Source: Escherichia coli (GTDB lineage: Bacteria > Pseudomonadota > Gammaproteobacteria > Enterobacterales > Enterobacteriaceae). Taken from it: DNA of 64,000 nucleotides. Below the pieces are notes generated by a model. The model searched no databases, was not told where the DNA came from, and was given only the letters and a program-made list of their open reading frames with translations. A program made the position numbers and the translations under genes. Numbering within the stretch: position 1 is the first letter of the stretch; every line of letters begins with the position of its first letter. The DNA is taken from assembly GCF_030013205.1 (NCBI RefSeq), contig NZ_CP122648.1; one strand, given 5' to 3'. This document shows positions 1-64,000 of this stretch, one piece after another.

Positions 1-167
1 ATTTTTCGTGCAACCTGGTCGCCGATAACCTTCTTGCCAAGAGCCCAGCGGTTTACCAGATTTGCCTGAGTTCCAAGTTTTTCAGCCATCCGCGTCTGAA
101 CACCATTGAATTCACGGTCGATCAAGTCGTTGAGATTTTGCCTGCGGACGTCCTGGATACTTTTCAT
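1..167 (-). CDS. CI-like HTH repressor, N-terminal part (gene runs off the window start)
   Basis: Reverse-strand ATG at 165-167 gives MKSIQDVRRQNLNDLIDREFNGVQTRMAEKLGTQANLVNRWALGKKVIGDQVARKI, HTH-like; divergent from a cro-like gene across an operator-rich spacer. Confidence 0.5.
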   Translation of the reverse strand, partial: MKSIQDVRRQNLNDLIDREFNGVQTRMAEKLGTQANLVNRWALGKKVIGDQVARK

Positions 168-222
168 TTTCTGGAAAATCGCCTCATATATGAATCAGTA
201 GATGATTCAATTTAAAGCAATA

Positions 223-285
223 TTACCCAACAGGTAAATGCACCTCATAGGTAACTATCCTTGATTTTTGTTACCTTATGGGTGA
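223..285. promoter_or_regulatory. Three operator-like palindromes in the cI-cro spacer: TTACCCAACAGGTAA (223-237), GCACCTCATAGGTAA (240-254), TTACCTTATGGGTGA (271-285)
   Basis: Read directly; 15-bp dyads of form TTACC-N5-GGTAA between divergent repressor genes, reminiscent of a tripartite OR. Confidence 0.6.
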
Positions 286-321
286 ATATTTATTATCTGA
301 AATAAATATCAGGCAATAGCT

Positions 322-552
322 ATGAGCGATAACGGACATTTCGATTTCAAAAAGCACTGGCTTGCACTTACTCCGGATGAGCGTGAAGCCTTCGCACAGG
401 AAGCCGGAACGACGAGTCACTATATCCAGACTCACTTAACAGGTAAGCGCAAAATGCCAGGTAAAGTATTGATGAATGGGCTTTTTAAAGCCTGTAAAAC
501 AAGACAATGGCTGCGCTCAAAAGCAGAACTGGCATACTTCTTCTACTCATGA
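322..552 (+). CDS. Cro-like small DNA-binding regulator
   Basis: 76-aa ORF divergent from the CI-like gene, immediately right of the operator cluster; followed by a hairpin terminator. Confidence 0.45.
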   Translation: MSDNGHFDFKKHWLALTPDEREAFAQEAGTTSHYIQTHLTGKRKMPGKVLMNGLFKACKTRQWLRSKAELAYFFYS

Positions 553-574
553 TATCCAGCTACAACCCTCTGTA

Positions 575-597
575 GACCGCCACCCGGCGGTCTTTTC
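575..597 (+). terminator. Rho-independent terminator after the cro-like gene
   Basis: GACCGCC-ACCC-GGCGGTC stem followed by TTTT. Confidence 0.5.
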
Positions 598-639
598 ATA
601 TCTATTCGTACCTCAAAGGTAATAAATAACCAAATCTGG

Positions 640-903
640 TTGATCTTTTTTTTGTGTCAGCACAAAATGACCGTAATCCCAATACTAATAACAGGGCTTA
701 CCATGGAAATCATTACACGTATTGATGCCGCAAAGCGCGGACTTAAACGCTACTACACCGGAAAACCATGCAAGCACGGACATGACAGTGAACGCTGGGT
801 TTACAACGGACACTGTGTTGAGTGCACCATGGAATCAAACCGTCGTATCAGGGCAGAGATTAAGCAGATCATGATTAATTCCTCCCCACAACATTCAAGC
901 TGA
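640..903 (+). CDS. Small Cys-rich (zinc-finger-like) phage protein; start possibly internal near 703
   Basis: ORF with CKHGH...CVEC motif between cro-like and replication genes; function not recognised. Confidence 0.3.
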   Translation: MIFFLCQHKMTVIPILITGLTMEIITRIDAAKRGLKRYYTGKPCKHGHDSERWVYNGHCVECTMESNRRIRAEIKQIMINSSPQHSS

Positions 904-918
904 TAGCGGAGATTAATC

Positions 919-1752
919 ATGAGCAGACATGCAACAGATTGGGCCTGGGAGACAGATCCAGGTAGCTCGTCATTAAAGCTCATACTGCTCTCGATGGCTG
1001 ACAGAGCCGATGAATATAACCTCTGCTACCCCAGCATAGAACGCCTCGTTAAAGACACTTGCCTGAATAAAAAAACCGTGCAGGCCGGGCTTATATCGCT
1101 CATGAAAATGGGGCTTATTTCAGATACCGGAGAGAGAAAGGGAGCGACGAAAAGAGTGCGGGTTTTCTCTCTTAATATAACCAAAAACGGGAACATTAAA
1201 GGCAACCGGGAAGGGGGTAATGGACCCGAAAACGGTAATGTTACCGAAAACGGTAATGTTACCGAAAACGGGAATATACCCAAAAACGGGATGTTGAATG
1301 ATCCCAAAAACGGGATGTTGAATGATCCCAAAAACGGGATCCAGAACCAGTCATATAACCAGTCATTTAACCAAGAGAGGGAGAGCAGGACAAAAAGCGG
1401 GGATTCTGTGCCTCATGACCCCGGCGCAAACAACGCCGTGATGAATAACTTTGTTCCTCCTGGTGGGCCAGGGCAATTAGGCAAATTTGTCATGCATGAA
1501 CAATGGCAGCCATCAGATGACTTTCTTCGGAAAAGCTCATTGCAGGGGATCTACCTGGACAGTCTGCCAACGGCACAGGAACTTGCAGAGTTCAGAATTT
1601 ACTGGATGGCTGAGGGTAAGGCATACCATCAGGCACAGTGGGAGCAGAAGCTGGCAAGGCGGCTGCAGATTAGCAGACAGAAGCAATCAACATTACCTGA
1701 TAACAACGTTCCGCACTGGAACAGCCCTGAAGCATGGGAGGATTTCTTGTGA
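919..1752 (+). CDS. Replication initiator, lambda O-like (N-terminal winged-helix, repeat-encoding linker, C-terminal domain)
   Basis: Position directly upstream of and overlapping a clear lambda P homolog; internal direct DNA repeats (iterons) encoding NG-rich repeats. Confidence 0.7.
   Translation: MSRHATDWAWETDPGSSSLKLILLSMADRADEYNLCYPSIERLVKDTCLNKKTVQAGLISLMKMGLISDTGERKGATKRVRVFSLNITKNGNIKGNREGGNGPENGNVTENGNVTENGNIPKNGMLNDPKNGMLNDPKNGIQNQSYNQSFNQERESRTKSGDSVPHDPGANNAVMNNFVPPGGPGQLGKFVMHEQWQPSDDFLRKSSLQGIYLDSLPTAQELAEFRIYWMAEGKAYHQAQWEQKLARRLQISRQKQSTLPDNNVPHWNSPEAWEDFL
1225..1372 (+). repeat. Iteron-like direct repeats inside the O-like gene (candidate phage replication origin)
   Basis: CCGAAAACGGTAATGTTA x2 plus a degenerate third copy, CCCAAAAACGGGATGTTGAATGAT x2 plus degenerate third, then AACCAGTCAT x2; shared core AAAACGG. 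Confidence 0.6.
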
Positions 1753-2534
1753 ACAACGTTTTTACCGCGATACAAAACCGTGACGGAGAAGCCCTTTCTC
1801 GCATGTCAGGTTATGAGCATCAGTACGTCAACAATGACAATGTGGTGAACATGTCAGCAGAGAGGCTTGTTGATGCCCTTTTTAAACAGCTGAAACAACT
1901 GTTTCCGGCGGCAGTGGTAACCAACCTGAAGACGCCAGAGCAGGAAGTTGCTGCAAAACAGCAGTGGATTGCTGCGTTTGCCGAAGGGGGGATCCGAACC
2001 CGTGAACAGGTTTCTGCTGGTATGCGCCACGCCCGCGCCAGTGAGTCTCCGTTCTGGCCGTCGCCAGGGCAATTCATCAAGTGGTGTAAAGACAGCAAGA
2101 TGGTTCTTGGCGTCACCATTGACGATGTGATGGCGGAGTTTCACCGGTACAGCAAGGAAAAAAGTTTATATCCTGGTGGTCCCGAAAGATTCCCGTGGCG
2201 ACATCCGGTTATGTACTGGGTCGTATGTGATACCCGCCGTGCAATGTATCAGCGCCAGCTTAGCGAGATTGAGGTTGAGAAACACGCGCGCAGGCTGCTC
2301 GATGATTGGGCGAAAAAGGTGGCTTCCGGACAGCAGATACCCGATCCGGTGATCAGCATACAGGCAAAGCCAGAGCCCATGAGTACGCCTCCGGACACAG
2401 GGAGAGACGTTTACCATCCACCAGGGCGAAGTTTCGGGTGTATGCCTAACGCCGCCACCCTGGGGGGAATAACACCGGCGCAGTGGCTGATAGAGGAATA
2501 CAGGCGGGGAAAGGCGGCAGGATTTATCAAGTAA
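1734..2534 (+). CDS. Replication protein P-like (DnaB helicase loader)
   Basis: Strong similarity to lambda P as recalled, e.g. QVSAGMRHARASESPFWPSPGQFIKWC versus lambda QVNAGMRVARRQNRPFLPSPGQFVAWC; overlaps the O-like stop. Confidence 0.85.
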   Translation: MGGFLVNNVFTAIQNRDGEALSRMSGYEHQYVNNDNVVNMSAERLVDALFKQLKQLFPAAVVTNLKTPEQEVAAKQQWIAAFAEGGIRTREQVSAGMRHARASESPFWPSPGQFIKWCKDSKMVLGVTIDDVMAEFHRYSKEKSLYPGGPERFPWRHPVMYWVVCDTRRAMYQRQLSEIEVEKHARRLLDDWAKKVASGQQIPDPVISIQAKPEPMSTPPDTGRDVYHPPGRSFGCMPNAATLGGITPAQWLIEEYRRGKAAGFIK

Positions 2535-2571
2535 TACCAGCGCGATAGCGCATTTTTTTACGTCTCAATAA

Positions 2572-2648
2572 TTACCCATCGGGTAACAAAACATTCTAAA
2601 CTCTATTGATTTCGTGTCTTATGTGGTTTTTAATTACCTTAGAGGTAA
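2572..2648 (+). promoter_or_regulatory. Two TTACC-N5-GGTAA palindromes (2572-2586 TTACCCATCGGGTAA; 2634-2648 TTACCTTAGAGGTAA) plus a TATGTGGTTTTT motif upstream of the 2652 gene
   Basis: Read directly; same dyad as in the cI-cro spacer; second site overlaps the ribosome-binding region. Confidence 0.5.
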
Positions 2649-2651
2649 ATC

Positions 2652-2996
2652 ATGAGAAAACAGATACAGGCTCTTGGTCGACTCAAAACAGGCCAGATGA
2701 ACAAAACAGAATCTGCGTATTGCCAGCACCTTGAGCAGCGTAAACGTGCAGGGGAAATCGCCTGGTATCGATTCGAGGGTATCAAGCTGCGGTTAGCTGA
2801 CAACACGTTCTATACGCCCGATTTTGCTGTGATGCTCGCCACCGGCGAGATGGAACTGCACGAAGTGAAAGGTTTCTGGACCGACGACGCCAGGGTGAAA
2901 ACCAAAGTCGCCGCAGATCAGTATCCGTTCCGAATCATCGGGGTAACGGTTAAGCCAAAGAAAGCAGGTGGTGGCTGGAACATCGAAGAGTTCTGA
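2652..2996 (+). CDS. Phage protein, DUF1064/VRR-NUC-like (possible nuclease fold)
   Basis: 114-aa ORF with conserved pattern E..Y..LE.RKRAGEI.W..FE ... HEVKG...DARVK.K; family assignment from memory. Confidence 0.45.
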   Translation: MRKQIQALGRLKTGQMNKTESAYCQHLEQRKRAGEIAWYRFEGIKLRLADNTFYTPDFAVMLATGEMELHEVKGFWTDDARVKTKVAADQYPFRIIGVTVKPKKAGGGWNIEEF

Positions 2997-3057
2997 ATCG
3001 ACGATCTTTTTAGTTATCAATGTAATCAATAAGTTATGTGGATAAGCGAGGGTAAAG

Positions 3058-3447
3058 ATGGAAAGTAATATCAAAGGGTTAGTTGCCGCCGGGCATGAGA
3101 TGGCTTCGGAACTGAAAGCAGAATGTGGTGCCGTTGATATGCGTAGTGTGGCAAAACTGATCAGCGATTTGGCAACGCAACTGGAAGTGCAACTGGTGCG
3201 TGCTAATGCGCTGGCAGCGGAGAATGCAAAGCTGAAGGATTACCTGGCCCCTATAGGGCTGAAGGTTGAAGGGACTCCAACCACCGACGCTGTCCTGGCT
3301 GAAATTGAACGCAAAGCAATCCGCAAGTTCATTAACAGCATTGAACACATCCTGCGTGACAAGTTATCACCGTATGACACCGAAGAGATGCTTGAGGCTA
3401 TGCGTATTTTTCTGGAAGAACAGGGAGGTGAGCAAAAATGGCAATAA
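3058..3447 (+). CDS. Hypothetical phage protein (nin-like region)
   Basis: 129-aa ORF with coding-like composition in a same-strand tightly packed array. Confidence 0.4.
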   Translation: MESNIKGLVAAGHEMASELKAECGAVDMRSVAKLISDLATQLEVQLVRANALAAENAKLKDYLAPIGLKVEGTPTTDAVLAEIERKAIRKFINSIEHILRDKLSPYDTEEMLEAMRIFLEEQGGEQKWQ

Positions 3448-3755
3448 CAAAGCAACGTGTAGAAGAAATCATATCCCGTATTGAAATGTATGGGCATGGC
3501 GCAGGGTATACAGTCGAAGAGGTTTATGACCTTGCTGTACTGGCGCTGAATTTATCAAATATCGCAAAACTCAAGCGATACGAGCTTGATATGGATGGTT
3601 GTGACTCGTTCGGTCAGGATTGTGGCGCTGACATGACTGAAGATTCTGATGGCGATTATGTCCTGTTTGATGACGTGGTTAAGTTGTTTGAGTTTGATAC
3701 AACCACTCAGAAGTTAGAAAGCACAGCAAAGGAGGCAGCCAGTGAGCGAGATTGA
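3438..3755 (+). CDS. Hypothetical acidic phage protein
   Basis: 105-aa ORF overlapping neighbours by a few nt, typical phage packing. Confidence 0.4.
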   Translation: MAITKQRVEEIISRIEMYGHGAGYTVEEVYDLAVLALNLSNIAKLKRYELDMDGCDSFGQDCGADMTEDSDGDYVLFDDVVKLFEFDTTTQKLESTAKEAASERD

Positions 3756-4317
3756 CTATCAGGCACTGCGTGACAAGGCAGAGAAAGCAACGTGTGGTGA
3801 GTGGTCGATCGAATATGGAGATGGCAGCTTTGATGGTGATGATGCACTAATTCATCGCGAGGCTGCTGGATATATTCCCATTTGCAGAATTGAAGGAGCG
3901 CATCCTGAAAGCGGTTTCGATGAAGATTTCCAAATGGAACAGCAGGCCAATGCTGAATTCATCGCTGCAGCCAATCCGGCTACCGTCTTGGCGCTGCTTG
4001 GCGAGCTGGAAGCAGCAAAAAAGCGCATAGCAGAACTGGAAGCCGAACTCGTAAGCCAAACTTACAAGTTGAACGAGCTATCGGGCAACTCTCCGGTAAC
4101 TCCGGATGGTTGGATAAGCTGTAGTGAGCGAATGCCGGATAGCAAAACAGCCGTTCTTGTTGCCAGGGAGTTTGACAGGAAAGGTGACTGGCGAATGAAA
4201 TGGGCGACTTACATCCCTGGGCATCCTGACGCTAATGATGGGTGGATAATTCCTGGTGCGTCGTGGATACCATCACACTGGATGCAACTACCAGAACCGC
4301 CGCAGGAGGCGAAATGA
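3742..4317 (+). CDS. Ead/Ea22-like phage protein (DUF551-like C-terminus)
   Basis: 191-aa ORF with Trp-rich C-terminal region (WISCSERMPD...WIIPGASWIPSHWMQLPEPP) typical of Ea22/DUF551 proteins. Confidence 0.5.
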   Translation: MSEIDYQALRDKAEKATCGEWSIEYGDGSFDGDDALIHREAAGYIPICRIEGAHPESGFDEDFQMEQQANAEFIAAANPATVLALLGELEAAKKRIAELEAELVSQTYKLNELSGNSPVTPDGWISCSERMPDSKTAVLVAREFDRKGDWRMKWATYIPGHPDANDGWIIPGASWIPSHWMQLPEPPQEAK

Positions 4318-4408
4318 TGGACTATTCACAGTTAAGTGATTTTGAAATTAACAGAAGAGGCGAAATGATGGACTATTCACAGTTAAGTGATTTTGAAATT
4401 AACAGAAT
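4307..4408 (+). repeat. Perfect 51-bp tandem duplication spanning the ea22-like stop and the next gene's start
   Basis: AGGCGAAATGATGGACTATTCACAGTTAAGTGATTTTGAAATTAACAGAAG repeated head-to-tail; encodes GEMMDYSQLSDFEINRR twice. Confidence 0.9.
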
Positions 4409-4718
4409 GGTAGGAGACATAATTTTTAAAGGCCTTTGGGCGTGTAAACCGGAAACATCAGGGAATAACACCAACAAATGGTATTACGGAAATACTGATA
4501 CAACTTTTGAGCCATTAAACCCTTTACCTGACTACTGCAATAATCCATCGGATGCATGGCCTATTATTGTTGATAATAAAATCAGTCTAACCTGCCACCA
4601 CTCTCGCGGTGAGTGGTCAGCAGTTTTTAATGCCGACAACATTTGCTTTCATGCGAATAATCCACTCCGAGCCGCCATGATTGTATTTCTCATGATGCAG
4701 GAAAATCAGAATGGCTAA
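4312..4718 (+). CDS. Hypothetical phage protein (possibly DUF2591-like); N-terminus duplicated by the 51-bp repeat, start could be 4312 or 4363
   Basis: ORF beginning MMDYSQLSDFEIN...; family assignment tentative. Confidence 0.4.
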
Positions 4719-5115
4719 ATCAGCAGCAGAGCGCAAAGCCGCTCAGAGAGCCAGACAAGCTGCATCTGGCGTGCGTAAGCTGGAAATTGTGCTTGATGCT
4801 CAGGAAATTGAAATGCTGGAGCGTAACTGTGCCACGCGTCGCCCCGGGCGTGCGCCTTACGAATTTGGTGAGTATATAGCGTTACTGATCCGCCAGGATG
4901 ATGCACGCGTGCGCGGGCGTATAAAATCGATCAGCAGAAAACGTTGCGGTAAGTGCGGCGAGATAGTTCCTGTGAATTCATGCCCGTGTACCGTACCCAT
5001 TACAAATGGGACAACGGACTTGCTCTGCGTGACTGGCGTTATGTTGTTCGCATTGCAAACATCGATGTCAGCAATCTTTCAGAACCTTCCTCTGCCGCAA
5101 ATATTGCGAAGTTGA
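4711..5115 (+). CDS. Hypothetical basic protein; C-terminal part may be read-through across a deletion junction
   Basis: 134-aa ORF (MAKSAAERKAAQRARQ...) overlapping the next ORF in another frame. Confidence 0.3.
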   Translation: MAKSAAERKAAQRARQAASGVRKLEIVLDAQEIEMLERNCATRRPGRAPYEFGEYIALLIRQDDARVRGRIKSISRKRCGKCGEIVPVNSCPCTVPITNGTTDLLCVTGVMLFALQTSMSAIFQNLPLPQILRS

Positions 5116-5333
5116 TGGTTAAAGCACTGCATCGCATTCCAAATCGTGGCATGGGTCGCCCGGTGTTCTACATGAACCGCACTGTAGGCCAGGCTCTTGA
5201 TCTGCAATCTCTGGAGAAAACATCTCTGGCGATCAGCGTAAAAGAGACAGAAGGCGAGTGGTGGACTTCATTCCGTGGTGTACCAATCCGTGAAACTGAT
5301 GCGCTTCTGGAAACAGAAGCCCGCGTGGTGTAA
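4953..5333 (+). pseudogene. Possible C-terminal remnant of a head (capsid-like) gene left by internal deletion of the packaging/head module
   Basis: ORF begins immediately after an in-frame stop; sequence ...GMGRPVFYMNRTVGQALDLQSLEKT...WWTSFRGVPIRETDALLETEARVV resembles a structural-protein C-terminus; no terminase, portal or scaffold genes upstream. Confidence 0.3.
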
Positions 5334-5384
5334 CGCCTGTTATTAACCTGTGGGTCGTAACAGACCCACTAATGGAGAAAGAAG

Positions 5385-5753
5385 ATGATCACCGACAAAC
5401 TGTTGATGTTCTCCGAAGCTCAGGCGGTTACGAATACCGCGGCTTCTACTGACGTAATCGATCTCGGTCCAATTGACGGAAAACGTCGTGATATCGGCGT
5501 GGGTTACCCGCTTGAGTTTTGGGCGCTGGTTAACACAGCCGCCGCGGCAAGCGGTGATGCAACTGTAAACATCCAGTTGCAGGCGAGTGAGAATAACAGC
5601 TCATGGACCACTATTTATGATAGTGGCGCACTGGCAAAGACCGCCCTGACAGCAGGTAAACGAGTTGTTTCTGCAAAGGTGCCTGCCGGTGTTCAGCGAT
5701 ATCTGCGTGTTAACTACTCCGTCGCAACTGGCCCACCGGGACAATTACGTTAA
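5385..5753 (+). CDS. Small virion protein (possibly capsid decoration/stabilising)
   Basis: 122-aa ORF with good RBS context, first of an uninterrupted same-strand structural array. Confidence 0.4.
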   Translation: MITDKLLMFSEAQAVTNTAASTDVIDLGPIDGKRRDIGVGYPLEFWALVNTAAAASGDATVNIQLQASENNSSWTTIYDSGALAKTALTAGKRVVSAKVPAGVQRYLRVNYSVATGPPGQLR

Positions 5754-5794
5754 CGGCAAGCGCCTCTATTTTTGGCGCGGAGCAGGTAGGCAAA

Positions 5795-6391
5795 TTGTTC
5801 TATCTGGAACAGCCTGCAGTGGATTCTGTGCCGGTAACCAGCAATACCGCTGTAGTGGTTCGTGCCAACAGGAACGTCCCGCCATCCCTCAGGAATACGG
5901 CCACCACGAACTGGCAGATGGCGCGCCGGACATTTGGAGGCCTGTCTCATCTTGAAGGCCAGACCGTAAACATTCTCTCTGATGCGAGCGTGGAACCACA
6001 GAAAGTGGTTTCCGGAGGTGCCGTCACGCTGGAATCTCCGGGGGCTGTAGTGCACATCGGCCTGCCAATAACTGCTGAATTCGAAACACTGGATATCAAC
6101 ATTAACGGACAGGAAACGCTGCTGGACAAAAAACAGGTGATCCCCTCCGTTACTCTGGTTGTGAATGCCAGTCGCGGCATCTGGGCGACTACGCCTGGCG
6201 GTAAATGGTACGAATATCCACAGCGTGAATTCGAGTTCTACGATGATCCTGTTGATGATGCTACCGGAAAAGTAGAAGTGAAACTGGACAGTAACTGGGG
6301 CAAAAACGGACGTGTAAAAATCCGTCAGCTTGATCCGTTGCCGCTGTCTGTTCTTGCCGTTATTCCTCGCCTTACTGTTGGGGGATTTTGA
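5795..6391 (+). CDS. Virion structural protein
   Basis: 198-aa ORF in the structural operon. Confidence 0.45.
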   Translation: MFYLEQPAVDSVPVTSNTAVVVRANRNVPPSLRNTATTNWQMARRTFGGLSHLEGQTVNILSDASVEPQKVVSGGAVTLESPGAVVHIGLPITAEFETLDININGQETLLDKKQVIPSVTLVVNASRGIWATTPGGKWYEYPQREFEFYDDPVDDATGKVEVKLDSNWGKNGRVKIRQLDPLPLSVLAVIPRLTVGGF

Positions 6392-6855
6392 TGATCGACG
6401 TTAAAATTATTCCCGCTACCGAAGAGCATCTTCAGATGATTTTGCCGGATGTTCGTCAGGCTGATATTGACGAACTGTATGCGGTATCGCTGATGACTAC
6501 CGAAGATGCGCTGCGTGTTGGTCTGCGCACTGCGACTATGGCCTGGTCAGGGTTCGCGAACGGAGAACTGGTAACCATGTTTGGTGTATCTCCGGCGTCA
6601 ATGATCGGTGGCAATGGTACGCCTTGGCTGGTAGGAACCAGCCGTATTGAAAAATATCAGAAGACATTTCTTCGCCACTGCCGACCTGTATTGCAGCAGA
6701 TGCTGGCAGTTTATCCGCGCCTGGAAAACTACGTCGACGAGCGAAACCATGTTGCCAAAGCATGGCTGCACTGGCTTGGATTCAGGCTTGAAGAAGCCGC
6801 GCCTTATGGTGCTCTTGGTCTTAATTTCCACAGATTTCACATGGAGAGAAAATAA
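6388..6855 (+). CDS. Virion-associated protein
   Basis: 155-aa ORF, start overlaps upstream stop (ATGA). Confidence 0.45.
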   Translation: MMIDVKIIPATEEHLQMILPDVRQADIDELYAVSLMTTEDALRVGLRTATMAWSGFANGELVTMFGVSPASMIGGNGTPWLVGTSRIEKYQKTFLRHCRPVLQQMLAVYPRLENYVDERNHVAKAWLHWLGFRLEEAAPYGALGLNFHRFHMERK

Positions 6856-7400
6856 TGTGCGATCCGGTTATTGCTGGTGGCGCAATGCTCGCCATGAGTG
6901 GCATTCAGGCATACACCCAGTACCAACAGGGAAAGTATGCCTCGAAGGTTGCAGAAGCGAACGCAGATATAGCCACAGCTCAGGCAAATGATGCAATAAA
7001 CAGAGGTAACGCTGAAGCTGAGCAACGGCGCAGAGAGACGCGACAGCGGCTTGGTACACAGGCGGCGACAATGGGGGCGACCGGCGCTGATTTATCTACC
7101 GGTAACGCGCTGGATATATTTGGTGACACTGCTCAGTTTGGCGCTCTTGATTCGCTGACGACGGTGAATAACGCGCAACGCGAGGCTTACGGTTATCAGG
7201 TTCAGGCTGCCAACTATAAAGCAGAAGCCAGTTCAGCCCGTAAACAGGGGAATGTGGGAGCAGCAACAACATTGCTCACTGCGCCTCTGAAGGCATACGG
7301 TGCGTACCAGATGTTTGGTGGGACGTGGAGTCCGTTTACTCAAAGCACCCCCGCGCCAATCAGGGCAGCAGCAGGAACCAGATTACCCGGAGGATTATAA
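6855..7400 (+). CDS. Internal virion/ejection protein (Ala/Gln-rich)
   Basis: 181-aa ORF; stop overlaps start of the next gene (TAATG). Confidence 0.5.
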   Translation: MCDPVIAGGAMLAMSGIQAYTQYQQGKYASKVAEANADIATAQANDAINRGNAEAEQRRRETRQRLGTQAATMGATGADLSTGNALDIFGDTAQFGALDSLTTVNNAQREAYGYQVQAANYKAEASSARKQGNVGAATTLLTAPLKAYGAYQMFGGTWSPFTQSTPAPIRAAAGTRLPGGL

Positions 7401-10021
7401 TGCCAGTCGTACCAACAGTATCCGGACGTCAGGTTGAGAGCCGTGGAGTTCAGTCAGCAGGCTTGCAGACGTTTTCTCAGCCAGGTATTGGTGATGCTTT
7501 TGTTCGGGCAGGGACAGAGGCAATTGATGTTCTGGGTCAGGCAAAACAGCGCGCCAATATTGCCTTGATTCAGGAGGCATCCCTTAAACTCAGTCAGACA
7601 GGCAGTGATCTGCTGAATAATCCTGAAACAGGATTGCTTAACCTGAAAGGGAAAAATGCTATTGGAAAAGGTCAGGAGTATACGCAGCAGTTTGATGCCC
7701 AGGTCGAGCAACTGGCTATGTTGCTGCCGGATGAACAGGCTCGTAATGCTTTCATGCAGCAGGCGCAGCAGCAGCGCATTCAGTTCACTACGCAGGCCGG
7801 GAGGTACGAAATAGGACAGGTTCGCCAGTATGAGGCGGATATGCAGGATGCGACACTAAAAAACCTATCGATGCAGTTCCGTAACCCGACAATGGCAAAC
7901 CAGGCAGGATTGAAGGCATATCATAGCATCATCGCTTACGGCGAAGCCCACGGCCAGAGTCAGGAAGAGATCGAACAGAACTGGGTTTCGTGGCGCGAGA
8001 ATGCCGCGAACGGTGCGGCGGAGGCGTGGTATGTGCCGATGTATCAACAGATGATGGGTCCGAACGGCAAGATTGAGGTAACCGATACACCGAGTGAGGC
8101 GCAGTTATTCTCTGCAATAATCTGGCAGGAGAGTGGCGGAAATCAGTACGGAAAGGACGGAACACCTCTGGTGTCGCCAAAAGGCGCTGTTGGCGTAGCG
8201 CAGGTGACGGAAGATACTGGCCCCGAAGCTGCCCGCCTTGCTGGCGTGCCGTGGGACCGCGATAAATGGTTGAATGACCCGCGCTATAATGCCCGCTTGG
8301 GGCAAGCTTATTTCGGCGCGCAGATGAAGAAATACGACAATAACCCGGTTCTGGCAGTAGCTGCCTATAACGCTGGCCCAGGAAAGGTTGACGGCTGGAT
8401 TAAACAGATTGGCGACCCGCGCACAGGCGAAGTCAGTAACGCCCAGTTTGCCGCAGCTATCCCATACGACGAGACGCGCAATTATGTGGCAAAAGTAACT
8501 GGCAGTGCTGGAGCTATTCCTGGATCTGCGACGATGGAAAACCTCATCGCACAGCCATTCTGGAACGCCATGAGTCCGGACAAAAAGTCGCAGATGATGA
8601 GCAAGGTTGCTGGCATGTACGACATGCAGGCTTCAGCCGGTCGCGTTGCGCTACAGAGTCGAATGCAGGACGACCTATCCAAAATTGAGGCCGGTAAGCA
8701 GGTGACGCCTATTTCAGCGCACGAATGGGCCGCCGTTATGCCGCTTCAGGCAGCGCCTGCCGAGCGCCTGCAGATGGAAAAAACCTTCCAGCAATACCAG
8801 CAGGCAATGACGCTACAACCTGTTTATCAGACCATTATGCAGGGCAACGTCCAGCAGGGTACCGCCGCCGTGCAGGCAATGGCACCGCAGGAAAACGCCC
8901 CTGACTTTAAATACAAAGCAGAGCTTTATGCATCGGCAAAGGTCAAGCTTGGGCAGGTACTGAAGGCGCGGGAAGCGGATCCGGGGGCATGGCTGCAACA
9001 AAACTCTCCGGTTGTGCAGGCTGCATTCCAGCAGTACCTGAATGACCCTTCATCTGGTGAATACCTAGTTTCCCGCATACAGTCTGAAAAAGACCGCCTG
9101 GGGATAATGAGCAAAAAAGTTTTACCGGAGTCCATGGTCAATGATGTACTGCAGCGTATTGACAACACGCAGGAATCTAGCGTTAAGGCCATTCAGTCGG
9201 TGGCGCAGTCGTTCGGCAAATACTCGGATCAGGTGATGCGGCAGGTGCAAAATAAAGCATTCCCAGCTTTAAAGGTTGTAATGTCTACAGAAAACCAACG
9301 GGCAGCAGATGCGTTGTGGCAAATACGGAATGTACCTACTTCTGATTTGAGATCTGGTTTGGATAAAAACCAGGCAGACAGTGCAGACTCATCGTGGACA
9401 GATCAATTTAAAGATTTTTCTTCAACTCTTATTCCTCAGAGAAATGGTGCTGAAAACTGGACTATTTATAACGAGCAGGGAAAACGCTTGACCTACAACT
9501 ACATGCAGCGCGGAATGTCGGCGTCTGATGCAGCAAAACAGGCGTATCAGGACCTTCTCGGCGAGCAGTACCAGACCAATGGCACTTGGCGGCTACCTAA
9601 TCGTGCAGGGGTAGATATTCGTGACGTTAACGATGGTGCCAATGCGTATCTGAAAAACCTGTCAGCAGATCAGATTATGCCGCTTATTGGTGACCCAAGG
9701 CTACCTGATGAGGTCAACCGTGAGCAGAGTATCTCCCGCATTCGTGATAATGCGCAGTGGGTTACCAACAGCGACGAAACAGGACTTACCCTGATGCTCA
9801 ACGGGCTGATCGTCAACGGTGCCGACGGCAACCCGATTACGGTGACGTTCAACGATCTGGCGAAACTGGGAACAACCAACCGATCAGTATGGAACCGCAT
9901 TACCAAGTTCATTGATACTCCGGTGAAATATACTCCCGGACAGTCTAAGGAATACAGCGCAGAAAGTCAGCGCGACAACCTGATTAACATTTTCCAGAAC
10001 GGCCAGCAATCAGGACGATAA
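7400..10021 (+). CDS. Large internal virion/ejection protein with lytic transglycosylase (SLT) domain
   Basis: SLT signature IIWQESGGNQYGKDG...SPKGAVGVAQV...AAYNAGPGKV; likely start ATG at 7400 after GGAGGA RBS (track ORF starts upstream at 7325). Confidence 0.75.
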   Translation: MPVVPTVSGRQVESRGVQSAGLQTFSQPGIGDAFVRAGTEAIDVLGQAKQRANIALIQEASLKLSQTGSDLLNNPETGLLNLKGKNAIGKGQEYTQQFDAQVEQLAMLLPDEQARNAFMQQAQQQRIQFTTQAGRYEIGQVRQYEADMQDATLKNLSMQFRNPTMANQAGLKAYHSIIAYGEAHGQSQEEIEQNWVSWRENAANGAAEAWYVPMYQQMMGPNGKIEVTDTPSEAQLFSAIIWQESGGNQYGKDGTPLVSPKGAVGVAQVTEDTGPEAARLAGVPWDRDKWLNDPRYNARLGQAYFGAQMKKYDNNPVLAVAAYNAGPGKVDGWIKQIGDPRTGEVSNAQFAAAIPYDETRNYVAKVTGSAGAIPGSATMENLIAQPFWNAMSPDKKSQMMSKVAGMYDMQASAGRVALQSRMQDDLSKIEAGKQVTPISAHEWAAVMPLQAAPAERLQMEKTFQQYQQAMTLQPVYQTIMQGNVQQGTAAVQAMAPQENAPDFKYKAELYASAKVKLGQVLKAREADPGAWLQQNSPVVQAAFQQYLNDPSSGEYLVSRIQSEKDRLGIMSKKVLPESMVNDVLQRIDNTQESSVKAIQSVAQSFGKYSDQVMRQVQNKAFPALKVVMSTENQRAADALWQIRNVPTSDLRSGLDKNQADSADSSWTDQFKDFSSTLIPQRNGAENWTIYNEQGKRLTYNYMQRGMSASDAAKQAYQDLLGEQYQTNGTWRLPNRAGVDIRDVNDGANAYLKNLSADQIMPLIGDPRLPDEVNREQSISRIRDNAQWVTNSDETGLTLMLNGLIVNGADGNPITVTFNDLAKLGTTNRSVWNRITKFIDTPVKYTPGQSKEYSAESQRDNLINIFQNGQQSGR

Positions 10022-10022
10022 C

Positions 10023-11720
10023 ATGCCAATTTACACAGATGATCCGGGACAGGGAATTAACCAGCCAATTGGCAACGCGCCAGCAGGGCTTGGCGAATCG
10101 CTGCTTTCTTCCCTTAAGCAGGGATTTGAAGAGGGGCCGGTCATGTCCGGCTACCGTTTTGCGCAGGCCGACTCGCTGGCGAATGACCCAAACTCTACAG
10201 TTATCAGTAAGCAGGAAGCGGATGAGCTCCTGAAGCAGTACGGCGTAAAGAGCATAAACGTGCCAGATTCTGGCGTTACGCAGGCTTTTCTCGATCATGT
10301 TATTGCCGAACGCAAAGATTCTCTGGCACGCCAGCAGATCGCGATGTCGGCACCGAGCGGGTGGGTAGCCACGCCGCTTAATTTCGCAGCCAGCCTAGCT
10401 GGTTCAATGGCAGATCCTGGTAACGTGGCGCTGGCGCTGGTTCCGTTCGCTGGAGAAGCAAAGGCGGCTTCTGTGCTTGGCCGATTTGGCGAGCGATTTG
10501 TTGCTGGTGCACGCATGGGGGCAGCGCAGGCGTTGGTGACCGTGCCGCTTACCGGGCTGGCAGCGGCGGCGGAAGGTGACGACTTCACCTATAGCAACGC
10601 GTTGGAAAGTACTTTCTTTAACACGATGGCTGGCGGTCTAATGCATGCCGGCGGCGGCCTTATCGCCGATATCGTGCGACCGCGTCGCGTTCCCGATGCT
10701 GCAACGGGAGAGTCCCCGGCGTTTTCTGGCGATGCGCAGCCAACCCCGGTGATAACGCCTGACAACATTCCGGCGGGCGTGAATATCCCTGAGGTTGGCG
10801 CTAACGCAGATCTGGCGGCGGCCATTTCCAGTGAAGCGGAGAGCTACGCATACAGCCGGGCTTATGACGACGTGGTTCCTGACTATATGGCGCGCCAGCA
10901 GGAGTTACAGAGCGGGCAGATCGGTAACGTTGCCGACCTGCGTGCCGAGCTTGCGGCTAATCAACGTCATGCTGACTCGCTTGATGCGACGCTGCAGCAG
11001 CGCACCAAAAAGTATCAGGGGCAGCGGATGAAGTTTAAGGATGCGCGCTCTAGGGCACTGAAAGAGATTCAGGCCGAGAAAGACGCCATCGCTGCACGCA
11101 ATCAGGAGATCAACACATCGCTGGAGCAGAACGCGACAGCAGAGCAGGCGCGCTGGCGCCAGTCTCAGATTTCCCGCGGCGAGATCCCCGACGACCTGAA
11201 AGTCACCATTTCCGAGCGTGCGCAGCAGATCCTGGACGGCATGCAGATGTCTCCGGTCGCTGGCGCAGTTCGCACTGCCGCAAGCGCCATCAGGGATGCT
11301 GACTGGAGCGTGAACCAGCAGGCGTATCGCGCTGCGCTGGCACACATGATGGAAGGACGTATCCCAGATGTTGAGCCCTTCTATGAACTGCACAAACCGG
11401 CACTGCGTGAACGCGCCATCCATCGCATACAGAACCCGGCACGGCAGGTTGATGAAACGGCTCGCCCAGCAAGCGAAACAGCCGATCGGGTTTATCAAGA
11501 AACGCAAAAGGCAGATCATGAAATTACCGCTGCCGCTGCAGACCTTGATAACGAGCTCAACCTGAGTAACGCACTGCTTGACGATATCGCTGTCGATAAC
11601 CCTGATCTTGCGACCACGTTGCGCCAGAAACTCAATGATATTCGTGCCGACGCCAGCGACAATAGCATGAGCAACGCTTTCCGGGCATTTGCCGCCTGTA
11701 TGATTAACCGGGGGATGTGA
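10023..11720 (+). CDS. Internal virion/ejection protein
   Basis: 565-aa ORF directly following the SLT protein. Confidence 0.55.
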   Translation: MPIYTDDPGQGINQPIGNAPAGLGESLLSSLKQGFEEGPVMSGYRFAQADSLANDPNSTVISKQEADELLKQYGVKSINVPDSGVTQAFLDHVIAERKDSLARQQIAMSAPSGWVATPLNFAASLAGSMADPGNVALALVPFAGEAKAASVLGRFGERFVAGARMGAAQALVTVPLTGLAAAAEGDDFTYSNALESTFFNTMAGGLMHAGGGLIADIVRPRRVPDAATGESPAFSGDAQPTPVITPDNIPAGVNIPEVGANADLAAAISSEAESYAYSRAYDDVVPDYMARQQELQSGQIGNVADLRAELAANQRHADSLDATLQQRTKKYQGQRMKFKDARSRALKEIQAEKDAIAARNQEINTSLEQNATAEQARWRQSQISRGEIPDDLKVTISERAQQILDGMQMSPVAGAVRTAASAIRDADWSVNQQAYRAALAHMMEGRIPDVEPFYELHKPALRERAIHRIQNPARQVDETARPASETADRVYQETQKADHEITAAAADLDNELNLSNALLDDIAVDNPDLATTLRQKLNDIRADASDNSMSNAFRAFAACMINRGM

Positions 11721-14269
11721 TGGCAGCAAACGAATTTTTGACGCAGTGCGAGCGCAGTGTAAATGCTGCCGCTGGTCGCGAGCTTTCTTCCGATGAGATG
11801 GAGTCGCTGGTGCGTGACATGAACGACACCACTAGGCGAATTCTGGCGACCAATGAGGCGCTGTCTCTGGAAGAGGCCGCGATGCGCGCAGCGGAAGAAC
11901 TGAGCAATGCCGATATGCTGGCAAAACAGATTGAGGCTCGCAATAAGGCAATCAACACCCGTATTGCCGCACAACGACTTAGAGAGCTTCGTACTATCTG
12001 GAAAGACCGCCCGGATATCGGGCTTGAAGCAATGCTGGTTGGCCGCAACGATGCGCGTACCGGCGCCCGCCGGTCGGTATCTTCGGAGGTGGCGCAACTG
12101 CGCGGCAAGTATCATTCCGGTATCAACTACGATTTTGACCGTGCCGGGCTGGTGCAATTCATCGCCAGCGGCAGCAATGACAGGGAAATTGCCGATGCAA
12201 TGTGGCGCATAGGGCGCGGGCAGTCAACTGACGGTATGACAAAGCAATCCGTAAGCGCTGCACAAATCATCATGAAATGGCAGGAAACTGCGCGCATTGA
12301 TGAGAACCGCGCCGGGGCATGGATACGCAAAGAGCCGGGCTATATAGTGCGCCAGTCACACGACATCATGAAGATCCGCGCCGCAGGTTATGAAGCATGG
12401 CGAAATGCTATTCTCCCGCGCCTTGATGAGCGCACTTTTGACGGCGTGGCTGACCGCGAGCAGTTCATGCGTAACATTTATAACGGGCTGGCTTCCGGCG
12501 TGCATCTTACATCTGAAAAGCCAGATTGGATGAATGGCTTTAAGGGATCGGCGAACGCAGCTAAACGCGCCAGCCAAGAGCGAATTTTGCACTTCAAAGA
12601 TGGTATCTCGTGGCACGAGTACAACCAGCAATTCGGCACCGGCAGCCTGCGAGAGGCGCTGTTTGGTGGCTTAAACAGCGCTGCCCGCACAACGGGCATG
12701 ATGCGCGTACTGGGCACTAACCCACAGAACATGTTTAAGTACCTGACGGACACCATTGCTGAAGATATCAGCAAATCCGGAAGACCGGCAGCGTTGGCTG
12801 ACTACATGACGAAGGTGCGTCGCATTAACCGTACCGTAATGCCGCAGGTTGACGGCTCGCTAAATATTCCTGGCAGCGTAGGCTGGGCCAATGCGTCGGC
12901 GGCTGTACGCGGCTGGTTGCGTATGAGCCAGCTTGGTGGCGCGGTAATCTCATCGTTTAACGACGTGCCTATCGCCGCTACCGAGATGCGCTACCAAGGG
13001 CAGAATTTTATGCAGGCGTTGCTTGGTGCTATGAGAGGCCGCTTCACGCGTTACAACAGCGCGGAGCAGAAAGAGATCCTTTCCTCTATCGGAGTTTATT
13101 CCGACTCCATGACGCAGGAAATCATCCGGCGCATATCTGGTGATGACACGCTGAATGGAAAACTTGGTCGCGCGCAGCAGCTTTTCTTTAAGTACAACCT
13201 CATGAACTTCTGGACCGAGAGCGGTCGTAACAGCAACGCCATGATGATAACCAACTGGCTTGCAAAGAATGCTGACCAGTCTCATGCGCGGCTACCGGAA
13301 GACCTGCGACGCGTGCTGGATCTGCACGGTATTGGCGAACGTGAGTGGGAAATTTTTCGTAACATGGACATGGCCGATAGCGAAGGTCGTAAGTTCATGA
13401 CGACCAGCGGCATGCGCGGCGTGCCTGACGAAGTGATTGCCGGTTATGTAGAGAGTAAGGGGATCAAACCAACGCAGCGCGCTATCGCTGACGCACGCGA
13501 TCAATTGGAAGGGCAGTTGCGCGGCTACATCCTTGACCGCCTGAATATCGCCATGTCAGAGCCTGGCGATCGCACGCAGGCGTTTATGAAGATGGGCACG
13601 GTGCCAGGAACGGTGGCTGGGGAAGCAATACGATTCGCTGGTCAATACAAATCGTTCACTGCAAGCTTCATGCAGAACGTACTAGGACGCGAAGTATTCG
13701 GGCGTGGTTATATTCCTGCTGGGCTTGGTGAGTCGAAAACCGGATCGCTGACGAATGCGCTGCTACGTAACGGGAAGGGGGCTTTCCTTGGTGCTGCAAA
13801 CCTCTTTGTCTGGGCGACTATGTTTGGTTATATCTCCATGCAGTCAAAACTCATGCTGAAAGGGCAAACACCACGCCCGGCAGATGCCAAGACGTTTCTC
13901 GCAGCCGCATCTCAGGGGGGCGGTCTTGGCATCTTGGGTGACTTCATGTTTGGCGAGGTCAACCGCATGGGGGCCGGGCCGGTTACGTCGCTAATGGGGC
14001 CAGCAGCATCGAACGCTGACAGCATTATCACGCTGCTCCAGCAGACCACGAGAGGGGATGCAGATTTGGGTGACTGGTATCGCACGGCACTTGACAATAC
14101 GCCATTCCTCAACGTGTTCTGGCTTCGTACGGCGATGAATGGTTTAATATTGAACCGGATACAAGATGCCCTTGACCCAGGCTCTCTTGAGCGTTATCAG
14201 CGCCGTGTTGAGCGTGAGCAGGGTAACGACTTTTTGATCCCACCATCGCAGTTCATGCTAGGTAAATAA
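11720..14269 (+). CDS. Large internal virion/ejection protein
   Basis: About 849-aa ORF, start overlapping upstream stop (TGATG). Confidence 0.55.
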   Translation: MAANEFLTQCERSVNAAAGRELSSDEMESLVRDMNDTTRRILATNEALSLEEAAMRAAEELSNADMLAKQIEARNKAINTRIAAQRLRELRTIWKDRPDIGLEAMLVGRNDARTGARRSVSSEVAQLRGKYHSGINYDFDRAGLVQFIASGSNDREIADAMWRIGRGQSTDGMTKQSVSAAQIIMKWQETARIDENRAGAWIRKEPGYIVRQSHDIMKIRAAGYEAWRNAILPRLDERTFDGVADREQFMRNIYNGLASGVHLTSEKPDWMNGFKGSANAAKRASQERILHFKDGISWHEYNQQFGTGSLREALFGGLNSAARTTGMMRVLGTNPQNMFKYLTDTIAEDISKSGRPAALADYMTKVRRINRTVMPQVDGSLNIPGSVGWANASAAVRGWLRMSQLGGAVISSFNDVPIAATEMRYQGQNFMQALLGAMRGRFTRYNSAEQKEILSSIGVYSDSMTQEIIRRISGDDTLNGKLGRAQQLFFKYNLMNFWTESGRNSNAMMITNWLAKNADQSHARLPEDLRRVLDLHGIGEREWEIFRNMDMADSEGRKFMTTSGMRGVPDEVIAGYVESKGIKPTQRAIADARDQLEGQLRGYILDRLNIAMSEPGDRTQAFMKMGTVPGTVAGEAIRFAGQYKSFTASFMQNVLGREVFGRGYIPAGLGESKTGSLTNALLRNGKGAFLGAANLFVWATMFGYISMQSKLMLKGQTPRPADAKTFLAAASQGGGLGILGDFMFGEVNRMGAGPVTSLMGPAASNADSIITLLQQTTRGDADLGDWYRTALDNTPFLNVFWLRTAMNGLILNRIQDALDPGSLERYQRRVEREQGNDFLIPPSQFMLGK

Positions 14270-14271
14270 TA

Positions 14272-14832
14272 ATGAAGGCAATTATATTTTTTGTTTCAAT
14301 ATTGATGTCTGCATTTTCTTTTGCAGGGCAAAATGTTAAATGCGAACTTCAATACTTTGGAGATAGCGATAAATTTAAGGTAACTCAGTTTTCTTTTATG
14401 GGGATTCCATCTGATTCATACCTTTATACCTGTGCCGACTGTGGAGGCATCCAGATAAACGTGTTCCCATCTATTCAGACTGTTGCTTCCTACTCATTTG
14501 AAAACAACATTGATTTCGAAAGGAAAATCAATGCTGAATACAACAGAAAAGACATAGCTAAACTTGAGATGGAAAACGTTACTCAAGGCGGGAGAATAAA
14601 ATATTCAATCACCGATACTGGTTTGGCAGAGTTTTACCCAGAGGGCAAAAAGATAAGCTACCTCTACTTTTTAGCCAAGCAACAAAATGGTAAAGAACAA
14701 GTAGGTTATTCAGGATTTGTTACCTCTAACGGGGATAAGTCATGCTCAATTATTGCGACATATCCAGGAAAAGAAATTTCTTTTCTGGGAAGTAAATCTT
14801 TAAGCTACTTTATGAATCATATATCAATGTAG
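14272..14832 (+). CDS. Secreted moron protein with signal peptide, AT-rich codon usage
   Basis: 186-aa ORF starting MKAIIFFVSILMSAFSFA; marked drop in GC relative to flanking virion genes; followed by terminator. Confidence 0.5.
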   Translation: MKAIIFFVSILMSAFSFAGQNVKCELQYFGDSDKFKVTQFSFMGIPSDSYLYTCADCGGIQINVFPSIQTVASYSFENNIDFERKINAEYNRKDIAKLEMENVTQGGRIKYSITDTGLAEFYPEGKKISYLYFLAKQQNGKEQVGYSGFVTSNGDKSCSIIATYPGKEISFLGSKSLSYFMNHISM

Positions 14833-14845
14833 CGTGACATGTCAC

Positions 14846-14870
14846 AGGCCGCTTTCGCGGCCTTGTTTTT
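14846..14870 (+). terminator. Rho-independent terminator ending the virion/moron operon
   Basis: AGGCCGC-TTTC-GCGGCCT stem then TGTTTTT. Confidence 0.6.
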
Positions 14871-15030
14871 AACGAATGCCACCGCCACCCGGGCGGGAAT
14901 CCGCAGAACGCCCACCGCAGCGGGAGCCGTCAGCGGCAGTATCGCTGTCGTGCTGACAACGACCGGCAAAGGCCTGAGTTGAAGCTACCAGAGACAACAA
15001 AACGAACAGTGCAGCAAATGCTTTTTTCAT
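14869..15030 (-). CDS. Possible small secreted protein
   Basis: Internal Met of track ORF gives MKKAFAALFVLLSLVASTQAFAGR... (signal peptide-like); GC-rich, short. Confidence 0.3.
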   Translation of the reverse strand: MKKAFAALFVLLSLVASTQAFAGRCQHDSDTAADGSRCGGRSADSRPGGGGIR

Positions 15031-15102
15031 TGTGAAGTTTCCATCTATAAGCCACCTCAATGTGGCGTCAATGAGTGTAGCACTGGCTTTTGTTTCGTCC
15101 AC

Positions 15103-15136
15103 AAAAAAAGCCCGCAGCGCGGGCTATTCTTTTTTG
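15103..15136. terminator. Bidirectional hairpin terminator
   Basis: AAAAAAAGCCCGC-AGCG-CGGGCTATTCTTTTTT. Confidence 0.55.
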
Positions 15137-15990
15137 CTATTTCTTTGATATATATTTCTTCCATTTTTGGTAACACGAATAACGTGCCCCCTGGATTCTA
15201 CTTTGTTATTTGTTGCTTTATATACTTCAAAATCAAACCATGATATATAACTTATTTCGTCAATAGACACCATGATCTCAAGTCCTGGCACTTTCTTTCT
15301 GCTAATTCCTCTTATTGCTGCAGTCCGCTTGACCTGTATTTCTCCTGGATAAGCATTAGTGAATGTGACAGATAAGTTGTCTTTGTTCCTGTATCCTGAC
15401 ATTAAAGGAACAAAAGATATGTGCTGATGCGGACCCTGATTTTCCGTTGGTTCACCAGAACCATTTATTATTCCAACATACACTTTGTTTGATGATAAAG
15501 TAATCAGCATTGGTCGTTTAGGATCCGATTCAATAGCATCAAGCAATAGTAAGTCTAAAGAACCTTGCGAGTAAGTTTTTCGCAGTACTCTGGCCTTCAT
15601 TGCCTCTGTTTTTTGCTCGTAAATATCACGTTTATAAAAACAACCAAGAAGAAAATCTTTCACCCACACAACAGACACATAACACAAAGAGAAGCAAATG
15701 GATGTGGCTGAGAGAAGAAGCAGCCACATGTAAATTCTATCTGTTTCTGGTTTTGATGTTACATTAAAAGTTTCCACCATATCGTGAACTAGGTGAAAAT
15801 CAGGCCATTTATATTTTATAGCGGCTGCAATTATTACTGATGCAACAAGGCAATATGTACCTAGTGCCGCTACTTTCATATAAAGAAGCTGGCCTTCGTG
15901 TCGGTATAAACGGAAATAATGATACTGGTTAGCGGTTATCATAATATAACCGCTAACCAGGATTGGGATAATTAGAAGAGCTAGCAACAC
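15124..15990 (-). CDS. Membrane protein with about 3 N-terminal TM helices and about 175-aa cytoplasmic domain; candidate superinfection-exclusion or abortive-infection moron
   Basis: 288-aa ORF, AT-rich, hydrophobic N-terminus; lies between ejection genes and antirepressor where P22-like phages place sieA/immI. Confidence 0.5.
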   Translation of the reverse strand: MLLALLIIPILVSGYIMITANQYHYFRLYRHEGQLLYMKVAALGTYCLVASVIIAAAIKYKWPDFHLVHDMVETFNVTSKPETDRIYMWLLLLSATSICFSLCYVSVVWVKDFLLGCFYKRDIYEQKTEAMKARVLRKTYSQGSLDLLLLDAIESDPKRPMLITLSSNKVYVGIINGSGEPTENQGPHQHISFVPLMSGYRNKDNLSVTFTNAYPGEIQVKRTAAIRGISRKKVPGLEIMVSIDEISYISWFDFEVYKATNNKVESRGHVIRVTKNGRNIYQRNSKKE

Positions 15991-16199
15991 TACTTCCTTA
16001 CAGTGGCAAGATCCTGTTTAACAATTGCAGCAGCGAGACGACGCATCTCCTTAACCTCAGGAAGCTCAGAAATTTGCTGTGATGAGATATATACTCCACC
16101 ACGCTTGTTAACCTGCGCTGACGCCGGAACTTCTGCATTTTTTGCCTGAGGGCTGGGTGCATTATCCCTCGTTTTTGTACGAGCGAACCAAAATCCCAT
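15990..16199 (-). CDS. Small protein co-transcribed with the membrane protein (start/stop overlap)
   Basis: 69-aa ORF with RBS; operator-like palindrome immediately upstream. Confidence 0.4.
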   Translation of the reverse strand: MGFWFARTKTRDNAPSPQAKNAEVPASAQVNKRGGVYISSQQISELPEVKEMRRLAAAIVKQDLATVRK

Positions 16200-16225
16200 A
16201 TATCCTCCTCATGTAAACACATGGT

Positions 16226-16240
16226 TTACCTTTAAGGTAA
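16226..16240 (-). promoter_or_regulatory. TTACCTTTAAGGTAA palindrome immediately upstream of the 69-aa/membrane-protein operon
   Basis: Read directly; same dyad family as cI-cro operators. Confidence 0.5.
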
Positions 16241-16306
16241 TATTACGCGAATCTACATCACATCGCCAATGATTATTTTAAAGGCACATCCCTGTGCCGC
16301 CGCTCG

Positions 16307-16999
16307 TCAGAAGAACCCTGCCTTGTCGTTGATGTACTCCGCGTGCGTCTGGATATCACGCAGGCATTTGCTCACACCGACGATGTAGCAGAACATGGTG
16401 GTCAACTCCGCCGCCGCGCCCGATACGTCGTGCCCGTCTTCCTGTAACTGGTTCAGCAGATTCATCAGCAGTGAGTTCTCCGTCAGGCCGAGAACACCAG
16501 ACGGAGAATGAATCAGGCTGCGGTAGCCGGGCTTCAGCGGGGCACTGTAGGTTTTGTTCTCTATCTTCATTGCCTGCATCACTGCTGATGCTGTGGCGTT
16601 GGCTACCTGGTCGGCAACCATCTTTATGCGTTCTTCCTGCGGGAGCGAGTTTTTAATGTAACTTCCGGTGCGGCGGATCTGAGGAAGAACCTCACCTGTA
16701 ACCCATTCAAGAAATCTGAATGCTCTCGTTCCCTCAGTCATTGCCTCTTTGCAACGCAGAATAAGGATGTAGAGACCTGATTCTGAAACGATGGATAGTT
16801 CTTGTATTCCACCAGGGGTCTGTATTGAATACAGCCCCTTTTTGTTCCAGCCTTTTTTATCAAGTTTTCTCGCTTGTGTAACATCAATATTCAAAGCATT
16901 GCACACATCTTTGGTGACAAACCAAGGTTCTCCGTCAATCATGAACATACGGATCTGGCAGGATGACTCAAAGGAAAAGATGGAAGGTTTGGTATTCAT
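16307..16999 (-). CDS. Antirepressor-like protein, N-terminal Bro-N domain plus C-terminal Ant-type domain
   Basis: MNTKPSIFSFESSCQIRMFMIDGEPWFVTKDVCNAL...SESGLYILI matches Bro-N pattern; start taken at internal ATG (track ORF begins at 17044). Confidence 0.7.
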   Translation of the reverse strand: MNTKPSIFSFESSCQIRMFMIDGEPWFVTKDVCNALNIDVTQARKLDKKGWNKKGLYSIQTPGGIQELSIVSESGLYILILRCKEAMTEGTRAFRFLEWVTGEVLPQIRRTGSYIKNSLPQEERIKMVADQVANATASAVMQAMKIENKTYSAPLKPGYRSLIHSPSGVLGLTENSLLMNLLNQLQEDGHDVSGAAAELTTMFCYIVGVSKCLRDIQTHAEYINDKAGFF

Positions 17000-17290
17000 G
17001 GCGATCACCTTTGTAGTTAGGTTAATCACCACCGCTGAGACCAATCAGATGGTGGTGAACTGTGCAGAGTTGGTCTTACCGGCTACAAAGGAACCCGGCG
17101 CACCTTTCGGTGCCCCCACACAGCCCACCATAGAATAGGTGCGCTTTACACATAAAAAAACCGCTTATGCGGCATATGTGCCTCTGTAGTAATCCGGGAG
17201 ACCAATCCCGGCACTGGATTTTGCCAGTGCCCGATTACTATGGCACAAGAGGAGTGCGATGTAAATTTACCGCAAAGGTAATGATAAACG
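17000..17290 (-). other. Long structured 5' leader of the antirepressor gene, containing an intrinsic terminator (plus coords about 17154-17172) and several hairpins
   Basis: Minus-strand reading: GCACTGG..CCAGTGC, CGGGA..CCCGG, CCGCATAAGCGG+TTTTTTT, GCACC-GAAA-GGTGC, TCACCACC..GGTGGTGA; 10-nt GATTGGTCTC repeated in two loops. Confidence 0.45.
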
Positions 17291-17374
17291 CGAAGAAATA
17301 TTAAAATCAACCGTATTTGGTTGATTGCGTTTAACGCTTGATCACCTGAAAGCAAGATATTACCTTTAAGGTAA
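17267..17374. promoter_or_regulatory. Two TTACC-N5-GGTAA palindromes (17267-17281 TTACCGCAAAGGTAA; 17360-17374 TTACCTTTAAGGTAA) in the divergent region between antirepressor leader and the 17395 gene
   Basis: Read directly. Confidence 0.5.
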
Positions 17375-17394
17375 TGTTATTGTGAGGAAAGGCA

Positions 17395-54012: not shown

Positions 54013-54208
54013 AGTCTGATTAATTTAATGTATTCAATAAGTTATGAATTAACTGTATTCTGAACGGTACAAAAATGATGGTCATTAACGTTCAGCAAAA
54101 AATGGATTCGACACCCGTGTCGCAGGGGAACGCGAGAATGTGATCTTGATCACGAGAAGTGAGGTGTGCTGGCCGCAAGCGCAGCCAGCACGGAATGGAG
54201 CAAAGTAA

Positions 54209-54679
54209 TCAGGCGTGTTCTTTCAGCCAGTTCAGCACAACGTCGTGGTGATTACTGGTTTTAAAATCGTCAAAGACATGTTCGATTTTGCCATCAGCGT
54301 CAATCAGGAAGCTGATGCGATGAATACCATCGTAGGTTTTGCCCATGAAGGACTTTTCACCCCAGACGCCGAATTGTTCGCACACCTGGTGGTCCTCATC
54401 AGACAGGAGCGTAAAGTTAAGCAGCTCTTTTTCCGCAAAACGGGAGAGTTTTTCAGGTTTATCGGTGCTGATACCCAGCACATCAACGCCCGCTTTTTTC
54501 AACTCATCCATGTTATCGCGTAAGCCGCAGGCCTGTACGGTACAGCCGGGGGTCATGGCTTTCGGGTAGAAATAAACCAGAACACGCTGTCCCTGGAAGT
54601 CGGTCAAATTAACTTGTTCTCCGTCTTGATCCGGCAAGCTAAATTTCGGTGCGATATCACCGGCTTTCAGTGGATTCAT
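54209..54679 (-). CDS. bcp: Thiol peroxidase (bacterioferritin comigratory protein)
   Basis: 156-aa ORF with peroxiredoxin motif PGCT. Confidence 0.9.
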   Translation of the reverse strand: MNPLKAGDIAPKFSLPDQDGEQVNLTDFQGQRVLVYFYPKAMTPGCTVQACGLRDNMDELKKAGVDVLGISTDKPEKLSRFAEKELLNFTLLSDEDHQVCEQFGVWGEKSFMGKTYDGIHRISFLIDADGKIEHVFDDFKTSNHHDVVLNWLKEHA

Positions 54680-55251
54680 TACTTAACTCCATCCTGTTCA
54701 TCATGTTGGGAATAATTGACGACGTTAATACTGCCTTGTGCATTGAGTTCTGTACATAGGGCTTTGAACGCTTGCTCAATATTTGCTGCGTCCGCAGATG
54801 CGGGGCTGTGGGCGGTTATCTGAATATGCAACTGCGCAGCCCGTTCATTTTCAGCAGGTTGCGTGCGCGACACCAGCTCCGCAATGTTCATATGATGCGC
54901 GTCGAAAAGTGCTGTGAAGCGTTCAATTAAATGCGGGGAGTCTGCCACATCGACCTGAACCCAGACAGATGCTGGCATTGGCGGACGCGGACGCGCCGTC
55001 GTGCGCTTCATCACGATTAAAAGATCCAGCTCGGCACCTTTCAACGGTAACGTTGATTCAATCAGAGTAATGGCATTCCATGAACCGGAAAGCAGCATGA
55101 TAAACGTGAACTCTTCTCCCAGCATCGCCAGGCGACTGTCTTCAATATTACAGCCGCAACTACTGACATGACGGGTGATGGTGTTCACAATTCCAGGGCG
55201 ATCGGCACCCAACGCAGTGATCACCAGATAATGTTGCGATGACAGTGTCAA
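54679..55251 (-). CDS. gcvR: Glycine cleavage system transcriptional repressor
   Basis: About 190-aa tandem ACT-domain protein; start internal to track ORF. Confidence 0.8.
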   Translation of the reverse strand: MTLSSQHYLVITALGADRPGIVNTITRHVSSCGCNIEDSRLAMLGEEFTFIMLLSGSWNAITLIESTLPLKGAELDLLIVMKRTTARPRPPMPASVWVQVDVADSPHLIERFTALFDAHHMNIAELVSRTQPAENERAAQLHIQITAHSPASADAANIEQAFKALCTELNAQGSINVVNYSQHDEQDGVK

Positions 55252-55396
55252 ACTGGTTATTCCTTTAAGGGGTGAGTTGTTCTTAAGGAAAGCATAAAAA
55301 AAACATGCATACAACAATCAGAACGGTTCTGTCTGCTTGCTTTTAATGCCATACCAAACGTACCATTGAGACACTTGTTTGCACAGAGGATGGCCC

Positions 55397-56275
55397 ATGT
55401 TCACGGGAAGTATTGTCGCGATTGTTACTCCGATGGATGAAAAAGGTAATGTCTGTCGGGCTAGCTTGAAAAAACTGATTGATTATCATGTCGCCAGCGG
55501 TACTTCGGCGATCGTTTCTGTTGGCACCACTGGCGAGTCCGCTACCTTAAATCATGACGAACATGCTGATGTGGTGATGATGACGCTGGAGCTGGCTGAC
55601 GGGCGCATTCCGGTGATTGCCGGGACCGGCGCTAACGCTACTGCGGAAGCCATTAGCCTGACGCAGCGCTTCAATGACAGTGGTATCGTCGGCTGCCTGA
55701 CGGTAACCCCTTACTACAATCGTCCGTCGCAAGAAGGTTTGTATCAGCATTTCAAAGCCATCGCTGAGCATACTGACCTGCCGCAAATTCTGTATAATGT
55801 GCCGTCCCGTACTGGCTGCGATCTGCTCCCGGAAACGGTGGGCCGTCTGGCGAAAGTAAAAAATATTATCGGAATCAAAGAGGCAACAGGGAACTTAACG
55901 CGTGTAAACCAGATCAAAGAGCTGGTTTCAGATGATTTTGTTCTGCTGAGCGGCGATGATGCGAGCGCGCTGGACTTCATGCAATTAGGCGGTCATGGGG
56001 TTATTTCCGTTACGGCTAACGTCGCAGCGCGTGATATGGCCCAGATGTGCAAACTGGCAGCAGAAGGGCATTTTGCCGAGGCACGCGTTATTAATCAGCG
56101 TCTGATGCCATTACACAACAAACTATTTGTCGAACCCAATCCAATCCCGGTGAAATGGGCATGTAAGGAACTGGGTCTTGTGGCGACCGATACGCTGCGC
56201 CTGCCAATGACACCAATCACCGACAGTGGTCGTGAGACGGTCAGAGCGGCGCTTAAGCATGCCGGTTTGCTGTAA
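55397..56275 (+). CDS. dapA: 4-hydroxy-tetrahydrodipicolinate synthase
   Basis: 292-aa product [18 protein letters not shown]... Confidence 0.9.
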
Positions 56276-56291
56276 AGTTTAGGGAGATTTG

Positions 56292-57326
56292 ATGGCTTAC
56301 TCTGTTCAAAAGTCGCGCCTGGCAAAGGTTGCGGGTGTTTCGCTTGTTTTATTACTCGCTGCCTGTAGTTCTGACTCACGCTATAAGCGTCAGGTCAGTG
56401 GTGATGAAGCCTACCTGGAAGCGGCACCGCTTGCGGAGCTTCATGCCCCGGCTGGAATGATTTTGCCGGTGACCTCCGGTGATTATGCAATCCCGGTGAC
56501 CAACGGTAGTGGTGCTGTCGGTAAGGCGCTGGACATTCGTCCACCAGCCCAGCCGCTGGCACTGGTTTCTGGCGCGCGTACCCAGTTCACGGGCGATACC
56601 GCTTCATTGCTGGTGGAAAATGGTCGTGGCAATACTCTGTGGCCGCAGGTGGTTAGCGTGCTGCAGGCGAAAAACTACACCATCACCCAACGTGATGATG
56701 CTGGTCAGACACTGACCACCGATTGGGTACAATGGAACCGTCTGGACGAAGACGAGCAGTATCGTGGTCGTTATCAAATCTCTGTTAAGCCGCAGGGTTA
56801 TCAGCAGGCGGTTACGGTTAAACTGCTGAACCTGGAACAGGCGGGCAAACCGGTTGCAGACGCGGCTTCCATGCAGCGTTACAGCACGGAGATGATGAAC
56901 GTTATTTCCGCCGGTCTGGATAAATCTGCCACTGACGCCGCGAACGCTGCGCAAAATCGTGCCTCCACCACTATGGACGTACAAAGTGCAGCTGATGACA
57001 CCGGTTTACCGATGCTGGTCGTACGCGGGCCGTTCAATGTGGTTTGGCAACGTCTGCCAGCGGCGCTGGAAAAAGTGGGCATGAAAGTGACCGACAGCAC
57101 CCGTTCGCAGGGCAACATGGCCGTAACTTACAAGCCGCTGTCTGACAGCGACTGGCAGGAACTGGGCGCGAGCGATCCAGGCCTGGCATCCGGTGACTAT
57201 AAACTGCAGGTTGGCGATTTAGATAACCGCAGCAGCCTACAGTTCATCGATCCGAAAGGTCATACTCTGACTCAGAGTCAGAACGACGCGCTGGTAGCTG
57301 TCTTCCAGGCTGCGTTTAGCAAGTAA
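56292..57326 (+). CDS. bamC: Outer membrane protein assembly factor BamC (NlpB) lipoprotein
   Basis: 344-aa ORF with lipobox LAACSS. Confidence 0.9.
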
Positions 57327-57344
57327 AAATACAGGGCTGGAGTC

Positions 57345-58065
57345 ATCCGGCCCTTTTTTTGTGCACAGAAAACCCCCAGCTAGGCTGGGGGTTCCGGAAA
57401 GCTTTCAGCTTTGAGCCAGTTATTAAAACCCCTTTTGATTTGTTAAAACACCTTGCGGTCTGGCAACTGCAAGTGTCAAACAAGAAATCAAAAGGGGGTC
57501 CCAATGGGGAACGAAAAGAGCTTAGCGCACACCCGATGGAACTGTAAATATCACATAGTTTTTGCGCCAAAATACCGAAGACAGGTGTTCTACAGAGAGA
57601 AGCGTAGAGCAATAGGCAGTATTTTGAGAAAGCTGTGTGAGTGGAAAAGCGTACGGATTCTGGAAGCTGAATGCTGTGCAGATCATATCCATATGCTTGT
57701 GGAGATCCCGCCCAAAATGAGCGTATCCGGGTTTATGGGATATCTGAAAGGGAAAAGCAGTCTGATGCTTTACGAGCAGTTTGGTGATTTGAAATTCAAA
57801 TACAGGAACAGGGAGTTCTGGTGCAGAGGGTACTACGTCGATACAGTGGGTAAGAACACGGCGAAGATACAGGATTACATAAAGCACCAGCTTGAAGAGG
57901 ATAAAATGGGAGAGCAGTTATCGATTCCCTATCCGGGCAGCCCGTTTACGGGCCGTAAGTAACGAAGTTGGATGCAAATGTCAGATCGTGTGCGCCTGTT
58001 AGGGCGCGGCTGGTAAGAGAGCCTTATAGGCGCATTTGAAAAACCTCCGGCTATGCCGGAGGATA
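57345..58065 (+). mobile_element. IS200-type insertion element (boundaries approximate) between bamC and purC
   Basis: Contains a 152-aa IS200 HUH transposase gene flanked by terminal hairpins (CCCCCAGC-TAG-GCTGGGGG near 57375; CCTCCGGC-TAT-GCCGGAGG near 58043); enlarges the intergenic region by about 0.7 kb. Confidence 0.6.
57504..57962 (+). CDS. tnpA: IS200 family HUH transposase TnpA
   Basis: MGNEKSLAHTRWNCKYHIVFAPKYRRQVFYREKRRAIGSIL...HIHMLVEIPPKMSVSGFMGYLKGKSS... with HxH motif and catalytic Tyr region. Confidence 0.85.
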   Translation: MGNEKSLAHTRWNCKYHIVFAPKYRRQVFYREKRRAIGSILRKLCEWKSVRILEAECCADHIHMLVEIPPKMSVSGFMGYLKGKSSLMLYEQFGDLKFKYRNREFWCRGYYVDTVGKNTAKIQDYIKHQLEEDKMGEQLSIPYPGSPFTGRK

Positions 58066-58081
58066 TTTATTCTGATATGAT

Positions 58082-58097
58082 ACGCAAACGTGTGCGT
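58082..58097. promoter_or_regulatory. PurR operator upstream of purC
   Basis: ACGCAAACGTGTGCGT, 15/16 to palindromic PurR box. Confidence 0.6.
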
Positions 58098-58143
58098 CGG
58101 CAGAAAAATGCGATTTTAGCGGTAATTCGCACAAAATTTGTTT

Positions 58144-58187
<44 letters not shown>

Positions 58188-58250
58188 ACATCCGGCACAC
58201 CAGACAGCAAAAGATTTTAAAACGTTAATTCACACCCAGGAGTGATAAAG

Positions 58251-58964
58251 ATGCAAAAGCAAGCTGAGTTGTATCGTGGTAAAGCGAAAACCGTATACAG
58301 CACGGAAAACCCGGACCTGTTGGTGCTCGAATTCCGCAATGATACGTCAGCAGGGGATGGCGCGCGCATTGAGCAGTTTGATCGCAAAGGTATGGTGAAC
58401 AACAAGTTCAACTACTCCATTATGAGCAAACTGGCTGAAGCGGGTATCCCGACTCAAATGGAGCGTCTGCTCTCCGATACCGAATGTCTGGTGAAAAAGC
58501 TGGATATGGTGCCGGTTGAGTGTGTCGTGCGTAACCGTGCTGCTGGATCTCTGGTGAAACGTCTTGGAATCGAAGAAGGTATTGAGCTGAACCCACCGCT
58601 GTTCGATCTGTTCCTGAAAAACGACGCCATGCACGATCCGATGGTCAACGAATCTTACTGCGAAACCTTTGGCTGGGTGAGCAAAGAGAACCTGGCGCGT
58701 ATGAAAGAGCTGACCTACAAAGCGAACGACGTGCTGAAAAAACTGTTCGATGATGCTGGTCTGATTTTGGTCGACTTTAAACTGGAGTTTGGCCTGTACA
58801 AAGGTGAAGTGGTACTGGGCGATGAGTTCTCCCCGGACGGCAGCCGCCTGTGGGACAAAGAAACGCTGGAGAAAATGGACAAAGACCGTTTCCGCCAGAG
58901 CCTCGGTGGCCTGATCGAGGCCTATGAAGCCGTCGCCCGCCGCCTGGGTGTACAGCTGGACTGA
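58251..58964 (+). CDS. purC: SAICAR synthetase
   Basis: 237-aa product [31 protein letters not shown]... Confidence 0.9.
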
Positions 58965-59131
58965 TTTTTCTGCTCATCATCTTGCCGTGCAGCTGGCACG
59001 GCAAGACAACCGCTCTCGGAAGATGTGCATTGAACGCTCATTCCTCCGCCATTTCATCCCGCTTTCCTGTGGTAATCTTCCTCTGAACCACCTACGATCA
59101 TTTCTATAATGAATATATTGTTGAGGTATCT

Positions 59132-59995
59132 ATGCGTTGGCAAGGGCGACGTGAAAGTGACAATGTTGAAGACAGGCGCAACAGCTCTGGTGGTCCGTCA
59201 ATGGGCGGTCCAGGTTTTCGCCTGCCAAGCGGTAAAGGCGGGCTGATTTTACTGATAGTCGTGCTGGTTGCAGGTTACTATGGCGTTGATTTAACCGGGT
59301 TGATGACCGGACAGCCGGTTTCCCAACAGCAATCAACACGGTCAATTAGTCCTAATGAAGACGAAGCCGCAAAATTCACTTCGGTGATTCTGGCAACCAC
59401 GGAAGACACCTGGGGACAGCAATTCGAGAAGATGGGTAAAACCTATCAGCAACCGAAGCTGGTCATGTACCGTGGAATGACGCGCACCGGCTGCGGGGCG
59501 GGCCAGTCCATTATGGGACCGTTCTATTGCCCGGCGGATGGCACGGTTTATATCGATCTCTCCTTCTATGATGACATGAAAGACAAACTTGGCGCGGATG
59601 GCGATTTTGCCCAGGGGTACGTTATCGCCCATGAAGTCGGTCATCATGTGCAGAAACTGTTAGGCATCGAGCCGAAAGTTCGTCAACTGCAACAAAACGC
59701 GACGCAGGCGGAAGTGAACCGCTTATCTGTGCGTATGGAACTCCAGGCCGACTGTTTTGCTGGTGTCTGGGGGCATAGTATGCAGCAGCAAGGCGTTCTG
59801 GAAACCGGCGATCTGGAAGAGGCGCTGAACGCGGCGCAGGCCATCGGCGATGACCGTTTACAACAGCAAAGTCAGGGGCGAGTAGTACCAGACAGTTTCA
59901 CTCATGGCACTTCTCAGCAACGCTACAGCTGGTTTAAACGTGGTTTCGACAGCGGCGATCCGGCACAATGCAATACTTTTGGTAAAAGCATTTAA
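59132..59995 (+). CDS. ypfJ: Putative zinc metallopeptidase-like protein YpfJ
   Basis: 287-aa ORF with N-terminal TM segment and HEVGHH motif. Confidence 0.8.
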
Positions 59996-60009
59996 CTTCC
60001 GGGGCAGGG

Positions 60010-62025
60010 ATGGCTGAACTAACTGCGCTTCACACATTAACAGCGCAAATGAAACGTGAAGGGATCCGCCGCTTGCTGGTGTTGAGCGGGGAAGAGGGTT
60101 GGTGTTTTGATCATGCGCTTAAGTTGCGTGATGCCTTACCTGGCGACTGGCTGTGGATTTCGCCGCAGCCAGATGCTGAAAACCACTGTTCACCCTCGGC
60201 GCTACAAACTTTACTTGGGCGCGAGTTCCGGCATGCGGTATTCGACGCCCGCCACGGCTTTGATGCCGCTGCCTTTGCGGCACTTAGCGGAACGTTGAAA
60301 GCGGGAAGTTGGCTGGTTTTGTTACTCCCTGTATGGGAAGAGTGGGAAAACCAACCTGATGCCGACTCGCTGCGCTGGAGTGATTGCCCTGACCCTATTG
60401 CGACGCCGCATTTTGTCCAGCATCTCAAACGCGTACTTACGGCGGATAACGACGCTATTCTCTGGCGGCAAAACCAGCCGTTCTCGTTGGCGCATTTTAC
60501 TCCCCGTACTGACTGGCACCCCGCGACCGGCGCACCACAACCAGAACAACAGCAACTCTTACAGCAGCTACTGACCATGCCGCCGGGCGTGGCAGCGGTA
60601 ACTGCTGCGCGTGGGCGCGGTAAATCGGCGTTGGCAGGGCAACTCATTTCTCGTATTGCGGGCAGTGCGATTGTCACCGCGCCCGCAAAAGCGGCAACGG
60701 ATGTACTGGCACAATTTGCGGGCGAGAAGTTTCGCTTTATTGCGCCGGATGCCTTGTTAGCCAGCGATGAGCAAGCCGACTGGCTGGTGGTCGATGAAGC
60801 CGCAGCTATACCTGCGCCGTTGTTGCATCAACTGGTATCGCGTTTTCCTCGAACGTTGTTAACCACTACGGTGCAGGGCTACGAAGGCACCGGACGTGGT
60901 TTTTTGCTGAAATTTTGCGCTCGCTTTCCGCATTTACACCGTTTTGAACTACAACAGCCGATCCGCTGGGCGCAGGGATGCCCGCTGGAAAAAATGGTTA
61001 GTGAGGCACTGGTGTTTGACGATGAAAACTTCACCCATACACCACAAGGCAATATCGTCATTGCCGCATTTGAACAGACGTTATGGCGAAGTGAGCCAGA
61101 AACGCCGTTAAAGGTTTATCAGCTATTGTCTGGTGCGCACTACCGGACCTCGCCGCTGGATTTACGCCGCATGATGGATGCACCAGGGCAACATTTTTTA
61201 CAGGCGGCTGGCGACAACGAGATTGCCGGGGCGCTGTGGCTGGTGGATGAGGGGGGATTATCTCAACAACTCAGTCAGGCGGTATGGGCGGGTTTTCGTC
61301 GCCCGCGGGGTAATCTGGTGGCTCAGTCGCTGGCGGCGCACGGCAGCAATCCTCTGGCGGCGACATTGCGCGGACGGCGGGTCAGCCGGATAGCAGTTCA
61401 TCCGGCTCGTCAGCGGGAAGGCACAGGGCGGCAACTTATTGCTGGTGCTTTGCAATATACGCGTGACCTCGACTATCTTTCGGTGAGTTTTGGTTACACC
61501 GGGGAGTTATGGCGTTTCTGGCAACGCTGCGGTTTTGTGCTGGTGCGAATGGGTAATCATCGTGAAGCCAGCAGCGGTTGCTATACGGCGATGGCGTTGT
61601 TACCGATGAGTGATGCGGGTAAACAGCTGGCTGAACGTGAGCATTACCGTTTACGTCGCGATGCGCAAGCTCTCGCGCAGTGGAATGGCGAAACGCTCCC
61701 TGTTGATCCACTAAACGATGCCGTCCTTTCTGACGACGACTGGCTTGAACTGGCCGGTTTTGCTTTCGCTCATCGTCCGCTATTAACGTCGTTAGGTTGC
61801 TTAATGCGTCTGTTACAAACCAGCGAACTGGCATTACCGGCGCTGCGTGGGCGTTTACAGAAAAACGCCAGTGACGCGCAGTTATGTACCACACTTAAAC
61901 TTTCAGGCCGTAAGCTGTTACTGGTCCGTCAACGCGAAGAAGCCGCGCAGGCGCTGTTCGCACTTAATTATGTTCGCACTGAGCGTCTGCGCGATCGCAT
62001 AACGCAATGGCAATTTTTTCACTGA
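60010..62025 (+). CDS. tmcA: tRNA(Met) cytidine acetyltransferase
   Basis: 671-aa ORF with helicase-like P-loop (GRGKSA) and GNAT domain. Confidence 0.85.
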   Translation: MAELTALHTLTAQMKREGIRRLLVLSGEEGWCFDHALKLRDALPGDWLWISPQPDAENHCSPSALQTLLGREFRHAVFDARHGFDAAAFAALSGTLKAGSWLVLLLPVWEEWENQPDADSLRWSDCPDPIATPHFVQHLKRVLTADNDAILWRQNQPFSLAHFTPRTDWHPATGAPQPEQQQLLQQLLTMPPGVAAVTAARGRGKSALAGQLISRIAGSAIVTAPAKAATDVLAQFAGEKFRFIAPDALLASDEQADWLVVDEAAAIPAPLLHQLVSRFPRTLLTTTVQGYEGTGRGFLLKFCARFPHLHRFELQQPIRWAQGCPLEKMVSEALVFDDENFTHTPQGNIVIAAFEQTLWRSEPETPLKVYQLLSGAHYRTSPLDLRRMMDAPGQHFLQAAGDNEIAGALWLVDEGGLSQQLSQAVWAGFRRPRGNLVAQSLAAHGSNPLAATLRGRRVSRIAVHPARQREGTGRQLIAGALQYTRDLDYLSVSFGYTGELWRFWQRCGFVLVRMGNHREASSGCYTAMALLPMSDAGKQLAEREHYRLRRDAQALAQWNGETLPVDPLNDAVLSDDDWLELAGFAFAHRPLLTSLGCLMRLLQTSELALPALRGRLQKNASDAQLCTTLKLSGRKLLLVRQREEAAQALFALNYVRTERLRDRITQWQFFH

Positions 62026-62098
62026 CTCCTTCAATTTTCTCCCATGGTCATTGTGAGTCAGCGGCGTAAAATTAATGACATCAGTTAAGGAGTTCGCC

Positions 62099-62797
62099 AT
62101 GAAACATGACCATTTTGTTGTTCAAAGCCCGGATAAACCTGCGCAACAGTTGTTACTGCTTTTCCACGGTGTCGGGGATAACCCGGTGGCAATGGGGGAA
62201 ATAGGTAGCTGGTTTGCACCGCTGTTTCCTGATGCGCTGGTGGTGAGTGTCGGTGGCGTGGAGCCGAGCGGTAATCCGGCGGGGCGTCAGTGGTTTTCGG
62301 TGCAGGGTATTACGGAAGATAATCGCCAGGCACGTGTGGATGCCATCATGCCGACGTTTATTGAAACGGTGCGCTACTGGCAGAAACAGAGCGGAGTAGG
62401 GGCTAACGCCACGGCGCTAATCGGTTTCTCACAAGGCGCGATTATGGCGCTGGAGAGCATTAAAGCCGAACCGGGCCTTGCTTCGCGCGTCATTGCCTTC
62501 AACGGACGCTACGCGAGCCTGCCGGAAACCGCGTCTACAGCCACGACAATTCACCTGATTCATGGCGGTGAAGATCCTGTTATCGATCTGGCGCATGCGG
62601 TTGCGGCGCAGGAAGCGTTAATCAGTGCCGGTGGTGATGTGACGCTGGATATCGTGGAGGATTTAGGCCATGCGATCGACAATCGCAGTATGCAATTTGC
62701 CCTGGATCACTTGCGTTATACCATTCCGAAACATTATTTCGACGAAGCGCTAAGTGGCGGTAAGCCTGGCGATGATGATGTGATTGAAATGATGTAA
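62099..62797 (+). CDS. ypfH: Esterase/carboxylesterase-family protein YpfH
   Basis: About 232-aa alpha/beta hydrolase with GFSQGA nucleophile motif. Confidence 0.8.
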   Translation: MKHDHFVVQSPDKPAQQLLLLFHGVGDNPVAMGEIGSWFAPLFPDALVVSVGGVEPSGNPAGRQWFSVQGITEDNRQARVDAIMPTFIETVRYWQKQSGVGANATALIGFSQGAIMALESIKAEPGLASRVIAFNGRYASLPETASTATTIHLIHGGEDPVIDLAHAVAAQEALISAGGDVTLDIVEDLGHAIDNRSMQFALDHLRYTIPKHYFDEALSGGKPGDDDVIEMM

Positions 62798-62801
62798 TAA
62801 T

Positions 62802-62876
62802 AGCCGGGTAGGCCTGATAAGACCGTATCAGGCATCATGGCCGGATGCGGCGTTAACGCCTTATCCGGCCACTCAG
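62802..62876. repeat. REP elements
   Basis: GCCTGATAAGACCGTATCAGGC and GGCCGGATGCGGCGTTAACGCCTTATCCGGCC palindromic units. Confidence 0.55.
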
Positions 62877-62877
62877 C

Positions 62878-63078
62878 TTACTTCTTCGGTTGATCCTTTT
62901 TCGGCCAGTCGTCGTCATCGTCCCACTTATCGTTGAAATCACGATGCGGGGGAAGCTCCGGCTTGTTGGCGAGAAATTTCTTATGGTCGACGCGCTTGAG
63001 ATCTTTAATCACGTTCAGCAGGACGCCTACCAAAAAGACAATCACCAGAATCCACCAATATTTAGCCAGCCAGTCCAT
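62878..63078 (-). CDS. ypfN: Small membrane protein YpfN
   Basis: About 66-aa product [23 protein letters not shown]... with acidic C-terminus. Confidence 0.7.
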
Positions 63079-63105
63079 GCTTATTTCCTCTTGCAGAACC
63101 ACTCA

Positions 63106-64000
63106 TCAGGCGACGAGCTGTTCCATGATACGTTGATACATACGGGCAAGTAGCTGCAGGTCGGCAGCGTTCACACATTCATTAATTTTATGAATAGTGG
63201 CATTGACCGGCCCGAGTTCCACCACCTGCGCCCCCATGCGGGCAATAAAGCGCCCGTCGGACGTTCCGCCTGTGGTCAGTAGCTGCGGTTTAATTTCATT
63301 ATAGTGCTCAACCGCGTTAACGACCGCATCCACCAGTTTACCTCGCGCGGTCAAAAATGGCTGCCCGGAAAGCCACCAATCCACCGTATAGCGCAGTTGA
63401 TGTTTTTCAAGCAGGGCAAGTACCTGCGCTTTGATCATCTCATCAGTCAGTTCGGTACTGAAGCGGAAGTTAAACTGCACAAACAGTTCACCCGGAATAA
63501 CGTTGTTACTGCCCGTTCCCGCCTGAATATTGGCAATCTGCATACTGGTCGCCGGGAAGAATTCATTGCCCTGATCCCACTCAATAGCCACTAATTCATT
63601 AAGGAAAGGTGCTGCGCGATGTACCGGATTGTCAGCCAGATGTGGGTAGGCAACATGCCCCTGCACGCCATGAATGGTGAGGTTGCAGGTTAACGATCCG
63701 CGACGACCATTTTTCACCACATCACCAACCACTTCGATACTCGACGGTTCGCCGACCAGGCAGTAATCGAGACGCTCATTACGCGCCATTAACGCTTCGA
63801 CGACTTTTACCGTACCGTTGTGGGCACTGGCTTCTTCATCAGAGGTGATTAGAAATGCCAGTCGACCTGCATGGTTGGGATGTTGTGCGACAAAGCGTTC
63901 TGCCGCTACCACCATCGCTGCCAGCGAGCCTTTCATATCTGCCGCACCGCGCCCGAATAACATACCGTCACGAATGGTGGGTTCAAACGGCGGATTGATC
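63106..64000 (-). CDS. dapE: Succinyl-diaminopimelate desuccinylase, C-terminal part (gene continues past window end)
   Basis: M20 peptidase family ORF running off the right edge. Confidence 0.85.

What the first reader, a model, noticed from the sequence alone, without database searches (positions are those of the whole stretch)
1225..1372. Iteron array inside the O-like replication initiator gene, a candidate phage origin
At least six direct repeats sharing the core AAAACGG lie within the coding sequence: 18-bp units CCGAAAACGGTAATGTTA and 24-bp units CCCAAAAACGGGATGTTGAATGAT, each two perfect plus one degenerate copy, followed by AACCAGTCAT twice. They encode an NG-rich repetitive linker. 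Lambda-type phages place ori iterons inside gene O in exactly this way, and the gene here sits directly upstream of a clear lambda P homolog.
Basis: partly seen in the sequence, partly recalled or inferred. Interest (0 to 1): 0.55.

Follow-up and report, generated by a model that had tools for sequence, protein, structure and literature searches.

The report
Phage replication origin inside initiator gene
Seven short repeats inside the replication-initiator gene of a phiV10-like E. coli phage are almost certainly that initiator's DNA binding sites, so this is the phage's replication origin, built like the textbook lambda and phi80 origins: an unannotated example of a known design, not a new one.

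Summary
CCRAAAACGG occurs seven times at 1181-1337, all on the + strand, and nowhere else in the 64 kb (0.31 expected). The 18-, 24- and 12-bp tandem units are as described.

The gene (919-1752) encodes an N-terminal winged-helix domain (Pfam HTH_36), a linker that carries the repeats, and a DnaT-like C-terminal domain. A lambda-P-type helicase loader gene follows directly.

The repeats are a DNA element, not a peptide repeat. Homologues of the N-domain (36-54% identity) in Edwardsiella, Vibrio, Acinetobacter, Burkholderia and a wastewater phage carry 3-6 copies of the same 16-bp dyad motif at the same place. Their C-domains differ. In two lineages the copies sit in all three reading frames.

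All seven window units are 13-15 of 16 identical to an annotated gp15 binding site of phage phi80. The array is the most curved 170-bp stretch of the window by a wedge model. AAC-containing repeats about one helical turn apart follow it, a candidate unwinding element.

The origin reading is supported, about 0.8, without experimental proof. The initiator is not a lambda O family member by Pfam. Novelty: new member of a known kind. Interest is modest.

The parts
919..1752 (+). Replication initiator gene (277 aa): N-terminal winged-helix domain, iteron-encoded linker, DnaT-like C-terminal domain
   Evidence: The ORF is. Pfam finds HTH_36 at aa 18-67 (E 4e-10) and the DnaT domain at aa 190-258 (E 2e-15). 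PHROG assigns phrog_1032 'replication initiation protein' at E 1e-109. The gene corresponds to phiV10 gene p43 (the 600-2700 query is 96.8% identical to phiV10; protein 94.7%).
919..1176 (+). Coding region of the N-terminal winged-helix DNA-binding domain (aa 1-86), the presumed iteron reader
   Evidence: The AlphaFold2 model has mean pLDDT 89.7, with four helices plus a beta-hairpin wing. Foldseek finds only generic dimeric winged-helix DNA binders, all at E >= 0.005. The wing motif DTGE+KG is conserved in the five aligned homologues.
1178..1193 (+). Iteron 1, TAACCAAAAACGGGAA, isolated 45 bp upstream of the others
   Evidence: Located. It is essentially invariant in relatives: one G->A change, in a single locus, among the 42 distinct arrays from the window, phiV10 (L001) and 79 of the 80 IMG/VR loci.
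1223..1238 (+). Iteron 2, GACCCGAAAACGGTAA
1241..1256 (+). Iteron 3, TTACCGAAAACGGTAA (perfect 6+6 inverted arms around AAAA)
   Evidence: It is 14 of 16 identical to phi80 gp15 site 2.
1259..1274 (+). Iteron 4, TTACCGAAAACGGGAA
   Evidence: 15 of 16 identical to the annotated phi80 gp15 site TTCCCGAAAACGGGAA.
1277..1292 (+). Iteron 5, TACCCAAAAACGGGAT
1301..1316 (+). Iteron 6, ATCCCAAAAACGGGAT (5+5 inverted arms)
   Evidence: It carries a GATC at its left edge.
1325..1340 (+). Iteron 7, ATCCCAAAAACGGGAT (GATCCC/GGGATC arms)
   Evidence: It is flanked by two GATC sites.
1345..1373 (+). 12-bp AACC repeats (AACCAGTCATAT, AACCAGTCATTT, AACCA...): candidate DNA-unwinding or single-strand contact element
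   Evidence: Tandem Repeats Finder gives period 12 x2.4. AAC is repeated, mostly at 9-13-nt spacing, in the 55 nt after the last iteron in the ten sequences of this family tested: 36 observed against 10.7 expected. This is one of the least stable 40-mers of the gene (1339-1378). The block is invariant among 52 alleles.
1369..1402 (+). Purine-rich tract AACCAAGAGAGGGAGAGCAGGACAAAAAGCGGGG at the right edge of the conserved block
   Evidence: The sequence is. AT skew is strongly positive across 1180-1440. The tract is conserved up to about 1376, then a hypervariable patch begins. Lambda has a purine-rich AT tract at the same position.
1474..1731 (+). Coding region of the DnaT-like C-terminal domain (aa 186-271)
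   Evidence: phmmer against the PDB matches the DnaT C-terminal domain: 9zbt, 6aep, 4ou6, E 7e-21 to 4e-20. The NCBIfam DnaT equivalog scores 85 bits, below its 201-bit cut-off.
1734..2534 (+). Lambda-P-type helicase loader gene (phiV10 annotation implies a GTG start at 1749, overlapping the initiator stop)
   Evidence: Pfam PF06992 at E 2e-56. 31% identity to lambda P and 35% to phi80 gp14. PHROG assigns phrog_109 'P-like helicase loader'.

Best explanation
The seven 16-bp units at 1178-1340 are iterons, the binding sites of the N-terminal winged-helix domain of the protein whose gene contains them. With the AACC repeats and purine-rich tract to their right (to about 1400) they form the replication origin of this phiV10-like phage.

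Proposed mechanism, by analogy with lambda and phi80:

1. Initiator dimers bind each dyad-symmetric iteron.
2. Binding adds to the intrinsic A-tract bends and wraps the array into an O-some-like complex.
3. The strain opens the adjacent, less stable AACC-repeat region.
4. The DnaT-like C-terminal domain, alone or with the P-like protein encoded next door, brings in host DnaB helicase.

Shown here:

- The repeats exist, are unique in the window and are a DNA-level element.
- They co-occur with the N-domain family whatever the C-domain.
- They have dyad symmetry and predicted curvature.
- They are nearly identical to phi80 gp15 sites.
- A P homologue is adjacent.

Inferred, not shown: binding by this protein, dimer stoichiometry, the site of unwinding, the role of the DnaT domain, and origin activity itself.
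For: 1. Uniqueness. There are 7 copies of CCRAAAACGG within 160 bp and none elsewhere in 64 kb, against 0.31 expected.

2. Position. The array lies in the linker between the HTH_36 domain and the DnaT domain. This is where lambda's annotated iterons lie in gene O and phi80's annotated gp15 sites lie in gene 15.

3. Near-identity to known sites. phi80 site 2, TTCCCGAAAACGGGAA, matches window iterons at 13-15 of 16 positions. Lambda iterons, ATCCCTCAAAACGAGGGA, have the same design.

4. DNA-level conservation. Nine N-domain homologues from five other host groups carry 3-6 NNNCC[AG]AA[AT][AT][CT]GGNNN sites directly after the domain. Almost none lie elsewhere in their loci. N-domain identity is 44-54% for the four aligned homologues, and tblastn hits range from 36 to 48%.

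5. Reading frames. In EBPR podovirus 1 and Bcep176 the sites occupy all three frames of one gene. The frame pattern 0,2,1,0 is kept in most of a Burkholderia clade with 80-100% N-domain identity. A Proteus homologue reads them as CTQKR.

6. Linkage to the N-domain. Homologues combine this N-domain and its iterons with a lambda-O C-domain plus P (GF-2) or with DnaB-type helicase partners (Acinetobacter). Initiators with the same DnaT C-domain but another N-domain (ZX5, SPN1S, Tyrion, Rac YdaU) have no array of such sites (at most one chance regex match each).

7. Dyad symmetry. The arm consensus GT(C/A)CC...GG(G/T)AC is complementary. Arm positions 2/17 covary (25 of 40 complementary against 15.6 expected, p 0.0005). 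Positions 3/16 and 4/15 are borderline.

8. Conservation in close relatives. Among 52 alleles, iterons 4-6 of that six-iteron allele, the AACC repeats and the purine tract (gene nt 331-458) are nearly invariant at all codon positions. Copy number changes only by whole units, 163-259 bp.

9. Codon choice. All 4 Pro codons in the array are the rare CCC, against 14% in the background.

10. Curvature. The array is the most curved 170-bp stretch of the 64 kb (rank 0.0005). Lambda iterons behave likewise as a positive control.

11. Helicase loader. A P homologue lies immediately downstream.
Against: - There is no experimental evidence. The literature searched contains nothing on a phiV10 or epsilon15-type origin, and the phiV10 record has no origin feature in the 8-kb region examined around this gene.
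- The flanking 'AT-rich' region is weak: 60% AT over 40 bp against 52% locus-wide. Several intergenic 40-mers nearby are less stable.
- In this window all seven copies are in one frame, so the frame argument rests on relatives.
- Repeat copies and related phages are not independent samples, so the p-values are optimistic.
- The AAC motif was chosen after seeing the data.
- Homology of the N-domain to lambda O or phi80 gp15 is only indirect. hhalign gives probabilities of 7-12%.
- The plasmid search found no mini-replicon that relies on this module.
Confidence: 0.8

Rival explanations
1. The sites are bound by the initiator but act mainly in regulation: autorepression, titration or handcuffing of the initiator, or a block to transcription through the gene. 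Replication would start elsewhere, for example in the AT-rich intergenic regions at 186-310 or 2583-2666.
For: In iteron plasmids the same repeats also control copy number (general knowledge; review PMC4980987, listed). The least stable DNA of the first 6 kb is intergenic, not next to the array. The window has more sites (7) than the 2-4 that suffice in lambda (PMC7466680).
Against: In the two experimentally studied relatives of this layout, lambda and phi80, the intragenic iterons are the origin. A conserved periodic AAC element and a purine tract follow the last iteron in every lineage of this family tested, which fits an unwinding region. No iteron-like site exists in the intergenic regions, apart from one loose match at 625.
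Confidence: 0.1
2. The repeats are only a by-product of coding for a low-complexity, slippage-prone NG-rich linker, with no function as DNA.
For: All seven copies in the window are in frame, and unit lengths are multiples of 3. Copy number varies freely among close relatives. The linker is predicted to start disordered, with pLDDT below 50 from aa 90.
Against: The same DNA motif occurs in different reading frames in other lineages and encodes unrelated peptides. The centre of the motif changes amino acids (N, I, F, Y) while keeping A/T richness and symmetry. Rare CCC codons are used throughout. The motif is nearly identical to phi80 sites in a protein with no detectable sequence similarity. 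The array is the most conserved DNA of the gene.
Confidence: 0.04
3. The repeats are binding sites for a different protein (a host factor such as DnaA, IHF or SeqA, or another phage protein) or a packaging or recombination site.
For: Three GATC sites lie within 38 bp in iterons 6-7, which could attract SeqA or Dam. A small Cys-rich (possibly zinc-binding) protein is encoded just upstream at 703-903.
Against: No DnaA box with up to one mismatch and no IHF consensus occurs in 600-2700. The sites follow the initiator N-domain through hosts as different as Burkholderia, Acinetobacter and Vibrio, whatever the neighbouring genes are. GATC is absent from most homologous arrays.
Confidence: 0.03

Closest known systems
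Replication origin of coliphage phi80 (gp15 binding sites inside gene 15, followed by gene 14)
   Same: Direct repeats of a 16-bp dyad site lie in the middle of the initiator gene, with a P-type loader gene directly downstream. phi80 site 2, TTCCCGAAAACGGGAA, is 15 of 16 identical to window iteron 4 and 13-14 of 16 to the others. The loaders are 35% identical.
   Different: phi80 has 4 sites at a regular 20-21-bp spacing. The window has 7, in two sub-arrays at 18 and 24 bp plus an outlier. The initiator proteins show no BLASTP similarity. phi80 gp15 belongs to the lambda O family, phrog_277, with an O-type C-domain. The window protein is phrog_1032, with HTH_36 and a DnaT-like C-domain.
ori-lambda (four iterons plus an AT-rich region inside gene O; O-some model) and its six-iteron Stx-phage variants
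   Same: Intragenic position in the linker, dyad-symmetric iterons with a central A-tract, predicted intrinsic curvature, a purine- and A-rich tract to the right, and the P gene next (PMC7466680). Copy number varies by whole units among relatives, as between lambda (4) and Stx phages (6).
   Different: Lambda iterons are 18-19 bp, with arms longer by 2 bp (ATCCCTC...GAGGGAT). Lambda's AT-rich region is more AT-rich, 68% against 60%. O is Pfam Phage_rep_O with its own C-domain, and there is no direct sequence similarity.
E. coli DnaT (primosomal protein I of the PriA restart pathway)
   Same: The C-terminal 85 residues match the DnaT C-terminal domain at E about 1e-20, hence the database names 'primosomal protein I' and 'DnaT' for this phage protein. 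DnaT's C-domain is annotated as DNA-binding (Pfam) and as ssDNA-binding in RefSeq product names.
   Different: The N-terminal two thirds are unrelated. The whole protein is far below the NCBIfam equivalog cut-off, 85 against 201 bits. DnaT has no iterons and does not recognise an origin (general knowledge).
Iteron-type plasmid origins (for example RK2/TrfA, F/RepE, staphylococcal RepA_N)
   Same: A winged-helix initiator domain, arrays of direct repeats, and an adjacent unwinding element with roughly one-turn repeats that the initiator may contact as single strands (PMC4081077, listed). RepA_N (4pql) appears among the weak fold matches.
   Different: Plasmid iterons are usually intergenic and about 17-22 bp without dyad symmetry, and are bound by monomers (general knowledge). 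Here the sites are intragenic and dyad-symmetric. Fold similarity is generic winged helix only, all at E >= 0.005.

Membership tests
Lambdoid intragenic iteron origin (ori-lambda / phi80 type) | Three or more direct repeats of a 15-19-bp dyad-symmetric sequence in the middle of the initiator gene, between its N- and C-terminal domains | tested here: met
   Seven sites lie at 1178-1340, between HTH_36 (aa 18-67) and the DnaT domain (aa 190-258). Symmetry is shown.
Lambdoid intragenic iteron origin (ori-lambda / phi80 type) | Iteron sequence related to those of characterised lambdoid origins | tested here: met
   The sites are 13-15 of 16 identical to the annotated phi80 gp15 site 2 and share the design of lambda's iterons.
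Lambdoid intragenic iteron origin (ori-lambda / phi80 type) | Iterons are bound by the N-terminal domain of the initiator encoded by the same gene | not testable with these tools
   This is inferred only from co-occurrence. The motif is present with this N-domain in nine homologues with three or more different C-domains, and no array of it is present with other N-domains.
Lambdoid intragenic iteron origin (ori-lambda / phi80 type) | AT-rich, easily unwound region directly beside the last iteron | tested here: inconclusive
   AT is 60% over 40 bp against 52% locus-wide. The stretch 1339-1378 is among the least stable 40-mers of the gene, but intergenic DNA is less stable. Periodic AAC repeats are conserved there.
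Lambdoid intragenic iteron origin (ori-lambda / phi80 type) | Intrinsically bent iteron region | tested here: met
   In the wedge model the array has a mean of 31 degrees against 16.5 +/- 9, and ranks at 0.0005 among all 170-bp stretches of the 64 kb. The lambda control gives 43.5 against 17.8. The parameters were recalled from memory, and this is a prediction only.
Lambdoid intragenic iteron origin (ori-lambda / phi80 type) | Helicase-loader gene (P type) immediately downstream of the initiator gene | tested here: met
   Pfam PF06992 at E 2e-56, with matches to lambda P and phi80 gp14.
Lambdoid intragenic iteron origin (ori-lambda / phi80 type) | The fragment supports initiator-dependent replication in cis | not testable with these tools
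   This needs an experiment. The plasmid collection gave no informative mini-replicon.
Lambda O protein family (Pfam PF04492 Phage_rep_O / phrog_277) | N-terminal Phage_rep_O domain | tested here: inconclusive
   There is no PF04492 hit, only HTH_36, and BLASTP to lambda O and phi80 gp15 finds nothing. hhalign aligns the winged-helix regions at probabilities of only 7-12%. However, the window N-part, lambda O and phi80 gp15 all hit phrog_678 and phrog_345 over the same profile region.
Lambda O protein family (Pfam PF04492 Phage_rep_O / phrog_277) | O-type C-terminal domain (the P-binding part in lambda) | tested here: not met
   The C-domain is DnaT-like. The O-type C-domain is found instead in the homologue from Edwardsiella phage GF-2.
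DnaT (primosomal protein I, NCBIfam NF002770) | Whole-protein match above the curated equivalog cut-off | tested here: not met
   The score is 85 bits against a 201-bit cut-off, and only aa 187-270 match.

The most novel reading that the evidence does not exclude
Winged-helix initiators too diverged for BLASTP to detect read one iteron code: CC, then a 6-bp A-tract centre, then GG, with complementary flanks. Those initiators are the lambda O / phi80 gp15 type and this HTH_36 type. The code is conserved from Enterobacterales to Acinetobacter, Vibrio and Burkholderia phages.

A conserved second module always follows it: AAC-containing repeats about one helical turn apart on the A-rich strand. 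This may be a sequence-specific single-strand contact or unwinding element for phage initiators, comparable to DnaA-trios or plasmid DUE 13-mers.

The two-part layout may set the handedness of DNA wrapping. In it, sites 17-18 bp apart are followed by sites 24 bp apart, and it is shared by E. coli, Edwardsiella and Acinetobacter phages.
Probability: 0.25. Interest if true: 0.55.

Novelty: new member of a known kind. Interest (0 to 1): 0.35.

Why it matters
- **Annotation.** It places the likely origin of phiV10-like (Uetakevirus) phages, where none is annotated in the region examined. phiV10 is used as a reporter and engineering chassis for E. coli O157:H7 (papers listed), so knowing which 220 bp must stay intact, and that the initiator gene cannot be freely recoded, is useful in practice.
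- **Gene naming.** Databases call this gene 'DnaT' or 'primosomal protein I'. It is better described as an origin-binding initiator that borrowed a DnaT-like C-terminal domain.
- **Assemblies.** The array explains why assemblies and gene calls often break or frameshift here.
- **Comparative use.** The same motif marks origins in many unannotated temperate phages of Gamma- and Betaproteobacteria, which gives a simple rule for finding them.
- **Limits.** It does not change the picture of how lambdoid phages replicate.

Tried and rejected
- **Profile-based locus search.** It returned 80 loci that all had a 100% identical N-domain. They were useful for copy-number and polymorphism analysis, but not for distant comparison.
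- **Alignment A2.** I used the single Bcep176 protein instead.
- **The search for homologous proteins with the N-domain.** It returned mostly truncated gene calls and gave no view of the family's breadth.
- **Plasmid collection.** I looked for a mini-replicon built on this module. I found only whole phage-size circles and an 8.6-kb linear prophage-like fragment, which is not informative.
- **Direct homology tests of the N-domain.** BLASTP against lambda O and phi80 gp15 found nothing. hhalign was inconclusive at 7-12% probability.
- **Fold search.** It gave only generic winged-helix regulators (E >= 0.005), with no specific initiator structure.
- **DnaA boxes and IHF sites.** There are none in 600-2700.
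- **Promoter and terminator scan.** Nothing exceeded the shuffles. The '-' strand 'terminators' inside the array are palindromes formed by neighbouring iteron arms.
- **A misreading, withdrawn.** I first took it as a mosaic junction just right of the array. The query began at window 600, so the junction with ZX5 and TL-2011b lies at about 2004, inside the P gene (note 3).
- **Literature searches.** They found no description of an origin for phiV10 or epsilon15-type phages, or of this iteron family.
Full report
**1. The observation**

- CCGAAAACGGTAATGTTA occurs at 1226 and 1244, with a degenerate copy at 1262.
- CCCAAAAACGGGATGTTGAATGAT occurs at 1279 and 1303, with a truncated copy at 1327.
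- AACCAGTCAT occurs at 1345 and 1357.

Tandem Repeats Finder reports period 18 x4.1, period 24 x2.6 (100% matches) and period 12 x2.4. The shared core CCRAAAACGG occurs seven times, at 1181, 1226, 1244, 1262, 1280, 1304 and 1328. All copies are on the + strand and there are no others in the 64 kb. Shuffles give 0.31 expected, and 0 of 100 reach 7.

**2. Genes and context**

- **Initiator gene.** The repeats lie in ORF 919-1752 (277 aa). Pfam finds HTH_36 at aa 18-67 and the DnaT DNA-binding domain at aa 190-258, with no Phage_rep_O.
- **C-terminal part.** It matches solved DnaT C-terminal domains at E about 1e-20. The protein is far below the NCBIfam DnaT equivalog cut-off, 85 against 201 bits.
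- **Next gene.** This is a lambda-P-type loader: PF06992 at E 2e-56, 31% identical to lambda P and 35% to phi80 gp14.
- **Source.** The region is 96.8% identical to phage phiV10 and up to 97.9% to its relatives (genus Uetakevirus). The phiV10 region examined annotates the gene as 'replication initiation protein' and carries no origin feature.
- **Position of the repeats.** They encode aa 87-141, in the linker between the two domains. An AlphaFold2 model of aa 1-94 is a confident winged helix (pLDDT 89.7) that becomes disordered at aa 90. Fold search finds only generic dimeric winged-helix DNA binders.

**3. DNA element or peptide repeat?**

In this window all copies are in one frame, so relatives decide the question.

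A tblastn search of the phage collection found homologues of the N-domain in these phages:
- Edwardsiella phage GF-2
- Vibrio phages H20 and H2
- PPompW prophages
- Acinetobacter phages AP22, MD-2021a and Ab105-2phi
- EBPR podovirus 1
- Burkholderia phage Bcep176

The four aligned homologues are 44-54% identical in the N-domain. All of them carry 3-6 copies of the same kind of site, NNNCC[AG]AA[AT][AT][CT]GGNNN, directly after the winged-helix domain. These sites were the top repeat families in an unbiased repeat search, and almost none lie elsewhere in the loci.

In EBPR podovirus 1 and Bcep176 the sites are 17-83 bp apart. They occupy all three reading frames of the same gene and encode unrelated peptides. 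A scan of viral contigs shows the frame pattern 0,2,1,0 conserved in most of a Burkholderia clade with 80-100% N-domain identity. A Proteus homologue reads three sites as CTQKR. Where the centre of the site changes, the amino acid changes (N, I, F, Y), but A/T richness and symmetry stay.

In the window itself all four Pro codons of the array are the rare CCC, against 14% in the background. The repeat is therefore selected as DNA.

**4. Linkage to the N-domain**

The same N-domain and iterons are joined to different C-terminal partners:
- a DnaT-like C-domain plus P here;
- a lambda-O-type C-domain plus P in GF-2;
- other C-domains followed by a DnaB-type helicase in Acinetobacter phages.

The converse also holds. 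Initiators that share the DnaT-like C-domain but have other N-domains (ZX5, SPN1S, Tyrion, Rac YdaU) have no array of such sites (at most one chance regex match each). This is the pattern expected if the N-domain reads the sites.

**5. Anatomy of a site**

Each unit has inverted arms around an A-tract: TTACCG-AAAA-CGGTAA (type A) and ATCCC-AAAAAC-GGGAT (type B). Over 40 distinct sites from nine lineages the arm consensus is GT(C/A)CC ... GG(G/T)AC. Arm positions 2/17 covary: 25 of 40 are complementary against 15.6 expected, p 0.0005. Positions 3/16 and 4/15 are borderline at p about 0.065. The sites are related by duplication, so these p-values are optimistic. The A-tract centre is asymmetric and always points the same way.

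**6. Comparison with characterised origins**

Lambda's annotated iterons read ATCCCTCAAAACGAGGGA and similar. They have the same design, with arms 2 bp longer.

The phi80 record annotates four gp15 binding sites inside gene 15: AACCGGAAACGGGAA, TTCCCGAAAACGGGAA, TTCCCGAAATCAGGAA and TTCCCGAAAACGGTA. Site 2 is 15 of 16 identical to window iteron 4 and 13-14 of 16 identical to the other six.

The two initiators nevertheless have no BLASTP similarity, and hhalign is inconclusive. The only protein-level link is indirect. The window N-part, lambda O and phi80 gp15 all match phrog_678 and phrog_345 over the same profile region.

**7. Flank, curvature and stability**

- **AAC repeats.** To the right of the last iteron the ten sequences of this family tested have short AAC-containing repeats on the same strand, mostly 9-13 nt apart. 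Examples are AACCAGTCAT x2.4 here, GAACAGTAG x4 in Bcep176, GGAACAG x3 in the EBPR phage and AGAACCAGTCAT in H20. There are 36 AAC in 10 x 55 nt against 10.7 expected. The motif was chosen after seeing the data, and the lineages are partly related.
- **Purine tract.** In the window a purine-rich tract follows, to about 1402. Lambda has a purine-rich AT tract at the same place.
- **AT content.** The flank is 60% AT against 52% locally, weaker than lambda's 68%. The least stable 40-mers of the gene sit at the two edges of the array (1162-1201 and 1339-1378), but intergenic DNA nearby is less stable.
- **Curvature.** A wedge-model calculation, with parameters recalled from memory, reproduces the known bend of lambda's iterons (43.5 degrees against a locus mean of 17.8). 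It makes the window array the most curved 170-bp stretch of the whole 64 kb, at rank 0.0005.
- **Other sites.** No DnaA box or IHF consensus lies nearby. Three GATC sites fall within iterons 6-7.

**8. Microevolution**

Eighty IMG/VR loci have an identical N-domain. With the window and phiV10, 81 loci give 42 distinct arrays. These differ mainly by whole 18-, 24- or 12-bp units, with lengths of 163-259 bp. This parallels lambda, with 4 iterons, against Stx phages, with 6 (PMC7466680).

Among 52 alleles of modal length, the block from iteron 4 of that six-iteron allele through the AACC repeats and purine tract is almost invariant at all codon positions. It is flanked by two hypervariable patches.

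**9. Conclusion and limits**

The best explanation, at confidence about 0.8, is a lambdoid-type origin. The iterons would be bound, probably as dimers, by the initiator's own winged-helix domain. The array is bent, the adjacent AACC and purine element would be unwound, and DnaB would be recruited through the DnaT-like domain and the P-like loader. Binding, unwinding and origin activity are inferred, not shown.

I give three rivals:
- a mainly regulatory role with initiation elsewhere (0.1);
- a pure coding repeat (0.04, largely excluded by the frame data);
- sites for another protein (0.03).

The initiator should not be filed as a lambda O family member or as DnaT. It works like O, but it fails or leaves open the membership tests for both.

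**10. Novelty**

The design is textbook and the iteron sequence is essentially phi80's, so this is a new, unannotated member of a known kind. The comparative findings are modestly new and worth a short experimental follow-up:
- one iteron code shared by initiators whose similarity BLASTP cannot detect, across two proteobacterial classes;
- a conserved periodic AAC element;
- a shared 18/24-bp two-part layout.

The literature searches found no prior description for phiV10 or epsilon15-type phages. That library lacks most subscription-journal papers, including the original phiV10 and epsilon15 genome papers.

Noticed in passing
window 4306-4407: There is a perfect 51-bp tandem duplication inside ORF 4242-4718, which duplicates the peptide GEMMDYSQLSDFEINR.
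   Followed up: no
window 1300-1341: Three GATC (Dam) sites lie within 38 bp, inside iterons 6-7. This is the third-densest GATC triple of the 64 kb. It could be a SeqA or methylation link, but most homologous arrays lack GATC.
   Followed up: partly
window about 1206-1218 and about 1377-1385: Two hypervariable patches, including non-synonymous changes, flank the otherwise invariant iteron and AACC block among 52 alleles with an identical N-domain.
   Followed up: partly
proteins P0001, P0002, P0003, P0005 (relatives of window 919-1752): Many public gene calls of this initiator stop inside the array: 97 aa with 62 members and 119 aa with 48 members. Some read the iterons in the +1 frame. These are frameshifts or assembly breaks at the repeats.
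   Followed up: partly
L087 1201-1701 (Vibrio phage H2) against L003 1501-2469 (H20): The H2 initiator gene ends right after the fourth 24-bp unit, at 167 aa against 322 aa in H20. It loses the whole C-terminal domain in a phage deposited as complete.
   Followed up: no
L096 (SPN1S) gene 1048-1863, L095 (ZX5) gene 453-1283, L097 (Tyrion) gene 1240-2007: Initiators with the same DnaT-like C-domain but other N-domains carry their own short repeats in the linker: SPN1S GTCCGC/GCGGAC x4, ZX5 GTAACGC/GCGTTAC, Tyrion GGATCAGG x3. These are candidate origins of other specificities.
   Followed up: no
window 1223-1340; L002 1768-1870; L090 1482-1605: The E. coli, Edwardsiella and Acinetobacter arrays share a two-part layout. 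TACC...GGTA-type sites lie 17-18 bp apart and are followed by ATCCC...GGGAT-type sites 24 bp apart, symmetric around two helical turns.
   Followed up: partly
window about 2004 (inside the P gene, 1734-2534): There is a mosaic junction. ZX5, HEMP4, TL-2011b and the Phi05 phages are 96-97% identical to the window only from here rightwards, while their initiators are of a different type.
   Followed up: partly
window 703-903: A small conserved ORF lies just upstream of the initiator gene and encodes a Cys/His-rich protein (KPCKHGH...HCVEC) that may bind zinc. It is the counterpart of phiV10 p42 and has no NCBIfam match.
   Followed up: no

What the first reader, a model, noticed from the sequence alone, without database searches (positions are those of the whole stretch)
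4700..5400. Prophage lacks terminase, portal, scaffold and most of the capsid gene: an internal deletion joins the nin-like region to the virion operon
Replication and nin-like genes (up to about 4718) are followed within about 250 bp by a short ORF resembling the C-terminus of a head protein and then by an intact-looking array of virion/ejection genes, tailspike and lysis genes. No packaging genes, no late activator and no integrase are present in this window. The element is therefore probably unable to produce particles but retains immunity, ejection-protein, tailspike and lysis functions.
Basis: inference. Interest (0 to 1): 0.5.

Follow-up and report, generated by a model that had tools for sequence, protein, structure and literature searches.

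The report
Deletion-crippled phiV10-like prophage at guaA
This is an ordinary decaying prophage: a phiV10/epsilon15-type phage integrated next to guaA in a pig E. coli strain has lost about 10 kb of head, packaging and tail genes through three simple deletions, so it almost certainly cannot make virus particles.

Summary
The window matches E. coli ETEC4079 (3 differences in 64 kb). It holds most of a 29.2-kb Uetakevirus (phiV10/epsilon15-like) prophage bounded by the known 17-bp att core at guaA.

At window 4989/4990 a putative regulator gene, cut after codon 93, is joined to codon 215 of the major capsid gene. Against the 100%-identical prophage of sister strain ETEC4067, 6,802 bp are missing. 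These carry terS, terL, tRNA-Arg, portal, protease and two thirds of the capsid gene.

- 1,937 bp at 5734-5736 removes the cement 3' end, the staple and the tail gp11/gp12 start.
- 1,290 bp at 5834-5836 lies inside tail gp12.

So the virion array is not intact at its start. All junctions carry only 2-3 bp of microhomology.

The 1,937-bp deletion is shared by six Belgian pig ETEC genomes. The other two are private to this strain among 5,426 complete genomes. Siblings carry their own further deletions, which shows stepwise erosion.

The integrase is intact 4.3 kb left of the window. Repressor, ejection-protein, tailspike and lysis genes look intact. RefSeq already flags the fragments as pseudogenes. 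This is ordinary and of low interest.

The parts
1..167 (-). 5' end (first ~55 codons) of the prophage repressor gene; the rest lies left of the window
   Evidence: WP_000836290.1, L001 16084-16668. The protein is 194/194 identical to phiV10p40.
919..2534 (+). Replication genes: DnaT-like (919-1752) and lambda-P-like (1749-2534)
   Evidence: RefSeq annotation. 97% DNA identity to phiV10 and IHE3034 prophage.
2652..4718 (+). nin-like region: DUF1064, two hypotheticals, Ea22-like, NinX (4317-4718). Includes a 51-bp perfect tandem duplication at 4306-4407.
4711..4989 (+). Truncated putative transcriptional regulator (phiV10p55 / epsilon15 gp49 homologue). Codons 1-93 of 112 remain. The ORF runs on out of frame into capsid DNA to 5115.
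   Evidence: PHROG 536 residues 1-94 of profile 2-97/115. The intact sibling protein matches 2-114/115. Translations. PGAP: 'missing C-terminus'.
4989..4990 (.). Junction J1: 6,802-bp deletion with 2-bp microhomology (TA). Private to this strain.
   Evidence: Found in 1 of 5,426 complete E. coli genomes. The 37-mer across it is absent from metagenome and viral contigs.
4991..5333 (+). Major capsid gene remnant (last 114 of 328 codons), with no start codon of its own
   Evidence: NCBIfam NF045672 MCP_gp7_epsi_15, positions 201-309/309. PHROG 212. PGAP: 'missing N-terminus'.
5385..5736 (+). Bbp16-family capsid cement gene remnant (first 117 of 145 codons)
   Evidence: PHROG 427 positions 1-120/142, against 1-141/142 for the intact gene. 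PGAP pseudogene.
5734..5736 (.). Junction J2: 1,937-bp deletion with 3-bp microhomology (CAC). The oldest event, shared by six Belgian pig ETEC genomes.
   Evidence: Prevalence.
5737..5836 (+). 100-nt internal fragment of the gp12-like tail protein gene (about codons 176-209)
   Evidence: blastn to IHE3034 18683-18785 and phiV10 9587-9689.
5834..5836 (.). Junction J3: 1,290-bp deletion (430 codons, in frame) inside the tail protein gene, with 3-bp microhomology (GTA). Private to this strain.
   Evidence: Prevalence.
5837..6391 (+). 3' end (last 185 of 823 codons) of the gp12-like tail protein gene
   Evidence: PHROG 15566 positions 363-552/552 and PHROG 376 positions 556-712/712. PGAP: 'missing N-terminus'.
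6391..14832 (+). Full-length internal-virion/ejection and virion structural genes: 6391-6855, 6855-7400 (T7 gp14 family), 7400-10021 (SLT transglycosylase), 10023-11720, 11720-14269, 14272-14832
   Evidence: End-to-end PHROG matches. Same lengths as in the siblings.
16307..16999 (-). BRO-N antirepressor gene
18598..20967 (+). Tailspike gene (789 aa), with a conserved Uetakevirus N-terminal domain
   Evidence: PHROG 1640 and many tailspike/tail-fibre families over residues 1-220.
21454..23251 (+). Lysis cassette: two holin-family genes, GH19 endolysin, spanin (DUF2514)
23362..23378 (.). attR core ATTGAGTGGGAATGATT. The attL copy overlaps the guaA stop codon, 5.8 kb left of the window.
   Evidence: The same 17-mer is reported as the attP core of ZX5, phiV10 and epsilon15 (PMC9782041).

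Best explanation
The region is part of a Uetakevirus (phiV10/epsilon15-like) prophage integrated at the 3' end of guaA. It is being eroded by successive RecA-independent, microhomology-mediated ('illegitimate') deletions.

Shown: three junctions lie in the window.
- J1 (4989/4990) removes 6,802 bp.
- J2 (5734-5736) removes 1,937 bp.
- J3 (5834-5836) removes 1,290 bp.

Each junction is flanked by sequence 100% identical to undeleted sibling prophages. Each has only 2-3 bp of shared sequence at the breakpoints.

The order of events is inferred from their distribution among strains. J2 came first, in the common ancestor of six Belgian pig ETEC isolates, and already removed the capsid staple and the tail gp11/gp12 genes. 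J1 and J3 followed in the ETEC4079 line. ETEC1748 independently lost 1,708 bp (a portal-protease fusion). The ETEC4067 group lost 1,234 bp of the nin region.

Consequences are inferred from gene content. No terminase, portal, protease/scaffold, capsid, staple or tail hub remains, so no particles and no specific packaging are possible. Repressor, antirepressor, integrase, both att cores, replication genes and the lysis cassette are intact. The element should therefore still confer phiV10-type immunity, and could still excise, replicate and lyse the cell if derepressed.

J1 also removed the terminator-like hairpin between the early-right operon and terS, and cut the last 19 codons off the putative regulator. 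Any remaining late-gene expression would then depend on read-through from the early-right promoter. This last point is inference only.
For: Identity and limits:
- The window is 99.99% identical to NZ_CP122643.1.
- The att cores lie 29,161 bp apart and match the published attP core. Intact relatives are 39.1-39.6 kb, and 29.2 + 10.0 kb accounts for the difference.
- Integrase is 414/416 identical and repressor 194/194 identical to phiV10.

Junction mapping:
- Mapped against ETEC1748, ETEC4067, IHE3034, phiV10 and TL-2011b.

Content of the lost DNA:
- (terS, terL, tRNA-Arg(TCT), portal, protease, capsid, cement, staple, tail proteins).

Prevalence among 5,426 complete genomes:
- J1 in 1 genome, J3 in 1 genome (two other genomes cover that query in 2 pieces over 448 bp, apparently a different deletion of their own), J2 in 6 genomes.
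- Siblings keep the packaging region at 100% identity.

Near-clonality:
- 3 substitutions plus 1-3 homopolymer indels in 46-49 kb of prophage right end plus flanking chromosome.

Other support:
- PGAP independently marks the four fragments as partial pseudogenes.
- The terminator-like hairpin at L006 9295-9312 lies inside the J1 deletion.
Against: - J1 and J3 are seen in one assembly lineage only, and raw reads could not be examined. An assembly error or a subpopulation variant is not formally excluded.
- Inability to make particles, retained immunity and retained lysis are all inferred from gene content, not tested.
- Whether a compatible helper phage elsewhere in the genome could supply structural proteins was checked only indirectly. 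There is just one place in the ETEC4079 chromosome for the capsid, cement and tail probes.
- The order of events rests on six genomes without a whole-genome phylogeny.
Confidence: 0.9

Rival explanations
1. Assembly artefact. The deletions J1 and J3 are not in the bacterium's DNA but arise from mis-assembly or from a minority variant in the sequenced culture.
For: J1 and J3 occur in only one of 5,426 complete genomes and in no metagenome or viral contig. The window and its siblings differ at homopolymer runs, which is typical of long-read consensus error.
Against: Assemblers collapse repeats, yet the breakpoints share only 2-3 bp, and the flanks are unique and 100% identical to the siblings. 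The window is not byte-identical to the RefSeq record (3 differences) yet carries the same three junctions. This suggests a second consensus of the same structure. J2, of the same type, is reproduced in six independent assemblies.
Confidence: 0.04
2. Selected, not neutral, loss ('domestication'). The deletions were favoured because they remove costly or harmful late functions. For example, J1 may disable the putative late regulator and so prevent lethal late/lysis expression, while useful genes are kept (immunity, tailspike, ejection proteins, lysis cassette).
For: Five independent deletions fall in one prophage among near-clonal strains, four of them in head/tail genes (the fifth in the nin region). 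By contrast there is no structural change larger than 1 bp in about 40 kb of flanking chromosome. J1 cuts the putative regulator and removes the early/late terminator. Retained genes are full length. Reviews argue that grounded prophages are deletion-prone and can be selected (PMC6379469).
Against: Once J2 had abolished virion formation, all head/tail genes became neutral targets, whereas kilobase deletions in the core chromosome are purged. The contrast is therefore expected without selection. The lysis cassette, integrase and replication genes, which are the functions dangerous to the host, are all still intact. The retained genes differ from the siblings by 0-2 substitutions, too few to show purifying selection. 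The regulator has no Pfam, NCBIfam or PDB relative, so its role is unknown.
Confidence: 0.1
3. A satellite-like or mosaic element that never carried its own packaging genes and relies on a helper phage for capsids.
For: It keeps integrase, immunity, replication and att sites while lacking head and packaging genes.
Against: Every junction leaves a truncated gene fragment. The missing DNA is present, with 100% identical flanks, in sibling strains at the same locus. No capsid-redirecting or alternative small-terminase gene is present. The likely pac region (terS) is deleted.
Confidence: 0.01

Closest known systems
Escherichia phage phiV10 (Uetakevirus phiV10, NC_007804.2) and relatives ZX5, TL-2011b and epsilon15
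   Same: Same attP/attB core at the guaA 3' end. Integrase is 99.5% and repressor 100% identical. Gene order is the same, with 87-100% DNA identity across replication, capsid-remnant, tail, ejection-protein and lysis genes.
   Different: It lacks 10.0 kb: the regulator 3' end, terS, terL, portal, gp5-like, protease, capsid codons 1-214, the cement 3' end, gp9-like, staple gp10, gp11-like and 77% of gp12-like. It has a different tailspike receptor-binding part and moron set, and no O-acetyltransferase gene after the tailspike.
guaA prophage of sister strains ETEC4067/4069/4070/4071 and ETEC1748 (NZ_CP122685.1, NZ_CP122719.1 and others)
   Same: Same locus, 99.97-100% identical DNA and the same J2 deletion. 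They are therefore also defective.
   Different: They still carry terS, terL, tRNA-Arg, portal (truncated in ETEC1748) and an intact capsid gene. They lack J1 and J3. The ETEC4067 group has its own 1,234-bp nin deletion and lacks the 51-bp NinX duplication.
Classical cryptic or 'grounded' prophages of E. coli K-12 (DLP12, Rac, Qin, e14, CP4-57). Own knowledge, plus the review PMC6379469.
   Same: Prophages that have lost morphogenesis genes by deletion while keeping some regulatory, recombination and lysis genes.
   Different: Those are old, heavily reduced and mostly fixed in the lineage. This one is very recent: its deletions are polymorphic among near-clonal isolates. It still has both att sites, integrase, a full replication module and a lysis cassette.

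Membership tests
Uetakevirus (phiV10/epsilon15-like) temperate podovirus prophage | Integration at the 3' end of guaA through the 17-bp core ATTGAGTGGGAATGATT | tested here: met
   Exact core at L001 10718 (overlapping the guaA stop) and at 39862 = window 23362. The published attP core is given in PMC9782041.
Uetakevirus (phiV10/epsilon15-like) temperate podovirus prophage | P4-type tyrosine integrase and repressor of the phiV10 type | tested here: met
   Integrase 414/416 and repressor 194/194 identical to phiV10.
Uetakevirus (phiV10/epsilon15-like) temperate podovirus prophage | Collinear genome with high nucleotide identity to type members | tested here: met
   Collinear blastn blocks at 87-100% identity to phiV10, and at 89-99% to TL-2011b apart from one inverted 253-bp repeat hit. 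The blocks are interrupted only at J1-J3 and in the variable moron/tailspike regions.
Uetakevirus (phiV10/epsilon15-like) temperate podovirus prophage | Epsilon15-gp7-type major capsid protein (NCBIfam NF045672) | tested here: inconclusive
   Only the C-terminal third is present (profile 201-309/309, 110 bits). The family assignment is clear but the gene is a fragment.
Functional (inducible, particle-forming) prophage | Complete set of terminase, portal, protease/scaffold, capsid and tail hub genes | tested here: not met
   All are absent or truncated within the att-bounded element.
Defective (cryptic) prophage | Prophage of recognisable ancestry lacking genes essential for virion production | tested here: met
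Defective (cryptic) prophage | No infectious particles after induction | not testable with these tools
   Needs mitomycin C induction, plaque assay and electron microscopy.
Phage satellite (P4-like, PICI, cf-PICI) | Compact element that by design lacks structural genes and carries helper-exploitation genes, with no remnants of its own head genes | tested here: not met
   Truncated capsid, cement and tail gene fragments lie at the junctions. The missing DNA is present in clonal siblings.

The most novel reading that the evidence does not exclude
The erosion may not be purely neutral. In a near-clonal set of pig ETEC isolates this one prophage has undergone at least five independent kilobase deletions. 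Four removed head/neck genes and one removed nin genes. Immunity, integrase, ejection-protein, tailspike and lysis genes stayed intact throughout. J1 both truncates the only candidate late regulator and fuses the early-right operon to the remaining late genes. This could be domestication caught in progress: selection against late-gene cost or lethality, or for a rewired lysis/tailspike module. It could instead reflect an elevated deletion rate caused by abortive in-situ replication or by the prophage's own RecET.
Probability: 0.1. Interest if true: 0.4.

Novelty: already known. Interest (0 to 1): 0.12.

Why it matters
It matters little beyond correct annotation. The element should be scored as a defective Uetakevirus prophage, not as an inducible phage, in any prophage or transduction-risk assessment of these ETEC strains.

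Its only wider value is as a dated example of prophage decay. Six near-identical genomes carry five different deletion states of one prophage, all with 2-4 bp microhomology. That could serve as a small natural data set on the rate, mechanism and order of prophage decay.

Tried and rejected
- Phage loci fetched by accession (L002, L003) were not visible to scripts at first. I used E. coli genome loci as references instead and repeated the mapping with the phages later.
- The regulator cut by J1 has no significant Pfam domain (best hit DUF4457, E 0.038), no NCBIfam family and no PDB relative. The ZX5 paper gives no data on late control. Its role as a 'late activator' stays open, and I did not spend large database searches or structure prediction on it.
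- PADLOC found no defence-system match for the moron-region or nin ORFs.
- A literature search for the strain name found nothing.
- Exact-match scans for the J1 37-mer in metagenome and viral contigs found nothing.
- The consensus promoter/terminator scan around the junctions was at background level (7 promoter-like sites against 4.2 ± 2.2 expected; 6 terminator-like against 3.3 ± 2.0). I used it only to note the loss of the hairpin upstream of terS.
- The satellite and mosaic-phage readings were rejected because every junction leaves a gene fragment and the siblings hold the missing DNA.
- I considered longer homology, IS elements or repeats at the breakpoints. None are present.

Full report
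**Source and element**

The window matches the chromosome of porcine E. coli strain ETEC4079 (NZ_CP122643.1, Belgium, pig faeces). The finding region is 100% identical. The whole 64 kb differs at three sites only: a substitution at 7247 and two homopolymer lengths at 15109 and 40495.

The first 23.4 kb of the window is the right-hand four fifths of a prophage inserted between guaA and yfgI. The prophage is bounded by two copies of the 17-mer ATTGAGTGGGAATGATT. One overlaps the guaA stop codon, 5.8 kb left of the window. The other lies at window 23362-23378. The same 17-mer is published as the attP core of phages ZX5, phiV10 and epsilon15 (PMC9782041).

The integrase is 414/416 identical to phiV10 integrase. 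It lies 4.3 kb left of the window start. The repressor, whose 5' end is window 1-167 on the minus strand, is 194/194 identical to phiV10p40. DNA collinearity with phiV10, TL-2011b and many E. coli prophages places the element in the genus Uetakevirus.

The att-bounded element is 29,161 bp. Intact members are 39.1-39.6 kb.

**Check of the observation**

NinX ends at 4718. The overlapping ORF that starts at 4711 matches PHROG 536 ('transcriptional regulator', the phiV10p55 / epsilon15 gp49 homologue) only over residues 1-94. The intact 112-residue sibling protein matches the whole profile.

After codon 93 (...NSCPC) the ORF continues out of frame in capsid DNA. From 4991 to 5333 the sequence encodes the last 114 residues of an epsilon15-gp7-type major capsid protein. 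This matches NCBIfam equivalog NF045672 at positions 201-309 of 309, with 110.5 bits against a cut-off of 75.

NCBI's pipeline has already marked four consecutive fragments as partial pseudogenes:
- 4711-4989
- 4989-5333
- 5385-5735
- 5822-6391

**Mapping the deletions**

I aligned the window to these references:
- the same prophage in sister strains ETEC1748 and ETEC4067;
- an intact relative in strain IHE3034;
- phiV10 and TL-2011b.

The window holds three junctions, not one.

| Junction | Window position | Deleted | Microhomology | Reference |
|---|---|---|---|---|
| J1 | 4989/4990 | 6,802 bp | TA | ETEC4067, L006 9001-15802 |
| J2 | 5734-5736 | 1,937 bp | CAC | IHE3034, L005 16749-18685 |
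| J3 | 5834-5836 | 1,290 bp | GTA | inside the gp12-like tail gene |

J1 removes the following:
- the last 19 codons of the regulator;
- a small hypothetical gene;
- terS and terL;
- a tRNA-Arg(TCT);
- another small gene;
- portal, the gp5-like gene and the protease;
- capsid codons 1-214.

J2 removes the cement gene 3' end, the gp9-like gene, the gp10 capsid staple, the gp11-like tail gene and the first ~175 codons of the gp12-like tail gene.

J3 removes exactly 430 codons of the gp12-like tail gene, in frame. Only a 100-nt internal piece (5737-5836) and the last 185 codons (5837-6391) remain.

There are no repeats, IS elements or longer homologies at any breakpoint.

The three losses sum to 10,029 bp. 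This accounts for the difference between 29.2 kb and a normal ~39.2-kb genome.

From 6391 onward the genes give end-to-end family matches and have the same lengths as in the siblings. These are:
- internal virion / ejection proteins;
- the T7-gp14-family core protein;
- the SLT transglycosylase and two large virion proteins;
- the antirepressor;
- the 789-residue tailspike;
- two holins, the GH19 endolysin and the spanin.

**History**

Junction-spanning queries against 5,426 complete E. coli genomes give these counts:
- J1 occurs in one genome.
- J3 occurs in one genome. Two other genomes cover that query in two pieces spanning 448 bp, apparently a different deletion of their own.
- J2 occurs in six genomes, all Belgian pig ETEC: 1748, 4067, 4069, 4070, 4071 and 4079.

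The DNA lost at J1 is present at 100% identity in the five siblings.

ETEC1748 has its own 1,708-bp deletion that fuses portal to protease. The ETEC4067 group has its own 1,234-bp deletion in the nin region, with 4-bp microhomology. That group also lacks the 51-bp tandem duplication which ETEC4079 and ETEC1748 share in NinX.

Outside these events the strains are almost identical. They show 3 substitutions and 1-3 homopolymer differences in 46-49 kb of prophage right end plus flanking chromosome, and no structural change there.

The simplest reading is this. J2 crippled the prophage in the common ancestor. Separate lines then lost further, now useless, morphogenesis DNA. About 520-630 of the 5,426 genomes carry relatives of these capsid and tail genes. 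Some other lineages show independent deletions in the same area, for example O6:H16 strains. Decayed copies of this phage type appear to be common.

**Mechanism and consequences**

Kilobase deletions with 2-4 bp of microhomology are the signature of RecA-independent illegitimate recombination. Candidate routes are replication slippage or misalignment, or microhomology-mediated end joining. This is established knowledge and was not tested here.

Particle formation and specific packaging should be impossible, because terminase, portal, protease, capsid, staple and tail hub genes are absent or cut. This is inferred from gene content.

The following remain intact: repressor, antirepressor, integrase, AlpA-type gene, both att cores, RecET, replication genes and the lysis cassette. 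The element should still give phiV10-type immunity. If derepressed, it may excise, replicate and lyse without yielding progeny. This too is inferred.

J1 also removed a strong terminator-like hairpin just upstream of terS (L006 9295-9312), together with the intergenic region. The early-right operon now abuts the remnants of the late operon.

Whether the truncated regulator is needed for late transcription is unknown. It has no significant Pfam match, no NCBIfam match and no PDB relative. The one experimental paper on a close relative says nothing about late control.

**Rivals**

- **Assembly artefact.** This is unlikely. There is nothing repetitive to collapse. The same kind of junction (J2) is reproduced in six assemblies. 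The window is a slightly different consensus from the RefSeq record, yet it has the same junctions. Raw reads could not be checked.
- **Satellite or mosaic origin.** This is excluded by the gene fragments at each junction and by the siblings that still hold the missing DNA.
- **Selection rather than neutral decay.** This cannot be excluded. Five independent deletions fall in one prophage, against none in the flanking chromosome. But that contrast is expected once the genes are useless, and the host-lethal functions (lysis, replication, excision) are all retained. This agrees with the general picture of deletion-prone grounded prophages (PMC6379469).

**Comparison with known elements and verdict**

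This is a known phage type at its known attachment site, inactivated in a well-known way. It is already flagged as pseudogenes in the public annotation.

It needs these amendments:
- two further deletions lie just downstream;
- the prophage already had an older defect (J2);
- the integrase lies just outside the window;
- the left breakpoint lies in a putative regulator gene.

Nothing here is new in kind. The only modest point of interest is the snapshot of stepwise erosion among near-clonal isolates.

Noticed in passing
window 4306-4407: A perfect 51-bp tandem duplication (2.0 copies, 100% match) lies at the start of the NinX gene. It duplicates the ribosome-binding site, the start codon and the first codons. 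ETEC1748 shares it and ETEC4067 lacks it, so it marks the ETEC4079/1748 sub-lineage.
   Followed up: partly
window 1216-1373: In-frame tandem repeats sit inside the DnaT-like replication gene: 18 bp x4.1, 24 bp x2.6 (100% match) and 12 bp x2.4. The gene is 24 bp shorter in sibling ETEC4067 (810 bp against 834 bp), consistent with a change of one 24-bp repeat unit, though the indel was not located.
   Followed up: partly
L004 11023-11035 (ETEC1748) and L006 8089-8092 (ETEC4067); window 2798-4031: The sibling strains carry their own private deletions in the same prophage. ETEC1748 has lost 1,708 bp, fusing the portal N-terminus to the protease C-terminus across an 11/14 imperfect homology patch. 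The ETEC4067 group has lost 1,234 bp of the nin region (DUF1064 to Ea22-like) with TAGC microhomology.
   Followed up: yes
L006 11749-11825 (absent from the window): The intact form of the prophage carries a tRNA-Arg (anticodon TCT, rare AGA codon) between terL and portal. J1 removed it from this strain.
   Followed up: partly
window ~24422-25119, ~26170-28420, ~48900-50350, ~57500-57960: The chromosome to the right of the prophage has four disruptions. An IS1 splits the glycine-zipper gene next to yfgI. pdeF is frameshifted. hyfD has an internal stop. An IS200C sits between bamC and purC. All four are shared with the sibling strains.
   Followed up: no
window 14840-18600: A variable 'moron' region lies between the virion genes and the tailspike, with GC down to 38%. 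It holds minus-strand genes of unknown function (PHROG 3630, 5739), a BRO-N antirepressor, and a 242-residue ORF (17395-18123). The C-terminus of that ORF weakly resembles EndoVII/Lar-like zinc motifs. There are no PADLOC defence hits.
   Followed up: partly
window 7247, 15109, 40495: The window is not byte-identical to RefSeq NZ_CP122643.1. It has one substitution (G against A, synonymous by protein accession) and two homopolymer-length differences. It is probably another consensus or isolate of the same clone.
   Followed up: yes
one search hits H69-H76; one search hits H104-H105: Other E. coli lineages (O6:H16 ETEC strains; strains XPFI_3_2 and YJR) show their own different deletions in the same cement-to-tail-gene region of related prophages. 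Decay of this module appears to be recurrent.
   Followed up: no
summary: The 5.1-kb packaging segment also matches 288 places on E. coli plasmids, and 311 records overall have a best match in the 80-90% identity band. This may reflect P1-like phage-plasmids that share the PacB-type terminase.
   Followed up: no

Follow-up and report, generated by a model that had tools for sequence, protein, structure and literature searches.

In a prophage of porcine enterotoxigenic Escherichia coli (ETEC), two overlapping genes encode a 69-aa protein and a 288-aa predicted inner-membrane protein, and comparison of their homologues indicates that the pair is an autonomous, horizontally mobile, translationally coupled two-gene module. 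We tentatively read this pair as a new membrane-acting phage-conflict module of the abortive-infection or toxin-antidote kind, a reading to which we give somewhat less than an even chance and in which the anti-phage role would follow from the context of the genes. The observations behind it are the anatomy of the operon, the pairing of the two genes, their distribution, the exchange of cassettes at the same site, the operator family, the fold prediction, and the neighborhood of the relatives.

The host element, which we analyzed within a stretch of 64,000 nucleotides (the window), is a phiV10/epsilon15-like prophage that is defective here, as terminase, portal, protease, and most of the capsid gene are missing from it in the window. 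Positions 14272-16240 hold AT-rich cargo, and the gene order is ejection genes, cargo, Bro-N antirepressor, and tailspike, to be compared with 16-sieA-orf59a-mnt-arc-ant-9 in P22. The features of this region are as follows.

14272..14832, plus strand: gene of a 186-aa putative secreted protein (ORF, conservation, GC 0.355)
14846..14863, plus strand: terminator-like hairpin AGGCCGCTTTCGCGGCCT followed by TGTTTTT, ending the late operon/186-aa gene
14869..15030, minus strand: gene of a 53-aa putative secreted peptide (PGAP call, GC 0.574)
15109..15125, either strand: bidirectional terminator-like hairpin AGCCCGCAGCGCGGGCT with T-runs at both sides, ending the 69-aa/288-aa operon
15124..15990, minus strand: gene of the 288-aa predicted inner-membrane protein (GTG start; ORF and family conservation)
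15925..15960, minus strand: perfect 15-bp stem with a 6-nt loop, codons 11-22 of the 288-aa ORF (L-V-S-G-Y-I-M-I-T-A-N-Q)
15990..16199, minus strand: gene of the 69-aa small, predicted cytoplasmic partner (RBS GAGGAGG)
16226..16240, no strand: operator TTACCTTTAAGGTAA, half-sites TTACC/GGTAA (5 bp) within a perfect 7-bp inverted repeat
16240..16269, minus strand: putative sigma-70 promoter of the operon (by eye, and by conservation of GCGTA(A/C)TATTACC in TL-2011b)
16283..16298, minus strand: terminator-like hairpin GGCACAGGGATGTGCC + TTTAAAATAA, ending the upstream Bro-N antirepressor gene

A sequence-only reading of this DNA had noted the ORFs, membrane helices, signal peptides, and overlapping operon, all of which were recovered in place by ORF and hydropathy analysis. 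It had also described a sharp drop of the GC content from 14270 to 16000. The GC content indeed falls, with 0.55 in the ejection gene (11717-14269) against 0.355 and 0.37 in the genes of the 186-aa and the 288-aa protein, respectively, but the drop is interrupted by the 53-aa gene (0.574) and the 69-aa gene (0.476). Its P22-like setting agrees with the position, which matches that of P22 sieA/immI, but the phage is epsilon15/phiV10-like, and there is no relationship to SieA (see below).

The interval is an accessory-gene hotspot between the last ejection-protein gene and a C4/IsrK-controlled Bro-N antirepressor, and the hairpin at 16283..16298 sets the antirepressor transcription unit apart from the cargo operon. 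Instead of the single moron cluster that had been proposed, it consists of three independently inherited pieces, namely the ejection-linked 186-aa gene, the 53-aa backbone gene, and the 69-aa/288-aa operon. The latter is one of several alternative cassettes, since sister prophages fill the slot with YafO-like or DUF2335 cassettes: TL-2011b has a 59-aa gene and a YafO-family toxin gene, a Hafnia prophage has a YafO-like toxin gene (a faint Pfam match) with no small upstream gene called, and a Salmonella prophage has a 110-aa ORF and DUF2335, while the slot of phiV10 is empty. In E. coli 4/4, the 69-aa gene is kept as an orphan, as homology breaks off right at its stop codon. The region has matches in about 505 E. 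coli genomes, and the operon is carried by only 29 of 5426 genomes, with both ORFs intact and 98-100% identical among unrelated strains.

The two other genes have their own histories. The 186-aa gene is found at this position in Salmonella and Hafnia prophages too and is inherited along with the ejection genes. It is probably transcribed with the late operon because it starts only 2 nt past the stop of the gene for the 850-aa ejection/internal virion protein; the equivalent place of the following hairpin bears an annotated terminator in phiV10. Its product has four cysteines (conserved C24, C54-x-x-C57, and C158) and corresponds to phrog_11983, annotated as of unknown function, with no Pfam or NCBIfam family. 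The AlphaFold2 (AF2) model of this protein was unusable (pLDDT 44), and a relationship to NlpE is a lead only, as the two share CADCxGI (NCBIfam E 0.033) but gave an hhalign probability of just 4.8%. The 53-aa gene is conserved in phiV10-like phages and about 500 E. coli genomes, with 95-99% identity at the nucleotide level, and, judged by this conservation, is a backbone moron of phiV10-like prophages. Its product (phrog_14503/3117, labeled 'transmembrane anchored protein' in the database) would have a Gly/Ser/Asp-rich mature part of about 31 aa with 2 Cys, and a 77-aa GTG extension of the ORF had no support from conservation. Each of the two products has one N-terminal hydrophobic segment ending in ...FA-G in sequence and hydropathy analysis, which is consistent with signal peptides, and they may represent separate envelope-directed cargo, such as exclusion or host-surface factors.

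In the operon itself, the two ORFs share one base, which belongs to both the TAG stop of the 69-aa ORF and the GTG start of the 288-aa ORF. PGAP starts the membrane gene at M38 (251 aa). As residues 1-37 are the most conserved part of the family, with L5, L6, P9, I10, L11, V12, S13, G14, and Y15 invariant in alignment A1, the long 288-aa form is right and the PGAP start is too short. A 74-aa alternative-frame ORF at 15998-16222 gained no support from conservation. The 14 loci of the enterobacterial phage clade all have GTG or TTG as the start of the membrane gene and show stop/start coupling. The stem at 15925..15960 (-24.7 kcal/mol, z = -7.07) corresponds to a 12-15-bp hairpin just inside the membrane-gene ORF that is kept with compensatory changes in this clade only, where covariation is moderate (3 of 500 shuffles). 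As a family-wide RNA element, it had to be rejected, since the mean of 7.1 of 15 pairs over 84 sequences equaled that of slid controls. A terminator role is doubtful because the downstream T-tract is not conserved. The GTG/TTG starts, the stop/start coupling, and the hairpin conserved in the enterobacterial phage clade suggest tight control of the membrane gene, which we counted in favor of the module reading.

Hydropathy analysis of the 288-aa protein gave three hydrophobic segments (1-19, 40-58, and 90-108). Since 8 K/R residues come after the third segment, the C-terminal domain is likely cytoplasmic, and the predicted topology has three N-terminal TM helices, N-out and C-in. For residues from about 145 to 260, the AF2 model and Foldseek predict a Sm/LSm/Hfq-like beta-barrel with the layout of the Sm fold, an N-terminal alpha-helix followed by five strongly bent beta-strands; this assignment comes from one model of moderate confidence (pLDDT 73, with residues 217-236 below 50) and a Foldseek E of only about 0.02. 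The conserved loops of the family read KVYVG...GEP(T/N)E and P..SGYR(D/N)KD. Neither the query nor any of 60 members had a Pfam match, be it to LSM, Hfq, WYL, or MS_channel; sequence motifs of the Sm1/Sm2 or Hfq kind are missing, and the 288-aa protein had no PDB sequence match at E <= 1. Homology to MscS was rejected at the sequence level (hhalign 0.1%, no MS_channel profile match). We know of no described architecture in which a free-standing Sm-like domain is tethered to the membrane, and a literature search for the family accessions or for Sm-like transmembrane anti-phage prophage proteins found nothing.

The 69-aa protein has no hydrophobic segment and contains the core RGGVYISSQQISELPEVKEMRRLAAAIV, which corresponds to the family consensus (R/K)VVGRGT(V/L)xIDxxEV...F(K)...A..IV. 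The profile of the small proteins gave no Pfam or PDB-sequence match and no recognizable fold, RHH, AbrB, HTH, or Phd domain. An AbrB-like reading was dropped, as the GxVxIP motif reached E = 2 and the wider family has VVGRGTVxID instead.

The membrane-protein family comprises 714 clusters at 50% identity, all unnamed, and most of its members belong to bacterial chromosomes without phage genes. Others are found in P2-like myoviruses and a lambdoid phage, and a Providencia homologue lies at the same place in another podovirus-like prophage. A homologous small ORF of 55-90 aa lies directly upstream in 17 of 17 phage loci and about 69 of 71 genome loci from Gamma-, Beta-, and Alphaproteobacteria, and the membrane gene is almost never found without it. 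The gap between the two genes ranges from -13 to +54 nt (about 86 loci), and no third gene is common to more than 11 of 80 loci. Across classes of Proteobacteria, the pair is conserved to about 25% identity with invariant motifs.

The genomic neighborhood of the relatives points to phage conflict. In Klebsiella phage ST15-OXA48phi14.1, a relative in the P2 gpA-gpQ hotspot, as defined in PMC9122126, directly adjoins bSEFIR (E = 7e-103), and others lie in SEN4/5 and, in phiES15, between int and attP. An immediate neighbor matched PADLOC in 7 of 20 sampled chromosomal loci, a raw count from a small sample, and about two thirds of the sampled neighbors are ordinary genes. The matching neighbors include a CBASS cyclase beside a HORMA-HORMA-cyclase-NucC operon, Avs2 (E = 0), and SoFic. 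The proteins themselves gave no such match: the search of a defense-system HMM collection that the sequence-only reading had proposed (PADLOC-DB v2, 2023) yielded no family at E <= 0.1 for any of the four products of the interval or for 10 relatives. In agreement with its statement that no product was recognizable, none belongs to a known family in Pfam, NCBIfam, or PADLOC, and the module had no homology to any validated defense, toxin, or exclusion protein in searches of Pfam, NCBIfam, PADLOC, and PDB sequences with products and family profiles. Because the family is found in defense hotspots and islands, the earlier suggestion of novel anti-phage candidates is strengthened for the operon, though not as constitutive exclusion, against which the operator speaks.

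The site upstream of the operon, which had already been pointed out, is a real operator far above chance: with up to 2 mismatches allowed, TTACCTTTAAGGTAA has 6 matches where 0.04 would be expected, and with up to 1 mismatch, TTACC-N5-GGTAA has 15 where 1.17 would be expected. The latter pattern has 7 perfect copies. They cluster at 223-285, with an HTH regulator on one side and a cro-like gene on the other, which indicates that the pattern is an operator family marking the cI/cro-like region. At three promoters, including those of ant/C4 and the DUF1064 gene, the -10 adjoins an operator-type site, and such sites are scattered over early and accessory units, as P1 C1 operators likewise are over several units. 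The putative promoter of the operon (-10 TAATAT at 16240-16245, an 18-nt spacer, -35 TTGGCG at 16264-16269) scores 8 of 12, which is under the scan threshold. The last T of its -10 is the first base of the operator, so that the site covers -10/+1. The operator, which is the same as in the cI/cro-like region, is part of the phage slot and not of the cargo, and it is kept at the slot promoter whatever the cargo. Since it lies over the -10/+1 of the operon, the prophage repressor probably represses the operon in the quiet lysogen, which argues against a constitutive, SieA-like lysogenic exclusion. With rexAB, old, and sieA being expressed in lysogens, a module that is silent there would be atypical for a prophage-encoded defense. 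The regulatory context resembles that of P1/P7 immI (c4 antisense RNA-icd-ant, C1 operator Op51), as the antirepressor is preceded by a C4-family RNA and a target-like element, and operators of the repressor type are spread over several promoters, that of the operon among them. However, the phage here belongs to the epsilon15 group of podoviruses, its site is a symmetric TTACC-N5-GGTAA instead of the asymmetric 17-bp C1 site, and there is an IsrK-like RNA as well.

In the phage-conflict module that we favor, the membrane protein would be the effector and perturb the inner membrane or whatever crosses it. The Sm-like domain would be its sensing and/or ring-forming part, binding a nucleic acid, a nucleotide, or the small partner, and the small protein, made first and in excess, would restrain or gate the effector. 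The operon would be silent in the quiet lysogen and come on once repression is lifted or is not in place, namely upon induction, through the antirepressor, or in a freshly infected cell. A soluble and a polytopic inner-membrane protein are also combined in lambda RexAB and other two-gene prophage Abi systems, and by this analogy, membrane depolarization is a plausible output. In contrast to RexAB, to which there is no homology, the soluble protein is tiny here and the membrane protein has its own cytoplasmic domain; moreover, the lysogen transcribes rexAB together with cI, while here the operator sits over the start site of the operon. A more specific version, which we regard as unlikely, makes the 288-aa protein a membrane-tethered Sm-like ring of an undescribed inner-membrane effector class that would be gated by phage RNA or ssDNA ends at the membrane or by loss of the partner and would then open or disrupt the membrane.

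The position of the slot could in principle mean superinfection exclusion of the SieA type, with an inner-membrane protein that blocks incoming phage DNA at the cytoplasmic membrane, e.g., via the ejection-protein conduit, without killing the cell. P22 SieA, likewise prophage cargo, is encoded between ejection genes and ant/tailspike and has three TM helices by prediction, and its cytoplasmic C-terminal part is conserved, with the motif FxRYPxEAxxFNK in types A-C (PMC10883804), and the Providencia homologue in a podovirus-like prophage fits as well. However, hhalign of our 60-sequence profile against P22 SieA gave a probability of only 0.5% over 11 columns, and SieA has about 164 aa (family about 160-200 aa, three to four TM) in comparison to 288 aa with a whole Sm-like domain. 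The obligatory small partner is no SieA feature, and the operator predicts no lysogen expression, in contrast to constitutive SieA. Although the slot is analogous to the gene 16-gene 9 site, it lies in epsilon15/phiV10-like prophages, and most family members are found elsewhere, in P2-like myoviruses, a lambdoid phage, and many non-prophage chromosomal loci; this wide spread beyond podoviruses makes podovirus ejection proteins an unlikely specific target. SieA-type exclusion is improbable. We also assign a low probability to a function in the lytic cycle, in which the genes would belong to the early set after derepression, e.g., for membrane-linked replication control, lysis timing, RNA handling, or exclusion of competitors only in lytic growth. 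Expression that is off in the lysogen, if the prophage repressor binds the operator, fits such a role equally well, as do the -10/+1 position shared with the ant/C4 and DUF1064 promoters and the same-type operators across early and accessory units, and the modeled Sm-like fold would suggest RNA binding. But the module is dispensable and exchangeable, being present in 29 of about 505 region-matching E. coli genomes and absent from the phiV10 slot, most family members reside in chromosomes without phage genes, and the sites at which other phages carry it, among them int-attP and the P2 old/tin locus, are classical for lysogenic conversion.

The pair might instead be a selfish, toxin-antitoxin-like addiction cassette with no anti-phage role, in which a stable membrane toxin and a labile small antidote stabilize the carrier prophage or island. 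It has the gene layout of type II TA systems (adjacent, co-oriented, overlapping or abutting, with the small gene upstream of the larger one), it is interchangeable with the TL-2011b YafO-family cassette under the same promoter and operator, and the orphan small gene of E. coli 4/4, the near-constant presence of the small gene, and the weak start codons point in the same direction. Yet the small protein has neither DNA-binding nor protease-sensitive antitoxin features that we could detect, the toxin would be a membrane protein and not an RNase, the upstream operator is that of the phage and does not reflect autoregulation by a DNA-binding antitoxin, and the neighbors are, by raw counts, rich in defense genes and not in plasmid or partition genes. 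We consider this explanation doubtful. As many TA systems in such hotspots prove to be defense systems, it overlaps with the phage-conflict reading. Highly improbable, in our view, is an effector of nucleotide second messengers with the logic of CBASS Cap15 or Panoptes OptE, whose barrel binds a cyclic nucleotide made elsewhere so that binding or release triggers membrane disruption. Effectors with N-terminal TM helices and a small cytoplasmic beta-barrel as possible ligand sensor are established for this logic (PMC12657218), a residence in defense islands is shared, an AFDB relative with 31% identity bears the name 'SMODS-associating 2TM beta-strand rich effector', and the Asticcacaulis pair comes after a CD-NTase without other effector. 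This is, however, the only cyclase neighbor in 80 genome loci, with none in 33 viral loci; the query and 60 members had no PF18153 match, the query and 10 relatives no PADLOC match, and so membership in S-2TMbeta/Cap15 was rejected. The module furthermore has three TM helices instead of two, a Sm-like five-strand fold with an N-terminal helix in place of the Cap15 barrel, and a 55-90-aa partner instead of a nucleotide synthase. It is hardly credible that the two ORFs are decaying or non-functional passengers. The loss of terminase, portal, protease, and most of the capsid gene from the prophage would fit, but the ORFs are intact and nearly identical across unrelated strains, and the pair has been kept with its invariant motifs across classes of Proteobacteria.

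The combination of three TM helices, a Sm-like barrel, and a partner of about 60 aa is absent from Pfam, NCBIfam, and PADLOC, and the pair is present in hundreds of proteobacterial lineages and several temperate phage families. Should it prove to be an anti-phage or toxin-antidote module, the defense repertoire would gain a compact system of two genes and about 1.1 kb, and if the reading as a membrane-tethered Sm-like ring is true, this would be a widespread anti-phage system (more than 700 clusters) that senses by a new principle. In epsilon15/phiV10-like prophages, the locus furthermore marks a diversity hotspot, which lies between a conserved terminator and the antirepressor, has a conserved promoter and operator, is analogous to the P2 and P4 hotspots, and could be mined for further systems. 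If its cargo is wired into the phage repressor regulon, deployment would occur on derepression and not constitutively, which would be an unusual logic for prophage cargo.

The interval 14272-16240 does not hold the single cluster seen by the sequence-only reading; it falls into three pieces with differing distributions and neighbours. All open reading frames of that reading were present as described:

14272-14832, plus strand, 186-aa secreted protein
14869-15030, minus strand, 53-aa peptide
15124-15990, minus strand, 288-aa membrane protein
15990-16199, minus strand, 69-aa small protein

The 186-aa gene (GC content 0.355) starts 2 nt past an ejection gene (850 aa, 0.549) and has the equal position in Salmonella and Hafnia prophages, whose downstream cassettes differ. 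Its homologues are confined to Enterobacterales (66-92% identity), and a search of sequenced phage genomes gave no match to it. The 53-aa gene (0.574) is part of the phage backbone, with 95-99% identity in phiV10-like phages. The region is matched by about 505 of 5426 complete E. coli genomes, the operon of the 69-aa (0.476) and 288-aa (0.370) genes by only 29; the antirepressor gene beyond it has a GC content of 0.492. Terminator-like hairpins at 14846-14863 and, bidirectionally, at 15109-15125 close each unit. Alternative-frame ORFs overlie the 69-aa gene (74 aa, 15998-16222, minus strand) and the 53-aa gene (47 aa, 14839-14982, plus strand); the former is probably spurious, since it is not this frame that relatives conserve.

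Over its first 24 kb, the window matches E. coli ETEC4079 (NZ_CP122643.1) at 100% in one piece, and the region is a phiV10/epsilon15-like (Uetakevirus-type) prophage. When 14200-16400 was compared with the phage collection, matches were obtained solely to phiV10, TL-2011b, phiv142-3, HEMP4, and relatives, and these span just the 53-aa gene and the antirepressor end. Relative to the copy in ETEC4071, the prophage has a 6.8-kb deletion (both terminase subunits, tRNA-Arg, portal, protease, and most of the major capsid gene), a second deletion of 1.29 kb, and a 51-bp tandem duplication, these differences lying at window positions ~4306-4407, ~4990, and ~5835. In view of the 6.8-kb and ~1.3-kb losses, it is therefore defective. 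The internal or ejection proteins (an SLT-domain protein, a 565-aa, and the 850-aa protein) precede the cargo locus, and beyond it follow:

16307-17044, minus strand, Bro-N antirepressor gene
17395-18123, plus strand, 242-aa gene
18145-18420, minus strand, 91-aa gene
18598-20967, tailspike gene, then the lysis genes

As P22 has the order 16-sieA-orf59a-mnt-arc-ant-9 at the corresponding place, the positional analogy with P22 that had been proposed is sound. The 242-aa protein combines an N-terminal hydrophobic segment with repeated Cys-rich, Zn-ribbon-like motifs at its C-terminus and has weak PHROG matches to endonuclease VII, Lar-like, and HNH families. The C-terminal domain of the Bro-N antirepressor (phrog_450) has a free-standing paralogue in the 91-aa protein.

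The operon occupies a slot that reaches from the bidirectional terminator to the antirepressor terminator and whose contents differ among sister prophages:

phiV10, empty
TL-2011b (L005, 4296-4995), 59-aa gene and YafO-family toxin gene
Hafnia (L133, 5614-6159), lone YafO-like toxin gene (faint Pfam match), no small upstream gene called
Salmonella (L129-L132, 5617-6421), 110-aa gene and DUF2335 gene

Each of the alternative cassettes in Salmonella, TL-2011b, and Hafnia lies downstream of a TTACC-N5-GGTAA site. In the prophage of E. coli 4/4 (NZ_CP023826.1, 2230-2717, compared with window 15760-16205), the 69-aa gene is preserved with 98% identity, its stop codon being the exact limit of homology; beyond it come a different small ORF and a DUF2335 gene. 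The small partner is an orphan here, and the junction marks a precise cassette exchange; the slot as a whole is a cassette-exchange hotspot.

The palindrome TTACC-N5-GGTAA was found 15 times in the window with at most one mismatch, against 1.17 expected:

223, 2572, 2634, 16226, 17267, 17360, and 18479, the seven perfect copies
240, 271, and 608, near copies

The three sites at 223-285 are flanked by an HTH regulator gene (194 aa, truncated at the window edge, with matches to phrog_8 and to repressor PHROGs) and by a 76-aa cro-like gene in divergent orientation (phrog_35), the layout of lambdoid immunity operator regions. Three promoters have a -10 hexamer whose last base is the first T of the operator, namely those of the antirepressor unit (TATCAT/TACC, scan hit 17310-17281) and of the cargo operon (TAATAT/TACC) and the one before the DUF1064 gene (TTTAAT/TACC), so that the operator would cover the transcription start. 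This is the arrangement expected for repression, which we infer from it. With variable centre and flanks, the half-sites persist at the slot promoter of the TL-2011b, Salmonella, Hafnia, and E. coli 4/4 prophages despite the other cargo, and they are absent from Providencia-type and P2-like loci of the pair, so the operator is a property of the phage slot and not of the module. Directly 5' of the antirepressor gene, we detected three RNA elements (17048-17243) that make up a P1/P7 immI-type RNA circuit in an epsilon15/phiV10-like prophage:

17048-17135, minus strand, C4 antisense RNA (Rfam 78.6 bits, gathering score 45)
17154-17230, minus strand, isrK (74.7 bits, gathering score 50)
17191-17243, minus strand, a1/b1 C4-target element (39.9 bits, under the gathering score of 46.7)

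The two cargo genes overlap by one base; the 69-aa ORF ends with AAG TAG, the G of which is the first base of the GTG start of the 288-aa ORF; AAGGAAG lies just 5' of this start. The PGAP model begins only at M38 and thus comprises 251 aa, whereas conservation in the family is highest in residues 1-37, and many database entries have 286-288 aa. Codons 11-22 fold into a hairpin whose 15-bp stem is perfect and whose loop has 6 nt (-24.7 kcal/mol, z = -7.07; none of 200 shuffles was as stable). Among relatives, its 3' arm varies by I/V and T/I/V changes. In an alignment of 14 distinct sequences of the enterobacterial phage clade, reaching down to ~40% protein identity, 84.8% of the cells pair, and pairs 27:40 (UA 7, CG 5) and 30:37 (CG 5, UG 4, UA 3) covary; the covariation score was equalled or passed by 3 of 500 shuffles, and the slid controls collapsed. 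The wider family lacks the hairpin. At 14/14 loci of the phage clade, the start codon of the membrane gene is GTG or TTG and lies within a few bases of the upstream stop; in the wider family it is mostly ATG. Hairpin and weak start together suggest that, in the phage versions, the membrane protein is translated at a low level and in dependence on the small gene. Because the T-tract after the stem is not conserved, we do not call the hairpin a terminator.

Hydropathy of the 288-aa protein revealed segments at 1-19, 40-58, and 90-108 with 8 K/R after the third, which points to an outside N-terminus and a cytoplasmic C-terminal domain. The AlphaFold2 model (23-sequence alignment, pLDDT 73.2) has long N-terminal helices, a helix at 145-154, and five strands with a low-confidence insert at 217-236, and the C-terminal domain is probably Sm-like, as judged from this model. 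Sequence profiles revealed no relationship to SieA (probability 0.5%), to MscS (0.1%), or to S-2TMbeta. The sequence-only reading had recognised none of the products, and indeed all components lack a match among described families and PADLOC models; literature searches with accession numbers or the combination of Sm-like, anti-phage, transmembrane, and prophage found nothing.

The 186-aa protein has conserved cysteines (C24, C54xxC57, C158), and its structure prediction gave no usable fold. Together with the 53-aa peptide, it has a predicted envelope destination compatible with exclusion or surface modification. Its residues 54-60 (window 14431-14451) read C-A-D-C-G-G-I and resemble the CADCEGI motif in the N-terminal domain of NlpE. 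As the NCBIfam match to NlpE is weak (E = 0.033) and the hhalign probability just 4.8%, this likeness may serve as a lead and not as a relationship.

A phmmer search of 1.84 billion cluster representatives assigned 714 clusters to the 288-aa family at E <= 0.001, of which 174 remained at E <= 1e-10; almost all have 240-340 aa and a common layout, and no member has a name, a Pfam domain, or a solved relative. Its motifs are LLIxPILVSG(F/Y) at the N-terminus, LHRY(D/E)GQxLYLK in the cytoplasmic loop, and RKVYVGxV...GEPNExxGxxQEI...PxxSGYRDKDTLxVxFTTxY...SxFDFxxY in the C-terminal domain. A small ORF lies directly 5' of the membrane gene at 17 of 17 phage loci examined, at about 69 of the 71 genome loci with a locatable N-terminus (L112 has none, L090 is doubtful), and in two metagenomic contigs with distant members. 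The small proteins are homologous (47% identity between window and Providencia, E = 3e-12) and share the core (R/K)VVGRGT(V/L)xIDxxEV..S..F(K)....A..IV. No other gene was found to be common to the 80 loci. Hence the pair is a mobile unit that is autonomous; it occurs in Gamma-, Beta-, and Alphaproteobacteria, and contigs labelled Nostoc and Flavobacterium gave single matches.

Homologues occur in 10 phage records (tblastn), annotated as prophage-derived or integrase-bearing, and those examined occupy accessory sites: between int and attP in Cronobacter phiES15, at a genome end in two Pseudomonas phages, and between gpA and portal in the P2-like Salmonella SEN4/5 and Klebsiella ST15-OXA48phi14.1. 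The gpA-gpQ interval is the P2 defence hotspot carrying old and tin as defined by Rousset et al. (PMC9122126). In ST15-OXA48phi14.1, a 69-aa gene and a bSEFIR gene (PADLOC E = 7e-103) come after the pair. At 20 diverse chromosomal loci, a small and uncontrolled sample, the two closest ORFs with a length of 120 aa or more were scanned, and PADLOC matches (E < 1e-5) were found at seven loci:

L076, CBASS CD-NTase beside a HORMA-HORMA-cyclase-NucC operon
L086, Avs2 (E = 0)
L069, SoFic/PDC-S04
L087, MzaA-like protein
L057, PDC-M63B
L067, PLD/DrmC-like protein
L101, partial dCTPase

The remaining neighbours were ordinary or mobile, e.g., a TetR regulator, an MBL-fold hydrolase, an IS1182 transposase, and a GGDEF protein. 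Within the limits of a small sample without formal control, this is the usual guilt-by-association signature. At L076 (Asticcacaulis aquaticus, 2547-7831), a type III CBASS (HORMA, HORMA, CD-NTase, NucC) precedes a second CD-NTase that lacks its own effector, and the pair lies a few hundred nucleotides beyond. The distance is ~320 nt when measured to the longest small ORF with an ATG start, and larger if its true start is further in. In that one genome, the pair might be the effector of the second CD-NTase.

The best-supported reading, which we hold tentatively, is that the pair is a membrane-acting conflict module of the Abi or toxin-antidote kind, in which the 3TM-Sm-like protein would act as effector and be restrained by the small protein; in the window prophage, this module would be plugged into a repressor-controlled cargo slot. 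A SieA-like block of phage entry by the pair is unlikely, although sieA has the corresponding place in P22, as the wide, phage-independent distribution of the pair is the main point against such a target and the operator the main point against classical constitutive lysogenic exclusion. The same distribution speaks against a lytic-cycle function of the phage itself, which we likewise consider improbable. It is also doubtful that the pair is a purely selfish addiction cassette. That it serves as a cyclic-nucleotide effector is distinctly improbable, and that it is non-functional DNA is hardly credible.

Small mobile two-gene cassettes with a membrane effector in defence hotspots are already known as a kind of system; the domain composition and the small partner seen here are not. 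The slot that carries the conflict-module candidate looks like a minable diversity hotspot of Uetakevirus-like prophages.

What the first reader, a model, noticed from the sequence alone, without database searches (positions are those of the whole stretch)
17000..17290. Antirepressor gene is preceded by a roughly 270-nt structured leader containing an intrinsic terminator and a 10-nt motif repeated in two hairpin loops
Between the operator/promoter at about 17267-17281 and the antirepressor start at 16999 the minus-strand transcript would fold into several stable hairpins. One is a canonical terminator (CCGCATAAGCGG then T7; plus coords about 17154-17172) placed upstream of the coding sequence. 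GATTGGTCTC occurs in two separate loops (plus coords 17199-17208 and 17037-17046). This architecture is what is expected for attenuation or for a processed small regulatory RNA controlling antirepressor synthesis, analogous in logic to the c4 antisense RNA of P1/P7 or sar of P22. No sequence homology to those is claimed.
Basis: partly seen in the sequence, partly recalled or inferred. Interest (0 to 1): 0.6.

Follow-up and report, generated by a model that had tools for sequence, protein, structure and literature searches.

The report
P1-type c4 antisense RNA module

Summary

Rfam identifies the parts at gathering score: isrK (17230-17154, 74.7 bits) and C4 antisense RNA (17135-17048, 78.6 bits). 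P1's own c4 scores 68.8 with the same model.

The repeated motif is the a1 and a2 target site (UUGGUCU), which pairs with c4's a' segment (AGACCAA). A second pair of sites pairs with c4's b' loop (CCUUUGUAG): b1 (CUACAGAGG) and b2 (CUACAAAGG). b2 overlaps the ant ribosome-binding site.

All 17 loci examined, including P1 and Gifsy-1, have the same element order. In the 16 tabulated for pairing, a'/b' and both target sets change together (4 a' types, 12 b' loop sequences).

The most likely mechanism is that c4, cut from the read-through transcript, blocks ant translation. The short terminated a1b1 RNA probably acts as a decoy for c4.

A TTACC-N5-GGTAA operator, also present at the cI/cro-like region, abuts the promoter.

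Verdict: already known kind, low interest.

The parts
17267..17281 (.). Operator-like palindrome TTACC-N5-GGTAA, abutting the -35 of the c4/ant promoter
   Evidence: 7 perfect copies in the window (223, 2572, 2634, 16226, 17267, 17360, 18479). With one mismatch allowed there are 15 matches, against 1.2 expected. Two copies lie between a divergent HTH repressor-like ORF and a cro-like ORF. The palindrome is conserved in Uetakevirus-like relatives.
17237..17265 (-). Main promoter: -35 TTTACA (17265-17260), 17-nt spacer, TGn-extended -10 CATAGT (17242-17237). Inferred transcription start is near 17230.
   Evidence: The -10 aligns with the annotated -10 TATAGT of P1's P1c4 (former P51b) promoter and is conserved in all 15 aligned loci. 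Position 1 of the isrK model falls at 17230.
17281..17310 (-). Second, upstream promoter-like site (TTGATT-18-TATCAT). The operator begins at its last base (17281) and would cover its start site.
   Evidence: This is a consensus match only. P1 likewise has two c4 promoters, the upstream one overlapped by its C1 operator.
17154..17230 (-). IsrK-like a1b1 element: hairpin P1 (17230-17211), hairpin P2 (17210-17195) carrying a1 in its loop, then b1, then the terminator
   Evidence: Rfam isrK 74.7 bits (gathering score 50). c4-a1b1 scores 39.9 bits at 17243-17191, below its gathering score of 46.7. The hairpins covary (helices 1-2).
   Evidence: 7-bp complement of c4 a'. a1:a' cells are 100% paired across 15 loci, and 4 of 7 pairs show changes on both sides (helix 3).
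17181..17189 (-). b1 target site CUACAGAGG
   Evidence: 9-bp complement (one G-U) of the c4 b' loop. All 9 pairs show changes on both sides across loci (helix 4).
17153..17173 (-). Intrinsic terminator: GCCGC-AUAA-GCGGU followed by U7
   Evidence: It forms the 3' part of the isrK model. Hairpin energy is -7.5 kcal/mol. A terminator sits at this position in all loci listed.
17148..17181 (-). Clamp helix enclosing the terminator. The 5' arm GCACAUA (17181-17175) pairs with the 3' arm UAUGUGU (17154-17148). It can form only in read-through transcripts.
   Evidence: a flanking helix closes around the terminator hairpin in 14 of 15 single-sequence folds (not Tyrion), with different sequences (GCGCAU/AUGCGU, GCGACAA/UUGUCGC; P1 GCGGACA/UGUCCGU). 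It is not part of any Rfam model matched here.
17048..17135 (-). c4 antisense RNA. By analogy with the 77-nt P1 c4, the mature RNA is predicted to be about 17129-17051.
   Evidence: Rfam C4 78.6 bits (gathering score 45), full-length match. It folds into a long stem, a GAAA-capped hairpin and a second hairpin at -43.6 kcal/mol. The helices covary (helices 5-7).
17083..17091 (-). b' antisense segment CCUUUGUAG, in the loop of the second internal hairpin of c4
   Evidence: Naming follows the P1 record.
17070..17076 (-). a' antisense segment AGACCAA, in the single-stranded junction of c4
17026..17058 (-). a2 hairpin. The 3' arm of c4 (UCACCACC) pairs with GGUGGUGA and presents a2 in the loop. It cannot form together with the c4 closing stem.
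   Evidence: this hairpin is predicted in 14 of 15 loci, including P1 (Hafnia yong2 folds differently). Energy here is -18 kcal/mol.
   Evidence: Pairing with a' is 95.7% across loci, and 4 of 5 pairs show changes on both sides (helix 8).
17008..17016 (-). b2 target site CUACAAAGG, overlapping the ant Shine-Dalgarno sequence GGUGAUC (17009-17003). The ant AUG is at 16999-16997.
   Evidence: A perfect 9-bp complement of b'. In all 16 tabulated loci b' has a 6-12-bp complement lying between 16 nt upstream of, and overlapping, the downstream gene's AUG.
16307..16999 (-). ant: Bro-N-type antirepressor gene (230 aa)
   Evidence: Pfam Bro-N, E = 4e-13. PHROG 130 'anti-repressor Ant', E = 3.5e-51. 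RefSeq calls it a BRO-N domain-containing protein.

Best explanation
This is the secondary immunity (immI-type) control region of an epsilon15/phiV10-like E. coli prophage. It is a same-strand, co-transcribed c4 antisense-RNA module, homologous to the c4 region of P1/P7 and to the isrK locus (orf45/STnc1160, then anrP) of Gifsy-1.

Proposed mechanism:
1. Transcription starts near 17230, from a promoter flanked by an operator of the prophage's cI/cro type.
2. The first 77 nt carry the a1 and b1 sites and end at a weak terminator. Terminated transcripts are a short IsrK-like RNA.
3. Read-through transcripts continue through c4 (17135-17048), then a2, then b2 with the ant ribosome-binding site, then ant.
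4. c4 is cut out. In P1 the 5' cut is made by RNase P.
5. The a' segment (AGACCAA) and b' segment (CCUUUGUAG) of c4 pair with a2 (UUGGUCU) and b2 (CUACAAAGG). This covers the Shine-Dalgarno sequence and blocks Ant synthesis, both in cis and on incoming phages of the same specificity.
6. The upstream a1b1 copy competes for c4, either within the precursor or as the free short RNA. It therefore works as a decoy that can release ant.

Shown here: family membership, the anatomy, the complementarity and its covariation. Inferred from P1 and Gifsy-1 experiments: transcription, processing, translational repression and the decoy role.
For: Rfam. C4 scores 78.6 bits and isrK 74.7 bits, both full-length and above gathering score. 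P1's c4 scores 68.8 with the same model.

Complementarity in this locus. a' pairs with a1 and a2 over 7 bp each. b' pairs with b1 and b2 over 9 bp each, and b2 overlaps the ant ribosome-binding site.

Conservation. The order isrK-like element (below gathering score only in P1), C4, downstream gene was found in all 17 loci checked. The downstream gene is an antirepressor or Bro-N gene in most of them.

Covariation. There are 4 a' types and 12 distinct b' loop sequences, and both target sets match in each locus.
- a1:a' is 100% paired, with 4 of 7 pairs changed on both sides. b1:b' has 9 of 9 pairs changed on both sides. 0 of 500 shuffles reach the observed covariation score. Partners slid by 1-3 columns drop from 97.7% to 34-46% paired.
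- a2:a' is 95.7% paired.
- Longest b' to b2 run: cognate mean 9.0, non-cognate mean 5.4.

P1 annotation. Oc4 operator, two promoters, a1, b1, c4, a2, b2 and ant occur in the same order.

Gifsy-1. A C4 hit (69 bits) lies where the published orf45/STnc1160 is. The published compensatory mutants G28A/C162U and G31A/C159U fall exactly on a1:a' base pairs (PMC4825925). In the same paper, IsrK supplied in trans raises anrP translation 139-fold.

The whole-leader minimum-energy fold pairs a1b1 with a'b' in cis, like that paper's 'structure A'.

Weinberg et al. 2010 already describe the a1-in-hairpin, b1-just-3' motif and cite the competition idea.
Against: There are no expression data for this locus. 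Transcript ends, read-through frequency, RNase P processing and repression are all inferred.

The c4-a1b1 model itself scores 39.9 bits, below its gathering score of 46.7.

There is no icd-like ORF, which P1 needs for ant expression.

Every transcript carries a decoy, but only read-through transcripts carry c4. Net repression therefore requires c4 to outlast the other RNAs, and this is untested.

The Gifsy-1 authors explain activation by mRNA refolding and upstream-ORF coupling rather than by c4 titration.

Whether the operator is bound by the prophage repressor is not shown.
Confidence: 0.88

Rival explanations
1. IsrK-type positive control through a small upstream ORF. The long transcript is locked in an inactive fold. 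The short RNA refolds it so that an ORF starting at the conserved AUG inside c4 is translated, and ribosomes then couple into ant, as proposed for orf45-anrP in Gifsy-1.
For: isrK matches at 74.7 bits. The leader's minimum-energy fold reproduces the cis a1b1:a'b' pairing of the paper's 'structure A'. The AUGG at the 5' foot of c4 is invariant and is the orf45 start codon in Gifsy-1 (PMC4825925).
Against: The ORF from that AUG is 28 codons here and stops 45 nt before the ant AUG, so no overlap or coupling is possible. In the closest relatives with the same a'/b' pairing cores it is 15 codons and ends 83-84 nt upstream. Across loci it ranges from 8 codons to in-frame fusions, with no conserved peptide. 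The invariant AUGG is explained equally well by the c4 stem.
Confidence: 0.07
2. A purely cis-acting transcription attenuator. The terminator at 17173-17153 is switched on or off by alternative leader folds or by a protein or metabolite, and no trans-acting RNA is involved.
For: An intrinsic terminator lies upstream of the coding sequence. Mutually exclusive helices exist: the c4 closing stem against the a2 hairpin, and a1b1:a'b' against the modular fold.
Against: No alternative helix competes with the terminator stem itself. The only conserved helix touching it (the clamp) uses sequence transcribed after the U-tract, so it cannot influence termination. Attenuation does not explain why two loop sequences co-vary with two sites on each side. 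It also does not explain the full-length C4 match.
Confidence: 0.03
3. A P22 sar-like cis-antisense RNA, transcribed from the plus strand across the ant ribosome-binding site.
For: One plus-strand promoter-like match (GTGACA-17-AATCAT, 16914-16942) inside ant points towards the leader.
Against: The match is 9 of 12 and within chance expectation for the region (3 found, against 0.9 +/- 0.8). There is no plus-strand terminator. No Rfam family reaches its gathering score on the plus strand there; the only plus-strand matches have E >= 0.6. All covariation supports pairings between minus-strand segments.
Confidence: 0.02

Closest known systems
c4 antisense RNA and the immI region of phages P1/P7 (Citron & Schuster 1990; Rfam RF01695; NC_005856 annotation)
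   Same: The same Rfam family, with the same fold. The order on one strand is the same: operator, promoter(s), a1 in a hairpin loop, b1, terminator-like hairpin, c4, a2 directly after c4, b2 over a ribosome-binding site, then the antirepressor. a' lies in the junction and b' in the hairpin loop. Specificity is set by a few bases, which is the basis of P1/P7 heteroimmunity.
   Different: There is no icd ORF, so b2 covers the ant ribosome-binding site directly. Ant is a 230-aa Bro-N protein, not P1 Ant1/Ant2. The terminator between b1 and c4 fits the IsrK model well (74.7 bits, against 35.1 for P1). The host phage is an epsilon15/phiV10-like integrated prophage, not a plasmid prophage. The operator is a TTACC-N5-GGTAA palindrome rather than the asymmetric C1 operator.
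IsrK / orf45 (STnc1160) / anrP locus of Salmonella prophage Gifsy-1 (Hershko-Shalev et al. 2016, PMC4825925; Rfam RF01394)
   Same: The same module. In Gifsy-1, isrK (79.3 bits) is followed by a C4 hit (69 bits) and an antirepressor-like gene. It has a weak terminator that yields short and long isoforms. Its a1:a' pairing is shown experimentally, because the published compensatory mutants map onto those pairs. The short RNA activates translation of the downstream gene in trans.
   Different: In Gifsy-1 the ORF that starts in c4 (orf45) overlaps the anrP start and is reported to be needed for coupling. Here it stops 45 nt upstream. The specificity differs: Gifsy-1 has a' ACGCCAA. The downstream cascade through AntQ is specific to Gifsy-1.
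c4-a1b1 motif (Weinberg et al. 2010, PMC2864571; Rfam RF03163)
   Same: Two covarying hairpins, with a1 in the second loop and b1 immediately 3', upstream of c4.
   Different: The score here is 39.9 bits, below the gathering score of 46.7. The motif as defined stops before b1 and the terminator, which the isrK model covers.
c4 + isrK pair upstream of a Bro-N gene in APSE phages of Hamiltonella (Rouil et al. 2020, PMC7313666; LR794147 annotation)
   Same: The same tandem arrangement of isrK and C4, followed by a Bro-N gene, with a'/b' annotated.
   Different: The specificity differs (a' GUCUCAA, b' CCUUGUUAG). The APSE record labels a' and b' the other way round from the P1 record.
CI RNA with seqA/seqC of satellite phage P4 (from my own knowledge and the discussion in PMC4825925)
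   Same: A small RNA is processed from the leader of the operon it controls, and it pairs with repeated sites upstream and downstream of itself.
   Different: P4 CI causes premature transcription termination of the replication operon rather than blocking an ant ribosome-binding site. No P4-type context is present here. Not tested with tools.
sar RNA of P22 immI
   Same: An RNA that limits antirepressor synthesis.
   Different: sar is transcribed from the opposite strand across the ant ribosome-binding site. No such transcription unit is supported here.

Membership tests
C4 antisense RNA (RF01695; P1/P7 c4) | Covariance-model score at or above the family's gathering score over the full model | tested here: met
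   78.6 bits against a gathering score of 45, model positions 1-87 of 87, E = 1e-13. P1's c4 scores 68.8.
C4 antisense RNA (RF01695; P1/P7 c4) | Fold: a long closing stem enclosing a tetraloop-capped hairpin and a second hairpin with a large loop, followed by a single-stranded junction | tested here: met
   The minimum-energy fold has this shape at -43.6 kcal/mol with a GAAA loop. All three helices are 96-100% paired across 15 loci and have 6, 5 and 2 pairs changed on both sides.
C4 antisense RNA (RF01695; P1/P7 c4) | Segments a' and b' complementary to sites a2 and b2 downstream on the same strand, with b2 over a ribosome-binding site | tested here: met
   a':a2 is 7 bp. b':b2 is 9 bp and overlaps the Shine-Dalgarno sequence GGUGAUC. 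Covariation is shown.
C4 antisense RNA (RF01695; P1/P7 c4) | A second copy of the targets (a1, b1) upstream of c4 | tested here: met
   a1 at 17205-17199 and b1 at 17189-17181. Covariation is shown.
C4 antisense RNA (RF01695; P1/P7 c4) | Lies upstream of, and on the same strand as, an antirepressor gene | tested here: met
   Bro-N / PHROG 130 Ant gene at 16999-16307.
C4 antisense RNA (RF01695; P1/P7 c4) | Co-transcribed with its target and released by RNase P processing as an RNA of about 77 nt | not testable with these tools
   Only the sequence arrangement is visible: a single promoter upstream and a conserved ...CACCACC 3' end. No transcript data are available.
C4 antisense RNA (RF01695; P1/P7 c4) | P1-specific feature: an icd ORF between b2 and ant, translationally coupled to ant | tested here: not met
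   There is no ORF between c4 and ant, and b2 lies directly at the ant ribosome-binding site. This is a feature of P1, not of the RNA family.
IsrK (RF01394; Gifsy-1) | Covariance-model score at or above the gathering score | tested here: met
   74.7 bits against a gathering score of 50, model positions 1-77 of 77.
IsrK (RF01394; Gifsy-1) | Two 5' hairpins followed by a Rho-independent terminator that gives an RNA of about 77 nt | tested here: met
   Hairpins at 17230-17211 and 17210-17195, terminator at 17173-17153. The RNA ends themselves were not measured.
IsrK (RF01394; Gifsy-1) | Read-through mRNA carrying an orf45-like ORF that overlaps, and is coupled to, the antirepressor gene | tested here: not met
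   The ORF from the conserved AUG is 28 codons and stops 45 nt before the ant AUG.
IsrK (RF01394; Gifsy-1) | Hfq binding and trans-activation of downstream translation | not testable with these tools
   This needs co-immunoprecipitation and reporter assays.
c4-a1b1 (RF03163) | Covariance-model score at or above the gathering score | tested here: not met
   39.9 bits against a gathering score of 46.7, E = 1.4e-8, full length. The structural features are present, and the overlapping isrK model passes.
P22 sar-type cis-antisense RNA | A promoter and terminator on the opposite strand, giving an RNA that overlaps the ant ribosome-binding site | tested here: not met
   There is only one weak plus-strand promoter-like match and no plus-strand terminator.

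The most novel reading that the evidence does not exclude
The module may be a three-RNA switch rather than a simple antisense lock. In this reading the terminated a1b1 RNA is a dedicated anti-antisense decoy, and its ratio to c4 is set by read-through of a deliberately weak terminator. The clamp helix around that terminator covaries across loci, P1 included, and belongs to no Rfam model matched here. It would be a functional element of read-through transcripts, for example a processing or stability signal that separates the decoy from c4. In epsilon15/phiV10-like prophages the whole unit would also be wired to the primary repressor through the same TTACC-N5-GGTAA operator used at the cI/cro region. 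It would follow that the IsrK literature and the c4 literature describe one mechanism, and that Gifsy-1 'activation by IsrK' is titration of a c4 RNA.
Probability: 0.3. Interest if true: 0.35.

Novelty: already known. Interest (0 to 1): 0.15.

Why it matters
The element sets whether an antirepressor is made, and so affects prophage induction and which superinfecting phages are tolerated. It is common: the 471-bp query spanning the promoter, leader and ant start (16950-17420) matches 481 of 5,426 complete E. coli genomes. Related modules occur in Stx-converting phages.

Three practical points follow:
- RefSeq annotates no RNA at this position.
- In some phage records the RNA region lies inside an annotated protein-coding gene. 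Examples are SfV orf37, the Hafnia yong2 'Ash family protein' and VT2-Sakai orf34.
- IsrK and c4-a1b1 are two database names for overlapping parts of one element.

The a'/b' types listed here predict immunity-specificity groups that can be tested. None of this is new biology, because the mechanism has been known since 1990.

Tried and rejected
- RNAcofold of predicted mature c4 with the target or with the short a1b1 RNA gave no intermolecular pairing. The method cannot model loop-loop contacts, so the result is uninformative. I used RNAduplex and register-free complement searches instead.
- The MAFFT alignment A1 misaligns the variable b2 region in distant loci, so b2:b' scores only 67-80% paired. 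The register-free table shows a cognate complement in all 16 loci.
- My first operator pattern used N6 spacing and missed the sites. N5 is correct.
- I searched the window for further paired a and b sites as possible trans targets. Only isolated single sites turned up, so there is no second target.
- The ORF embedded in c4 was rejected as a conserved coding feature.
- The plus-strand promoter-like site at 16914-16942 was rejected as a sar-like unit.
- Weak Rfam hits in the region (FtrA, lysM-TM7, CRISPR-DR57 and others, E of 0.6 or higher) were judged to be chance.
- A literature search for a published link between c4 and IsrK found only the APSE genome paper and one unrelated paper. A 2025 review treats the two RNAs separately.

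Full report
**Observation.**
- It is the longest direct repeat in the region. A repeat of that length arose in 50 of 2000 dinucleotide shuffles.
- The terminator is real: GCCGC-AUAA-GCGGU followed by U7, at 17173-17153. Its hairpin is only -7.5 kcal/mol.
- The leader is far more structured than shuffled controls (-100.5 against -75.4 +/- 5.1 kcal/mol, z = -4.97).

**Identity.** An Rfam scan of the whole window gives two adjacent full-length minus-strand matches above gathering score.
- isrK at 17230-17154 scores 74.7 bits (gathering score 50).
- C4 antisense RNA at 17135-17048 scores 78.6 bits (gathering score 45).
- A permissive scan adds c4-a1b1 at 17243-17191 with 39.9 bits, below its gathering score of 46.7.
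- P1's own c4 scores 68.8 bits with the same C4 model.

**Anatomy.** I use the names given in the P1 record.
- c4 folds into a long stem, a GAAA-capped hairpin, a second hairpin and a single-stranded junction.
- The loop of the second hairpin carries b' (CCUUUGUAG, 17091-17083). The junction carries a' (AGACCAA, 17076-17070).
- a' is complementary over 7 bp to UUGGUCU at 17205-17199 (a1) and at 17044-17038 (a2).
- a1 sits in the loop of the second hairpin of the isrK-like element. a2 sits in the loop of a hairpin made from the 3' arm of c4 and GGUGGUGA (17058-17026).
- b' is complementary over 9 bp to CUACAGAGG (b1, 17189-17181) and to CUACAAAGG (b2, 17016-17008).
- b2 overlaps the ant Shine-Dalgarno sequence GGUGAUC (17009-17003).
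- No other paired a and b sites exist in the window.
- The downstream gene is a Bro-N protein that matches PHROG 'anti-repressor Ant' families.

**Comparative evidence.** The 471-bp query spanning the promoter, leader and ant start (16950-17420) matches 481 of 5,426 complete E. coli genomes. It is 100% identical in at least ten chromosomes, and RefSeq annotates no RNA there. Related sequences occur in 225-237 phage records.

I fetched 14 diverse phage loci: phiV10, TL-2011b, Tyrion, three Klebsiella phages, Hafnia yong2, Moraxella Mcat4, Yersinia YpM_41, VT2-Sakai, SfV, Salmonella sal3, APSE-7 and Phi05_2388B.
- All 14 have isrK and C4 in tandem, 18-25 nt apart.
- With the window and P1 added, 16 loci carry four a' types and twelve distinct b' loop sequences. 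In every locus the upstream and downstream targets match their own c4, with one imperfect a2 in SfV.
- On a 15-sequence alignment a1:a' is 100% paired, with 4 of 7 pairs changed on both sides.
- On the same alignment b1:b' has all 9 pairs changed on both sides.
- 0 of 500 shuffles reach the observed scores. Sliding the partners by 1-3 columns drops pairing from 97.7% to 34-46%.
- a2:a' is 95.7% paired. b2:b' looks weaker there only because MAFFT misaligns that variable stretch.
- The longest cognate b' to b2 run averages 9.0, against 5.4 for non-cognate pairs.

**Mapping to characterised systems.**
- P1. The record annotates, in order: C1 operator Oc4, promoters P2c4 and P1c4, a1, b1, c4, a2, b2, icd and ant. 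The window matches this element for element, except that icd is missing and b2 sits on the ant ribosome-binding site itself.
- Gifsy-1, position. isrK (79.3 bits) is followed by a C4 hit (69 bits) exactly where the published orf45/STnc1160 lies, and then by anrP.
- Gifsy-1, mutants. The published compensatory mutants G28A/C162U and G31A/C159U fall on a1:a' base pairs, and the orf45 start codon A107 is the conserved AUGG at the foot of c4 (PMC4825925).
- Gifsy-1, activity. The same paper reports that IsrK supplied in trans raises anrP translation 139-fold.
- Weinberg et al. 2010 already describe the a1b1 motif. They cite the original proposal that a1/b1 compete with a2/b2 for c4.
- The APSE genome paper notes c4 plus isrK upstream of a Bro-N gene.

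**Promoter and operator.**
- The best promoter match is TTTACA-17-CATAGT with an upstream TG (17265-17237).
- Its -10 aligns with the annotated -10 of P1's P1c4 and is conserved in all aligned loci. This places the start near 17230, which is position 1 of the isrK model.
- A second promoter-like site lies at 17310-17281.
- The palindrome at 17267-17281 is one of seven perfect TTACC-N5-GGTAA sites in the window. With one mismatch allowed there are 15 matches, against 1.2 expected.
- A perfect site (223) and a one-mismatch site (271) lie between a divergent HTH repressor-like ORF that runs off the left end of the window and a cro-like ORF.
- It is therefore probably the prophage's own operator, which parallels C1 control of the P1 c4 promoter. 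Binding has not been shown.

**Mechanism.** Shown here: family membership, the fold, the position of the parts, the complementarity and its covariation. Inferred from P1 and Gifsy-1:
1. Most transcripts stop at the weak terminator and give an a1b1 RNA of about 77 nt.
2. Read-through transcripts carry c4, a2, b2 and ant.
3. c4 is excised and pairs with a2 and b2, which occludes the ribosome-binding site. It acts in cis and on incoming phages of the same specificity.
4. The a1b1 copy competes for c4, either within the precursor or as the free short RNA.

The minimum-energy fold of the whole leader pairs a1b1 with a'b' in cis. It is about 10 kcal/mol more stable than my estimate for the modular fold (-72.8 kcal/mol evaluated without the a2 hairpin, plus about -18 for that hairpin).

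**Rival explanations.**
- Upstream-ORF coupling as in Gifsy-1 is unlikely here. The ORF from the conserved AUG is 28 codons and stops 45 nt before ant. It is 15 codons in the closest relatives and is not conserved as a peptide.
- A pure attenuator does not explain the three-way covariation. No helix competes with the terminator stem.
- A sar-like opposite-strand RNA has no support.

**Extra feature.** In 14 of 15 single-sequence folds (not Tyrion), a helix forms from the sequence just 5' of the terminator hairpin and the sequence just after the U-tract. Here it pairs 17181-17175 with 17154-17148. The pairs covary. It can form only in read-through RNA and is not part of the Rfam models matched here. 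Its role is unknown.

**Verdict.** The element is a routine member of a family described in 1990 and catalogued in Rfam, so novelty is 'already known' and interest is low.

Noticed in passing
window 223-237, 2572-2586, 2634-2648, 16226-16240, 17267-17281, 17360-17374, 18479-18493 (perfect); 271-285, 608-622 and others (one mismatch): A dispersed set of TTACC-N5-GGTAA palindromes: 15 matches with one mismatch allowed, against 1.2 expected. They sit in front of several transcription units. These include the cI-like/cro-like divergent region at the left end of the window, the c4-ant promoter and its neighbours. The pattern looks like a P1-style multi-operator regulon of the prophage repressor. 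In phiV10 the homologous site is the centre of a 37-bp perfect palindrome.
   Followed up: partly
window 18145-18402 (-): An 85-aa ORF matches the same PHROG family (phrog_450, E = 1e-47) as the C-terminal third of Ant (residues 147-228). It is a free-standing copy of the Ant C-terminal domain, with its own TTACC-N5-GGTAA site at 18479-18493. It corresponds to epsilon15p19/PhiV10p24, annotated as 'hypothetical protein'.
   Followed up: partly
window 17148-17181 (-); same position in L002-L016: A covarying helix clamps the terminator hairpin. It uses sequence transcribed after the U-tract, so it exists only in read-through RNA. A flanking helix appears in 14 of the 15 loci folded, including P1 (not Tyrion), and is not part of the isrK, c4-a1b1 or C4 models.
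   Followed up: partly
L017 (Gifsy-1) 34131-34316 (-): The published 'orf45/STnc1160' region of Gifsy-1 is a full-length Rfam C4 match (69 bits). The published compensatory mutants G28A/C162U and G31A/C159U lie on a1:a' pairs. In the cmscan output here isrK carries no clan, whereas C4 and c4-a1b1 are in CL00128, although isrK overlaps c4-a1b1. A 2025 review treats IsrK and c4 as unrelated RNAs.
   Followed up: yes
L014 325-1161 (SfV orf37), L010 488-1171 (Hafnia yong2 'Ash family protein'), L013 763-936 (VT2-Sakai orf34), L011 720-845 (Mcat4): Annotated protein-coding genes run across the isrK/C4 RNA region in several phage records. They are probably over-extended or spurious CDS calls.
   Followed up: no
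window 57371-57494 (+): A full-length match to Rfam STnc490 Hfq-binding RNA (146.4 bits, gathering score 56), far from the finding.
   Followed up: no
window 1241-1274 (+), inside ORF 919-1752: Tandem TTACCGAAAACGGTAA / TTACCGAAAACGGGAA repeats lie inside a replication-protein-like ORF whose product has repeated NGNVTE/PKNGMLND peptides. They look like origin iterons embedded in the gene.
   Followed up: no
window 17395-18123 (+): A 242-aa ORF is transcribed divergently from the c4-ant promoter region. It matches phrog_6762 over its full length, and its C-terminal part weakly matches endonuclease VII and Lar-like families. It has its own operator copy at 17360-17374.
   Followed up: no

Follow-up and report, generated by a model that had tools for sequence, protein, structure and literature searches.

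The 64,000-nucleotide stretch of Escherichia coli contig NZ_CP122648.1 analyzed here, referred to below as the window, carries a complete 712-bp copy of IS200C between bamC and purC, placed by comparison with empty sites at 57360-58071 on the plus strand. The element is a member of the IS200/IS605 family, IS200 group, and it very probably entered the T-tract of the bamC terminator by single-strand "peel-and-paste" transposition, and its tnpA is co-directional with bamC and purC. The insertion itself was already known from RefSeq annotation and public genomes, and is an ordinary catalogued IS in the kind of place that its family usually occupies.

Results

An earlier, sequence-only reading of this DNA had proposed an IS200-type element of about 0.7 kb in the bamC-purC gap, and both the identification and the approximate size held, with matches to Pfam Y1_Tnp (3.8e-38) and Rfam STnc490 (146 bits), a RefSeq assignment to IS200C and a measured length of 712 bp. 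The limits proposed at that time, 57345-58065, were wrong at both ends when compared with empty sites, in that 57345 lies within the stem of the bamC terminator (57333-57354), 15 nt off, and 58065 is 6 nt short. Comparison with strains lacking the insertion had been suggested as a check and was carried out: deletion of 57360-58071 from the window recovered the empty site of the swine isolate CFSAN018748, with 1 SNP elsewhere over 1381 nt, which indicates a simple insertion without target duplication. The empty site of K-12-like strains joins GGCCCTTTTTT to CTGATATGATACGCAAACG and that of the CFSAN018748 type joins GGCCCTTTTTT to CTGATATG, while in the filled site of the window GGCCCTTTTTT is followed by the element, running from TGTGCACAG to GGAGGATATTTATT, and then by CTGATATG. 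The left end thus begins TGTGCACAG and the right end closes ATATTTATT; these are not inverted repeats of each other, and the copy has no terminal inverted repeats.

Both ends find support elsewhere. Among about 50 IS1541 copies the right terminus was constant through GGAGGATATTTATT and variable beyond it, which fixes the right end independently, and the left terminus matches the published numbering of IS200, in which the terminator hairpin occupies nt 12-34 (here 57371-57393). The T-run leaves a register ambiguity of 1-2 nt in the ends. In the strains from a mink (7CC) and a gull (MEW) the left junction has one T fewer and the net insert is 711 bp, so that the cleavage register is uncertain by 1 nt. 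An ancestral target with seven T was considered as the source of the extra T and rejected, as every one of the nearest empty sites has six. A 100% identical locus in K_EC180 carries the RefSeq label "IS200/IS605-like element IS200C family transposase", again between bamC and purC, and the gene order of the region in E. coli is dapA-bamC-purC-ypfJ.

The internal organization is that of a discrete IS200 element, with the expected terminal structures present as a hairpin at either end and STnc490 matched over its full length. The hairpins had been described as perfect and as flanking the transposase gene from outside; they are perfect, but both are subterminal and internal to the element. At the left end, AACCCCCAGC-TAG-GCTGGGGGTT (57371-57393, plus strand) folds at -18.7 kcal/mol as RNA and -11.7 as DNA and is presumed to be the hairpin that TnpA binds; in IS200 the corresponding hairpin (nt 12-34) is a bidirectional terminator blocking read-in (Ellis 2015, PMC4513863). 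It opens the structured 5'-UTR RNA of IS200, STnc490 (RF01405, the art200 locus), which cmscan placed at 57371-57494 on the plus strand with 146.4 bits, the gathering score being 56. Within and just beyond this region a long stem-loop (57429-57497, plus strand) is predicted by RNA folding to sequester the tnpA Shine-Dalgarno sequence (AAAGGGGG), at -36.6 kcal/mol and z -5.1. A stem at nt 69-138 of IS200 represses tnpA translation, and the antisense sRNA art200/STnc490 adds repression (Ellis 2015, PMC4513863).

The only ORF with a family match inside the element is tnpA (57504-57962, plus strand), and tnpB is absent. As had been read from the sequence, it encodes a 152-aa Y1/HUH transposase, with a match to PF01797 (Y1_Tnp, 3.8e-38) across profile positions 2-121 of 121. 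Structural matches ranged from 4e-23 to 1e-14 and included a Sulfolobus protein (2ec2, 4e-23), IS608 TnpA (2a6m, 4e-19) and ISDra2 (2xm3, 2e-16), and alignment with the solved Y1 transposases identified the motifs H61-I-H63 (HUH) and Y125-x3-Q129. Judged by its translation, the reading frame is intact, as are the HUH motif and the catalytic Tyr, and the product has the same protein accession, WP_000526135.1, as that of the 100% identical locus. At the right end, the perfect hairpin CCTCCGGC-TAT-GCCGGAGG (58044-58062, plus strand) folds at -16.1 kcal/mol as RNA and -10 as DNA and is kept in IS1541 and other copies. Together with the tail ATATTTATT (58063-58071, plus strand) it resembles a terminator, and in Yersinia IS1541 junctions this tail is the point of entry of further copies, giving tandem dimers. 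On the plus strand the hairpin is followed by AUAUUUAUU, an interrupted U-tract, and on the minus strand by UUUUUC, which makes it a better terminator in that direction.

The upstream neighbor, bamC (56292-57326, plus strand), encodes 344 aa and was supported by Pfam Lipoprotein_18/NlpB (2.9e-111) and RefSeq annotation. Its intrinsic terminator (57333-57359, plus strand) is the insertion target, and consists of a stem-loop at 57333-57354 and then the T-tract; it begins 7 nt past the bamC stop and has a 9-bp stem, 6 of whose pairs are GC, and then a run of 6-7 T. Terminator scanning and RNA folding gave -17 kcal/mol and z -4.25, and the terminator is conserved in Salmonella. The hairpin and six T are retained to the left of the insertion, with the first base of the IS adding a seventh T, and bamC termination would on this basis be kept. 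The occupation of this T-tract, a preferred type of target for the IS200 group, had been missed in the earlier reading.

Among 5,426 complete E. coli genomes, 19 carried the element in the bamC-purC site. Seventeen of the 19 carriers were porcine ETEC or O139:H1-type isolates 99.6-100% identical to the window, and the other two were the mink isolate 7CC and the ivory-gull isolate MEW. A filled ancestral state was rejected, since the empty arrangement is that of about 5,400 E. coli genomes as well as of the aligned Salmonella, Serratia and Pantoea loci. IS200C was present in 3,096 of the 5,426 genomes, with a maximum of 35 places in one genome, and copies with 100% DNA identity occurred at other loci in unrelated strains; by presence/absence polymorphism and multiple copies the element is mobile. 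The position and orientation of the insertion were the same in 19/19 carriers and the IS copies were only 4-5 SNPs apart, both of which would fit one insertion event spread between lineages through homologous recombination. Such a history is unlikely, however, given that the carriers fall into at least three flank haplotypes, with the flanks of 7CC and MEW differing from the window by SNPs, the nearest of them 33 nt past the junction on its right side, and that the haplotypes of MEW (in an empty site of 100% identity that has six T) and of the window (as CFSAN018748) both exist without the element. The one-T difference at the left junction and two private SNPs within the IS, common to 7CC and MEW, are further points against it. 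The flank haplotypes instead favor at least two independent hits on the bamC terminator.

The same kind of target was found across the family. Copies were collected with the exact 23-nt left-end hairpin as query and one genome per species, a sample and not a census, in which roughly half of the copies listed came from one Yersinia pestis genome. The survey gave at least 120 loci from Yersinia, Vibrio, Brenneria, Dickeya and Edwardsiella, among others, and the matches listed extended to Bacillota, Mailhella/Desulfovibrio, Oxalobacter and Saccharibacteria MAGs. Among the matches listed, a GC-rich stem-loop and T-run preceded nearly every copy; by a strict perfect-stem criterion, 92 of the 116 unique left flanks listed had a perfect hairpin with T tail, and most of the other 24 had visibly imperfect hairpins. 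The background rate of hairpin plus T tail was 1.6% of random positions. The 116 unique flanks among the matches listed gave the consensus T(-5) T(-4) T(-3) N(-2) T(-1) immediately before the element, with T at -1 in 114/116 and at -4 in 111/116, and at all 116 unique sites listed the T-run was on the top strand. In E. coli, six of six other IS200C copies (after pheP, pqqU, htpX, dgcZ and plaP, and near iraM) obeyed the rule of hairpin plus T-run.

An association of IS200-like elements with terminators is not new and has been reported before. Odaert et al. are said to have proposed in 1998 that terminator-like stem-loops are hot spots of IS1541. An IS1541 insertion has been described between pheL and pheA in Yersinia (PMC3082878), where the attenuator would lie, and may fit the same pattern. 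In a recent preprint (10.1101/2025.07.22.666184) terminator-like sequences upstream of ISs were strongest for IS200/IS605, and the pattern was read as persistence via low transposase expression. This reading lends some weight to the view that purifying selection, and not target choice by the transposase, creates the association, only harmless insertions past terminators having survived; the insertions observed would then be old survivors, and IS200 transposition is indeed rare (Ellis 2015, PMC4513863). We regard selection as an improbable account of the pattern. Against it stand the fixed junction register within the T-tract, with the near-constant T at -1 and -4 among the matches listed, and the invariable placement of the T-run on the top strand, and in the same loci a hairpin accompanied only 11.5% of TTTNT sites outside long ORFs, compared with 79% of insertions (binomial p about 1e-63). 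Tandem dimers moreover arise through insertion into the terminator-like right end, and the bamC T-tract has been filled on different haplotypes. Survival of harmless insertions could nevertheless account for part of the association in place of targeting.

On the purC side, the insertion stops short of the known regulatory site. The PurR operator ACGCAAACGTGTGCGT (58082-58097, plus strand) was correctly placed outside the element in the sequence-only reading, and it is intact and does not differ between filled and empty sites; its reverse complement is the PurR site found at purC in vivo by ChIP-chip (Cho et al. 2011, PMC3159470). The junction (58071/58072) is 10 bp upstream of the operator. 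The purC start likewise lies outside the element, with leader and gene intact, the CDS (58251-58964, plus strand) encoding 237 aa with Pfam SAICAR_synt at 9.8e-77 and RefSeq annotation. A REP-like palindrome in the leader (58154-58198, plus strand) is host sequence, also present in the K-12-like empty site, and gave a partial match to naRNA4 of 38 bits, under the gathering score.

A consensus scan of 57250-58300 found no canonical sigma-70 -35/-10 pair. The candidate promoter is accordingly based on an extended -10 motif and its conservation: TGaTATGAT at 58073-58081 (plus strand), whose Salmonella counterpart, TGaTAAGAT, is in the same place directly after the bamC terminator. TTGAAA at 58036-41, in the right end of the element, was considered as a hybrid -35 and rejected, being 34 nt from the -10 candidate. 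No purC TSS or expression data were found in the literature, which for the TSS included Mendoza-Vargas 2009; the papers met on a purC promoter were on Gram-positive bacteria. If the extended -10 candidate is right, the purC TSS would be near 58088, within the operator; the junction would then fall at about -17, and the DNA upstream of the -10 region would now be IS. The bamC terminator, in which nothing matches a -35, would on this view be the native "-35 region" of purC, and it would have been exchanged for the structurally similar right end of the IS. Promoter function is likely retained, without guarantee. Regulation of purC, held in the sequence-only reading to be probably preserved, may plausibly be so, though the junction adjoins the probable promoter.

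There is about an even chance that the insertion is fully neutral for purC; the whole promoter would then lie on the right-hand side of the junction, as do operator and leader, and neither repression by purines nor basal strength would have changed. The PurR box and all downstream sequence are the same as in empty sites, an extended -10 needs no -35 and the native and IS-derived -35 regions are both unlike TTGACA, and the lineage has lasted, with 17 or more isolates sequenced. Against neutrality, about 4 nt separate the junction from the -10 candidate and it is close to the operator as well, and promoter strength depends on spacer and upstream DNA. PurC F56S, a derived, lineage-specific substitution of a conserved residue, is carried by this same lineage and could hint at altered selection on purC. 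The opposite possibility, which we consider rather doubtful, is that the insertion alters purC expression, either by weakening the promoter through the replaced upstream and spacer DNA or by purine-insensitive read-through, starting in tnpA or bamC, of a leaky right-end hairpin. The position of the junction relative to the candidate promoter, the imperfect U-tract of the right-end tail on the plus strand and the occurrence of F56S would agree with this. However, tnpA transcription is intrinsically weak and the left-end terminator stops read-in (Ellis 2015, PMC4513863), with the bamC terminator retained in addition; PurR bound at about -6 to +10 could act as a roadblock to read-through, and loss of purC function is nowhere apparent in the sequence. 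The element would be shielded from read-in by two terminators in series. In the earlier reading the terminal hairpin would block any read-through from the element; such a block is plausible, given weak tnpA transcription and read-in stopped by the bamC and left-end terminators, although on the plus strand the right-end hairpin has only the interrupted U-tract behind it. Overall the consequences of the insertion are probably mild. As a secondary reading, the promoter-proximal insertion and PurC F56S might together mark altered purC function in the porcine lineage.

Discussion

The window copy does not differ in kind from IS200C and IS200 of E. coli and Salmonella. With these it has in common the hairpin at nt 12-34, the stem sequestering the Shine-Dalgarno sequence, STnc490/art200, the 152-aa Y1 transposase and the right-end hairpin, and its location, occupied in 19/5,426 genomes, is all that is particular to it among IS200C copies. 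Its length is 712 bp, compared with 707 bp quoted for Salmonella IS200 (Ellis 2015, PMC4513863). In IS1541 of Yersinia pestis and Y. pseudotuberculosis every base of the left-end hairpin is identical, and the right-end hairpin, the ATATTTATT terminus and the target context of hairpin plus T-run are shared as well, but IS1541 differs at left-end nt 5-8 (GTGCCCAG vs GTGCACAG) and has a far higher copy number in Yersinia, with tandem dimers. Similarities to IS608 of Helicobacter pylori and to ISDra2 include the Y1/HUH TnpA fold family (2a6m and 2xm3 above), subterminal hairpins without terminal inverted repeats or duplication, a single orientation and insertion 3' of a short target. Those two elements carry tnpB and use tetra- or pentanucleotide targets (TTAC, TTGAT), whereas the target of IS200C in the window is a T-run after a hairpin, and we know of no hairpin requirement at the target of either.

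By homology with IS608 and ISDra2, TnpA would excise the top strand of IS200C as a single-stranded circle and integrate it into single-stranded target DNA. The T-rich target would be read by an A-tract, GAAAA, that precedes the hairpin core at either end. In IS608, the cleavage sites base-pair with the four nucleotides next to each hairpin on its 5' side. In the window, GAAAA(A) stands directly 5' of the hairpin GC core at both ends (57368-57372 and 58038-58043) and the sequences immediately before cleavage are rich in T (target TTNT, right end TATT), which is consistent with A-tract guides, the guide role of GAAAA in IS200C being drawn by analogy with IS608. The A-tract and the T-rich targets were identical across all sampled lineages and so offered no covariation to examine. 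The plus strand of the window has a positive GC skew and purC is co-oriented with replication in K-12, which together would make the top strand of the element the lagging-strand template sequence. The lagging-strand template is a known preference of the IS200/IS605 family.

The IS608 model leaves the hairpin requirement unexplained, and either mimicry of the right end or exposure of single-stranded DNA may be involved. We propose tentatively, with chances that we would put somewhat short of even, that IS200-group transposases actively home to intrinsic terminators, the A-tract guide pairing with the T-tract and the terminator hairpin being required as well. The terminator hairpin could serve as a look-alike of the right end of the element, i.e. 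hairpin plus ATATTTATT, or alternatively could hold the T-tract in single-stranded form, either on the lagging-strand template or within a transcription bubble that has paused. If such homing occurs, each copy would be insulated from birth behind a host terminator, and at purC the terminator-like right end would stand in for the bamC terminator as upstream promoter context. Group IIC introns, IS1397/ISKpn1 and IS110-type elements also insert beside extragenic stem-loops (terminators, REP), which limits damage to the host, by unrelated enzymes and mechanisms (retrohoming; DDE or DEDD recombinases with bridge RNA).

The copy in the window is in itself of little importance, occupying a harmless-looking intergenic site, and its use is mainly as a lineage marker of the porcine ETEC / O139:H1 group. 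An intact operator and an intergenic position are no guarantee of unchanged regulation of purC, a purine-biosynthesis gene of frequent importance in infection. The part of some wider value is the siting at terminators alone, which points to recognition of a target by structure plus sequence. Strict siting of IS200-type elements in terminator T-tracts across distant bacteria explains their low toxicity and dormancy.

Discussion

The copy of IS200C studied here lies at 57360-58071, between bamC and purC, and is followed by a purC whose product carries Ser56 (TCC, codon 56, window position 58417), a residue that sequence comparison shows to be Phe in K-12 and in seven other Enterobacterales PurC sequences. 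Over 1,381 nt compared, the C/T difference at 58417 was the sole mismatch between the flanks of the element and the closest genome with an empty site, that of the swine isolate CFSAN018748, and therefore Ser56 arose within the IS-carrying porcine lineage. The mink (7CC) and gull (MEW) carriers keep Phe at this position. The long purC leader also contains a REP-type palindrome (58154-58198; a partial naRNA4 match of 38 bits, below threshold), which was found in empty sites as well and is polymorphic in strain MEW.

At both ends of the element, the GC core of the subterminal hairpin is immediately preceded on its 5′ side by GAAAA(A) (57368-57372 and 58038-58043), which may serve as a guide tract complementary to the T-rich cleavage sites. 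In Yersinia pestis, the related IS1541 forms head-to-tail dimers at four loci (L068, L069, L071, and L115), with junctions of two types, GGAGGATATTTAT|TGTGCCC and GGAGGATATTTATT|TGTGCCC, that vary by one T; the same register shift distinguishes the insertion in the window from those in MEW and 7CC. Five of the six other E. coli copies outside bamC-purC (L130, L132, L133, L134, and L135) are situated between convergent genes, with the right end adjoining or overlapping the annotated stop codon of the opposite-strand gene (ybdG, mcbR, yebQ, mgtT, or sbcB), of which mgtT is annotated as truncated. A TAA stop codon can come from the reverse complement of the right-end tail, AATAAATAT.

Elsewhere in the window, Rfam placed a C4 antisense RNA and isrK adjacent to each other on the minus strand at 17048-17230 (78.6 and 74.7 bits, respectively), in a stretch located at approximately 16-32 kb where GC falls to 0.47 and which looks like a prophage immunity region.

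Among the matches listed (L003-L063), the exact 23-nt IS200 left-end hairpin occurred in MAGs of distant taxa, assigned to Bacillota, Peptococcaceae, Mailhella/Desulfovibrio, Oxalobacter, Elusimicrobia, and Saccharibacteria, often at contig ends. This reflects either binning artefacts or an almost identical end sequence that has spread horizontally very widely.
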